Source: Eledone cirrhosa (taxonomy: Eukaryota). From it: 64,000 bases of DNA. The notes under the pieces were generated by a model. The model worked only from the letters and a program-made list of their open reading frames with translations. It had not been told where the DNA came from and did no database searches. Location of the stretch: contig OZ024740.1 in the NCBI GenBank assembly GCA_964016885.1, positions 335,730,001 to 335,794,000 of the forward strand, in the 5' to 3' direction. Numbering within the stretch: the first letter of the stretch is position 1; each line of letters begins with the position of its first letter. Shown here one piece after another: positions 1-64,000 of this stretch. The position numbers were made by a program, and so were the translations under genes.

Positions 1-3000
1 TAACCGCATAGATTCACCGATCAAACAAAACTACAGTCTATTCAACAAAACTCAGTAACGGCAACGCCATCACTATAGTCACCGCCGCCACCACTCCATC
101 CATCATTGCTACCACTATCCCATCACCGCCGCCACCAATCCTTCATTGCTACCACCGCCATTCCCCCATTACCTTCTGTTAACTTACGAAGGGTGAAGGT
201 GGCGGTATCACTAGACAATATTAATAATTAATAAACAATAACAATATTCATTTTTAATTCTGGATCAGGAATGTTGGAGTCGAAAAGGAGGAAAATGGCA
301 AAATGACTACATAGCTAAATAGCTAAAGATAATTTCACCACCAACACCACCACCACTACCACGCTAAAAACTCTGGTCAAGTTGCTTCAACCTCTCAACC
401 TCTATTTCTACTTCAACTTCAACACCATCACTACAGTACTACGATCATATCACCACCACCACTGCCTCATTATCGCTACCGCCGCTATTCTCTCCCACTA
501 CCTCCTGCTACATCGTAGTGTCCCCACTAAAAGAGGAATGCATCAAAATATATAAATAGAATGAATTGATGACCCGGTCAAAATCAAAAAAACAAAAATC
601 AAAATCAAAGCAGCACAGCAACAACGAAAAACGTAAAGAAAAGAAAAATGAAGAGAAGAACAAACAGACGGACAGAGAAGGGAAGGGAAAAACTAAGTCA
701 GGCATTCAAACATTACATTACAATGAAACTTATGCTTATTCATTTTTGGGGTTTTTTTGCCTGTTTGTTTGTTTGTTTATTTATGTTTGTCTACAGCGTG
801 ATAATGCCACACAAAAATCACCGGGAGTGACGAAATAACCGGAGGTGATGAAATCACCGGTGGTTATGTAACCATACATCCGCCAATCCTCGATAAGAGT
901 GTTTAAATGTCGAACCTAAACAGTTCGAATAACGGTGAGGTGGAGACTAGAATGTCATGTGACAGACTCTCACCCAACAGGTGCTCCCTGGCTCAGCAGC
1001 AGGGACCTGGCTGTCAACCAAATACTTCTGGTGTCGGAGGAAGAAGAAGAAGGAAAGGGACAAGAACCAACTGGACGAAAGAATTGAATAGAACTGTTAT
1101 GCAATGTTACCTGAAGAGTAACGCCAAGGAGAAAGGCTATAGGAAACAGATGCATAACATCTAGAACGAGATTGGTCTATTTAAATTAGATGAACAAAAA
1201 TTGGCCGGGCAGGCTCGGGTAATAAGAACTAATGGGTGGATAAGCGAGCTGGAACTGGAGGCACTGAGCAGAGAGATTAGGTTGGAAATGGAGAGTGGAG
1301 TATGCCAGGCAAACGAGCCAGTGGGAAATTAAGGTGAAGAGGTCGAGAGAACGGAGGAACCATCCGAAGCAGACAATGATCTGAATGCTGAAATAAATAA
1401 TACCTGGAACAGAGATACGGCCACTGAGGAGATGAATGCTGACGGGCTAAGACAAGATTTGGTTGATATCCTAAACTTAGTGATAGATGAATTGAACAAT
1501 GATAGTGGGAGACCTATGAACCTAAGATTTGTAGACAGGAAAAAGTTAAAAGAAACAACAGCTAAGGTAAACAAAGTCATCCCATACCTTGAGGCGAGGA
1601 GCCTTCACCAGTGCAACAATATCCTCAAAGCAACAGCAAATACGGTGAGTAAATTACTTGGTATAAAAGCGAGAGGAAACAACAAACAAGAAAGATCAGA
1701 GCCTTGGTGGAAGAAACGACTGAGTGGTCAAATCAGGGAAATGAGAAATGACATTGGAAAGCTTGAGTCCCTACTGAATGGGACACTAAAAAACATAGAC
1801 ACTAAAAATAGACTGGAAATAAAGTATAAAACTAGGAGGAAAAAGCTACATATTATCATAGAGGAACTGAAGCAACGCATTGTAGCAAAGAGTGCAAAAA
1901 TCAGGCGATACGAGAACAGAGTCAGTCATTATAGACAGAACCGCATGTTTGACAACAACCAGAAGATGCTGTTTGGACAACTTGAAGGGAAAGAAAGAGG
2001 CAACGACTTGATCCCTGAGGCGGAACAAACTAAAACATTCTGGAGAGGAATATGGGAGCAGGATGTTAAACATAATGACCAGGCAGTGTGGATTGAGACA
2101 GTACAGAAGGAGATTAGTGAACAGGCACACCAACAAACTGATTTGAGTATCACAGTTGAAACTCTTAAGGGGCAGGCCAAAAAACTAACCAACTGGAAAT
2201 CACCAGGCCCAGATGGTGTGCAGGAGTATTTGATTAAAAATATAACATCTCTCCACCCGAAACTAACAAACATGTTCAATGACTGCTTGATGTCAGGTGA
2301 GGTACCAGAGTGGTTGACAAAAGGTACCACAGTTCTGATAATGAAAGACCGAATCAAGGGTAATGATGTTACCAACTATAGACCTATCACATGTCTGTCC
2401 GTAATGTGGAAACTGTTGACAAGCATTATGTCTGAGGAAATCTACCATCACCTCCACACAAACAACTTGTTACCGGACGAATAGAATGGATGCCGAAAGA
2501 AGTCCCGTGGTACAAAGGACCAGTTACTTATTGATAAGATGGTAATGAGGAATTGCAAGAGGAGACACACTAGTCTTGCCATGGGATGGATAGACTACAA
2601 AAAGGCATTTGACATGGTGCCTCATTCTTGGATCACCAAAAGCCTAGAGATCTTCAAGGTGGCAGATAACATCAGACAGTTGTTGGGCAAAAGTATGAAG
2701 TCCTGGGAAACAGAGTTAACATCAGCTGGAGGATCCTTCGGAAGGGTGAAGATCAAGAGAGGTATCTTCCAAGGTGATAGTCTGTCCCCTCTGTTGTTTG
2801 TCCTTGCCCTGATGTCCCTGACCAGTATACTGCGAAAAGTGAGAGCAGGATACAGGTTGGGAAAGGGAGGGCTTACCATCAATCACCTCCTCTTCATGGA
2901 CGATCTTAAGCTCTTCGGGAAGAGTAAGATGCAGTTGGATGTACTTGTTGACACTGTCCGTATTTTCAGTAATGATATATGTATAAAATTTGGTATTAGT

Positions 3001-4382
3001 AAGTGTGGAGTCCTTGTGATGAAGAGGGGTAAATTGAGCAGAAGTAACGGAATCCAGGTACCAACAGGTGAGATGATAAAGGAAATTGACACTGAAGAAG
3101 GATACAAGTATTTGGGTGTTCTGGAGGCTGATGACATCAAGAGCAAAAAAATGAAGGAATTGATAAGATCTGAATACATTCGGAGAGTAAGGAGCGTATT
3201 AAAGTCACATCTGAACAGTAGGAATGCCATAAGTGCAGTAAATTCCCGCGCTGTGTCTATTATTAGGTACAGTGCGGGAATTCTGAGATGGAATGTTGCT
3301 GAACAAAAAGAAATGGATAGGAAGACTAGGAAGCTATTGACTATCTACAACATGCCCCACAAGAGGGGTGATGCCGATAGACTCTACTTAAGGAGATCTG
3401 AAGGTGGAAGAGGTCAGCATAGAGGACTGTGTTCAGATGGAGAAAAACAACCTACACAAATACGTGACTGATAGTAAGGAGCCAATGCTCAGAACTGTAC
3501 TGAAGGAGAGGACAATAGACCAGGGGATGTCCAAGGAGGAAATAACATCAAGGAGAAATAGCAGCCTTCAGGAAAAATCCCTTCATAGTACCTTCTTTGA
3601 GAAAACTGAATTCAGAGATCCACAGACATGGAACTGGTTGAAAAGACTACAGAAGGAATGTTAATGGCTGCGCAAGAGCAGGCCCTCAAAACGAAGTGGT
3701 TGAAACACCATATTTACAAGGAGGAGGCTAGCCCACTGTGCAGGATCTGTGGAGAGAGAGAGGTGACTGTGGTTCACATTGTATCCGAGTGTAAACACCT
3801 AGCCCAGACTCACTATAAGGGCTGGAGACATGATGTGATGGGCAGGGTGATCCACTGGCACCTATGCAAAGTAAACAATTTACCACATTCTGAGAAGTGG
3901 TATGAGCATAAGCCAGAGTCGGTGATAGAAAACGATCAGGTGAAGGTGCTGTGGGATTTTAGGATACAGACGGACAAGAAACTGGAACACAATAGACCTG
4001 ACCTGGTGGTTGTGGACAAAGAAAAGAGATCGTACCTGATTGTGGATGTGGCCTGCCCGTTCGACACGAGAGTGCAAGAGAAGGAGAGGGAGAAAATTAA
4101 CCGATACCAGGACTTAAAGTGGGAGGTAAAAAGGATTTGGAACTGCCATGAAGTCAAAGTGGTCCCGATTGTCATAGGCGCACTAGGTACTATCTCAAAA
4201 GGTTTCCAGGGATGGTTAAAGAAAATTGGCCCCGCCACGCTTTTTGGAACGCTTCAAAAGGCATGCTTGCTGGGAACAGCAAGAACCCTCCGATACGTCC
4301 TGAATATCTGAGGTTGCAGGTAGTGGCTTGATATTCATTTCAACAAACTTTCCAGTTAACTAACATCAATGACTGAGACTCA
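1..4382 (+). mobile_element. R4/Dong-clade non-LTR retrotransposon, family A copy 1 (defective; 5' leader runs off the window start)
   Basis: Close homologue of the intact copy at 47002-51840; RT, CCHC and REL motifs; short 3' UTR 4312-4382 followed by (AAT)n 4383-4442. Confidence 0.92.
907..4311 (+). pseudogene. Disrupted RT/restriction-like endonuclease ORF of Dong A1
   Basis: ORF pieces 907-1164, 1432-2484, 2539-3471, 3404-3664 and 3628-4311 are colinear with the 1130-aa ORF at 48374. Stops at ~1162, ~1329 and ~2482; frameshifts at ~3414 and ~3642. Motifs [40 protein letters not shown]. Confidence 0.92.

Positions 4383-4442
<60 letters not shown>
4383..4442. repeat. (AAT)n tract at a Dong/Tx1 tail-to-tail junction
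   Basis: Pure AAT repeat between the Dong 3' UTR and the Tx1 3' end. Confidence 0.98.
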
Positions 4443-4444
<2 letters not shown>

Positions 4445-4589
4445 TTTCTTTATTAACCACAAGGGTTTACATAAAGTAGACATTAAGGACAGTGCAGGAC
4501 AATACAGTACGGTACAAATGGGCATTTCTGCGTGTAAAAAACAAAAACAGAGGATGTAACAAAAAAATAACAATGAAAAATCCCCCAAA

Positions 4590-7274
4590 TTCCCAGGACT
4601 GCAGCTCCGTCAAGGAAACGAGCTGGGGAAATACGTGTCTAGCAAACGGCGACCACACCTGATCACCGTCGAGAAAGAGGTGGAGATGTCGTAGCCTGAG
4701 CGCGTTCCTGCGCATCATCAGCCACGGCATGCCCAGCCCTCCACGTAGCGGGTGTTGACAACAGATGGACCGCCTGACCATCGGAGCGCGTCCCTTCCAC
4801 AAAAAGCGAAAGAGCAAACGCTCCAGCGCAGTCAGGCGAGGCTTGGGACAAGGTACGACGGACAGGCGGTAGCAGATGACAGACGCGATGTACGCGTTAT
4901 CCACCTCCGCTCGACCTTTCAGCTTCCTCTCCGCCCATTTCTGGGTGAGAGAAGCCACCCTGCTCGTCACCTCGTCCCAATTTTTGTCCGTCTGGAGGTC
5001 CGCACCGAACCAGACCCCTAGCAATTTAACTGGTCCGTCCGTCCAGCGTTCGACGACGCTGTTGGACGGCATGGACCTGCCTCTCCAGGTGCTGAGCTGC
5101 AGGCCCACTGACTTTTCCTGGTTGATCATTGCTCCTGTCAACGCTTCGTATTCTCTTAGTGTAGTGCCGATCGCCTCGATGTGTTTGGCGTTCGACACCA
5201 CTACGGTGACATCGTCCGCATATGCTGACACGGATCTTCCGCATCCTAGTTCGCGCGGGACGCCCCTCAACGTCTCCAGTTTGTGCAGTAATGGCTCGAG
5301 AGTCAATACGTACAAGAGGGGCGAGAGGGGACATCCCTGGAGGACCGAGCGCATGATGTTGAACGGTTCCGACAGGTGACCGTTCACTCTCACCACAGAT
5401 CAGATGTCGCTGTGCATAGCAGCGATCCAGCCTCTGAAGACGGGCCCAAAGCCAGCCGCCCTCAGGACTGCCGCTAGGAAACGATGGTCGACCCTATCGA
5501 AAGCTTTCGATGATCTAAATTGATCAAGGACCCACCCGTGCCAGGTTCCCTAGCTACCCTCTCTACAATGTATCGCATGAGGTGGAGGTTGTCGTGGATG
5601 GATCTGTCGGGAATGGCGCATGTCTGCGCCTCTCCCACCAGACCACCAACGACAAGCGCCAACCGCTTTGCTAGGACGTTGGCCAAAATCTTGAACTCTG
5701 TGTTTAGCAGAGTTATGGGCCGGAAATTATCTATGTTATCCCCCTTGTTCGGATCCTTTCTCAACAGTGCCACCACTCCTCGGCTCACAGAACTGGGAAT
5801 TCTCCCGTTCTGTTGCCAGTTGCAGTAGACGTCCGCCAAGAGGCCTCTGAACAAGTCTGGCATCTGTACGTAAAGTTCATAGGGCAGACCATTCAAACCA
5901 GGCGATTTACCCCTTGTGCTGCCAATCATTGCCTCCCTTACTTCAGCGGCTGTTATCGGATTTTCGCAACACTTCGCGTCAGTGGCCGAGAGCCGCGGCA
6001 GTCCGTCGAGGTAGACACTAAAGTCCATCCCTCGACCCGGCCCACCGCTGACCCCGAACAGCTGAGCGAAGTGTCGCTGAAAAGCTTCACACATTTGCCC
6101 GGGATCGAGTAGCATGCGCCCGTCGTGGTCCACCAAAGACCGGATCGTGGCTTTGTTGCCACGACGCGCCTCCGCCACTCGGGCCCATTGAACGGCTTTC
6201 GTCCCCTCGTGTCTGAGAGCACGCACCCTTGCTCTGACAACGCAGCCTTCGTGCTTTGCATTGAAGAATTGGTCAAGGGCCAATTTCGCCGCAAGCACGT
6301 CGGTCGCAATGCCTTTGCTAAGCGCCTCGTCTAATTTTCTAACTAGTTCTCCCTCTGCTCTATTTTTCTCTGTTGCTAAAGCCTTACTAAACCTAATGGA
6401 ATCTATTCTAATTGCTCTTTTCAGAGCAAACCGTTACTTGTTGTTGACGATGGCCCCCGTCAACGCCCGCTTAACTAGTTCGCTAATCCTGTCTCTGTAG
6501 GCCTTGCGCGCTGGTAAGGACGCGTTTAGCTTCCAGTAGCCGGGTCCTCGTCTATGAAGCCTATCTAAGTCAAGCACACAGATCACGAATTTGTGGTCCG
6601 TGTAGCTGACTATCTTGAATTGTGGACAGCCTATGCTAGACCTATCTATTTCCCTACAAAATACTCTATCTAGATATGATCTGGATGACCCTATGCGATT
6701 TGTCCAAGTCCACATTGGGCACATTCGGGAAATCCAATCGGTACCTGTCAGACAGTTCAAAACGCCTGAGCAGGTTGGTGAGGCTCTTTCACCCTCCACC
6801 CCTATCCGCTAATCCCACACAGTCCCAGCGTGCATCTAAGATCCCGTTCCAGTCGCCCACAAACACTAAAGAGCGGGACGTTCCTAGAAAGGTCTGCAGA
6901 CGCCGGAAGAAATCAAGCCGCCCTGCTCTTGCCGGGGCATAGACGGCCACTAGCCTGAAAGCTTGCCCGTCTCCGCTCGTCACGTCCAGCACCACCAACT
7001 TACCCTCTGGGTCCAGGAAGATGGCCCGTATGGCGAGATCCAAACCTCTCCGAAAAAGCACAGCAACTCCTCCCCCCGATCCAGGACGGCTGGGAGATGC
7101 GTACACATCGTAGCCGCCGAAGATCAGTGCGAAGGCCCGTGCTTCGGAGATTCTGGTCTCGCTGATGGCCACTACATCTATGTTTAGTGACCTGAGGTCG
7201 TTGAGCAGGTGACCCTCCTTCCATGACGACCCCAAGCCACGCGCATTTATGCTGCCTATTCTGAGTGAGGTCAT
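4590..7274 (-). pseudogene. Frameshifted APE-RT ORF2 of B1
   Basis: Pieces 6789-7274 (GSINARG, GDWNG), 6434-6799 (SYLDR, YTDH), 5474-6298 and 4467-5396 (QGCPLSP, YADD). Confidence 0.9.
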
Positions 7275-7309
7275 GTTTAAAATAGAGTGGAAAAGATGGG
7301 AAAGACCAC

Positions 7310-8292
7310 TTACCGTACTTTTCGTAGAGGAGGGATGGTTTTTCCATCCCTTTTCACTTGATCGTCTGGTGAAGGGACCGTTGAATCGTCCCTTCGGCTG
7401 GTCGTCGGCTCTTCTATGAGTATCTCCGAATATACTCTTCGGTTGATAGTTCCTCCTAGGTCTCTGAAATCACCAACTGCGTTGGGGAATTTCGTTTTAA
7501 TGTTTGTGTATTGTTTCTGTGCTATTTTTAGCAGTCTTATGTTCGTTGGCGTTTTGATTGGTGCTGGTATTATCCCAACGCCTTTTGTATTTGAGCCTCT
7601 GTGGCTCTTTCAACCCTACGGGATTTTGTACTTACTGTACGGTACGTGACCGTACAGTGCTGTTGGGTTTCGAAAAACGTTTCCGCTGCCTTGCAGATTG
7701 CTCGGTGTCCAGTTTTTGTCACCATCTTCTTCGCTTCCTCTAATTCCTCATTTGTTATGAGGATTGTTTGCAGGTTCTTCGCGATACCTGCAAACGAGAT
7801 TGGTTTTTCTTTGCTGCTGTTGTTGCTGTTGTTGTCGTCAGAGCTGCTGTTACTTTTGTTGTTGCTGCAGGTACTACGACTACTGCCGCCGCCGCTGTTG
7901 CTGTGGTTGTTGTTATTGTTGCTGCTGCTAATGCTGTTGTTGTTTATGCTGCTGCTGATGCTGTTGCGTCTGCTACTGTTGTTTTCATTGTCACTGTTGC
8001 TGTTGTTATTACGGCTGCTACTGCTATTATTCCTGACGTCAGACGAGTGAAATGGGTTTTCGTATTTCCCGCACACCTGTTTCGTCATTGTCGTCGTCGT
8101 CGTGGAGAAATCTTGCACGCTTTGCACGAGACTTTTCTTTTCTGTCGTCGCTTGCGAAAGAGAAGGGAGGGAGAGAGACACATTTAAAGAAGGGAGGGAG
8201 AGAGACAATCTTCTCTCTGCTGTAGTGACGATTGAGGAAGAAGAAGACGGAATGAGTGGGAGTGACCTATGAAAATTCTTTTTCGTAGCCAT
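7310..8292 (-). pseudogene. Internally deleted ORF1 of B1
   Basis: MATKKNFH..., Asn/Ser-rich tract and SFAGIAKN motif, matching the ORF1 at 44653-46746. Confidence 0.85.
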
Positions 8293-8508
8293 GTTGTTTT
8301 TTTTGTTTAAAATTAATATTGGGCACAAAACCCCAATAAGCAGTTATTTAACCCCGAAGGGCCAATTAGCGGGCAGAAAGACCCCTCTCACGAGGAGGAG
8401 GGTGTTTTTGTCTACAAGTTGGTTAAAGTTTTAAACAATTTACAATTGTTTTTGCATTCAAAATTTACAATACCTTACAGAGCCGAGCCGCCGTCAACCA
8501 TAGCATTC

Positions 8509-8556
<48 letters not shown>

Positions 8557-8557
<1 letters not shown>

Positions 8558-8848
8558 TTTTCTTTATTAACCACAAGGGTTTACATAAAGTAGACATTAA
8601 GGACAGTACAGGACAATACAGGACGGTACAAATGGGCATTTCTGCATGTAAAAAACAAAAACAGAGGATGTAACAAAAAATAACAATGAGGGACATTCGT
8701 GGAGAAAGCCCATTAAAAAGCCAGTGACCTGACCACCAGGGCACGTGCCCTCTCCCAGTTTTCCACTTTTAATTTACAGACACATACCCAGAGTAGGCCT
8801 ATTCACTAGGGCCATTCTTGCCTCTCTCACCCATCTTTCAACAAAATG
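8557..8848 (-). mobile_element. 5'-truncated Tx1 family B 3' fragment
   Basis: 3' UTR plus the last ORF2 codons; flanked by (AAT)n 8509-8556 and 8850-8869. Confidence 0.88.
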
Positions 8849-8869
8849 TATAATAATAATAATAATAAT

Positions 8870-9052
8870 TGTTTCTACTTTAGGCACAAGGCCAGCAATT
8901 ACCCAGTGAATTACTGGTACTTTATTTTATCGACCCCGTAAGGATGAAAGGCAAACTCAACCTCGGCAGGATTTGAACTCAGATCGTAAAGGGACGTAAC
9001 TATGCTGGAAAGCATGGCGTCCGACCCTCTACCGATACTGACAATCCACCGC
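8870..9052 (-). mobile_element. tRNA-derived SINE, full length
   Basis: On - strand: A-box-like TGTCAGTATCGG, B-box GAGTTCAAATCC, tail GGCCTTGTGCCTAAAGTAGAAACA(ATT)n; further copies in the window. Confidence 0.85.
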
Positions 9053-9069
9053 ATAATAATAATAATAAT

Positions 9070-12000
9070 GATTTCATTTATTAGCCACAAGGGCCGACAT
9101 ATAGGGGACAATACAAAAGACTGGGGCAGTGGGGTTTTACAGAAAAATCGAGTAAACAATATGAATAACAATAACAAAGTAACAAGAAAAATACAAGAAA
9201 AATTCCCCAATAGGGGGGAATGACCACCTAGAGTTCGCTCAGGTATCCCACCAATCCAGAACGACCCGACGCTTCGAGAGCATCCTGGAAGGGCACCCCT
9301 CTCCTCCTCAAATTTACCCACCTACAGCCGCATAACCAGAGTAGGCCTACTCACAAAGGCCATTCTCGCTACATCCACCCACCTTTCAGCAAATGTACTG
9401 GGTGCAGCACTTCTCTCTCCACCCTCACCTTCCTTTCCAAGTGAAACTTGAAAAAGTTGATGAGAGATTGGCCGAAGAGAAAAGTGTCTGTCTTCAGTCC
9501 TTTCAACATCGTCCACCATACAACGTCTTTCGCTACTGCCACCAGACAGAGGAAATTGCCTGCCCTTCCTGGCCAAAAGAAGGCGGCGGGTCGATTTTCA
9601 CTATGGACTCGGCCGATAGCCAGATCCGTTCTACACGCGACAACAGCTGTTCGACATAACTCCACAAGTCAGTAATGCACGGACACTGGACGAGTGCGTG
9701 CAGAACGGTTTCGTCGCTCTGCGCGCATCTCGGACAGGTCCGTCTGTCAGCACTTCCGTGCCTGTTGAGTTTATCTCGAACCGGCAGTATCCCCCCCCCC
9801 GTTTGCACTGCCAAGCGAGGGATTTTTGGAAATGATCCATTGTCCCCGGCTCGAAAGTCCTCCAGAACAGACTGGTTAGTTCGACTTCGTCGACTCCCAG
9901 AGCCTCTCCGAGTGCGTCGTCGCACTTGCCCACCACTAATCCTCTATAGAACTCGAGAGTGGAAGTTCCACTGACCGCATTGCCTGATTGGTAGAGAGCA
10001 GTGAGTGCCTGGCAACATCCCAGATGCTAGTCACCCAGTCTCGGTCTCTTCTTGACCCAGGACTGCATCTCAGTAAAAGAAACGAGCTACGGAAAGGCCC
10101 GTCTGAGAAACGGCGACGGCACCTGTTCACCGTTTAGGCAGAATATCTGGAGATGCCGCAGTCTCAGCGCGTGTCTGCGCATCGTTATCCACGTCATGCT
10201 CAGCCCTCCACGTAGAGGGTGCTGGCAGCAGATGTACCGACTCACCAGCGGACCTGACCCCTCCACAAGAATTTGAAGGGGAGCCGCTCCAAGATGGTGA
10301 GGTTCAAACGGAGGCAAGGGATGACGGTCAGACGGTAGTAGATGACGGACGCGCTGTACGTGTTCTCCACCTCCGCCCGACCTTTCAGTGATAGCTTCCT
10401 TCCAGCCCATTTCTGGGTGAGACTGGCTATCCTGCCCGTCACCTCATCCCAATTCTTATCCACCTGGAGGTCTGGCCCGAACCAAACCCCGAGCAACTTT
10501 ACCGGTCCGCCCGTCCAGCGCCTAAAGACACTGTTGGACGGCATGGACTTGCCTCTCCAGGTGCCGAGTTGGAAGCCCACCGACTTTTCCGGGTTAAGTT
10601 TTGCTCCCGTCAACCTTTCCTATTCCTCCAATAAGTTACCGACCACCTCGATTTCTGAGGTGTCCAACACCATCACGGTGATGTCTTCCGCATAAGCCGA
10701 CACAGCTTTTCCGCTTCCCGGTTTGATCGGGATGCCCTGCAACAGCCCCAGCTTCCGCAGTAAAGGCTCGAGAGTCAATACATACAGAAGGGAGGAGAGA
10801 TGGCACCCTTGACGAACCGATCGGGAGACCTGAAACGGTTCCGAGAGGTGGCCATTAATTTTGACCACCCAGCAGGTGCCGCTGTGCATAGCAGCGATCC
10901 GGCTTCTGAAGACGGGGCCGAAGCCAGCCGCCTTGAGGACAGCCTCCATGTACCAATGGTCGACCCTATCGAATACTACGATTGATCTAAATTGGTCAGA
11001 GCCCCACCGAAGCCAGGTTTACACCCTGCCTTCTCTATGATGTATCTCATCAGGTGGAGGTTGCGTGTATGGACCTGGTTGGGATTGCGAAAGTTTGCGC
11101 CTCCCGAACCAAATCCCAGATCACAAACCTGTGATCTGAATAGGCGACCGTTTTAAAACGTGGACAGATTACACTATTTCTGTCTATTTTCCTAATGAAT
11201 ATCCTGTCTATATACGATCTAGATGACCCTATGCGGTTAGTCCAGGTACACACTGGCGCATTAGGGAAATCTAGTCGGTACCTGTCAGACAGTTGGAACT
11301 GGCTGGTCAGGTTCTTGAGGCTTTTGCACCCCCCGCTCCTATCGGATACTCCCACATCATCCGAGCGTGCGTCTAAGATGCCGTGCCAGCCCCCCTCCTA
11401 ACAGTAAAGGGCGAGACGTACCCAGAAAGGCTTCCAGGCGTCTAAAGAAGTCCGGCCGTCCTGCCCCACTAGGGGCAGGGACGGCCACCAGTGTACAGGT
11501 ACCACCTTCGTTATTGTTTCTTTTAGGAACCCCTTTAAAAATCTTGAAGTGGGTTTTACGTTCGGGGTTCCCACGTCCCGAGGAAAGCTGTCTCGTATCT
11601 CTTTGTATAAATCGAGCGACATTCGCACCAGAAACAAATCTTCCGGCACGCGAAATGTGCTTGATTTAAAAATTTCCCTCTCTTTTTGTATATTTTCACT
11701 TGGTGCTACGAGGGCCATCAGTTACTTGTTGGCCCTCCTGACGAGCACGAAGTTTTGTATGTTTTGTTGGTGGGATTTTATTTGTATGCGTGGCTGTGGT
11801 GGTGATGGTTTTGGTGGTGTTGTTTCGGTTGTGTCCGTGTTTGTTGTGAGTGCGGTGTCTGTGGTTTCAGATGTTTGTGTGTGTATTGGTTCTTGCGTCT
11901 GTTTAGGTTGTTTGCGTTTGGGGGATTCTGGTGCTGGTGATGGTGGTGTTGATGTTGGTGTTATTGGCGAGATGTTTGCGTGAGTGGTGTCTGCATTTTT

Positions 12001-13612
12001 TACTGTGGGTGATTTTGTGCTTTGTTGAGTTTTTTTTTTCCTTTTTGTGTTTCCTTTTTTGTATTTTGGGGGATTTGGGTTTTCCCTCATCTTCACTACA
12101 GCTGGCAAAAATGCTTTGTACCTGTAATTTGAAGGGCCAGCCTTGTCACATTCTGTGTCATGCAGAATCTTCCTCACTACTGGTAGATGAGGGGTCTGTG
12201 TCTGTAAGTGTGTTTGTGTGTGTGTTTATGTTTTTATTGTTGTGTGTATTTTTGAGGGGGGGGGGATTTGACAACTTTTCTCCTTTCCCTCCTTGGTGTT
12301 GTTGTTGGTGGTTTTGCCGGTGCTGGTGTTGGTTGTGGTCCACGCCCCGGAGTCGGCAGCAGTGGAGCCCTTGAACCACTTGCATCTTTCAGCAGCTGAG
12401 GGCAGAAGGCTCACAAATGGGTTTTTTTCCCACAAACAAAACAATGCGGCCTCTTAACCTCGGTCATAATATGAATGACCGTCCCATTCTGAAGGCGGAT
12501 GTGGTCCGGGATTGTCTTCACATTTTCGAGCCTGATTTGGAGAAGTATTTCCAGGTCAACTCCGGACCAGTCCTCTCTGGCCGTTCTTGTCACTTCTTTC
12601 GGGACGATATCCGTCCCCTCTACGATCACACATCCCAGAAGCCACCACATGTCAATTCCTGGTGGGATTCTGGGAATGCGGAGACATGCCGTTCTTTTTC
12701 CCATGTGGGAGGGGTACATAATGACCTTGCTGGTTTTGCAAGGAGTCATAGCGTGTTTCATAGCGACGGCTTCTGACTTGAACAGCACCGAAATGGTGCC
12801 GTACTGTCTGCCCCTCGCTATGTATTCGGTGTCATCTCTGATGCATCTCAGCGCGACTTCGACATCTGCTTGTGGAATTAAAGTTGCCCTTTTGGTTTGT
12901 GCTGAGATGTATCTATAATGCACCGTTCTCCGCTCCACTGCCTCAATAGCTTCTACCGGGACTGTTAAGTTGGCCCAGGTTTGCTCTTGCTTGATGAGCT
13001 TCCAGGCGAAAGTGTTCTTCTTGTTGTCGTTGGGGGTGTTGTTGTTGTCGTTGTTCTTGTTGTTATTATCACTGTCGCTATTATCATTGTTGTCTTTGGC
13101 GCCGCCGTTGTTCTCGGTGCAGTTGGTATTGTTGATGTTGGTGTTGTTGCTATTTGTTTTCATGTTAGTGGTGTTGATATTGTTGTTGCATTTGTCATTA
13201 TTTCTGTCATCTGTATTTTCGTTGTCATTTTTTGCAAAATTAGAGTTCTCAGTGTCGTTATCATTGCTGTCTTTGTTCACATTGTTTGTGGTGCTGTTTG
13301 TTGTATCAATTTCTGTTAATTTCGCCGTAACGCTCCTCTCAACATTTACTTCGACGTCACACGCCAGCAGACATATCGCTGGGAGGCGTGGTACAGTCAT
13401 GTTTTTTTTTGTTTTTTTTCTCGATAATTTTTTTAGAATGTAAAAGAGTTCAAATATTTGGGCCAAAATGCCCAAATATTATTCTTTCCCCTTCACAGGG
13501 CAAAGTTCAAACGCTTGTATGCCTTACACAACAACAAAAAATCAATAGATAAGTTTTGACATGTAAATAAATAAACCTACGGGAGCGAGCAAAAAGACGT
13601 CCGTTCAGACTC
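9070..13612 (-). mobile_element. Tx1-clade LINE, family C copy 1 (degenerate, internal deletions)
   Basis: ORF2 fragments 9322-11500 homologous to family B ORF2; ORF1 12411-13475 with Asn-rich N-terminus and RPHCFVCGKKTHL knuckle; deletions at ~11118 and ~11510 (the latter removes the ORF1/ORF2 junction); (AAT)n on both sides. Confidence 0.9.
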
Positions 13613-13630
13613 AATAATAATAATAATAAT

Positions 13631-13815
13631 TGTTTCTACTTTAGGCACAAGGCCAGCAATCACCCAGTGCATTACTGGTACTTTATTTTATCGACCCCGT
13701 AAGGATGAAAGGCAAAGTCAACCTCGGCGGGATTTGAACTCAGATCGTAAAGGGACGTAACTATGGTGGAAAGCATGGCGTCCGACTCTCTACCGATACT
13801 GCCAATTAACCGCCC
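13631..13815 (-). mobile_element. tRNA-derived SINE, full length
   Basis: A-box TGGCAGTATCGG, B-box GAGTTCAAATCC; homologous to 8870-9052; embedded in (AAT)n. Confidence 0.87.
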
Positions 13816-13833
13816 AATAATAATAATAATAAT

Positions 13834-15112
13834 GCTTTCTTTATTAACCACAAGGGTTTACACAAAGTAGACATTAAGGACAGTACAGGACAATACAAGA
13901 CGGTGCAAATGGGTATTTCTGCGTGTAAAAAAAACAATATACAGAGGATGTAACAGAAAAAGAACAATGAAATATTCCCCAATAGGGGGGAGACTTCCGA
14001 GGGCTATTGTGAAGAAAGTCCATTAAAAAAAGCCACGGTGGCCCTGACCACCAGGGCAAGTGCCTTCTCCCAGTTTTCCACCTTCAATTTACAGGCATAT
14101 ACTCAGAGTAGGCCCATTCATTCGGGCCATTCTTGCCTCTCTCGCCCATCTTTCAACACAATGCTGAGAAGAGAGCACTTCCCTCTCTACCCCGATTTTC
14201 CTTTTCAAATGAAATTTGAAAACGTTAATCAAGGCATCACCGAAGAGGTAAGTGCTCGTCATCAGACAGATAAAAACTGCCTGCCCTTCCCGGCTAAACA
14301 AAGAGGACGGAGCAATCCTCACGATGGACTCAGCTGATAGCCGGTTCCGTTCTACAGGCGACAGCAGGTGTACGACATAAACCCACAAGTCAGCAATGCT
14401 CGTACACTGGACGAGGCGTGCAAGACGGACATGACCGGCTGACGGCACTTCCAAGCCTGTAGAATTTATCCTGAACTGGCAAAGCTCCTCGGTAGCACTG
14501 CCAGGCCAGGGATTTCTGGAAATTGCCCATGGGCCCCGGCTCGAAAGTTCTTCCGAAGAGATTGGCTAGTTGATTTTCGTCGACGCCTAGAGTTTCCCCA
14601 AGTACGTCGTCGCTCTTCCCCTCAACTAATCCTCTATAGAACGCCAAGGTAGAGTTTCCACCGATTACATTACCTGACTGGTCAAGAGCTGTGAGCGCCT
14701 GAAGACATTCCAGTCCCCAAGCGCCCCCTCTCGGTCTTCTTTGACCCAGGACTGCAGCTCCGTCAAGGAGATGAGCTGGGGAAAGACGCGTCTAGCAAAC
14801 GGCGACCACACCTGATCACCGTCGAAGAAGGGAAGGTGATGTCGTAGCCTGAGCGGGTGTCTGCGCATCATCAGCCACGGCATGCCCAGCCCTCCAAGTA
14901 GCGGGTGTTGACAGCAGATGGATCGCCTGACCATCGGAGCGCGTCCCTCCACAAAAAGCTAAAGAGCAAATACTCCAGCGCAGTCAGGCGGGGCTTAGGA
15001 CAAGGTACGACGGTCAGGCGATAGTAGATGACGGACGCGATGTACGCATTCGCCACGTCCGCTCGACCTTTCAGGGATAGCTTCCTCTCGGCCCATTTCT
15101 GGGTGAGAGAAG
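13834..15112 (-). mobile_element. 5'-truncated, diverged Tx1 family B copy
   Basis: 3' UTR and ORF2 C-terminal third (WAERKLSLKGR...); bounded by (AAT)n 13816-13833 and 15113-15132. Confidence 0.88.
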
Positions 15113-15196
15113 ATAATAATAATAATAATAATCGATTCTTTTGCAAGCAAACGGCTTCATTATGCTATACATTGCCTTTGATGACTATTGTTATTA

Positions 15197-15387
15197 GTGG
15201 ATTGGCAGTATCGGTAGAGGCGTCGGACGCCATGCTTTGACGCATAGAATTACGGCCCTTGCCATTCTGAGTTCAAATCCCACCGAGGTTAACTTTGCCT
15301 TTCATCCTTACGGGGTTGATAAAATAAAGTACCTGTAATGTACTGGTTAATTACTGGCCTTGTGCCAAAAAGTAAAAACAGTTATTA
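15197..15387 (+). mobile_element. tRNA-derived SINE, same family, opposite orientation
   Basis: TGGCAGTATCGG ... GAGTTCAAATCC ... GGCCTTGTGCCAAAAAGTAAAAACAGTTATTA; preceded by degenerate TTA repeats. Confidence 0.82.
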
Positions 15388-15542
15388 AGGAACAGACAAG
15401 ATGCTTCTTCGTCATTTCCCTTCATCAAGATTGTATACTTCTCTGATACTCGATAGTCATCAAAAGCAAAACATAGCATGGTCAGACCGTTTGCTAGCAA
15501 AAGAATCAAATATTGTCATTTTTATTCGATATAACCTATATT

Positions 15543-16032
<490 letters not shown>

Positions 16033-16682
16033 GCCACACACGATCCAGCCACTTCATAGAACTTCCGCTCTCACTATAACTATACATGAATTGAAGAATC
16101 CCCCGGGTAAAACACGTGTTCCCAAGTATGGTTTGCTAATTTGTTGTGGAAGTAAATCTCAGCCGAACTCATCCTTTGGACTGAATGATCTACCATCTTT
16201 GGATATGATGTCTCTGTTTCTTACCACTATATATATATATATACATATATGGGGGGGGGGGGGCAGTATTCATCTCCTTAGCTAGCTAGCTTGCTATTTA
16301 GTTATTTTTTATGCTTTAAGCCTATGTTACTCCGAAGAAAGAAAGTCACATTCTTCAACGTCATCTTTCTTTGTATTATATTGTCTCTATGTTTCACCTT
16401 GTTCCATTTCTCCCTTTGTTATCTACGTATTCACATCTCGTAAGTCACATGAGAATATGATACTCATCAATATCCCAGTTAACTGAAAAGCAATACTTCA
16501 TTTTCTCAAGTGAATAACAACATTTAGAGCCGTGGTAGAACATCTACTAATGCATACACATGTTTTATGTATGATATGTATATCGTGGTGGTTTGTGAAT
16601 ATCATAAGATGCTAATTTACACACAGACAAACATATTCCACCAGACAACACACACCTGTTTATATATACTCACACACTCACT

Positions 16683-16733
<51 letters not shown>

Positions 16734-16736
<3 letters not shown>

Positions 16737-16892
16737 TTTTAATATAGATGAGATTCTACAGGACTAGAACTGTTTCATTCTTTAGTGAAACAGTTCTAGT
16801 CCTGTAGAATCTCATCTATATTAAAACTTTTATACTCTGCTATGTATTGAGTACCTTACTTACTGTGGTTACCTCCGATTCAACCCGGAATA
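16734..16892. repeat. Perfect 44-bp-arm palindrome (16734-16777 / 16786-16829) plus tail homologous to 15661-15807
   Basis: Arms are exact reverse complements with an 8-nt loop; shared downstream TATACTCTGCTAT...TACTGTGGTTA..CCGATT.AACC.GGAATA. Confidence 0.9.
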
Positions 16893-16917
16893 ACGTATAT
16901 ATATATATATATATATA

Positions 16918-17960
16918 CTAGCCAAATTACCCGCGCCTTGCTGCGTTTCACACATGTTTTTTTTTGTAAGAAAATGATGATTGATTTTAGATCAGTGATA
17001 TCATTTATGGAGAAAAAATAAAGGGAAAATGTTAAAAAAGTAGAGGCATTAACTAATAATTGTTGTTGCCATAATTCTAGCCATAGATAAAATGTCTAAA
17101 TCAGCCAAATCTTCTAAACTATAATAAAGTAAGGAACGCGGGGCTGCGTACGGTTTATAATTTTTTATCCCAATAATAAAATAAGTTGGATTACTTTGAA
17201 TAAATAATGAATGAATATTACATAATTTATCTATTAAATTTCCTGGCTGTTGATTAAATATATTTTGTTTATTTAAAGATTTACTTCTTTAAAATTTCTG
17301 AAATGTCAATACTTCCGGTTGGCCATCGCTTAAATAAACATACTAATTTTTTGTCACTAATTTTCTCCTAATGCAGTTTATATACAATATCGTCTTTTTT
17401 AATGTATCTGGATTACGTTACCGATTAAATAAGACAGTGTAACGCAGTCTTCGTTCAATTTCTATGTATTATATATTATCAATTACGATTTTATTTGATG
17501 TATCATATCTACATGTATATATATCTGCGTATAATATCAATATACACACTACACATGCTAGCAGAAAACCACCCGAAAGGTGGTTTTTCTGCTAGTTTTA
17601 CTATAAAAGAAAGGTGCTTTTTTTTGTTGATTTACCTTTAATTAATAGAAAAATCCCGTGATAATATGGTTTTAATACTCAAGTTGTAGGCTTCCAAAAT
17701 CAGAGTGTCTTAATGTTATTGGAATTTGCTGAAAGTTTTTTAAAAAGGCATGATATATTGTCATTTACCAATGGTTTAAATTTCATGAAAATCTAAGGGA
17801 AAACATTATCAGCGGGGTCAAGCGGGGTTTGTGCCCCCTTTCATTAAAATGAAATATACTTATCCAGGTTACCTGGGCAACGTAGTTTCAGAATATATAT
17901 GGTTATGGGGGTCTATCTCCAAAACCATAGGAGGAGTTCGTGAACAAACATACAAACATA
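16918..17960 (-). mobile_element. Putative non-autonomous Helitron-like element
   Basis: Minus strand ends in a GC-rich imperfect hairpin ~11 nt before CTAG|T, inserted in (TA)n; the far end fades into a CAAA/TA microsatellite; 5' TC not located. Confidence 0.45.
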
Positions 17961-19160
<1,200 letters not shown>

Positions 19161-19278
19161 ATACTTATATATACACTATATATAATTATAAACAGGAAAG
19201 GTCAGTAATTCATTACCACCTTATTACCAGTAAGAAAAATAGCTCATCAGATGTTTTACAGAGCAGGAATATAAATTA

Positions 19279-19963
19279 CACAATTTTCAAACCTATGTTC
19301 AAAACATTTGATTGCTGACAATCGTTTCTTCCAAACTTTCGTTTGATACCATCGGAGCACTAGCAAAGTTTGGACATATAATTAACTTCCTATTCGACAG
19401 AACAATCATATAGATACATGGATATTAATGTTGTCATCAACAGTTTCGTATTTACAGAGTGGAATGGATGTGACATGCATTACAAGAGAATAGTATAACA
19501 ATTAAAGAGCCATTAAGGCAGAAAGTTACTCGCAAAACGAGGATATTAGCAGTACATATGCAAGCGTATAGAGAGTGCAAATGTGTTAGGCATATACAGG
19601 GCAGCTATATGCCTAGTACCATTGCGTATTTCCTACCTAGCTGCCCTGTATATACCTAACACATTTGCACTCTCTATACGCTTGCATATGTACTGCTAAT
19701 ATCCTCGTTTTGCGAGTAACTTTCTGCCTTAATGGCTCTTTAATTGTTATACTATTCTCTTGTAATGCCTGTCACATCCATTCCACTCTGTAAATACGAA
19801 ACTGTTGATGACAACATTAATATCCATATATCTATATGATTGTTCTGTCGAATAGGAAGTTAATTATATGTCCAAACTTTGCTAGTGCTCCGATGGTATC
19901 AAACGAAAGTTTGGAAGAAACGATTGTCAGCAGTAAAATGTTTTGAACATAGTTTTGATTATT

Positions 19964-19966
<3 letters not shown>
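19279..19966. repeat. Long inverted repeat, arms ~330 bp (19279-19607 / 19638-19966), 30-bp spacer
   Basis: Arms are reverse complements with only a few mismatches. Confidence 0.93.
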
Positions 19967-20041
<75 letters not shown>

Positions 20042-20044
<3 letters not shown>

Positions 20045-20143
20045 GTGTATGTGTGTGCATATGTAATCATGTTTGTGTGTGTGTTGGTGTAAAATTGTTG
20101 TTTTGAATTTATATGCATAATATGTTTGAATATTTAAGCACAC

Positions 20144-20202
<59 letters not shown>

Positions 20203-20297
20203 CGTCTATGTGTGTGCATATGTAATCATGTTTGTGTGTGTGTTGGTGTAAAATTGTTGTTCTGAATTTATATGCATAATATGTTGGAATATTTAAG

Positions 20298-20302
<5 letters not shown>
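20042..20302. repeat. ~100-bp direct duplication (20042-20145 / 20201-20302) separated by microsatellite
   Basis: TACGT.TATGTGTGTGCATATGTAATCATG...AATATTTAAGCACA occurs twice. Confidence 0.9.
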
Positions 20303-20349
<47 letters not shown>

Positions 20350-20406
20350 TATATATGTGTGTATGTATATATGTGTATATATATATTTATATGTATGTAT
20401 GTATAT

Positions 20407-20511
<105 letters not shown>

Positions 20512-20709
20512 TATACTCACAAATATACATAGATACTTATGTGTATGTATGCGAGATACTTAATTATATGTTGTTGTTATCACATACGCTTATTAATTTA
20601 TAACAAGATTCGTTGTTACAAATTAATGTAGATAAGTGATAACATGTATAATTAAATACACATGCATACACTTATATATCTATACAAATATATATATGTA
20701 TATATATGC

Positions 20710-20990
20710 AATCGGTGGGTTGTGAGTTCGATTCTCGGGCTGGCTAATGCGTTGATTCCTTTAGCAAGACGCTTTGTTTCACATTAGTCCAGTTTACTCA
20801 GCTGTAGAAATGAGTTTCAACCACACTTGTGCCAAGCTGTATTGCGCATTGTCTTTCCCTTGGACAACATCGGTGGCGTGTAGAAAAGATATGCCCGGGT
20901 GACTGCTGGTCTTCCAACAAATAACCTTAACTTAGCTCATGTCTCGGAGGGGTATTTCTTGGAGCAAATTCCATGGTTATTCGTGACCGA
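20710..20990 (+). mobile_element. Degenerate tRNA-derived SINE with a CORE-like domain
   Basis: B-box GAGTTCGATTCTC followed by CCTTTAGCAAGACGCTT...CAGTTTACTCAGCTGTAGAAATGAG, resembling the CORE-SINE consensus as I recall it. Confidence 0.55.
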
Positions 20991-21689
20991 TGGTGGTTGT
21001 TACCCTTACTCTTTGTATATATACGTATATATATATATAAAGGAAGTTCCTGAAGATGACACCGCGTTGGAGGCAAGGGAATTCCACATGGCAATGCTGA
21101 ACAAGGTGAGCTCGACCAGGAATCTCGTCTTGTTACCGGTACCAGATGTGTAAAAGAAATACCCATATGTACATGTATATATCTATATATCTATGTATAT
21201 ATAAGCGTGCGCGCGTGTGTGTGTGTTTGTGTGTGTGTATTTGTATCTGTGTGTGTTTGTGTGTATGTATGTGTGTGTGTGTCTGTGTGTCTATTTATGT
21301 ATTCGTGCGTGCTATTATATTTGTATATAGGTGAGTATGCTTATGAATGTTAAACAACATGATTAGACGTAACTGCAAGATAAGGAAAGATGATTTAGCA
21401 ATGTTCTGGAGCCATTACAAGAACAAAAGCATAAGATATATACCGCCCAACCATCACCACCATCTCTACTCTTGGATTTTAAAGACTCAAAATATTCACT
21501 ATTACATGTAACATCACTGAAATGATAAGAGTAAGCAGGGTGGAGTGGCAAACAGAACTAACAGCAGGGGCCACTCACCTGGAAGTGAGTGTAAAAATTG
21601 ACTACATTATGGCTTACCCCAACTTATGTTTCTAATTGTTCCCATCCTACTCTCCCTGAAATTGATTAAAATAAAAAATTGTTAGCCTA

Positions 21690-22300
21690 TTGCTGTTCAT
21701 GGAAACCTAAAGTTATATAGCATGACTGGAAGAGAACTGGATATTATTGTGGATTGGTGAGAGTGTTTAGCAACAATATCAAAGTGGAGTTTGGCATTTC
21801 GAAGTGTGGAATAATTGTGATGGGGAATAGGAATACAAAACATGTGACAGGAGAAATCTAACAAAGAAAGAGAATATCCGAGAAGTTGACATAGAAGATT
21901 AAGATAAATATCTGGAGATTTTAGATGTTGGTGGTATAAAGTATGAAATTATGAAAAGTAATATTAGGAGAATATATTTCCAAAGATTAAAGATGATATT
22001 TAAATCGACTCTCAATGGTATAAATGTCACCAAGGCCATAAACTAAAATGGAGGTCAAATACACTGAACGAATATTCGATTGAACGAGAGAAAAGTTTGA
22101 GAATTTAGATAGAAAAAAAAGCTATCACATTCTACAGAGCCTTATATTTACAAGCATATGTCATCAGAAAAGAGGGAGATATAGGACTGAGAAGTGTGGA
22201 AGGCTGTGGGTTCAATACATATCTTAAGAAGTATGTTGCTGGCAGTAAAGAAGCGGTCTTTATATGCTTACAAGTAAGGTAGGTATTGGGTGAAATCCTA
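21690..22300 (+). pseudogene. Highly decayed R4/Dong RT fragment
   Basis: Translates to FSNNIKVEFGISKCGIIVM and KYLEILD, matching [19 protein letters not shown] and KYLGVLE of Dong A. Confidence 0.7.
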
Positions 22301-22339
22301 AAATCTAAAAAGCAATGATATATATATAATTTGAGATAG

Positions 22340-23520
22340 TGTGTTCCATTGTTATTGTTTTTTTTGTGTTTACATGTTGGTTTGTCTGTGTATTTCCGTT
22401 TTGTTAATGGCGTGGTTGTCAGCACGTTTAGTGGTGGCGTGAGTGTGTTATTGACTGGGGGTAGAATGAATTTATCTCCCACGACTTTATGCTTAAAGCG
22501 GCCAATTTTGACATGTCTTTCCTTTTTCCTCTTGCAAGGGCTTTACATCCTGATATTTCTACGTTCTAGAGATCTGGAGGAGAGGAATTGAGACATATGT
22601 CTGCACATGTATGCATTTGTATGTTTTGTTGGGGAGGGTTAAGAAAAAGAAATGCTTGTTACTGTTAATGTTTTCAATGTTTCAAGAGATTCTCTGGCGG
22701 CTGCTATTGGGATTGTTCAGGTTATTATTGTTAACCTTGTAGTGGTGATATATTTTAAGACAGCAAGCGTTTGGGAGTTGGATGTAAGCAAACAAATACC
22801 ACCTGGGTCTTCTACCGTTTGCTTTAAGTAGGGTTCCATCTGGAATTAATACTAGGCTTGATACAGATCTCTGACCATTTTGGGGGGTTGTTTGGATGGT
22901 TTTGTTTCAACCACTTCTCAATTATCGTCTATAAATATTTCGATTTATCTCGTGTCAATGCGCGGTGAATTATTGTGAATGAGGGATTAGGTCACACGCT
23001 TCCTCATGTAAGAAAGCAGTAGAAGGTATTCATCAGAAGAGCACAAAATTGTTGAAGATTTGCGGGCATCTTGCTTGATGGTTGCTCCCAAACATTTTCC
23101 ATCTTAATGCGCCATACGGCGCTCTGGACCTTTCTGTAGTAGAATTCTGCCCAATCCCGGTTTAGATTATCAATTTTTTTGTTTTTATCATATTATATTA
23201 CTTGGACGATATGGAGCACCTTCACTTTCTTTCAGCTAGGAATACTAGCGTGTGTAATGTTTTGAGGCAGTTTCTCTGCTGTGTTTTGAAATATTTCATG
23301 GTGTTGGCATTATTATAGCTATCGTTACAACTGTTGATGTTACTTTTCACCCTCCTTTTGATCTCATTATTGATTTTGTTACATTCTTTATCTTTCTCTA
23401 TAATTTTGTTATTGTTGTTGTTTTGCTGCTGCTGGTGTTGTTGCTGCTGTTATTTTTTGGTGCTAGAAGTAATTTTCTGTTTTAGCAATAACGATAATAT
23501 CCTAACCTGAGAGGCATAAC
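22340..23520 (-). pseudogene. Highly decayed Tx1-type ORF1
   Basis: Minus-strand peptides DARKSSTILCSSDEYLLLLSYMRKRV and GRRPRWYL align with ORF1 motifs LRSEEMVLVPSYCGQK and GRRPKCYL; Asn/Gln-rich upstream part. Confidence 0.6.
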
Positions 23521-23699
23521 GCACAAAATATATTCCCATCATAACTAACTAACACAACTCACATTATACACAACAGAGACAACAGTAAATTAACACCAGT
23601 TAGATATAAACCTATAACGAAACAAAACTGAAACAGTACACTATATACACGGGTTTATACTCTACCCACAAAACAAAACATAAACCTAATCCTGTATCC

Positions 23700-25683
23700 G
23701 TTTCAGGAAACCCTGGTGATGCAGTAGAAATTCACATGAAGCTGTCTAAATAATGTCTTGCTCGCTTGCTTGGTGTGGACGGTGATTTTTTAGACACCCT
23801 TTCGGATGAAAAACACAACCCGTCAAATGTTGGAGAAACTCAGGAAAGTCAATGGTCATCCAATACAGCGTTAGCCATGGTTGACAATATGTCTGGGAGA
23901 AGGATCACTCTGATTTCAAAACCGGTACCTGCGCAACCTGATAATCGCTACTTCATAGGAGTGATAATGTTGAATCAAAATATTGAGAAGAACGGCGTTG
24001 ACAAAACCTGGACAATAAATGGTGTTTCTAATAAGAGTTACCGGCAATTTGTGCATTGATAATAGAGAGAAAAAGATTTCTTTCAACTCTCGGAGTAGAG
24101 ATTACGTGATCAAGCCAGGGCAATAAGAAAAATCCCTGTTTGACAGATGTGGAACTCAAAGCTATCAAATGACGGGTATTAGAAAATAGCAGATTAAGAA
24201 ATGATGAAGGTGTAGCTCTTTCTGATGAAAGGTAAACTACAGCAGAGGAAACTTGTGAAAAGATTTCTGGAAACCCACAGGAAAGGAGCAGTGATAATTT
24301 GACCGATGAGAGAAATATAGGTGATATAGAAGGCAATAAAATTAATGGAGACACAGTAAATGTCATATAATACACGACAAAATACCGATAAAGTTATCGG
24401 AGGACAATAGTAACATTATTTGAAACCTTAAAAGATTGATCAATGGAAAATGAACCAAGAAACAAGAAAACGTGTATTAAATTCTGAAATACATCACAGA
24501 AACAAATAATCTGATCAGATCAGCAAGTATTGTTGTAGCAGACAAGATGGGTATATATGTCAAGAAGAAAGACAATAGGAGAGACCAGAGAAAAGAGTCA
24601 TGATTAAAAAGAAGAATACAAGCTAGTATATATACCTTCTTGAAGGACATTTCTGTCTTAAACAGAAAAAAGAAATGAAGAACAATACAGAGAAATGAAT
24701 AGGCAGTATGACTTTGATAGAAAATGCCTAAATGTAATAATGGAGTAACTCAAGTAATATCTTATTGCAGAGGAAGCAAAGATATCAAAATATAATAAAA
24801 GAATATAGCTTTATCAGCAAAATAGATTCAGTGTAGACCAAAAGAGATGTTAGCAAAAATTAAATGGAGATTGTATAGATGATGTGATGATGCCAGATAG
24901 CATGAAAGTCAAAAGTTGTGGAGATACATTTAGAGTAAAGAGGAGGAGCAAAAGATGGATGCTGAATGGTTACAAAAACTGAAACAAACTGGAGGTAGAC
25001 CTACACACTTTAGTTAGGGGCGTGAAGAAAGTCATAAAAAAGATGAGCGATAGGACATATCCGGGACCAGATGAATCTCGAGGCTACAGGATCAACATAT
25101 TTAGTGAACGTATTGCATGAATAGCTTAAAAACTCAATACGTTGTTAAATGCTGACCATTGATACGAATCACATGTCAGTTCCATCATTGATACAGTGTG
25201 TATGTTTAGTGCTGACATCATGATGGAGTTTGGTTTGATAAGTGTGGAATGTTCGTTTAAACTGAGGAAAATTAAATGCATGGATGTGTTTGTGTTGCTC
25301 TCGGAGAAGATTATGAAGCAATTAGAAGAGGATTGTTATAAGTACTAATTGAGAAAGAAAGAAAACGGTGTTTAAACATAGAAATAGCATGTCAAGCTGA
25401 CTACGAGGTATTCGATAAGAATGTCAAGAGATGCAACATGTTGGCATCAAAGGTTAAGTAATTTCGGTCAGTGAAAAAGATGGCAGTAATACCAATACTA
25501 GTTGGAGCTTGGAAACAGTAATTAAAGATCTTGTGAAGTACATTTCACAAATACAAATAGGAGTTGCAAATACGGGTGGAACACTTGCTTATAGAAAACA
25601 GCACTACTTGGAAAAGTTCGAATACTGAGGAGGGAGGGAGCTTAAAAAAATATCTCCAGCGTTAGAAGCTGAACAAAGAACAC

Positions 25684-25684
<1 letters not shown>
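23700..25684 (+). mobile_element. Old, decayed R4/Dong element ending in (TAA)n 25685-25742
   Basis: Remnant peptides RLRDQARAIRK, PGPD, FSADIMMEFGL, IPILVGA and KTALLGKVRILRR are colinear with the Dong ORF. Confidence 0.75.
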
Positions 25685-25742
<58 letters not shown>

Positions 25743-25744
<2 letters not shown>

Positions 25745-28700
25745 TTTCTTTATTAACCACAAGGGTTTACATAAAGTAGACATTAAGGACAGTGCAGGAC
25801 AATACAGGACGGTACAAATGGGCATTTCTGCGTGTAAAACAAAAACAGAGGATGTAACAAAAAATAACAATGAAAAATTCCCCAATAGGGGGGAGACTTC
25901 GGAGGGACATTTGTGGAGAAATCCCAGTAAAAGCCACAATGACCCTGACCACCAAGGCAAGTGCCCTCTCCCAGTTTTCCACCTTTAATTTACAGATATA
26001 TACACAGAGTAGGCCCATTCACTCGGGCCATTCTTGCTTCTCTCACCCATCTTTCAACAAAATGCTGGGAAGAGAGCACTTCCCTCTCTACTCTGATTTT
26101 CCTTTTCAAATGAAATTTGAAAAAGTCAATCAGGGCATCACCGAATAGGTAATTGCTCGTCTTCAGCCCTTTCAAACGTGTCCACCATACTATCTCTTTC
26201 GCCATGGCCACCAGACAGATAAAAACTGCCTGCCCTTCCCGGCTAAAGGAAGAGGGCGGGGCAATCCTCACGATGGACTCAGATGATAGCCGGATCCGTC
26301 CTACACGCGACAGCAGGTGTTCGACATAAACCCACAAGTCAGCAATTTTCGGACACTGGACGAGTGCGTGCAGGACGGTTTCGTCGCCCTGCGCGCATCT
26401 CGGACATGCCCGGCTGACGGCACCTTCATGCCTGTAGAGTTTATCCCGAACTAACAAGGCTACTCGGTAGCACTGCCAGGTCATAGATTTCTGGAAGTTG
26501 TCCATATGTCAAGGCCCGAAAGTTCATCCGAAGAGATTGGCTAGTTGATTTTCGTCGACGCCTAGAGTTTCCCCAAGTACGTCGTCGCTCTTCCCCTCCA
26601 CTAATCCTCTATAGAACGCCGAGGTGGCGTTTCCACCGATCACATTGCCCGATTGGTCGAAGGCTGTGAGCGCCTGAAGACATTCCAGTCTCCAGGCGCT
26701 CCCTCTCTGTCTTCGCTTGACCCAGGACTGCAGCTCCGTCAAGGAAACGAGCTGGGGAAATACGTGTCTAGCAAACGGCGACCACACCTGATCACCGTCG
26801 AGGAAGAGGTGGATATGTCGCAGCCTGAGCGCGTGTCTGCGCATCATCAGCCACAGCATGCCCAGCCCTCCACGTAGCGGGTGTTGACAGCAGATGGACC
26901 GCCTGACCATCGGAGCGCGTCCCTTCCACAAAAAGCGAAAGAGCAAACGCTCCAGCGCAGTCGGGCGGGGCTTAGGTCAAGGTACGACGGTCAGGCGGTA
27001 GTAGATGACGGACGCGATGTACGCGTTAGCCACCTCCGCTCGACCTTTCAGGGATAGCTTCCTCTCAGCCCATTTCTTGGTGAGAGAAGCCAACCTGCTC
27101 GTCACCTCGTCCCAATTTTTGTCCGTCTGGAGGTCCGGACCGAACCAGACCCCTAGCAATTTAACCGGTCCGTCCGTCCAGCGTCCGACGACGCTGTTGG
27201 ACGGCATGGACCTGCCTCTCCAGGTGCCGAGCTGCAGGCCCACTGACTTTTCCTGGTTGATCATTGCTCCTGTCACCGCTTCGTATTCTCTTAGTGTAGT
27301 TCGCTAACCTGGTCTCTGTAGGCCTTGCGCTCTGGTAAGGATGCGTTTAGCTTCCAGTAGCCGGGTCCTCGTCTATGAAGCCTATCTAAGTCAAGCACAC
27401 AGATCAGGAATTTGTGGTCCGTGTAGCTGACTATCTTGAATTGTGGACAGCCTATGCTAGACCTATCTATTTCCCTACAAAATACTCTATCTAGATATGA
27501 CCTGGATGACCCTATGCGATTTGTCCAAGTCCACATTGGCACATTCGGGAAATCCAATCGGTACCTGTCAGACAGTTCAAAACGTCTGAGCAGGTTGGTG
27601 AGGCTCTTGCACCCTCCTCCCCTATCCGCTGATCGCACACAGTCTCAGCCTGCATCTAAGATCCCGTTCCAGTCGCCCACTAACACTAAAGAGCGGGACA
27701 TTCCTCGAAAGGTCTCCAGACGCCGGAAGAAATCAGGCCGCCCTGCTCCTGTCGGGGCATAGACGGCCACTAGCCTGAAAGCTTGCCCGTCTCCGCTGGT
27801 CACGTCCAGCACCACCAACTTACCTTCTGGGTCCATGAAAATGGCCCGTATGGCGAGATTCAAACCTCTCCGAAAAAGCACAGCAACTGCTCCCCCCCAC
27901 CCCCGATTCCGGACGGCTGGGAGATGCGTACACATCGTAGCCGCCGAGGATCGGTGCGAAGGCCCGTGCTTCGGAGATTCTGGTCTCGCTGATGGCCACT
28001 ACATCTATGTTTAGTGACCTGAGGTCGTTGAGCAGGTGGCCCTGCTTCCATGACGACCCCAAGCCACGCGCATTTATGCTGCCTATTCTGAGTGAGGTCA
28101 TGTTTAAAATGGAGTGGAAAAGATGAGAAAGACCACTTACCTTATTTCTCGTAGATGAAGGACGGTTTTTCCATCCTTTTCACTGCTTGTGGCCTCCTCA
28201 GGAAGGATATCCTTATAAATCCTCCTGGAGAGTGCTTGTCGGAAGTCTCCGATGTCTTTGGGAATTTTTTTGTTTTAGTGTCATGTACGTTTTCTGTGTG
28301 ATGCGAGTGATTTGTATTTGTGGAGGTGGTGTGAACTTTTGGGTTGTTGTGTAGTCTGTTTCTGTGATGCTGGTGTTGTGTTGGATGTAGTGTAATAATT
28401 GGTTGTTGTTCAAATTTAATGGTGTGTAGTGTGTATCGTTTTGGTTGTTTTGTTTTGTTTGTGTTTGTTGGGGGTTTGTTTGTTTCGCTTTTAGGTGACT
28501 TTTGTGGTGTTGGTGATGGTGGTGTTGGGGTTAATGATGGTGATGGTGTTGGTGTTTGGTGTGATGGGGTTGGTGATGCTGGTGTGGATGGTGGCATATC
28601 TGTTCTAACTTTTTTGTTTGATTGTTTATTTGTTTCCCTCTGTATTTTGTTTTTGGAGGGGGAAGGAAGAGAATTTTTTCTTTTTTGGCTTCTTTTTTTC

Positions 28701-30055
28701 TTTTCACCTGATACCATTTCCCACTCGGCGTCGTCACAATCTGTCTCCAGTTGTGACAGGCCGGGGAGTGGAAAATCCTCCACAGACGTTAGTTTTGGTT
28801 GTGGCGTGGTGGATGGTGTAGGCGCTGGTGCTAGTTCTGGCGCGTTGGGTGGTGGTGGTGTTGGTTTTGCTACTGTTGCTGGGGTTGTTGCTGTTACAGT
28901 TGCTTCTGTTGTTGCTGCTACAGTTGTTGCTGCCATTTCTGCTGCTGCTGGTGTTGATGGTTGAGTTACTGGGGTGGGTAAGAGAGGTGGCCTCAACCTT
29001 TTAGCCTGAGGGCAGAAAGCCCTTAGGTGGGTTCCTTCACCACAAACGACACACCTAGGCCTTCTGCCCTCGACAATTACGGTGAGATGGCTGCCGTCAG
29101 TGAGGTCTATTACCTCTGGGATCTCCTCATTGCTTTTTTTGGTCCGCTTGGATCAGGAGCTCCATCCCAGATCCGGACCAGTTCTCCTGTTTTTCTTTTG
29201 CTATTTCGATTATCTTGGTGTTGGCTTCGATGCCGGCGAGGACGGCAGCTATTACCCAGGGAATTTCGATGGCCGGTGGAACGTGGGTCACCCTGATCTT
29301 TACGAGTCTCTGGCCACAATAACTTGGGACGAGTGTGAAGTCGTCGCTTCTTAATGGGGCCATGGAGTGTTCTCTAGCCTTCTGTGGTGTTTCAAAGAAC
29401 ACGTCCACAGTTCCATATTTCTGCCCACGCCTGATGTGGGGTTTTTTTCCCACACATGTCCCAAAGCTTTTTGGATTTGGGACTCGAATGCCCGTTCCAC
29501 TCGGCGCGATTTTATATTAATTGTTCGATAAGACACGGTGCATATGCGCTGATGCTCCATTTTATTAGGTGTGGGGGGGGGGCTGACCCTGTACCCATCT
29601 TTCTTTACCATTTTTTTGGCTTCTTCTAATTCCTCCTGAGTTACCTGAAATGCTTCGCACTGTTTTGCTACTCTGGCAAAACTCAAGGTGGTTTTCTTAA
29701 TGTCATTGTTGCTGTTGTTATTATCGTTAATTTTGTTATTATTAATTTTCGTTTCAGTTGTGATGGTGGTGGCGTCATGGTGTTCGGTGTGGAAGAGTTC
29801 ATTTTGGTTGAATTCATTTCGATATCACGAGTTAATTTATTTTTTTCTTTTGTTTCTGTTGTCGCTGTGGTGGAGGTGGGGAGGGGGGGTTGTCACGGTG
29901 GTGGTGGTGGTAGAGGCGTTAACACCTGCAGTCATTGGTAATGGCGGGAAATGAACGTCTGCCTGAGACGAATTTAAAATATTGCTACTGCTTACATTTC
30001 CAGTGTTGGCAAACGTAGCAATATTTACAATGGTGGTGTCGGTGTGAGGTGTTAG
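25743..30055 (-). mobile_element. Tx1-clade LINE B3: family-B ORF2 and 3' UTR with a different ORF1; RT core deleted; 5' end missing
   Basis: ORF2 start 28101 matches family B; ~1.3-kb deletion at 27300 with TAGT microhomology; ORF1 pieces 28138-29950 (SFARVAKQ, GRRPRCVVC) only distantly similar to family B ORF1. Confidence 0.88.
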
Positions 30056-30060
30056 ATTGT

Positions 30061-31085
30061 TAACATATTTAAATCATTTGTGAAATAACAACTCTTAGTA
30101 CAGATGCTACGTAAACCATCCGGCTTGAGCCCCAAAAATTTCGGACCCAAAATATATTGTTATAAGGCTCAAATATTCAAATATTCAACTTTGTATTGTA
30201 CATTGTATATTCAAAAAAGAAAATGGCTATAAATGGAAGAAGAACCCCCCCCCCCTCCTCTGTCTACGCTATATAGAACAGCCAAACAACACCAATCTCA
30301 CCAACACCAGAAACTAGATACACCACCTACCCCATCACCTCTCTGTGTACACTAAACACAACAGCCAGATAACGGCAATTTCACCACCACCACTCACTAC
30401 TGCCATCATTACCACCACTATCCCATCACCGCCGCCACCACTCCTTCATTACTACCACCGCTACAACACCATCACTACAGTAATACGATCACATCACCAC
30501 CACCACTGCCTCGGTATCGACATCACCACCACCACTGTATCAGTATCGATACCGCCGCTACTGTCTCCCACATCTCCCCGCTGGCTGGTGCCACCACATT
30601 ATAGAATTACTATTATAGAATTACTATTATTATTGTCTCAAATTTAAAAAAAAATGTTTAATTCCAATTTTACGTGAATATGTCAACACAAAATATAATA
30701 AAAATATATATTAAACATACGAACACAAACTCATAGATACTACATATCAGTAACCACAACGCCACCGCTGCCACCACCCCACCCCATCCATCATTGCTAC
30801 CACTATCCCATGGTCGCCGCCACCACTCCTTCAATGCTACCACCACTATTCCGTTAACTTGAGAGAGAAAGGGGAAGGTGGCGGTATCACTAGATAAGGG
30901 AGAGGCTAGCAAAAGATATAAATAGATTGACTTAGTGGCCTGGCCACCGGCCAAACGTCAACATCAACAACTATGGGACTGCTGGCTCACCCCTTCCTCA
31001 CCAACAATATAAAAAGCCCCGGCACCACCACCGACATAGCCACAACAATAACAGCCAACTACAACAAAAAGTATATTATATTATT
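30061..31085 (+). repeat. ACC-rich module homologous to the Dong A 5' leader (47055-47930 and 60-510)
   Basis: TAACATATTTAAATCATTTGTGAAATAAC... shared with 47054 onward; GAAGGTGGCGGTATCACTAGA shared with 195-215. Confidence 0.85.
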
Positions 31086-31087
31086 GT

Positions 31088-31137
31088 AATGCACTGGGTG
31101 ATTGCTGGCCTTGTGCCTGGAGTGGAGACAATTATTA
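31088..31137 (+). mobile_element. SINE 3'-tail fragment
   Basis: TAATGCACTGGGTGATTGCTGGCCTTGTGCC...ACAATTATT is the reverse complement of 13626-13675 except for four A>G changes. Confidence 0.8.
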
Positions 31138-31142
31138 ATAAT

Positions 31143-34100
31143 TTCATTCTTAAGCCACGCAATGCTCACATTAAGGAACCACTCATGATAATAACAATTT
31201 TAAAAAACAACAAAAAGAAAACCCCGTGACCAAGAAATACCGGGATGGCGGCCGGCGGGGAATAGCCGTGTCTCTAGGGGAGAACGACCCCTCTAGTCTT
31301 GGTTGACACTCGTTCTAGAAGTGGTAACACGAAATGATTACCCCTTGGCGGATAAGGATAAAACGCGACAAAATAAAGTAAATGTCTAATGATAAAATCT
31401 CATACCGGATCGGCCGTCACCCGGGTAAAAAAGGGCCGCGTCCCTCAGAGAGGAACAAGACTGGGGTCGAAAAATCAGCTAATGGTTCAAACCTTCCCAT
31501 CACTTCGGAGCTGGAGACCTCCCATAACCGGAATACTCCTACTGTTGGCCCTCCATGCTCACCACCAAGAAATCCAAAGAAAAAGAGAGAAAAATGGTCA
31601 AGGGAAGATAATAAAGAAGTCCTTGAGGCCTTCTACACTGCCATGTACTACCCATCAAATACATCGAATACAGAACTGGAAAAAGAAACATCCCGAAAAC
31701 AGAGGCTATATTGACAGTAACAAACTAGCCAATATACGAAGAAATATTGTAAGAAAAAAGTTACTAACTGATATAGAAATTGATCAGATCAAGCTATTAG
31801 CACAAAGTCAGCGAAGGGAAAATGAAACATGTGTCAGTGAAAAAGAGGTAAACTGTAACACTTCGAATCCCAGGGTTGGGGCGGAATCACTGGCAACAGA
31901 ACAAATTAAAGAAAGGATCGAAAAAGTGGAGGGAGTGCATGCTCAAGATGAAACTCCAAATGAAAATAATGAGATCGTAAATGATAAAGAAATGAATGAG
32001 AATGAACTTGCCAACTTGAAGGATGAAATTATGATCGAATGGATGAAAATGAAAGAATCTGACATGGGGCAACGAGACACCCTCCCTAAGATCCAGAACT
32101 CCAAACAGAACCAAAAGATAATACACAAGACTAACATAATTCTCAAAAACATTATCATCACAAACAAACTAAACATTACTGATTTAAATCATCTCTATTA
32201 TGCATCGGCTAAAGTCACCACTCACTTATGTGGAGTGAAGATGAAAAAACAAAGGAATTCCCACAAGAAATCTACTTGGCAAGAGAACATCAATCGCCAA
32301 ATAAACCTTCTCCGATCTGACATAGAAATTTTAACAAACTATAAAGTAGGTGAACATGTTAAACAAACTAAACTTAGAAAATTGAAAAAAAAGTACAGTA
32401 TAAAATCAACATGTGACATAGACATGCTGATAGAAATAATCAAGCAAAAAGTGTCGGCCAAAGCTGCTCGTATAAGGCGCTTTGAAAAACGATCTAGATT
32501 CTATAAGGACAATAATATGTTCAAAAACAACCAAAGAAACTTCTACAGAAGAATTGGTAAGTCAACAATAACTGCTAAATCAATACCACCCAAGGAGGAA
32601 GTGCAAGAATTCTCGGATACGATCTGGGCCGAAGAAAAAGTTCATAACATACATGCCCCATGGATAGACAGACAAATGAAAGATACAGCTCACCTTGAGG
32701 AACAAACATGGGAAAATATAACAGTTGAACAGTTGCGCTTGGCTCTAAGAAAAACCAGCAAATGGAAATCCCCAGGAGAAGACAAAATACAAAACTTTTG
32801 GATAAATGCCTTCACAGAGTCTCATGAGCTGTTAGCCCAACTTTACAATGAAATAGTTAAGGAGCCAGAAAAGATACCTTCATGGCTAGTTAACGGCATT
32901 ACATTCCTGCTTCCGAAGAATGATGAGACAAACAATCCCAAAAATTACAGACCGATAACTTGCTTGACCACAATGTATAAAATGTTAACATCAGTCCTAA
33001 CTGAATACACATATGACCACCTGATAACAAATGACCTATTTCCCATTGAGCAGAAAGGGTGTAAACGAGGCTCATATGGCTGTAAGGATCAGCTTCTGGT
33101 TAACAAAATGATACTGGAAGATTGTCATAATAGACACAAAAATCTATCGATTGCTTGGATAGATGATAAAAAAGCATTTGATAGTTTGCCACACAGTTGG
33201 ATTGAAAAATGTTTAGAGATTTTCAAAATATCCCCCGTTGTCAGGAGGTTTTTGTTATTCAGTATGAAGACATGGAAAACGACACTCTTTTTGAATAGTG
33301 AAACAAAATCACTGGAAGCTGGAGAAGTTAATATTAATTGTGGAATTTTTCAGGGTGACTCTTTATCACCGCTTTTATTCTGCATCGCACTTATACCATT
33401 AAGTAAAATGCTCAATGAAACAAAACATGGATATAAAGTCTATGACAAAACCATTAATCACCTGAAACTATTTGCAAAAAATGATGAACAATTGCAAGGG
33501 CTATTATCCACTGTGAAGCAGTTCAGTGATGACATTAAAATGGAGTTTGGACTAGATAAATGCGCCAAAGCAACGTTCACCAGAGGAAAGCTGCTGAAGA
33601 GTTCAGACATTAATCTTGATCGGGGGAACGTGATAAGAGAACTTGATCAAGAAAAAACTTACAAATATCTAGGTGTTTGTGAAGGAGACGGAATCAAGCA
33701 CTCGACAATGAGGGAAAGGATAAGGAAGGAATGTTACCGCAGAGTAAGAGCAATCTTAAGAACGGAATTGAATGCAAGGAATAGGATCGATGCCATAAAC
33801 ACGCTTGCCATACCAGTAGTAACCTACAGTTACAATGTCATCAACTGGTCAAGCACAGAGATCCGTAGGCTCGATACAAAAATTCGAAAATTCTTAACCA
33901 TGCACAGAATGCATCACCCTAAGGCAGATATAGATAGAATATATCTCCCTAGGAAAGAAGGAGGACGTGGGTTAATCCAGTTAGACATTGCGTTGAAAAC
34001 TGCAACAATTGGATTATCTACATATCTAAGGGAATCACATGATTGGATGATCAAACTCGTTTTGAAACACGAAAGCATCAAAAGATCATATTCTATTACA

Positions 34101-35137
34101 AAAGATGCACAAAGATACAGTAATGGACTACAAATTTCAGAAGTCCCATTTACTGCTGAAATGGAAAACACAGAAAAAGCAAAGCAGGTAAAAGTAACTG
34201 CAAAGAAAGAACTGCTACAGAAACTGGCTAAGAAATGGCAAGAAAAGCCTCTGTACCCAGAGCGAGCTAACAATCCTGATGTTGACAAAACTTTAACCCA
34301 TCAGTGGTTGGCATCCTCTGGACTGAAATCGGAGACTGAAGGACTGATTATATCGGCACAAGATGAGTGTCTGCCAACAAAAAATTACCAAGCCAACATA
34401 ATAAAAAAAATGGGTGCAGCCCATTATGCCGTGTATGCAAAAAACAACCAGAGACCATTGATCATATAATTTCAATGTGCAGTCCTATAGCTCCAACCGA
34501 ATACCTAAACAGGCATGACAGAGCTGCACAATACATACATTGGATAATGCGTAAGCATTTTGACCTGCCCCATCAAAAGAATTGGTGGGAGCATCAACCA
34601 CCTCCCATACTTGAAAAAGATCACATCTCAATCTTGTGGAACTTTAGCATCCAAACAGACCGAAAAATAGATGCAAACAGACCTGATATAATATTGAAAG
34701 ACTTTCAAAAGAGGGTATGCCTGCTAATTGATATGTCTGTTCCAATAGACAAGAATGTATCTATAAAAACATTTGAAAAATTTAGCAAGTATAAGGATCT
34801 GGAGATAGAAATTGGAAAAATGTGGAAATTGAGAACTAAAACAATACCAGTGGTTGTAGGCTCTCTGGGAATGATACCTAAGGGGTCTAATGATTACTTA
34901 TCGCAAATCCCAGGAAACCCGCGTATAGGAGAAATACAAAAGATAGTACTAATGGGAACTGCCCATATACTAAGGAAGATTCTGTCAATATGAGTACATC
35001 ACAAGTCTAAACACTAAAGATGCATGTGTGAATATGTATGTTCTTTCTTGAACATGGTGGACCTTGTTGTCTCTTGAGGTCACTGGTTGTGACTTGGTGA
35101 TAACCCGTATGAACATAAAGCAAGATAAATGCAACTC
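31143..35137 (+). mobile_element. R4/Dong-clade element, second family (E), defective
   Basis: RT, CRVC..H..C, RHD and RPDII..D REL motifs; 3' UTR 34994-35137 followed by (TAA)n 35138-35168. Confidence 0.92.
31382..34993 (+). pseudogene. Dong E ORF; frameshifts at ~31670 and ~34405, catalytic xxDD motif deleted in frame
   Basis: True N-terminus is in ORF 31382 (REKWSREDNKEVLEAFY, Myb-like), body in 31389-34469, C-terminus in 34367-34993; TINHLKLF versus [14 protein letters not shown] in family A. Confidence 0.9.
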
Positions 35138-35168
<31 letters not shown>

Positions 35169-35253
35169 TGTTTCTACTTTTGGCACAAGGCCAGCAATTA
35201 TTATAGTGTATTACTGGTACTTTATTTTATCGACCCCGTCGGGATGAAAGTCA

Positions 35254-35254
<1 letters not shown>
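35169..35254 (-). mobile_element. 5'-truncated SINE within (TAA)n
   Basis: Matches the 3' half of 13631-13815. Confidence 0.82.
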
Positions 35255-35283
<29 letters not shown>

Positions 35284-35285
<2 letters not shown>

Positions 35286-38200
35286 TTTCATTTATTGGCC
35301 ACAAGGGCCGACGTATAGTGGACAATACAAAAGACTGTGTCAGTGGGGTTTTACAGAAAAATCGAGTAAACAAATATGAATAACAATAACAAAGTAACAA
35401 GAAAAATTAAACAAGAAAAATTCCCAATATGACCACTAGGGTTCGCTCAGGTACACCAACAATCCTGAACAACCCGACGCTTCGGGAGCACCCAGGAAGG
35501 GCACCCCTCTCCTCCTCAAATTTACCCACCCACAGGCGCATGATCAGAGTAAGCCCACTCACAAAGGCCATTCTCGCTACATTCACCCACCTTTCAGCAA
35601 ATGTACTGGGGGGCAGCACTTCTCTCTCCACCTTCACCTTCCTTTCCAAGGGAAACTTGAAAAAGTTGATGAGGGATTGGCCGAAGAAAAAGTGTCTGAC
35701 TTCAGTCCTTTCAACCTCGTCCACCATACAACCCCTTTCGCTACTGCCACCAGACAGAGGAAAATTGCCTGCCCTTCCTGGCCAAAAGAAGGCGGTGGGT
35801 CGATCTTCACTATGGACTCGGCCGATAGCCGGATTCATTCTACACGCGACAACAGCTGTTCGACATAACTCCACAAGTCAGTAATGCACGGACACTGGAC
35901 GAGTGCGTGCAGAACGGTTTCGTCGCTCTGAGCGCATCTTGGGCATGTCCGTCTGACAGCACTTCCGTGCCTGTAGAGTGAGGGATTTTTGGAAATTATC
36001 CATTGTTCCCGGCTCGAAAGTGCTCCGGAACAGACTGGTTAGTTCGACTTCGCCGACTCCCAGAGCCTCTCCGAGGGCGTCGTCTCACTTTCCCACCACT
36101 AATCCTCTATAGAACTCAAGAGTGTAAGTTCCACTGACTGCATTGCCCGCCTGGTAGACGACAGTGAGTTCCTGGCAACATTCCAGATGCCAGTCACCCA
36201 GTCTCGATCTCTTCTTGACCCAGGACTGCAGCTCAGTCAAAGAGACGAGCTGGGGAAAGAACAGTCTGACAAACGGCGACCATACCTGTTCACCGTTTAG
36301 GCAGAATATCTGGAGATGCCGCAGCCTCAGCACGTGTCTGCGCATCAGTAGCTACGGCATGCCCATCCCTCCACGTATAGGGTGCTGGCAGCGGATGGAT
36401 CGCTTCACCAACGGAACCTGACCCCTACACAAGAATATGAAGAGGAGCAGCTCCAAGATGGCGAGGCGCGAACGGGAGCAAGGGACGACGGTCAGACGGT
36501 AGTACATGACGGTCTAATGTACGCCTTCGCCACCTCCGCCCGACCTTTCAGTGATATATTTCTCGCAGCCCATTTCTGGGTGAGACTGGCTACCCTTGCC
36601 GTCATCTTGTCCCAATTCTTATCCACTGGAGGTCTGGCCCGAAACAAACCCCGAGCAACTTTACCGGTCCGTACGTCCAGCGCCTAACGACGCTGTTGGG
36701 TGGCATGGACTTGCCTCTCCCGGTGCCGAGTTGCAAACCCACCGACTTTTCCGGGTTAAGTTTTGCTCCCGTCAACCTTTCATATTCCTCCAATAAGTTG
36801 CCAACCACCTCGATTTCTGAGGTGTCCAACACCATCACGGTGATGTCGTCCGCATAAGCTGATACAACTTTTCCGCTTCCCGGTTTAATCGGGATGCCCT
36901 GCAATAGTCCCAGCTTCCGCAGTAAAGGCTCGACAGTCAATACATACAGAAGGGAGAAGAGATGGCACCCTTGACGAACCGATCGGGAGACCTGAAACAG
37001 TTCCGAGAGGTGGCCATTAATTTTGACCACCGAGCAGGTGGCGATGTGCATTGCAGCGATCCGGCTTCTGAAGACGGGGCCGAAGCCAGCCGCCTTGAGG
37101 ACAGCTTTCAGGTACCAATGGTCGACCCTATCGAATGCTACGATTGATCTAAATTGATCAGAGCCCCCACCGAAGCCAGGTTTACACCCTACCTTCTCTA
37201 TGATGTATCTCATCAGGTGGAGGTTGCGTGTATGGACCTGGTTGGGATTGCGAAAGTTTGCGCCTCCCGAACCAAATCCCCGACGACAAGCGCCAACCTC
37301 TTCGCTAACACTCTGGCCAAAATCTGGTGACTTGTGCCTCATGCAGCCGACAAGGGCATCCTGAATCTCGGCTGAAGTAATCGGTCTTTCTCAGCGCCCA
37401 GCGTCGGCTGTCGATAGTTGCGGCAAGCCATCGAGGTAGGGACTGAAGTCCGCCACCGCCTCTGACCCGCCACTTCCTCCGAAAAACATAGCAAATTATT
37501 GGCGAACATCCGTTTGGAATCGCTCAGCTCGTGGCCATCTCGGTCCGTCAAAGACCGAATCGTGGTTTTATTACCACGCTGCGCCTCTTCCACGCCGGCC
37601 TATCGAACAGCTTTGGTTCCCTTGTTTCTCAGAGCACGCGCCTTAGCTCTGAGAATGCAACCTTCATGTTTCGCATTGAAGAAATGGTCTAATGCCATCC
37701 TCGCCTTTAGCACGTTAGTTGCAATGCCACTACAAATAGCCTCGTCTAACTTATCTACCAACTCCCCCTCGTTTCTAGTTTTCTCTAACGCTACTTCTTT
37801 GCTAAACTCTATCGACATTACCCTAATCTCTCTTTTGAGATCTCCCCACCATCTATTGTTGACGACTCCCCGTCAACGTTTTCTTAACTAAATTGTTGAC
37901 CTGGTCCCTGTAAGCCTTACGTGCCGGAAATGACATGTTCAGCTTCTAGTAACCAGGTCCTAATCTACGCGTCTTATCTAGGTCGACCAAACAGATCACA
38001 AACTCGTGATCTGAATAGGCGACCGTTTTAGAACGTGGACAGCTTACAGTATTTCTATCTATTTTCCTATTGAATATCCTGTCTATATACGATCTAGATG
38101 ACCCTATGCTGTTATTCCAGGTCCACACTGGCGCATTAGTGAAATCTAGTTCTACCTGTCAGACAGTTGGAACTGGCTGATCAGGTTCTTGAGGCTTTTG

Positions 38201-40855
38201 CACCCCCGCTCCTATCGGATACTCCCACACAGTCCCAGCGTGCGTCTAAGATGCCGTTCCAGTCCCCCGCTAACAGTAAAAGGCGAGACGTACCCAGAAA
38301 GGCTTCCAGGCGTTTAAAGAAGTCCATCCGACCTGCCCCAATAGGGCCGTAGACGGCCACCAGTCTAAAGGAACCACCTTCGTTCACGTCCAGGACCACC
38401 AACTTCCCGTCCGGGTCCCGGAAGATCGACCTTACTTCGAGATCCAGGCCTTTCCTAAACAACACTGCCACCCCACCTCCCATTCCCGGCCGACTAACAC
38501 ATGTAAAGATCTGATAGTCGCCGAAAATGGGGGCTAGTGCGCGCGTGTCGGAAATCCTGGTCTGGCTGACGGCAATTACATCCATTTCTAGAGACCTGAG
38601 GTCGTTGAGCAGGTGACCATGCTTCCAGGACGATGCCAGGCCTCGAACATTTAAGCTTCCTACTCTTAATACGGCCATGTTGGCAGGTAAAAAGAGAGAG
38701 AGGAAAGGTTTACTTACCTTCCGGACTCTTGTGAAGGTCGGGTGGTTCGACCTCCATAGTTGGTGGGGTTTCTTTTGGGAACCCCTTTGAAAGTCTTGAA
38801 GTGGGTTTTACGTTCGCGGTTCCCACGTCCCGAGAAAAGCTGTCTCGTATCTCTTTGAATAAATCGAGCGACATTCGCACCAGAAACAAATCTTCCGGCA
38901 CGCGAAATGTGCTTGATTTAAAAATTTCCCTCTCTTTTTGTATATTTTCACTTCGTGCTATGAGGGCCATCAGCTCATTGTTGGCCCTCCTGACGAGCAC
39001 GAAGTTTTGTATGTTTCGGATTTTATTTGTTTGCGTGGCTGTGGTGGTGATGGTTTTGGTGGTGTTGTTTCGGTTGTGTCTGTGGTTGTTGTGAGTGCGG
39101 TGTCTGTGGTTTCAGATGTTTGTGTGTGTATTGGTTCTTGCGTCTGTTTAGGTTGTTTGCATTTGGAGGATTCTGGTGATGGTGATGGTGGTGTTGATGT
39201 TGGTGTTATTGGCGAGATGTTTCCGTGGGTAGTGTCTGCATTTTTTATTGTGGCTGATTTTGTGCTTTGTTGAGGTTTCTTTTCATTTTTGTGTTTCCTT
39301 TTTTGTATTTTGGGGCATTTTGGTTTTCCCTCATCTTCACTACTGGTAGATGAGGGGTCTGTGTCTGTAAGTGTGTGTGTGTGTGTTTACGTTTTTATTG
39401 ATGTGTGTCTTTTGGGGAGGAGGATGAATTTGATAACTTTCCTCGTTTCCCCCCTGGGTGGTCAATGTTGGTTGTGGTCTTTCTATTGGTGTTGTTGTTG
39501 GTGGTTTTGCCGGTGCTGGTGTTGGTTCTGGTCCTCGCCACGGCGTCGGCAACAGTGGTGTCCTTCGACCCCTTGCACCTTTCAGCAGTTGAGGGCAGAA
39601 GGCTCGCAAATGGGTTTTTTCCCACAAACAAAACAATGCGGGTTTTGCCCTCGACCATAATATGAATGACCGTCCCATTCTAAAGGCGGATGTGGTCCGG
39701 GATTGTCTTCACATTCTCTGGAGAAGTATCTCCAGGTCAACCCCGGATCAGTCCTCTCTGGTCGTTTTTGTCACTTCTATCGGGACGGTATCCGTCCGTT
39801 CAACAATCACACATCCCAGAAACCACCACATGTCAAGTCCTGGTGGGATTCTGGAAATGCGGAGACGTACCGTTCTTTTCCTATGTGGGAGGGGTGCATA
39901 ATGACCTTGCTGGTTTTGCAAGGAGTCATAGCGTGTTTCATAGCGAGGGCTTCTGACTTGAACAGCACCGAAATGGTGCCGTACTGTCTGCCCCTCGCTA
40001 TGTATTCGGTGTCTTCTCTGATGCACCTCAGCGCGACTTCGACATCTGCTTGTGGAATTAAAGCTGTCCTTTTGGTTTGTGCTGAGATGCATCTATAATG
40101 CACCGTTCTGCGCTCCACTGCCTCAATAGCTTCTACCGGGACTGTTAAGTTGGCCCATGTTTGCTCTTGCTTGATGAGCTTCCATGCCTGGGCCAACTTT
40201 TCATCTTTGCTTGAGAGGTCCATGCTTTGCTGCTGCCGCAGGGAAAGTGTTCTTGTTGTCGTTGGGGGTGTTGTTGTTGTTGTTCTTGTTCTTGTTGGTG
40301 TTGTTGTTATCACTGTCGCTGTTATCATTGTTGTCTTTGGTGCCGCCGTTGTTCTCAGTGCAGTTGGTATTGTTGCTGTTGGTGTTGTTGCTATTCGTTT
40401 TCATGTTAGTGGTGTTGATATTGATGTTGCATTTGTCATTATTTCTCTCATCTGTATTTTCGTTGTCGCTGTTACTGTCATTTTTTTCCAAATTAGAGTT
40501 CTCAGTGTTGTTATCATTGCTGTCTTTGTTCACATTGTTTGTGGTGGTGTTTGTTGTATCAATTTCTGTTAATTTCGCCGTAACGCTCTTCTCAACCTTT
40601 ACATCGTTGTCGCACGATAGCAGACATATCGCTGAGGGGCGTGACTCAGCCATGTTTTTTTGTTGTTTTTTTTTGGATAATTTTTTTAAAATGTAAAAGA
40701 GTTCAAATAATATGGCCCAAATATTATTCTTTGCCCTTCACAGGGCAAAGTCCAAGGGCCTGTATGCCTTACACAACAACAAAATATTCAATAAATAAGT
40801 TTTGACAGGCAGATAAATAAACTTACGAGAGCGAGCAAAAAGACGTCCGTTCAGA

Positions 40856-40858
<3 letters not shown>
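35284..40858 (-). mobile_element. Tx1-clade LINE, family C copy 2; full extent, many frameshifts
   Basis: ORF1 ATG 40653 to stop 38710; ORF2 ATG 38678 (MAVLRVGSLNVRG, GDWNG, YADD); (AAT)n 35255-35283 and 40859-40935. Confidence 0.92.
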
Positions 40859-40913
<55 letters not shown>

Positions 40914-41198
40914 TAATGATAATAATAATAATAATGATTTCTTTATTAACCACAAGGGTTTACATAAAGTAGACATTAAGGACAGTGCAGGACAATGCAG
41001 GACGGTACAAATGGGCATTTCTGCGTGTAAAAAAACAAAAACAGAGGATGTAACAAAAATAACAATGAAAATAACAATGAAAAAATTCCCCAATAGGGGG
41101 GAGACTTCGGAGGGACATTTGTGGAGAAAGCCCAGTAAAAAGCCACAATGACCCTGACCACCAAGGCAAGTGCCCTCTCCCAGTTTTCCACCTTTAGT

Positions 41199-44100
41199 TT
41201 ACAGATATATACTCAGAGTCGGCCCATTCACTCGGGCCATTCTTGCTTCTCTCACCCATCTTTCAACAAAATGCTGGGAAGAGAGCACTTCCTTCTCTAC
41301 TCTGATTTTCCTTTTCAAATGAAATTTGAAAAAGTCAATCAGAGCATCACCGAAGAGGTAATTGCTCGTCTTCAGCCCTTTCAAACGTGTCCACCATACT
41401 ATCTCTTTCGCCATGGCCACCAGACAGATAAAAACTGCCTGCCCTTCCCGGCTAAAGGAGGAGGGCGGGGCAATCCTCACGATAGACTCAGATGATAGCT
41501 GGATCCGTCCTAAACGCGACAGCAGGTGTTCGACATAAACCCACAAGTCAGCAATTTTCGGACACTGGACGAGTGCGTGCAGGACGGTTTCGTCGCCCTG
41601 CGCGCATCTCGGACATGCCCGGCTGACGGCACCTCCATGCCTGTAGAGTTTATCCCGAACTGGCAAGGCTCCTCGGTAGCACTGCCAGGCCAGAGATTTC
41701 TGGAAGTTGTCCATAGGCCCTGGCCCGAAAGTTCTTCCGAAGAGATTGGCTAGTTGATTTTCGTCGACGCCTAGAGTTTCCCCAAGTACGTCGTCGCTCT
41801 TCCCCTCCACTAATCCTCTATAGAACGCCGAGGTGGAGTTTCCACCGATCACATTGCCCGATTGGTCGAGGGCTGTGAGCGCCTGAAGACATTCCAGTCT
41901 CCAGGCGCTCCCTCTCGGTCTTCGCTTGACCCAGGACTGCAGCTCCGTCAAGGAAACGAGCTGGGGAAAAACGCGTCTAGCAAACGGCGACCACACCTGA
42001 TCACCGTCGAGGAAGAGGTGGAGATGTCGTAGCCTGAGCGTGTGCCTGCGCATCATCAGCCACGGCATGCCCAGCCCTCCACGTAGCGGGTGTTGACAAC
42101 AGATGGACCGCCTGACCATCGGAGCACGTCCCTTCCACAAAAAGCGAAAGAGCAAACGCTCCAGCGCAGTCAGGCGAGGCTTAGGACAAGGTACGACGGT
42201 TAGGCGGTAGCAGATGACAGACGCGATGTACGCGTTAGCCACCTCCGCTCGACCTTTCAGGGATAGCTTCCTCTCCGCCCATTTCTGGGTGAGAGAAGCC
42301 ACCCTGCTCGTCACCTCGTCCCAGTTTTTGTCCGTCTGGAGGTCCGGACCGAACCAGACCCCTAGCAATTTAACCGGTCCGTCCGTCCAGCGCCCGACGA
42401 CGCTGTTGGACGGCATGGACCTGCCTCTCCAGGTGCCGAGCTGCAGGCCCACTGACTTTTCCTGGTTGATCATTGCTCCTGTCACCGCTTCGTATTCTCT
42501 TAGTGTAGTGCCGATCGCCTCGATGTGTTTGGCGTTCGACACCACTACGGTGACATCGTCCGCATATGCTGACACGGATCTTCCGCATCCTAGTTCGCGC
42601 GGGACTCCCCTCAACGTCTCCAGTTTGTGCAGTAATGGCTCGAGAGTCAATACGTACAAGAGGGACGAGAGGGGACATCCTTGGCGGACCGAGCGCATGA
42701 TGTTGAACGGTTCCGACAGGTGACCGTTCACTCTCACCACAGAGCAGATGTCGCTGTGCATGGCAGCGATCCAGCCTCTGAAGACGGGCCCAAAGCCAGC
42801 CGCCCTCAGGACTGCCGCTAGGTAACGATGGTCGACCCTATCGAAAGCTTTCGACTGATCTAAATTGATCAAGGACCCACCCGTGCCAGGTTCCCTAGCT
42901 ACCCTCTCTACGATGTATCGCATGAGGTGGAGGTTGTCGTGGATGGATCTGTCGGGAATGGCGCATGTCTGCGCCTCTCCCACCAGACCACCAACGACAA
43001 GCGCCAACCTCTTTGCTAGCACCTTGGCCAAAATCTTAAACTCTGTGTTTAGCAGAGTTATGGGCTGGAAATTGTCTATGTTATCCCCCTTGTTCGGATC
43101 CTTTCTCAGCAGTGCCACCGCTCCTCGGCTCACAGAACTGGGAATTCTCCCGTTCTGTTGCCAGTTGCAGTAGACGTCCGCCAAGAGGCCTCCGAACAAG
43201 TCTGGCATCTGTACGTAAAGTTCATAGGGCAGACCATCCAAACCAGGCGATTTACCCCTTGTGCAGCCAGTCATTGCCTCCCGTACTTCAGCGGCTGTTA
43301 TCGGCTTTTCGCAACACGTCGCCTCAGTGGCCGAGAGCCGCGGCAGTCCGTCGAGGTAGACACTAAAGTCCATCCCTCTACCCGGCCCCCCGCTGCCCCC
43401 GAACAGCTGAGCGAAGTGTCGCTGAAAAGCTTCACACATTTGCCCGGGATCGAGTAGCATGCGCCCGTCGTGGTCCACCAAAGACCGGATCGTGGCTTTG
43501 TTGCCACGACGCGCCTCCGCCACTCGGGCCCATTGAACGGCTTTCGTCCCCTCGTGTCTGAGAGCACGCACCCTAGCTCTGACAACGCAGCCTTCGTGCT
43601 TTGCATTGAAGAATTGGTCAAGGGCCAATTTCGCCGCAAGCACGTCGGTCGCAATGCCTTTGCTAAGCGCCTCGTCTAATTTTCTAACTAGTTCTCCCTC
43701 TGCTCTATTTTTCTCTATTGCTAAAGCCTTACTAAACCTAATCGATTCTATTCTAATCGCTCTTTTCAGAGCAAACCACCACTTGTTGTTGACGATGGCC
43801 CCCGTCAACGCCCGCTTAACTAGTTCGCTCATCCGGTCTCTGTAGGCCTTGCGCGCTGGTAAGGACGCGTTTAGCTTCCAGTAGCCGGGTCCTCGTCTAT
43901 GAAGCCTATCTAAGTCAAGCACACAGGTCACGAATTTGTGGTCCGTGTAGCTGACTATCTTGAATTGTGGACAGCCTATGCTAGACCTATCTATTTCCCT
44001 ACAAAATACTCTATCTAGATATGATCTGGATGACCCTATGCGGTTTGTCCAAGTCCACATTGGCACATTCGGGAAATCCAATCGGTACCTGTCAGACAGT

Positions 44101-44618
44101 TCAAAACGCCTGAGCAGGTTGGTGAGGCTCTTGCACCCTCCACCCCTATCCGCTAATCCCACACAGTCCCAGCGTGCATCTAAGATCCCGTTCCAGTCGC
44201 CCACTAACACTAAAGAGCGGGACGTTCCAAGAAAGGTCTCCAGACGCCGGAAGAAATCAGGCCGCCCTGCTCCTGTCGGGGCATAGACGGCCACTAGCCT
44301 GAAAGCTTGCCCGTCTCCGCTGGTCACGTCCAGCACCACCAGCTTACCCTCTGGGTCCAGGAAGATGGCCCGTATGGCGAGATCCAAACCTCTCCGAAAA
44401 AGCACAGCAACTCCTCCACCCGATCCAGGACGGCTGGGAGATGCGTACACATCGTAGCCGCCGAAGATCGGTGCGAAGGCCCGTGCTTCGGAGATTCTGG
44501 TCTCGCTGATGGCCACTACATCTATGTTTAGTGACCTGAGGTCGTTGAGCAGGTGACCCTGCTTCCATGACGACCCCAAGCCACGCGCATTTATGCTGCC
44601 TATTCTGAGTGAGGTCAT
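41199..44618 (-). CDS. ORF2: APE endonuclease, reverse transcriptase and C-terminal CCHC zinc finger (1139 aa)
   Basis: GSINARG, ISETR, VYAP, GDWNG, SYLDRVF, YTDH; KSPGLDG, KAFD, VRQGCPLS, AYADD; CPRC..ETVLHALVQC. NFQPI and CPLSSL deviate from the usual RPI and PLSP, so activity is uncertain. Confidence 0.96.
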   Translation of the reverse strand: MTSLRIGSINARGLGSSWKQGHLLNDLRSLNIDVVAISETRISEARAFAPIFGGYDVYASPSRPGSGGGVAVLFRRGLDLAIRAIFLDPEGKLVVLDVTSGDGQAFRLVAVYAPTGAGRPDFFRRLETFLGTSRSLVLVGDWNGILDARWDCVGLADRGGGCKSLTNLLRRFELSDRYRLDFPNVPMWTWTNRIGSSRSYLDRVFCREIDRSSIGCPQFKIVSYTDHKFVTCVLDLDRLHRRGPGYWKLNASLPARKAYRDRMSELVKRALTGAIVNNKWWFALKRAIRIESIRFSKALAIEKNRAEGELVRKLDEALSKGIATDVLAAKLALDQFFNAKHEGCVVRARVRALRHEGTKAVQWARVAEARRGNKATIRSLVDHDGRMLLDPGQMCEAFQRHFAQLFGGSGGPGRGMDFSVYLDGLPRLSATEATCCEKPITAAEVREAMTGCTRGKSPGLDGLPYELYVQMPDLFGGLLADVYCNWQQNGRIPSSVSRGAVALLRKDPNKGDNIDNFQPITLLNTEFKILAKVLAKRLALVVGGLVGEAQTCAIPDRSIHDNLHLMRYIVERVAREPGTGGSLINLDQSKAFDRVDHRYLAAVLRAAGFGPVFRGWIAAMHSDICSVVRVNGHLSEPFNIMRSVRQGCPLSSLLYVLTLEPLLHKLETLRGVPRELGCGRSVSAYADDVTVVVSNAKHIEAIGTTLREYEAVTGAMINQEKSVGLQLGTWRGRSMPSNSVVGRWTDGPVKLLGVWFGPDLQTDKNWDEVTSRVASLTQKWAERKLSLKGRAEVANAYIASVICYRLTVVPCPKPRLTALERLLFRFLWKGRAPMVRRSICCQHPLRGGLGMPWLMMRRHTLRLRHLHLFLDGDQVWSPFARRVFPQLVSLTELQSWVKRRPRGSAWRLECLQALTALDQSGNVIGGNSTSAFYRGLVEGKSDDVLGETLGVDENQLANLFGRTFGPGPMDNFQKSLAWQCYRGALPVRDKLYRHGGAVSRACPRCAQGDETVLHALVQCPKIADLWVYVEHLLSRLGRIQLSSESIVRIAPPSSFSREGQAVFICLVAMAKEIVWWTRLKGLKTSNYLFGDALIDFFKFHLKRKIRVEKEVLSSQHFVERWVREARMARVNGPTLSIYL

Positions 44619-44652
44619 GTTTAAATAGAGTGGAAAAGATGGGAAAGACCAC

Positions 44653-46746
44653 TTACCGTACTTTTGGTAGAGGAGGGATGGTTTTTACATCCCTTTTCAC
44701 TTGATCGTCTGGTGAAGGGACCGTTGAATCGTCCCTTCGGCTGGTCGTCGGCTCTTCTAAGAGAATGTCTGAATATACTCTTCGATTGATGGTTCCTCCT
44801 AGGTCCCTGAAATCACCAACTGCGTTGGGGAATTTCGTTTTAATGTTTGTGTATTGTTTCTGTGCTATTTTTAGCAGTCTTATGTTAGTTGGCGTTTTGA
44901 TTGGTGCTGGTATTATGTAGTCCTGTTGTGAAATGTCTGTGTGTTCAATTATGTAAGTCATTAGTTTCTTGTTGTGTGTGTTTATTGCCGTGCATTTGTT
45001 TTTCTGGGGGTGGGGTGTGGTTCTGCTATTTTCTTGTCGTTGTTGCTGGGTGTGTGTGTTTTGTTGTTGTGTTTGCGATGTTGGTGCTTGTGGTGGTGGT
45101 GTTGAAGGTGTTGTTGGCGGTGGGGTTGTCGCCGGTGGTGATGGTGGTGCTGGTGTGGGTGGTGATGGTGTTGGTGGTGTTGCTGCTGTGGGTCTCTTTG
45201 CAGTAGACTTTACCCTTTTCTCATTTCTTTCCTCCCTTTTCAAAGGCGACGATGCGCTGCTTCTGCGTTTGTGCCTTCTTGCGACCTTTTGCCATCCCTC
45301 TCCCACCTCACACTCCATGTCTGATTCTGTAAGGTCGGGGAGGGGTACCAGCTCCACTCTTTCACTTGTTGTTGTTGGTGATGTTTGCACTGGAGTCTCT
45401 GTTGCAGCTGCATTTGGTATTGCTGTTGTTGTTGTTAATATTTCCACTGCTGCTGCTGTCTTTGATTTCCGTGGAGTGGGTATGGGTGCCACGGACCTAT
45501 CGTTCCTGGTTGCCGCTTGTCCTGTTGCTGGTAGCCGTGGAGCCGGATTCGGAAGGAGGGGGGTTTTCTCCTTTCTCAGGGTCTTCTCGTTGCAGAAGGC
45601 CCTGAGGTGAGTCTTCGATCCACAGCGAAAGCATTTCGGGCGTTTGCCCTCAACACTTATGGGCAGTTGAGTGCCGTTATCGAAGTCTATCACATCCGGG
45701 ATAGCTTCGATGCACTCCTGGTTGGTTTGGATTAGCATCTCAATGGAGGAGCCGACCCAATCTTCTCTTACTTTTTTCTGTACTTGCAGTACAGTTGTTT
45801 TGTCCTCGATTCCGACGAGGACAGACGCGGCCAGCCAAGAAGGGGTCATTCCGGGGGGGACGTGGGTCAGTTTGACCCTCACAATTTTTTGCCCGCAGTA
45901 GGAGGGCACCAACACCATTTCCTCGCTCCTTAGGGTCACTACTGATTGGGCCTTTGCCTCCTGGGGTGTGGCAAAAAGTACGTCTACGGTGGCGTATTTT
46001 TTGCCTCGGGTGATGTGCGTTTTCCTCTGCCACACAGACCCCAAGGCTTTTTGTATTTGGGCCTCTGTGGCTCTTTCCACCCTACGGGATTTTGTACTTA
46101 CTGTACGGTACGTGACCGTACAGTGCTCTTGGGTTTCGAAAAAATTTTTCGCTGCCTTGCAGATTGCTCGGTGTCCGTTCTTTGTCACCATCTTCTTCGC
46201 TTCCTCTAATTCCTCATTTGTTATGAGGATTGTTTCCAAGTTTTTCGCAATACCTGCAAATGAGATTGGTTTTTCTCTGCTGTTGTTGTTGTCGTCAGAG
46301 CTGCTGGTACTTTTGTTGCTGCAGGTACTACGACTACTGCCTCCGCCGCTGTTGCTGTGGTTGTTGTTGGTGTTGCTGCTGCTAATGCTGTTGTTGTTTA
46401 TGCTGCTGGTGATGCTGTTGCGGCTGCTACTGTTGTTTTCATTGTCACTGTTGCTGTTGTTATTACGGCTGCTACTGCTATTATTCCTGACGTCAGACGA
46501 ATGAACTGGGTTTTCGTATTTCCCGCACACCTGTTTCGTCGCTGTCGTCGTCATCGTGGAGAAACCTTGCACGCTTTGCACGAGACTTTTCTTTTCTTTC
46601 GTCGCTTGCGAAAGAGAAGGGAGGGAGAGAGACACATTTAAAGAAGGGAGGGAGAGAGACAATCTTCTCTCTGCTGTAGTGATGATTGAGGAAGAAGAAG
46701 ACGGAATGAGTGGGAGTGACGTATGAAATTTCTTTTTGGTAGCCAT
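44653..46746 (-). CDS. ORF1: nucleic-acid-binding protein (~697 aa) with Asn/Ser-rich N-terminus, RRM-like middle, one CCHC knuckle and a Pro/Thr-rich linker
   Basis: Open frame, first ATG at 46746; RPKCFRCGSKTHLRAFC; homologues in families B3, C and D. The RRM assignment is inference. Confidence 0.9.
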   Translation of the reverse strand: MATKKKFHTSLPLIPSSSSSIITTAERRLSLSLPSLNVSLSLPSLSQATKEKKSLVQSVQGFSTMTTTATKQVCGKYENPVHSSDVRNNSSSSRNNNSNSDNENNSSSRNSITSSINNNSISSSNTNNNHSNSGGGSSRSTCSNKSTSSSDDNNNSREKPISFAGIAKNLETILITNEELEEAKKMVTKNGHRAICKAAKNFFETQEHCTVTYRTVSTKSRRVERATEAQIQKALGSVWQRKTHITRGKKYATVDVLFATPQEAKAQSVVTLRSEEMVLVPSYCGQKIVRVKLTHVPPGMTPSWLAASVLVGIEDKTTVLQVQKKVREDWVGSSIEMLIQTNQECIEAIPDVIDFDNGTQLPISVEGKRPKCFRCGSKTHLRAFCNEKTLRKEKTPLLPNPAPRLPATGQAATRNDRSVAPIPTPRKSKTAAAVEILTTTTAIPNAAATETPVQTSPTTTSERVELVPLPDLTESDMECEVGEGWQKVARRHKRRSSASSPLKREERNEKRVKSTAKRPTAATPPTPSPPTPAPPSPPATTPPPTTPSTPPPQAPTSQTQQQNTHTQQQRQENSRTTPHPQKNKCTAINTHNKKLMTYIIEHTDISQQDYIIPAPIKTPTNIRLLKIAQKQYTNIKTKFPNAVGDFRDLGGTINRRVYSDILLEEPTTSRRDDSTVPSPDDQVKRDVKTIPPLPKVR

Positions 46747-47159
46747 GTTTTTTTGTTTAAAATGAAATTTTGGGTACAAAACCCCAATAACTGGTTATTT
46801 AACCCCGAAGGGCCAAATAACGGACAGAAAGACCCCTCTCACGAGGAGGAGGGTGTCTTTATCAACAATTTGGTTCAAGTTTTAAACAATTTACAATTGT
46901 TTTAACGGTTAAAAATTACTATACCTTACAGAGCCGAGCCTCCGTCAACCATGGCATTCAATAATAATAATAATAATAATAATAAAATATAGTAATAATA
47001 AGACGCACGAGGTGACGGAGGTCATGAAATCGCTCCCGTAAGTTTTGAATTTTTAACATATTTAAATCATTTGTGAAATAACAACTCTTAGTACAAATGC
47101 TACGTAAAGCACCCGGCTTGAGCCCCAAAAAAATTCGGACCCAAAATATATTGTTATAA

Positions 47160-47805
47160 GGCTCAAATATTCAAATATTCAACTTTGTATTGTACACTGT
47201 ATATCCCCAAAAAAATGGCTATAAATGGAAGAAGAAGAACCCCCCCCCCCCCTCCTCTCCTCTGGCTACACTATATAGGACAGCTAAACTCACCAACACC
47301 AGAAACTAGATACACCACCCACCCCATCATCTGTGTACACTAAACACAACAGCATTTTCACCTTCACCGCCACCGCTCACTACGGCCATCATTACCACCA
47401 CTATCCCATCACCGCCGCCACCACCCCTTGACTCCTTCACTGCTGCTGCCACCGCTACAGCACCATCACTACAGTAATACGGCTCAAATATTCAAATATT
47501 CAACTTTGTATTGTACACTGTATATCCAAAAAAAAATAAAATGGCTATAAATGGAAGAAGAAGAACCCCCCCCCCCCTCCTCTCCTCTGGCTACACTATA
47601 TAGGACAGCGAAACTCACCAACACCAGAAACTAGATACACCACCCACCCCATCATCTGTGTACACTAAACACAACAGCATTTTCACCTTCACCGCCACCG
47701 CTCACTACGGCCATCATTACCACCACTATCCCATCACCGCCGCCACCACCCCCTGACTCCTTCACTGCTGCTGCCACCGCTACAGCACCATCACTACAGT
47801 AATAC
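47160..47805 (+). repeat. Tandem duplication of ~320 bp (47160-47480 / 47481-47805) in the Dong leader
   Basis: GGCTCAAATATTCAAATATTC...CTACAGTAATAC occurs twice, near-identical; single copy at ~30166-30486. Confidence 0.93.
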
Positions 47806-48373
47806 GGTCGCATCACCGCCACCACTGCCTCGGTATCGACATCACCACCACCACTGTCTCAGTATCGCCAACGCCGCCAGTCTCTGCTGGCTACCACTTC
47901 CACATTATAGAATTCCTACTACTAACAAAGAGGAAGGCATCAAAATATATAGATAGACTCAAAAGAAAAAAGAAAAAACAAACAAAAGCAGCACAGCAAC
48001 AACAGTAAAAAACCAGAAAAACAGAGAAAAACAAAAACAAAAAAAGAAACCCCAAAAACGTAAAGAAAATAAGAATGAAGAGAGAAGCAGGCGGACGGAC
48101 AGAGAAGAGGGGGGAAAAAGTAAAACTTAAAAAACAAAAACTAAGTCAGACATTCGAATACTACATTACAATGAAACTTATGCTTATTCATTTTTGGGGC
48201 GCTTTCTGCCCGTGTGTTTGTTTGTTTATGTGTGTCCGTATACAGCGTGGTGATAATGCCACACAAGGGCTAAGTGGGATGGCGGATCCACAGATGGCTA
48301 TGTAAACATACATTCGCCAATCCTCGATAAGAGTGTTTAAATATCGAACATAAACAGTTCGAATAACGGTGAA

Positions 48374-51300
48374 ATGGAGACTAGAACGTCATGTGACAGA
48401 CTCTCACCCAACAGGTGCCCCCTGGCTCAGCAGCAGGAACCTGACTGTCAACCAAATACTGCTGATGTTGGAGGAAGAAGAAGAAGGAAAGGGGCCAGAA
48501 CCAACTGGACGAAAGAATTGAATAGAACTGTTATGCAATGCTACCTGAAAAGTAACCCCAAGGAGAGGGGCTACAGGAGACGGATGCATAACATCTGGAA
48601 CGAGATTGGTTTATTTAAATTAGATGAACAAAAATTGGCCGGGCAGGCTCGGGTAATAAGAACTAATGGGTGGATAAGCGAGCTGGAACTGGAGGAACTG
48701 AGCAGAGAGAATGGCTTGGAGATGGCGGGTGTAGTATGCCAGACAAGCGAGCCGGCGGGAAATGAAGGTGAGGAGGTCCTGAGAACGGAGGAACCACCCG
48801 AAGCAGACAATGATCTGAATACTGAGATAAATAATACCTGGAACAGAGATACGGCCACTGAGGAGATGAATGCTGACGGGCTAGGACAAGATTCGGTTGA
48901 CATCCTAAATTTAGTGGTAGATGAGTTGAACAATGATAGTGGGAGACCTATGAACCTAAGATTTGTAGACAGGAAAAAGTTAAAAGAAACAACAGCTAAG
49001 GTAAACAAAGTCATCCCATACCTTGAGGCGAGGAGTCTTCACCAGTGCAACAATATCCTCAAAGCAACAGCAAATACGGTGAGGAAACTACTTGGTATAA
49101 AAGCGAGAGGAAACAACAGACAAGAAAGAGCAGAGCCGTGGTGGAAGAAGCGACTGAGTGGGCAAATCGGGGAAATGAGAAATGACATAGGAAAGCTTGA
49201 GTCACTACTGAATGGGACACTAAAAAACATAGGCACTAAAAATAGACTGGAAATAAAATACAAAACTAGGAGTAAAAAGCTAAATATTATCATAGAGGAA
49301 TTGAAGCAACGCATTGTAGCAAAGAGTGCCAAAATCAGGCGATACGAGAACAGGGTCAGTCAGTATAAACAGAACCGCATGTTCGACAACAACCAGAAGA
49401 TGCTGTTTGGACAGCTTGAGGGGAAAGAAAGAGGCAACGACTTGATCCCTGGGGCGGAACAAGCTAAAACATTCTGGAGAGGAATATGGGAGCAGGATGT
49501 TAGACACAATGCCCAGGCAGGGTGGATTGAGACAGTACAGAGGGAGATCGGTGAGCAGGCACAGCAACAGACTGATTTGAGTATCACAGTTGAAACTCTT
49601 AAGGGGCAAGCCAAAAAACTAACCAACTGGAAATCACCAGGCCCAGATGGTGTGCAGGGGTATTGGATTAAACATTTAACATCCCTCCACCCGAAGCTGA
49701 CGGCCATGTTCAATGACTGCTTGGTGTCGGGTGAGGTGCCAGAGTGGTTGACAAAAGGTACCACAGTTCTGATAATGAAAGACCGAATCAAGGGTAATGA
49801 TGTTACCAACTATAGACCTATCACATGTCTGCCCGTAATGTGGAAACTGTTGACGAGCATTGTGTCTGAGGAAATCTGCCATCACCTCCACACAAACAAC
49901 TTGTTGCCGAACGAACAGAAAGGATGCCGAAAGAAGTCACGTGGTACAAAGGACCAGTTGCTTATTGATAAGATGGTAATGGGGAATTGCAGGAGGAGAC
50001 ACACTGATCTTGCCATGGGATGGATAGACTACAGAAAGGCATTTGACATGGTGCCTCATTCCTGGATCACCAAAAGCCTGGAGATCTTCAGGGTGGCAGA
50101 TAACATCAGACAGTTGCTGGGCAGGAGTATGGGGTCCTGGGAGACAGAGTTGACATCAACTGGAGTATCCTTGGGAAGCGTGAAGATCAAGAGAGGTATC
50201 TTCCAGGGAGATAGCCTGTCCCCTCTGTTGTTTGTCCTTGCCCTGATGCCCTTGACCATTATGCTGCGAAAAGTGAGAGCAGGATACAAGTTGGGAAGGG
50301 GAGAGCTTACCATCAATCACCTCCTCTTCATGGACGATCTTAAGCTCTTCGGGAAAAGTGAGAAGGAGTTGGATGTGCTTGTTGACACTGTCCGTATTTT
50401 CAGCAGTGATATATGTATGCAGTTTGGTATTGGTAAATGTGGAGTCATTGTGATGAGGAGGAGTAGGTTGAGCAGAAGTAACGGGATCCAGATACCAACA
50501 GGTGAGATGATAAAGGAAATTGACTCTGAGGAAGGATACAAGTATTTGGGCGTTCTGGAGGCTGATGGCATAAAGAACAAAAAAATGAAGGAATTGTTAA
50601 GAACTGAATACATTCGGAGAGTAAGGAGCGTATTGAAGTCACATCTGAACAGCAGAAATGCCATAAGCGCAGTAAATTCCCGAGCTGTGTCTATTATTAG
50701 GTACAGTGCGGGAATTCTGAGATGGAATGTTGCTGAACAAAAAGAAATGGATAGGAAGACTAGGAAGCTATTGACTATCTACAACATGTTCCACAAGAGG
50801 AGTGATGTCGATAGACTCTACCTAAGGAGATCTGAGGGTGGAAGAGGTCTTATCAGCATAGAGGACTGTGTTCAGATGGAGAAAAACAACCTATACAAAT
50901 ACGTGACCTATAGTAAGGAGCCAATGCTCAGAGCTGTACTGAAGGAGGGGACAGTAGGCCAGGGGATACCCAAGGAGGAAATAACATCAAGGAGGAAGAG
51001 CAGCCTTAAGGGAAAATCCCTTCATAGTACCTTCTTTGAGAAAACTGAATTTAGAGATCCACAGAGATGGAACTGGTTGAGAAGAGGAGACCTCAAAAAG
51101 GCTACAGAAGGAATGCTAATGGCTGGGCAGGAGCAGGCCCTCAAAACGAAGTGGTTGAAGCACCATATCTACAAGGAGGAGGCTAGCCCACTGTGCAGGA
51201 TCTGTGGAGAGAGAGAGGAGACTGTGGCTCACATTGTGTCCGAGTGTAAACACCTAGCCCAGACCCACTATAAGGGCTGGAGACACGATGTGATGGGCAG

Positions 51301-51766
51301 GGTGATCCACTGGCACCTGTGCAAAGTAAACAATCTACCACATTCTGAGAAATGGTATGAGCATAGGCCAGAGGCGGTGATGGAGAACAGTCAGGTGAAG
51401 GTGCTGTGGGATTTTAGGATACAGACGGACAAAAAACTGGAACACAATAGACCTGACCTGGTGGTTGTGGACAAAGAAAAAAGATCGTGCCTGATTGTGG
51501 ATGTGGCCTGCCCGTTCGACACGAGAGTGCAAGAGAAGGAGAGGGAGAAAATTAACCGATACCAGGACCTAAAGTGGGAGGTGAAAAGGATTTGGAACTG
51601 CCATGAAGTCAAAGTGATCCCGATTGTCATAGGCGCACTGGGGACTATCTCCAAAGGTTTCCAGGGATGGTTAAAGAAAATCGGCCCCTTCACGCTTTTT
51701 GGAACGCTTCAAAAGGCATGCTTGCTTGGAACGGCAAGAACCCTCCGATACGTCCTGAATATCTGA
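48374..51766 (+). CDS. R4/Dong single ORF: Myb-like N-terminus, RT, CCHC and PD-(D/E)xK restriction-like endonuclease (1130 aa)
   Basis: NWTKELN..VMQCY; [35 protein letters not shown]; CRICGEREETVAHIVSEC; RHD; RPDLVVVD..IVDVACP..EKINRYQDL. Confidence 0.96.
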   Translation: METRTSCDRLSPNRCPLAQQQEPDCQPNTADVGGRRRRKGARTNWTKELNRTVMQCYLKSNPKERGYRRRMHNIWNEIGLFKLDEQKLAGQARVIRTNGWISELELEELSRENGLEMAGVVCQTSEPAGNEGEEVLRTEEPPEADNDLNTEINNTWNRDTATEEMNADGLGQDSVDILNLVVDELNNDSGRPMNLRFVDRKKLKETTAKVNKVIPYLEARSLHQCNNILKATANTVRKLLGIKARGNNRQERAEPWWKKRLSGQIGEMRNDIGKLESLLNGTLKNIGTKNRLEIKYKTRSKKLNIIIEELKQRIVAKSAKIRRYENRVSQYKQNRMFDNNQKMLFGQLEGKERGNDLIPGAEQAKTFWRGIWEQDVRHNAQAGWIETVQREIGEQAQQQTDLSITVETLKGQAKKLTNWKSPGPDGVQGYWIKHLTSLHPKLTAMFNDCLVSGEVPEWLTKGTTVLIMKDRIKGNDVTNYRPITCLPVMWKLLTSIVSEEICHHLHTNNLLPNEQKGCRKKSRGTKDQLLIDKMVMGNCRRRHTDLAMGWIDYRKAFDMVPHSWITKSLEIFRVADNIRQLLGRSMGSWETELTSTGVSLGSVKIKRGIFQGDSLSPLLFVLALMPLTIMLRKVRAGYKLGRGELTINHLLFMDDLKLFGKSEKELDVLVDTVRIFSSDICMQFGIGKCGVIVMRRSRLSRSNGIQIPTGEMIKEIDSEEGYKYLGVLEADGIKNKKMKELLRTEYIRRVRSVLKSHLNSRNAISAVNSRAVSIIRYSAGILRWNVAEQKEMDRKTRKLLTIYNMFHKRSDVDRLYLRRSEGGRGLISIEDCVQMEKNNLYKYVTYSKEPMLRAVLKEGTVGQGIPKEEITSRRKSSLKGKSLHSTFFEKTEFRDPQRWNWLRRGDLKKATEGMLMAGQEQALKTKWLKHHIYKEEASPLCRICGEREETVAHIVSECKHLAQTHYKGWRHDVMGRVIHWHLCKVNNLPHSEKWYEHRPEAVMENSQVKVLWDFRIQTDKKLEHNRPDLVVVDKEKRSCLIVDVACPFDTRVQEKEREKINRYQDLKWEVKRIWNCHEVKVIPIVIGALGTISKGFQGWLKKIGPFTLFGTLQKACLLGTARTLRYVLNI

Positions 51767-51882
51767 GGCTGCAGGTAGTGGCTTGATATTCAATCCAACG
51801 GACTTTCCAGTTAACCAACATCAATGACTGAGATTCAAGGAATAACAATAACAGTAATAATAATAATAATAATAATAATAAT

Positions 51883-52068
51883 GTTTTCTTTATTAACCAC
51901 AAGGGTTTACATAAAGTAGACATTAAGGACAGTACAGGACAATACAGGGCGGTACAAAAGGGCATTTCTGCGTGTAAAAAAAACAGAGGTTGAAATAAAA
52001 TAACAAAGAAAAATTCCCCAATAGGGGGAAGACTTCCGAGGGACATTTGTGGAGAAAGCCCATTAAAA
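51883..52068 (-). mobile_element. Tx1 family B 3'-UTR-only fragment
   Basis: Matches 40936-41140. Confidence 0.88.
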
Positions 52069-52110
52069 GACTTTCCAGTTAACTAACATCAATGACTGAG
52101 ACTCAAAGAG
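52069..52110 (+). mobile_element. Dong A extreme 3' fragment followed by (TAA)n 52111-52144
   Basis: ACTTTCCAGTTAACTAACATCAATGACTGAGACTCAA matches 4347-4383. Confidence 0.85.
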
Positions 52111-52144
52111 TAATAACAATAATAATAATAATAATAATAATAAT

Positions 52145-55100
52145 GATTTCTTTATTGGCCACAAGGGCTGACATCAAGAAAAACATCACAGACGGAACAG
52201 GTCGGTACGATGTGGGTTTTGTGCGTGTAAATATTTTTATTATTTATATAAGAAAAGAAAAAAGACATAAAACATATATATATAAACAATAAAATGAAAA
52301 TTGAAACAATGAAAAATTCCCCAATAGGGGGGAATCCTCCGAGGGTTACTCGTTGCGAAAACCACACAAAAGACCACGGCCACCCTGACTACCAGGGCAA
52401 GCACCCTCTCTTAATTTTTCCATCTCTCAAACTACAGACGTATATTCAGAGTGGTCCCGTTCACTCAGACCATTCTCGCTACATTCACCCACCTTTCAAC
52501 AAACTTGCTAGAAAGTAGCACTTGCCTCTCCACCCTGATTTTCCTCTTCAAGTGAAACTTGAAAAAGTTAATTAGGGATTCGCTGAAGAGGAAAGTGTTT
52601 GTCTTTAATCCTTTTAACCTTGTCCACCACACAATCTCTTTCGTCATGGCCACCAGGCAGATGAAAACCGCCTGCCCTTCCTACTCAAAGGAAGACGGCG
52701 AGACCATCTGCACAATGGACTCAGTCGACAACCGGATCAGTCCCACACGTGACAGCAACTGTTCGACATAGGTCCACAAGTCAGCAATGCTCGGGCACTG
52801 AACGAGTGCGTGCACAACGGTTTTGTCGCTATGCGCGCTTTTCAGACAGGCTCGGCTGACGGCACTTCCGTGCCTGTAGAGCTTATCTCGAACCGGCAGC
52901 GCTCCCCGGTAGCACTGACAGGCCAGGGATTTTTGGAAGTTATCTATAGGCTCAGGGCTGAAAGTTCTCCGGAAGAGAGCAAACAGCTGATCTTCTTCGA
53001 CGCCCAGGATCTCTCCGAGAATGTCGTCGCTCTTCCCCTCCACTAGTCCTCTATAGAACGCCGAGGTGGATGTTCCACCGATACTGGTGCCCAACTGGGA
53101 GAGGGCAGTGAGCGCCTGGAGACATTCCAGTTTCCAAGCGCTATCCCTCGGTCTTTTTCTGACCCAGGACTGCAGCTCCGTCAAGGAGACGAGCTGTGGG
53201 AAAATGTGCCTGGCGAACAGCGACCACACCCGTTCACCATCAAGGAAGCACCAGAGCTGTCGCAGCCTCAGCGCATGTTTGCACATCATCAGCCATGGCA
53301 TGCCCAGTCCTCCACGCAACGGGTGTTGACAGCAGATGGATCGTCTGACCATGGGAGCGCGTCCCTTCCACAAAAAGCGGAAGAGGAGGCGCTCTATTTT
53401 GGTGAGAGTTGGGCTGGAGCAAGGGACGACGGTGAGACGGTAGCAGATGACAGATGCGATGTACGCATTCGCCACTTCCGCCCGGCCTTTCAGGGACAGC
53501 TTCCTCTCAGCCCATTTCTGGGTGAGGGAGGCCACCCTGCTCGTCACCTTGTTCCAGTTTTTCTCCATCTGGAGGTCCGGTCCGAACCAGACCCCGAGCA
53601 ATTTAATCGGTCCGTCCGTCCAACGCCCCACGACGCTGTCGGACGGCATGGACTTGCCTCTCCAGGTGCCTACCTGCAAGCCCACCGACTTTTCCTGGTT
53701 TATCTTTGCTCCTGTCACCGCTTCGTATTCCTTGAAAGCGGTGCCGAGCATCTGGACGTGTCTGGTTCCCGACACCACCACGGTGACGTCGTCAGCGTAA
53801 GCCGACTCGGATTTCCCGCATCCTAGTTCGCGTGGGACGCCCCTCATCGCCCCCAGTTTGTGCAGTAACGGCTCGAGAGCCAATATGTACACGAGGGACG
53901 AGAGGGGACAACCCTGGCGGACTGAGCGCATGATGCTGAAAGGCTGCGACAGGTGACCGTTCACCCTCACAACTGAGCAGATGTAGCTGTACGTTCCTGC
54001 GATCCAACGCCTGAAAACGGGCCCGAAACCGGCTGCCTCGAGGACCGCCGCCAGGTAACGATGGTCGTCCCTATCGAATGATTTGGATTGATCCAAGTTG
54101 ATCAGGGCCCTACCCTTGCCAGGTTCCTTAACCACCCTCTCTATGATGTATCGCATGAGGTGGAGGTTGTCGTGTATGGATCTGTCCGGAATGGCGCATG
54201 TCTGTGCCTCTCCCACCAGACCCTTGACGACAAGCGCCAACCTCGTTGCTAACACCTTGGCCAAAAACTTGAACTCTGCGTTTAGCAGGGTTATGAGCCT
54301 GAAATTATCAATAACATCCCCCTTGTTCGGGTCTTTTCTCAGCAGCGCCACTTCTCCCCGGCTCACAAAACTGGGAATGCTCCCGTTCTGCTGCCAGTTG
54401 CAGTAGACGTCTGCCAAGAGGTCACCGAACAAGTCTGGCATAAATGCATAAAGACCATCTAAACCTGGCGATGTTCCTCTTGTGCAGTTAGCCATCGCTT
54501 CCCGTATTTCACCGGCTGTTATTGGCTTTTCGCAACACGGTGCTGCTGTCGTCGAGAGCCGAGGCAGTCCGTCGAGGTATGCACTGAAATCCATGCCCCG
54601 ATCCGTGTCGCCGCCGCTCCCGAACAGTTCAGCAAAGTGCTGCTGAAAAGCTTCACACATCCGCTCGGGTTCGAACATCACGCACCCGTTTTGGTCAGAC
54701 AAAGACCGAATTGTGGCTTTATTGCCGTCGCGCCTCTGCCTTTTGTCCCCTCGTGTTTCAGAGCACGCGCTCTAGCTCTGACAACGCAGCCTTCGTGTTT
54801 TGCGTTGAAGAATTGGTCGAGTGCCAATCTCGCCGCAAGCACGTCGGTTGCGATGCCTGTCCTAAACGCCTCTTCTAGCTTTCTGACTAGCTCTCCCTCT
54901 ACTCTATTTTCCTCTATCACTACTCCTTTGCTAAACCTAATCGACTCTACTTTAATTGCCCTTTTCAGGACGAACCACCACCTGTTGTTGACGACCGCTC
55001 CCGTAAACGCCCGCTTAACTAATACGCTAATCCGGTCTCTGTAGGCCTTGCGCGCCGGGAAAGACGCGTTCAGCTTCCAGTAACCAGGCCCTTGTCTATG

Positions 55101-58090
55101 AAGTCTGTCTATGTCGATCTTACAGATCACAAATTTGTGGTCCGTGTAGTCGACTATTTTAAATTGTGGACAACTTATACTAGCCTTATCTAGTTCCCTG
55201 CAGAATACCCTATCTAGATACGATCTGGATGACCCGATGCGGTTTGTCCATGTCCACATTGGCACATTCGGGTGATCCAGTCGATACCTGTCAGACAGTT
55301 CAAAACGTCTGAGCAGGTTGATGAGGCTCTTGCACCCTCCTCCCCTATCCACTAGCCCCACACGATCCCAGCGTGCATCCAAGATACCGTTCCCGTCGCC
55401 CACTAACACTAAAGAGCGGGACGTTCCAAGAAAGGTCTCTAGACGTCTGAAGAAATCTGTCCGTCCTGCCCCTGTTGGGGCGTAGACGGCTACTAGCCTG
55501 AAAGCATTGCCTTCGCTGCCGGTCACGTCCAGCACCACCGACTTACCTTCTGAGTCCAGGAAGATAGTCCGTATCGCGAGATCCAAGCCTCTCCGAAAAA
55601 GGACGGCAACCCCTCCCCCCTATCCTGGACGGCTGGGAGATGCGTATTCATCGTAGCCGCCGAAGATCGGTGCGAAGGCCCGTGCCTCGGAGATTCTGGT
55701 TTCACTGATTGCCACCACATCTATGTTTAGTGACCTGAGGTCATTGAGCAGGTGACCCTGCTTCCAAGATGACCCCAGGCCACGTGCATTTATACTGCCT
55801 ACTCTGAGTACAGCCATGTTGGATGAGAAACGGGGCAAATGAGAAAGGGTCACTTACCTTGTTCGTGTGGTGAAGGGACAGTAGAACCGTCCCTTTCGCT
55901 GGTCATGGGTGTTTCCAAGAGGATGTCAGTGTATATCCTCTTGGTAACCGTCCCTCTGAAGTCTCCAACTGCGTTGGGGAATTTTTGTTTTAAAGGTTTG
56001 TATTGTTCTATTGAGATTTCGATGATGCTTAAGTTTGTCGGGAGAGTTCTTGGTGTTGGTGGGGTGTAGTAGTTTTTTTCCGTGATGTCTGTGTGCTGCT
56101 TTATATATTTTATGAGTTCTTTTTTTGCTATGTTTATGGCTGTGTACTATTTGTGGGGAGGGGTGATTTTGTTGCCGTTTTCTTCTTGTTGCTGTTTGGT
56201 GTGTGTGTCTTGTTGTGTTTGCGTTGTTGGTGTTTGTGGTGGTGTTGCTGCAAGTTTCCTTGCTGCCTTTACCCCTCTTTGTATGCCTTCGCTTTTGGAG
56301 GGTGAATCTAAGGGTTTTTTTGTTTTTTGTTTTTTGTGGCAGACTGTTTGCCACGTCACTCCCGCCTCAAACTCCATGTCGGAATCTGTGGCGTCTGGGA
56401 GGGGTATGTGCTCCACGGCTGTTGGTGGTGGTAGTGGAGCCCTCTTCGGCGATTTTGTTGCTGGTGGAGCTATTTCAAATGGAGCTATTGGTGTTGCCGC
56501 TACTGATGATGCTGCTTTAGTTATCCGTGACCTTGGTACGGGTGCTACGGACGTTGCCCTCCTACTCACCGTGGAAGGGGCTTCTTCGTGTGTTGCCTGT
56601 CCTGCTCTTGGTAGCAGCGGACCAGGTATTGGAAGGAGAGGGGCCTTCTTCGGTGTCTTCTGTGGGCAAAAGGCCCTGAGGTGACCTTTCGACCCACAGA
56701 GATAACATTTTGGCCGTCTTCCTTCTACATTTATAGGGAGTTGGAGTCCTTCCTCAATGTCTATGATATCGGGGATAGCCTCGATACATTCCTGGTCAGT
56801 TTGTATAAGCATTTGCATGCCTATACCTGACCAGTTTTCTCTCCCTATTTTTTCTACTTGCAGCATGGTCGCCCTGTTCTCAATTCCAGCAAGGACAGAC
56901 GTGGCCAGCCAAGGTATGGGCACGTCGGGTGGGACCTGGGTCACTTTGATCCTCACAATTTTCTGCCCGCAGTAGGAGGGCACCAAGACTAACTCCTCAC
57001 TCTTTAGGGTTTCCAAAGAGTGAGACTTTGCTTCCTGGGGGGTGGAGAAAAGTACGTCTACTGTGGCGTACTTTCTGTCTCGGGTGATGTGGGTTTTGCG
57101 TGCCCAGACGCACCCCAAGGCCTTTTGGATTTGAGCCTCCGTGGCTCTCTCCACTCGATGTGAGATTTTGCTTACGGTGCGGTAAGTCACCGTCCGTAGC
57201 TGCTGGTCCTTGAAAAAATCGGGTGGAGGTTTCAGGGAAACTCTATTTGCACTTCTTGTCACCATGGCCCTTGCGACTGCCATCTCCTCCTCTGTGACTA
57301 ACACTGTCTCGATATTTCGGGCGACACCTGCAAAAGAAGTGGTCCCTTTTTCAGCAGCACACTATTGCTGCCGCTACTGGTCTTACTGGTGGTGCTGAGG
57401 TCGCTATTACAGGTATCGGTGTCATTGTTGTTCTTTTCGCTGGTACAGTTGTTGGTGTTGTTTTCGTTGATACTGTTGCTGCTGTTACTGTTATTGTGGC
57501 TGTTGTTATTATTGTTGTTTTTGCTGATACTGTTCCTACTATTATTGTTGTTGTGGCTGTTGCTATTGTCATTGTTATTGTTGTTCTCGACCTTACCGTT
57601 GTTATTTTTCTGATTGTCGTTTTCGACCTTACCGCTGTTAATTTTGTTATTGTCGTTCTCGACTTTACCGCTGTTATTTTTGGTGATGTTGTTGATGTTA
57701 TTGTTGGTGTTGTTTGTGTTAGAAATATTTGGTAATTTTAAATCTGTAACAATCTTTTTTTCGTTTGTAATATTTTCGTTTATATTTACCTCCGCTGGAA
57801 CGCTATCTTGTTGACATGCTGATAAAGTCTCCTTCTCTCTGTGTTGTCTGACAGCGCTCTCTCTCTTTGTGTTATCCATCTTGAAATTTTTCAAAAAAAA
57901 ATATTTTTACACAAATACGAAAACGACACCCCGTAAAAGGGTGCCGTATTATTTACTAGTGAACCCCTGTATTAGGTGGGTCACTTCTAAACTTTTATCA
58001 AATTTAAAACTTGAATAAAAGGTTTCGAACGGTTGAAAAAGAGGTAAAACGTTGAAAAAGACTGGAGGCGATAAGAAGCGTGGCTTCACC
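52145..58090 (-). mobile_element. Tx1-clade LINE, family D; full extent with a few frameshifts
   Basis: ORF1 ~57879-55850 (Asn-rich, GRRPKCYLCGSKGHLRAFC); ORF2 55817-52432 in pieces 55620-55853, 54678-55586, 52681-54702 and 52465-52653 (YADD); (AAT)n on both flanks. Confidence 0.93.
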
Positions 58091-58093
58091 AAC

Positions 58094-58131
<38 letters not shown>

Positions 58132-58132
<1 letters not shown>

Positions 58133-58271
58133 TCTACTATGGGCACAAGGCCTGCAATTTCGGGCGAGGGGAAAGTCGATTAAATCGACACCAGTGCATT
58201 AAGGTGTTTTATTTTATAAACCCCGTAAGGATGAAAGATAAAGTTGACCTCGGCATGATTTGAACTCAGAG
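58132..58271 (-). mobile_element. Diverged, 5'-truncated SINE closing the array
   Basis: GGCACAAGGCC...CCCCGTAAGGATGAAAG...GACCTCGGCATGATTTGAACTCAGA on + strand. Confidence 0.78.
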
Positions 58272-59389
58272 GTCCACTTTGCTTTAGGAAACAGTAAAAA
58301 AATGTATCAATAATAAAGGCTACTATCTCTATTCTCTAATGTCAAATTTGAATTGTCAGCTTGCAGGAAAGGTTTGTATTGCATCTCTGATTATGTTTTA
58401 AGTACTCCAATATACGAACGTTTGTCAGATAGACATACACAAGTGTCTAGCGCACGCATACACATACTCACGTGTGTCTAGCGCACGCACACCCATACAC
58501 ATACACACACACATACATACACACACACACACACCTCTCTATCATTTATATTACAGTCATACTTTATCTACCATTGGTGTCTATCATATGGCTTCGCAGA
58601 TATGTCCATTAGTGATATTGATAGTTTGTTACATTTCTGTTACAGATGCTGCTGTTGTTGCTGCTGCTACTGTTGTTATTTTTGTTGTTGAATGTTGTTG
58701 TAGTTGTCGGTGTTGGTGTTGGTATTGGAGTTGGTGTTAGTAGTGTTGGGAGTGATCATGATAATGGCAGTGCCTTTCAAGATGGTGTCGGTGTTAATAT
58801 AAGTGGTGATATTGGTTCTATTGTTTTTTAACTCCAAGTCCGCTCTGATGTAGCAGACATATGAGCGAAGACGTTTTAGTCATGACCAGCTCGATATAAT
58901 TTATGTGTATGACTATTTTATTTAACGTATCCAATCTATTAAAGTTTGGTAAGTTGGCATTTAAGGACATTTGTCTACTATTTCTAACAGGTTGATAGAC
59001 CGCACAGAACCTCCTTCATGCCCTTCATGATATTGTTCGTGGATTGTTTTTATCTAAATTCGTGTTACACTGTTGCTTATAATATTCTTGATGTTTGTGT
59101 TTAGTCCAGTTCAATCCTACATGAGCCCTCTTGAACAACAGTGATCCAGTGGTCTCCGACTTTTTGTATATCTAGGATTACCGTGCAATTTGTCATTCTT
59201 TTCTTATAATAGAGGAGTGTGTCTTAAATGAGGGTTAGCAAATATTTCTTGCCGCATAGATGCTGCATTGATAGTGTTATTTGAGTTGTCAGTATTTTAC
59301 CCTCTTTGGATTAAATGGCAATTAAGCTTCTATTTAAACATGACTATCCCAATCGGTATTAACCGATTTCTCTAGTCACACACGTTAAA

Positions 59390-59391
59390 CA

Positions 59392-59423
<32 letters not shown>

Positions 59424-59592
59424 AACAAACAAACAAACAAACAAACAAACAAACAAACGCACACACATACAAACACACACCAACACAAACAAACACATAC
59501 ACACAAACAAACATACACACACACACGCACACGCACGCGCGCACGCACACACACGCACACACACATATATATATATATATACAGACACACAC
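59390..59592. repeat. Compound (CT)/(CA)/(CAAA)/(TA) microsatellite
   Basis: Directly visible. Confidence 0.95.
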
Positions 59593-60230
59593 TACGAAAC
59601 ATCAGTGACCATTTTCTACCTTTCTACCCACAAAATACTTTTCTACACATATTCTCATATACCTTACCCAAACCCACACAATTCAATATTTCTGCACATG
59701 CGCACACCCACCTTACAGAAATCCCATAACTTTCTTTGATTCATTGCACACATTGCCCATTAACAACTTTAGTTTTCGCGCATCAGTGTTTACTCTTATA
59801 CTCTTACAAACAACTTCTATACCAGTCATAGGCAAACTACGTTCCGCGAGTCTCCGTTTCGCTTTCTGAATGGCACGTCTAATTTCAAAATTGTTTTGAA
59901 TTTGTAGTAGTGCCTTAAGATGAGCCACATCTTATGCCGCCCACTACTCGAAAACGTTTACCCATACCTGTTCTATACTTTACTATTTCCTGTCCACAAT
60001 TCATCAGATTAGTTATTTGAATCAACACCGCTTTCTTTTTCGCTCCTTCCATTTTTTCTTTTTTTTTCTGTGGACTTCCCTGCTTTGATAAAAGAATCAC
60101 TGTCCGAAATTTTGACTTTCCTTTTTCCCATATTGAATACTTTGAAATTATTATTTTTTTTATTGTGTCTATTGTCGGTTATTTTACGTTGTTTTTAGGC
60201 CTGACCAACTTGGATATCAATTACCTATTT

Positions 60231-60278
60231 GACGCAGAAGACTAACCCAGATCTGACGCAGAAGACTAACCCAGATCT
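60231..60278. repeat. Exact 24-bp tandem duplication
   Basis: GACGCAGAAGACTAACCCAGATCT x2. Confidence 0.95.
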
Positions 60279-60624
60279 CCTCTGGAATTTTTCAGTTCAT
60301 TATGTAATGTGTCTGTTCCTTATTTTATATTGTGTGATGTGATTAGATGGTGATTTGGCTGCTATTTTAAGCATAACGAGCAGTCATGTAGAGATGCACT
60401 CATTTGACTATAGTGATTGACAGTCCCGACCTAAGATGTTGAAAGTATCTATGCCACTTTAAGCTGAATCATCAAGCTGTCATACTTTATATCGTCAAAT
60501 TTGCCATGCCCTACTATCTAGACGAGCTCTGTACTCTAAATACAGCTATATAAGACAGCTATGCTTTCGTCACAGCCACATGACTGATACACTAATCAAA
60601 TTATGACCATACAGTATTTTAGAT

Positions 60625-60627
<3 letters not shown>

Positions 60628-60703
<76 letters not shown>

Positions 60704-60829
60704 TAGCGCACGTGCGTGTGTGTTTATATGGTGTCTGTATGCTTATATCGTGTATATATGGTGTATGTATGTGTGTGGGTGTGTGAAGAGAAAACAATAA
60801 TATTAATGGTGTAAGCCATTTCTAGTGAA

Positions 60830-60871
<42 letters not shown>

Positions 60872-60964
60872 TACATAGACATATATATACATATATATAT
60901 ATACAGATACGTAGATAGATATGTATATATATATAAATATAAATATATATATATATATTTATAT

Positions 60965-61037
<73 letters not shown>

Positions 61038-61292
61038 CACAACGGAAATAATGGTTGACTGATTAAAGTTACACCTTAGACAATCGTAACTATTTCCTCA
61101 ATATACTATACATTCCATCTGAATACTATACAAATTGCATTGGCTCTACACTCAAATCTGAATCAAATCCTCTATATATAACATTTGTACTGCACCACAT
61201 CTTCATGCAGGCGAACACATTCCAGCTATACCAATTTTAGTAAAACTAATATTAGAAAATATATATATAAGCCATTGTTATGTTCTCTCTCG

Positions 61293-61385
<93 letters not shown>
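60628..61385. repeat. (TG)n, (TA)n, (GA)n, (CT)n microsatellite cluster
   Basis: Directly visible. Confidence 0.9.
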
Positions 61386-61388
<3 letters not shown>

Positions 61389-61582
61389 TCAGGTTTGAGG
61401 TTCACCACTGGATAGAGCTCGTCTATTCCGTATGGTCAATCTTAATGCAATAATATGGAGAGTACTCAAAGTAAAGCAGTTCAACCGTCTTTGTTTTTGT
61501 AGTTGGTGGTGCTAGTATGGAGTTAAATATTATAATGAAATGACAGGAGGTTGGACTTGTGTAAATCCTTGAAAGGTTTATT

Positions 61583-61640
61583 ATACTATGATCATTTCAA
61601 TGACCGGGTTCCGTATGAACCCGGTGATGTCATCAGGTAT
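61583..61640 (-). ncRNA. Type I hammerhead-like motif with a palindromic minimal stem III
   Basis: Minus strand: AUAC-CUGAUGA-cauc ACCGGGUUC auacg GAACCCGGU cauu-GAA-AUGAUCAU-A-GUAU. Confidence 0.55.
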
Positions 61641-61773
61641 TCGAAATATAATAAGTGAATGTAATGGATAAAATCCATGGGGCTGAAAATCAAAGACCCG
61701 AGGACGACCGCCATCCAGCATCTTCCACCTTTGCCCGCCGCCCTCGAGTGACGTGGCTAAAGCTTACAGTGTG

Positions 61774-63230
61774 CTACTACCGGTCAAATAAAGGAAAACA
61801 GAAAGGAATAGGAACATAAGTCAGCGTTAATATCATGCCACAAGAAAAAAGAAAGAAAGAAAGAAGAGAGAAGAAGAGAGAAGGAAGAAAAGGAAGAAGA
61901 AGAGAAGTCAGGGTTAATGTGAGCTATAAGAAGAAAGACAGAAAGAAAGAGGAGGAAAGGTCGGTATTACAGTCAGGTCAGGAATGTCGCGAAAAAAATT
62001 TATTCTAAGGGACCCGTATCTTAACAACTACTACCTGTCAAATATAGGCAAACAAAAAGGGGGAGCAAGATAAGTCAGCGTTAATATCATGCCATAAGGA
62101 GAAAGACAGAAAGAAGGGAGAAGAGAAGGAAGAAAAGGAAAAAGAAGAAAAGTCAGGGTTGATGGCTACAAGAAGAAAGATAGAAAGAAAGAGGAAGAAA
62201 GGTCGATATTAATGTCAACCACAGTCAGGCCAGGAATAGCGCGAAAAAAGTATTTTCAAAGGGATCCGTATCTTAGCAGAGGTAAATATAGTGGGGGTCT
62301 GTATGTTATAATGTGTGAGCAGAAGATTGGAACGTTACAATTCTGTTTAGACTTATAGGGTGAAGTTAAAAAATAATCTTTAATATTAACATTATAAAAT
62401 TAAAGAAATTAGAAAATTGACAACCTTGTACAGCCTAACGATGCGGGTTGACATCCTGCTGGCGCACCTGAAACCTGTTATACATCCCTAGAGTGCTCGG
62501 AAAAATCGATTTCCATATCTTTCGCTAGGCGATATCGCTCGGAGTGATGGGCTGCCCAAACTTGCAGTCGCCGCATGCTGTTTGACGGCTAAACAAAGAC
62601 ATAATCTTTACTCTATAATAAAATTTAAGTGTCTTCATAAAAGACTCTTTCTTTGTTTAAACCCCGCAACCTTAAAAATGTTAAACTGTTTAACTTTCTA
62701 ATTTCTTTAATTTTATAATGTTAATATTAAATACTAATTTTTTAACTTGACCCTATAAGTCTAAACAAAATTGTAACGTTCCAATCTTCTGCTCACACAT
62801 TATAACATACAGACCCCCACTATATTTACCTCTGCTAAGATACAGGTACCTTTGAAAATATTTTTTCGCGCCATTCCTTGCCTGACTGTGGTTGACATTA
62901 ATATCGACCTTTCTTCCTCTTTCTTTCTATCTTTCTTCTTGTAGCCATCAACCCTGACTTTTCTTCTTTTTCCTTTTCTTCCTTCTCTTCTCCCTTCTTT
63001 CTGTCTTTCTCCTCATGGCATGATATTAACGCTGACTTATTAGGGATTAAACTGTTTCGCCCTGAGTGTGGTACTAGGTGTTTGTCGCATTTAATCAGAT
63101 TCTCTCGCTGATGATGCCCATGGATTATCTGTTACAAACACACTCAGGGCGAAACAGATTAATCCCTAATCTGTCGGAGAGATATAATTGTTATTGAGGC
63201 GGTTTGTATAATATAATTTTATTTTATTTT
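61774..63230. mobile_element. Probable Penelope-like element remnant: tandem plus inverted pLTR-like repeats
   Basis: Direct repeats 61774-62027 / 62028-62278; inverted arms 62070-62414 / 62695-63040; short inversion 63039-63070 versus 63139-63170; hammerhead at 63101-63182; no intact ORF. Confidence 0.6.
63101..63182 (+). ncRNA. Type I hammerhead ribozyme
   Basis: UCUCUCg-CUGAUGA-U-GCCC(27-nt loop)GGGC-GAA-ACAGAUUA auccc UAAUCUGU-C-gGAGAGA. Complete core, 8-bp stem III, GUC site at 63173-63175, one G.G mismatch at the base of stem I. Confidence 0.75.
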
Positions 63231-63329
63231 ATTTTATCATTCTGTCTGCTTCATGGTTAAATATTTCAAACAAAGGTGGTCTTTCAACCCTCGTAATATT
63301 AGACACACTATTTACTGTGTTTCTTACTA

Positions 63330-63935
<606 letters not shown>

Positions 63936-64000
63936 TCCTCATTTTATCACGAGCACTCTATCTCAAAATTAAAAACTTAAAACTAAAACTCAATACTAAT

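Follow-up and report, generated by a model that had tools for sequence, protein, structure and literature searches.

A conserved splice-donor motif at the ORF1 stop of octopod Tx1-type LINEs and a predicted ORF2-enclosing duplex that may mask it

INTRODUCTION

Two questions about LINEs remain open: how ORF1 protein comes to be made in large excess over ORF2 protein, and why lineages swap ORF1 so frequently. The usual answers are translation and recombination, respectively. A 64,000-nt stretch of Eledone cirrhosa DNA (the window, meaning the whole stretch analyzed) raises both questions, as its LINE copies carry an apparent splice donor at the ORF1 stop. From this motif, a sequence-only reading had proposed that ORF2 is a retained intron, ending at an acceptor in the 3' UTR. 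What, then, is the donor for? If the donor works together with a helix that co-evolves with it, the ORF1:ORF2 ratio of a LINE could be controlled at the RNA level, much as in copia, and splicing would be a route to ORF1 swapping between lineages. Helix and donor together give exact, cheaply testable predictions.

RESULTS

LINE copies of the window

Copy B2 (Table 1) shows the hallmarks of the L1/Tx1 clade. Its ORF2 combines an AP-type endonuclease, a reverse transcriptase and a C-terminal zinc finger; the upstream ORF1 has a nucleic-acid-binding motif; and the element has a poly(A) signal, a simple-repeat tail and no LTR. The nearest solved relative of ORF2 is human L1 ORF2p (E 6e-52). Protein searches returned one gene model for ORF2 residues 1-240 (source name Octopus sinensis) and no match for ORF1 residues 250-696. 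An (ATT)n repeat, either target or tail, precedes five of the six 5' junctions examined; (ATT)n also follows most B, C and D 3' ends, and (TATC)n most E, F and G ends, again as tail or target. From structure, target repeat and recall, we take these families to be Tx1-type. Clade members with target preference include Tx1, Keno, Kibi and Koshi, described as having two ORFs and the same three ORF2 domains, as here, and microsatellite insertion, which the (ATT)n and (TATC)n ends here may also reflect; the ends of those members are (TC)n or (TTC)n (PMC4494074). L1-Tx1 elements are reported to be recently active in Octopus vulgaris (PMC13282606). In the octopod genome analyzed here, the family appears very active, with thousands of near-identical copies.

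Table 1. Coordinates of the features discussed (window numbering; a slash marks the would-be splice point)
Feature	Position	Strand	Remarks
Tx1-type LINE copy B2, full-length	40878..46959	-	flanked by (ATT)n runs
B2 ORF1, 697 aa	44653..46746	-	single CX2CX4HX4C knuckle; no Pfam match
B2 ORF2, 1,139 aa	41199..44618	-	AP-type endonuclease, reverse transcriptase, zf-RVT; stop TAA in B
B2 spacer, AG-free pyrimidine, 5' of ORF2 ATG	44619..44650	-	inner 5' helix arm
B2 would-be exon 2, 19 added codons	40942..41020	-	ends at AATAAA (40942-40947)
U-rich AG-free tract ending in B-lineage acceptor candidate CAG (41021-41023)	41021..41100	-	
D ORF2 stop TAG, alternative acceptor candidate	52432..52434	-	weak, rank 32/131; closing end of predicted helix
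C1 ORF2 stop TAG in CTGTAG/GT context	9322..9324	-	
YAG at ORF2 +415	44204..44206	-	7/7 families; top pyrimidine content among 31 shared YAG; not beyond background
Predicted duplex, 5' arm, B2: ORF1 end, donor, spacer	44629..44688	-	48 bp, -60.7 kcal/mol predicted
Predicted duplex, 3' arm, B2: purine tract, anti-donor ACTTGCC (41165-41171), anti-ORF1-end	41133..41192	-	
Donor motif G/GTAAGT including ORF1 stop TAA, copy B2	44651..44657	-	would-be intron starts 44656
Donor motif, copy B1	7308..7314	-	
Donor motif, copy B3	28135..28141	-	
Donor motif, copy C2	38712..38718	-	phase 1, stop at +6
Donor motif, copy D	55852..55858	-	phase 1, stop at +6
Chimeric joint (between 44700 and 44699)	44692..44709	-	D2-type ORF1 to D2 donor, then B3-type after CAG
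Same chimeric joint	7349-7366	-	
CAG in B3-type ORF1, 43 nt 5' of B3 donor	28183..28185	-	matches far side of chimeric joint

A donor motif conserved across seven families

The GGTAAGT that the sequence-only reading had placed at five ORF1/ORF2 junctions is present at all five, and its conservation extends beyond the window. G/GTRRGT sits on the ORF1 stop in all seven Tx1-type families, which are 60-88% alike in early ORF2. Positions -1G, +1G, +2T, +5G and +6T are invariant in these families, with A/G changes only at +3 and +4; for background, a seven-family set keeps the same base at 67 of 265 synonymous third positions in ORF2. The resulting variants (GTAAGT, GTAGGT and GTGAGT) all contain a stop as well. 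In each of the 18 copies listed, as had been claimed, the ORF1 stop falls just inside the would-be intron, at +2 to +4 (phase 2) or +6 to +8 (phase 1). In all 18, the stretch leading to the ORF2 ATG (GTG in one copy) is a spacer that lacks AG and is 77-86% pyrimidine. The motif persists whichever phase ORF1 ends in, whichever of the three stop codons it carries and whatever its pairing partner. Ten copies, with 222-323 GT sites apiece, were scored against U1: in seven the motif gives the top match or shares the top, in F it comes second, and its match is weaker in H and in B2 of the window. The donor is real, conserved outside the window, and varies only as U1 pairing allows; the view that it behaves like a U1 site holds up at the sequence level.

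It is very improbable that the motif has no function, or that it marks an internal promoter from which an ORF2-only RNA would start within the pyrimidine tract. The families do share descent, and a perfect GGTAAGT occurs by coding chance within the endonuclease, but conservation exceeds background and the pairing described below is family-matched. The tract is found without the donor G's in only two B copies, both of which read as a local tract repeat, so ORF2-only copies do not accumulate there; an internal TCT-type promoter was thus not supported. We also rejected escape from HUSH-type silencing of intronless RNA, as a 5' splice site is described as unnecessary for protection (PMC8770142). 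Nor is the donor a general Tx1 trait. In a survey covering 18 of 20 loci, two of the 18 lacking upstream DNA, it was absent before ORF2 in the termite-gut and other distant loci, as well as in the four fish-like ones that have DNA upstream.

Acceptor candidates differ between families

For B2, splicing from 44656 to 41021 would remove 3,636 nt, matching the proposed length, and the extended ORF1 would terminate in KVRNAHLYRPALSCTVLNVYFM and a stop, as predicted. YGCAG was found in 6/6 B 3' ends, and the CAG at 41021 ranks second of 126 YAG by pyrimidine content, with an 82-nt AG-free zone. Of 52 B copies examined, 6 carry indels that disrupt the exon-2 frame. A YAG at the homologous position is confined to the B lineage, contrary to the idea of a conserved 3' UTR acceptor; D has CAC there, as noted earlier. 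The distal U-rich 3' UTR has no AG at all in F, G and H. Across 14 types, this region contains 18 AG and 27 GA, both fewer than the shuffled expectation of 46, so AG is not clearly singled out. Measured against regulated retained introns, these LINEs have the conserved 5' splice site and lack a conserved homologous 3' splice site.

The TAG that ends ORF2 looked strong at first as a conserved acceptor but does not rise above background. It is the stop in 13 of 15 types, a constancy no greater than that of ordinary two-fold sites. Its pyrimidine-content rank is high in F (2/102), H (3/111) and E4 (5/114), and only 10/106 in E, 20/109 in D2 and 32/131 in D. The TAG/GT context is accounted for by the helix itself. 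Phase-matched stops after TAG fit C, D, H, E and F, and 4 of 35 label shuffles are equally good. This idea was dropped: two of seven families fail (E4 and G), and a T before the purine tract makes a stop in three of four cases.

A short intron, running from the donor to an AG early in ORF2 (+14 or +415) and either fusing ORF1 to ORF2 or deleting the ORF2 start, has a very slim chance of being correct. The +415 YAG occurs in every family and is the most pyrimidine-rich shared site. Yet it is one of 31 such sites, and third bases are kept in any case at 26 of the 74 invariant Leu codons; the shared YAG do not include the AG at +14. Because donor phase differs between families, only some of them would obtain an in-frame product.

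A predicted duplex between the ends of ORF2

The first ~85 nt of the 3' UTR are predicted to pair (44-58 bp) with the ORF1 end, donor and spacer of the same family, looping out ORF2 and engaging most donor bases. The predicted helix closes with the AUG facing the ORF2 stop in seven of the ten copies, those of C, D, D2, E4, F, G and H. Family-matched pairing of the whole arms ranks first of 5,040 permutations; 6 of 5,040 are as good for spacer versus purine tract, and 2 of 5,040 for ORF1 end plus donor versus UTR nt 19-85, figures that overstate independence because the families are related. Outer pairing is weak in B3 (17 of 200 shuffles); that of window copy D does not exceed shuffled controls (114 of 200). 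No specific end pairing was seen in the single fish-like copy having both ends. A DNA inverted-repeat search did not place the arms among the five longest pairs in any of four copies, as expected of G-U-rich RNA pairing. The helix arm explains the purine tract better than a splicing enhancer, which we set aside. As modeled, this long-range, family-matched duplex is the main structural element of these LINEs, one absent from the sequence-only reading, and it would mask the donor in full-length RNA. The literature searched contained no description of a LINE duplex spanning 3.4 kb and closing exactly on ORF2, and none of a donor at the ORF1 stop or an ORF2-enclosing helix in Tx1-clade LINEs.

Could the helix serve translation alone? 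Covering the ORF1 stop, spacer and ORF2 AUG, it might lower re-initiation or recycle ribosomes from the ORF2 stop to the ORF2 start, the resemblance to a donor being incidental to Arg/Gly codons, a stop codon and pairing. Closure of AUG on stop in most copies fits this, as does a pyrimidine leader before ORF2 kept in four fish-like Tx1 relatives without a GTRAG donor. However, U1-compatible bases are kept despite changed ORF1 phase, use of all three stop codons and changed pairing partners. The bases facing the donor vary between families, and the donor middle is unpaired in C, E, E4 and H, so the helix does not account for donor constancy. We regard control by translation as decidedly unlikely to be the explanation.

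Search for spliced retrocopies

No spliced, ORF2-less retrocopy, as the retained-intron proposal predicts, was found genome-wide. The exact B donor-acceptor junction occurs 0 times in the genome. B exon-2 copies were sought by patterns, as a BLAST-type search with the 80-nt exon 2 gave no match despite thousands of copies; of the 14 exon-2 starts that lack a T tract, none is attached to a donor, and a further 7,760 are unspliced with the tract. Where a B donor has a different continuation, none is spliced among the 18 matches listed or the 3 of another search. Candidates in E (0/3) and D (0/1) were likewise negative. Cis preference, as described for human L1, can explain missing spliced retrocopies (PMC5860796). 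A local SINE carries a tail similar to the LINE tail, hinting that tail-bearing RNAs are copied in trans. The 41020-44657 joint is not among the 15 of 324 contig joints listed on B2, nor among the 15 of 32 listed in a further contig set, one contig of which is unbroken through the donor (44592-46002); none of this was counted as evidence.

These data bear on the main rival, in which U1 binds the donor during transcription with little or no splicing. The sequence-only reading had named U1 binding as an alternative, and it is still a close rival, though rather unlikely. U1 would shield nascent RNA from early cleavage and termination, for example at poly(A) hexamers in the A-rich ORF1, until the 3' UTR helix displaces it and the RNA is ended and exported. 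A constant donor, an inconstant acceptor and the absence of spliced retrocopies would all follow. In HIV-1, a downstream donor suppresses an upstream poly(A) site. Here, the 600 nt preceding the ORF2 start contain AATAAA or ATTAAA in 8 of 9 copies, and in EVD, U1 is reported to block premature termination (PMC5580714). Against this, ORF2 lacks such a hexamer in B2, B3, E, F and H, leaving little downstream to protect, and the number of hexamers in ORF1 is about that expected of an A-rich strand. U1 binding also fails to explain why ORF1 never ends more than 8 nt from the donor, why B has a strong acceptor, and the chimeric joint described next.

A chimeric subfamily joined at a donor

One subfamily is identical to D2 (45/45 nt) up to the D2 donor and continues as B3 (87%) from just past a CAG, out of homologous register. 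It has 2,389 matches genome-wide, and the joint type is the same in 100/100 of the matches listed. The sequence makes a splice fossil possible; the chimera is a single event, with a 2-nt AG microhomology at the joint.

DISCUSSION

What stands of the retained-intron proposal is the donor; the acceptor is family-specific instead of conserved, and the predicted spliced retrocopy is absent. Even so, splicing that removes ORF2 appears, from sequence, to be the single likeliest use of the donor. Our preferred explanation, tentative and a little short of an even chance, is that donor and masking helix form a switch letting some transcripts drop ORF2 while the rest stay full-length. The donor would be free only while the 3.4 kb ORF2 is transcribed. 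If U1 holds it, splicing would proceed to an acceptor near the ORF2 end. In E4, F, H and probably G this would be the TAG that terminates ORF2; in B, where that TAG has been lost, it would be the downstream CAG. The product would be an ORF1-only mRNA. If the helix wins, the RNA would remain unspliced and available for copying, and the helix may additionally damp re-initiation at ORF2. In favor of the switch, ORF1 terminates no more than 8 nt from the donor, and does so in either of two phases; against it, no acceptor common to all families was found. A bolder version, which we consider unlikely, treats ORF2 as an intron lying between the ORF1 stop and an acceptor particular to each family, and the 3' UTR as a co-evolving antisense that outcompetes U1 and so preserves full-length RNA; the chimeric subfamily, the dominant one, would have arisen when a donor unmasked in head-to-tail arrays was spliced to the following element. 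On this version, the ORF1:ORF2 ratio would be set by splicing, which would also drive the exchange of ORF1 among families.

Known systems offer partial parallels. In copia and EVD, Gag-only splicing is described as using a donor where the structural ORF ends, with a ~3 kb intron spanning the enzyme region in copia; donors are better conserved than acceptors in Arabidopsis Copia elements, and U1 both splices and prevents termination (PMC5580714). These are LTR elements that encode Gag-Pol in a single frame and whose spliced RNAs are proven (PMC5580714), whereas in the LINEs ORF1 carries a stop of its own, splicing is putative and donor masking by the 3' UTR is predicted. A non-LTR element with two separate ORFs is no copia-type member; by analogy, it may nevertheless act like one. 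Human L1 SpIREs and SpORF2 demonstrate functional splice sites in LINE RNA and spliced RNAs that can yield retrocopies (PMC5860796, PMC2896524). The donors described there lie in the 5' UTR, and the products retain ORF2 and harm the element; unlike the splicing proposed here, none of that described removes ORF2 from the ORF1 stop (PMC5860796, PMC2896524). In Lyosin-like ORF1-host fusions, an L1 ORF1 exon is spliced to foreign downstream sequence, at single domesticated host loci and not as a trait of an active family (bioRxiv 10.1101/2024.04.25.591049).

A donor-like motif at the end of ORF1

The window (G000:C1:335730001-335794000) contains a nest of LINE copies on the minus strand, with ORF1 and an endonuclease–RT–zinc-finger ORF2, whose closest relative of solved structure is human L1 ORF2p. 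We take these LINEs to be Tx1-type from their structure, their microsatellite ends and general knowledge. Families B, C and D keep the letters of an earlier sequence-only reading; E to H were found in 1.06 Mb sampled from the 3.0-Gb genome, and the sample of family H was enlarged by 20 further loci.

That reading held that ORF2 is a retained intron of a splicing-controlled LINE, and the donor motif that it placed at five ORF1/ORF2 junctions was present at all of them. We compared this site across seven families, which are 60–88% alike in early ORF2. The junction is G/GTAAGT in B, C, D, E and G, G/GTAGGT in F and G/GTGAGT in H (slash, start of the would-be intron). Positions –1, +1, +2, +5 and +6 are invariant, and only A-G changes occur at +3 and +4, with the stop codon retained. 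Such changes leave U1 pairing intact through wobble. By way of background, 67 of the 265 synonymous third positions show no variation across seven families. ORF1 ends at +2 to +4 in phase-2 families (B, E, F and G) and at +6 to +8 in phase-1 families (C, D and H), and the spacers between donor and ORF2 (28–46 nt) share no frame. In 7 of 10 copies scored, none of the 222–323 GT dinucleotides matches U1 better than the donor. One site is better in F, two tie or match in the B2 copy of the window, and six in H equal or exceed the donor.

Four fish-like Tx1 relatives (L165, L166, L170 and L171) have GGTG or AGGTG, then a long pyrimidine leader and ORF2; because they keep the leader and lack a U1-type donor, the donor looks specific to this lineage, in what is a small sample. 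Matching Leu/Ser/Phe-rich leaders occur in several distant proteins (P0079, P0125, P0146 and P0117). The B spacer has 38- and 39-nt variants, the short form in 8 of 30 copies with identical ORF1. No description of a Tx1 element with a splice donor was found in the literature searched.

A predicted helix over the donor

The spacer is predicted to pair, at –19 to –36 kcal/mol, with a purine tract downstream of the ORF2 stop. In every one of 10 copies, no fewer than 250 of 267 ORF2 windows pair less well with the spacer, and the predicted helix closes with the AUG facing the ORF2 stop in 7 of these copies. Co-folding continued the pairing across the donor and ORF1 end; for family F, the first copy gave no confident pairs and the second gave pairs. 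Family-matched pairing was equalled in 6 of 5,040 family permutations for spacer and purine tract, 2 for ORF1 end plus donor versus UTR nt 19–85, and 1 for whole arms, related families not being independent here. Whole arms form 44–58 bp at –52 to –77 kcal/mol, as predicted for isolated arms, with six or seven of the nine donor bases paired. The helix is weak in B3 and no better than shuffles in the D copy of the window. Among H copies with both arms, 17 of 18 fold at –70 or lower, the remaining one having a deleted arm. No description of donor plus helix turned up in listings and the opening lines of abstracts, mostly of non-subscription papers, on the splicing of LINEs, on U1, on Tx1 in octopus or on long-range pairing.

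The donor's partner bases vary by family and its middle is unpaired in C, E, E4 and H, so the helix cannot explain the constancy of the donor. Pure translation control would account for the helix but leaves the donor unexplained, and we consider it improbable.

Candidate acceptors

The sequence-only reading had also proposed a conserved acceptor in the 3' UTR. In B the site is good: by the pyrimidine content upstream of it, the CAG at 41021 is second of 126 YAG; it has an AG-free zone of 82 nt, and the 19-residue ORF1 extension predicted for spliced B is correct. Conservation across families did not hold; D has CAC, C and E lack an AG there, and F, G and H have none in the whole distal 3' UTR tract.

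The ORF2 stop is TAG in 13 of 15 3'-end types, often within CTGTAG/GT. As an acceptor it ranks 2–5 in F, H and E4 and 10–32 in E, D2 and D, and its constancy is no more than ordinary for two-fold sites. B has TAA at the stop, with the downstream CAG instead; of the older B-like copies, two have both and one has neither. A family-phase stop follows the TAG joint in C, D, H, E and F; E4 and G lack it, and the pattern falls short of significance. Among 31 YAG shared by all seven families is one at ORF2 +415.

A chimeric ORF1 joint

ORF1 of B1, B2 and B4 matches a D2 copy at 45/45 nt and leaves it precisely at the D2 donor. Beyond it, these copies follow B3 (87%), starting just after a CAG that lies 43 nt upstream of the B3 donor; as a result, the homologous last ORF1 stretch occurs twice. 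The pattern gave 2,389 matches genome-wide, the first 100 listed all having the same joint type, and represents one event only. This is the trace expected if a D2 donor had been spliced to an AG in B3, and is possibly a splice fossil. Read-through between copies is plausible, since LINE copies lie in head-to-tail arrays. The B3 site has a poor pyrimidine tract, and the joint may instead have come from template switching at the AG that both sides share.

Spliced retrocopies and the use of the donor

Reverse transcription of spliced RNA would reach the joint after only ~80 nt. The exact B junction gave no match genome-wide. We also searched B by an unbiased pattern, exon-2 starts without the T tract, which yielded 14 versus 7,760 with it. 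None of the 14 has the donor joint; they trace to internal deletion (mostly at microhomologies of 1–3 nt), 5' truncation, inversion or local duplication. The upper bound on spliced B copies is thus near 0.04%. No spliced copy was seen among three candidates in E and one in D, nor among at least 18 listed candidates (and 3 more) in which the B donor has another continuation. L1 proteins are reported to favour their own RNA (PMC5860796), so the absence of retrocopies counts moderately, though not decisively, against abundant splicing. Separately, deletions unrelated to splicing bring ORF1 or early ORF2 straight up to the final 80 nt of the 3' UTR in copies L032, L043 and L044, two of which are ORF1-only shells.

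The missing acceptor and the missing retrocopies agree better with U1 that binds the donor and leads to no splicing than with splicing itself. However, U1 binding of this kind explains neither where ORF1 stops nor the chimera, there are few poly(A) hexamers in ORF2 for U1 to protect, and we think it rather unlikely. Keeping both a near-perfect donor and a strand that covers it would require a benefit before the cover exists; the donor could serve while ORF2 is being transcribed and the cover is not yet made. The likeliest benefit would be an ORF1-only mRNA, since spliced and unspliced forms alike would contain the whole of ORF1 and a fair acceptor lies near the ORF2 end in most families. Copia and EVD, which make such mRNA by splicing, provide a precedent (PMC5580714). 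It is quite conceivable, if short of probable, that some transcripts splice out ORF2 in this way. If so, these LINEs would work like copia but are not members of that system.

Other features

The single-ORF RT elements of the window, presumably R4/Dong-like, are oriented opposite to the Tx1 copies. A SINE-like repeat may be mobilised in trans by these LINEs, judging from its tail. In sampled regions, 3' ends are (ATT)n for B, C and D and (TATC)n for E, F and G-like families, with (TTC)n after one B copy. Five near-identical B2 copies lie head to tail at G000:C2:119773000-119803000 (L110–L113; period ~6.05 kb), and spacings near 6.05 kb recur among genome-wide matches. The one named protein match was an Octopus sinensis gene model, from which an octopod-like host is assumed. 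In the tectonic-3-like model P0001 of that species, ~60 residues close to the start are Tx1 endonuclease, either through exonisation or through a modelling error. A small 3' UTR hairpin shows a compensating change between families.

Positions of additional features in the window
Feature	Positions	Strand	Remarks
Single-ORF RT elements	449-4380, 30900-35150, 47841-51850	+	restriction-like C-terminal motif; within same (TAA)n runs
SINE-like repeat, ~210 nt	8850-9064, 13613-13828, 15186-15387		last 25 nt resemble Tx1 tail (CCTTGTG...AGAAAC, then ATT repeats)
Variable part of B spacer	44619-44625		
3' UTR hairpin	41088-41101		with homologues, CCCC/GGGG (B, C, D, G, H) to CCTC/GAGG (E, F)
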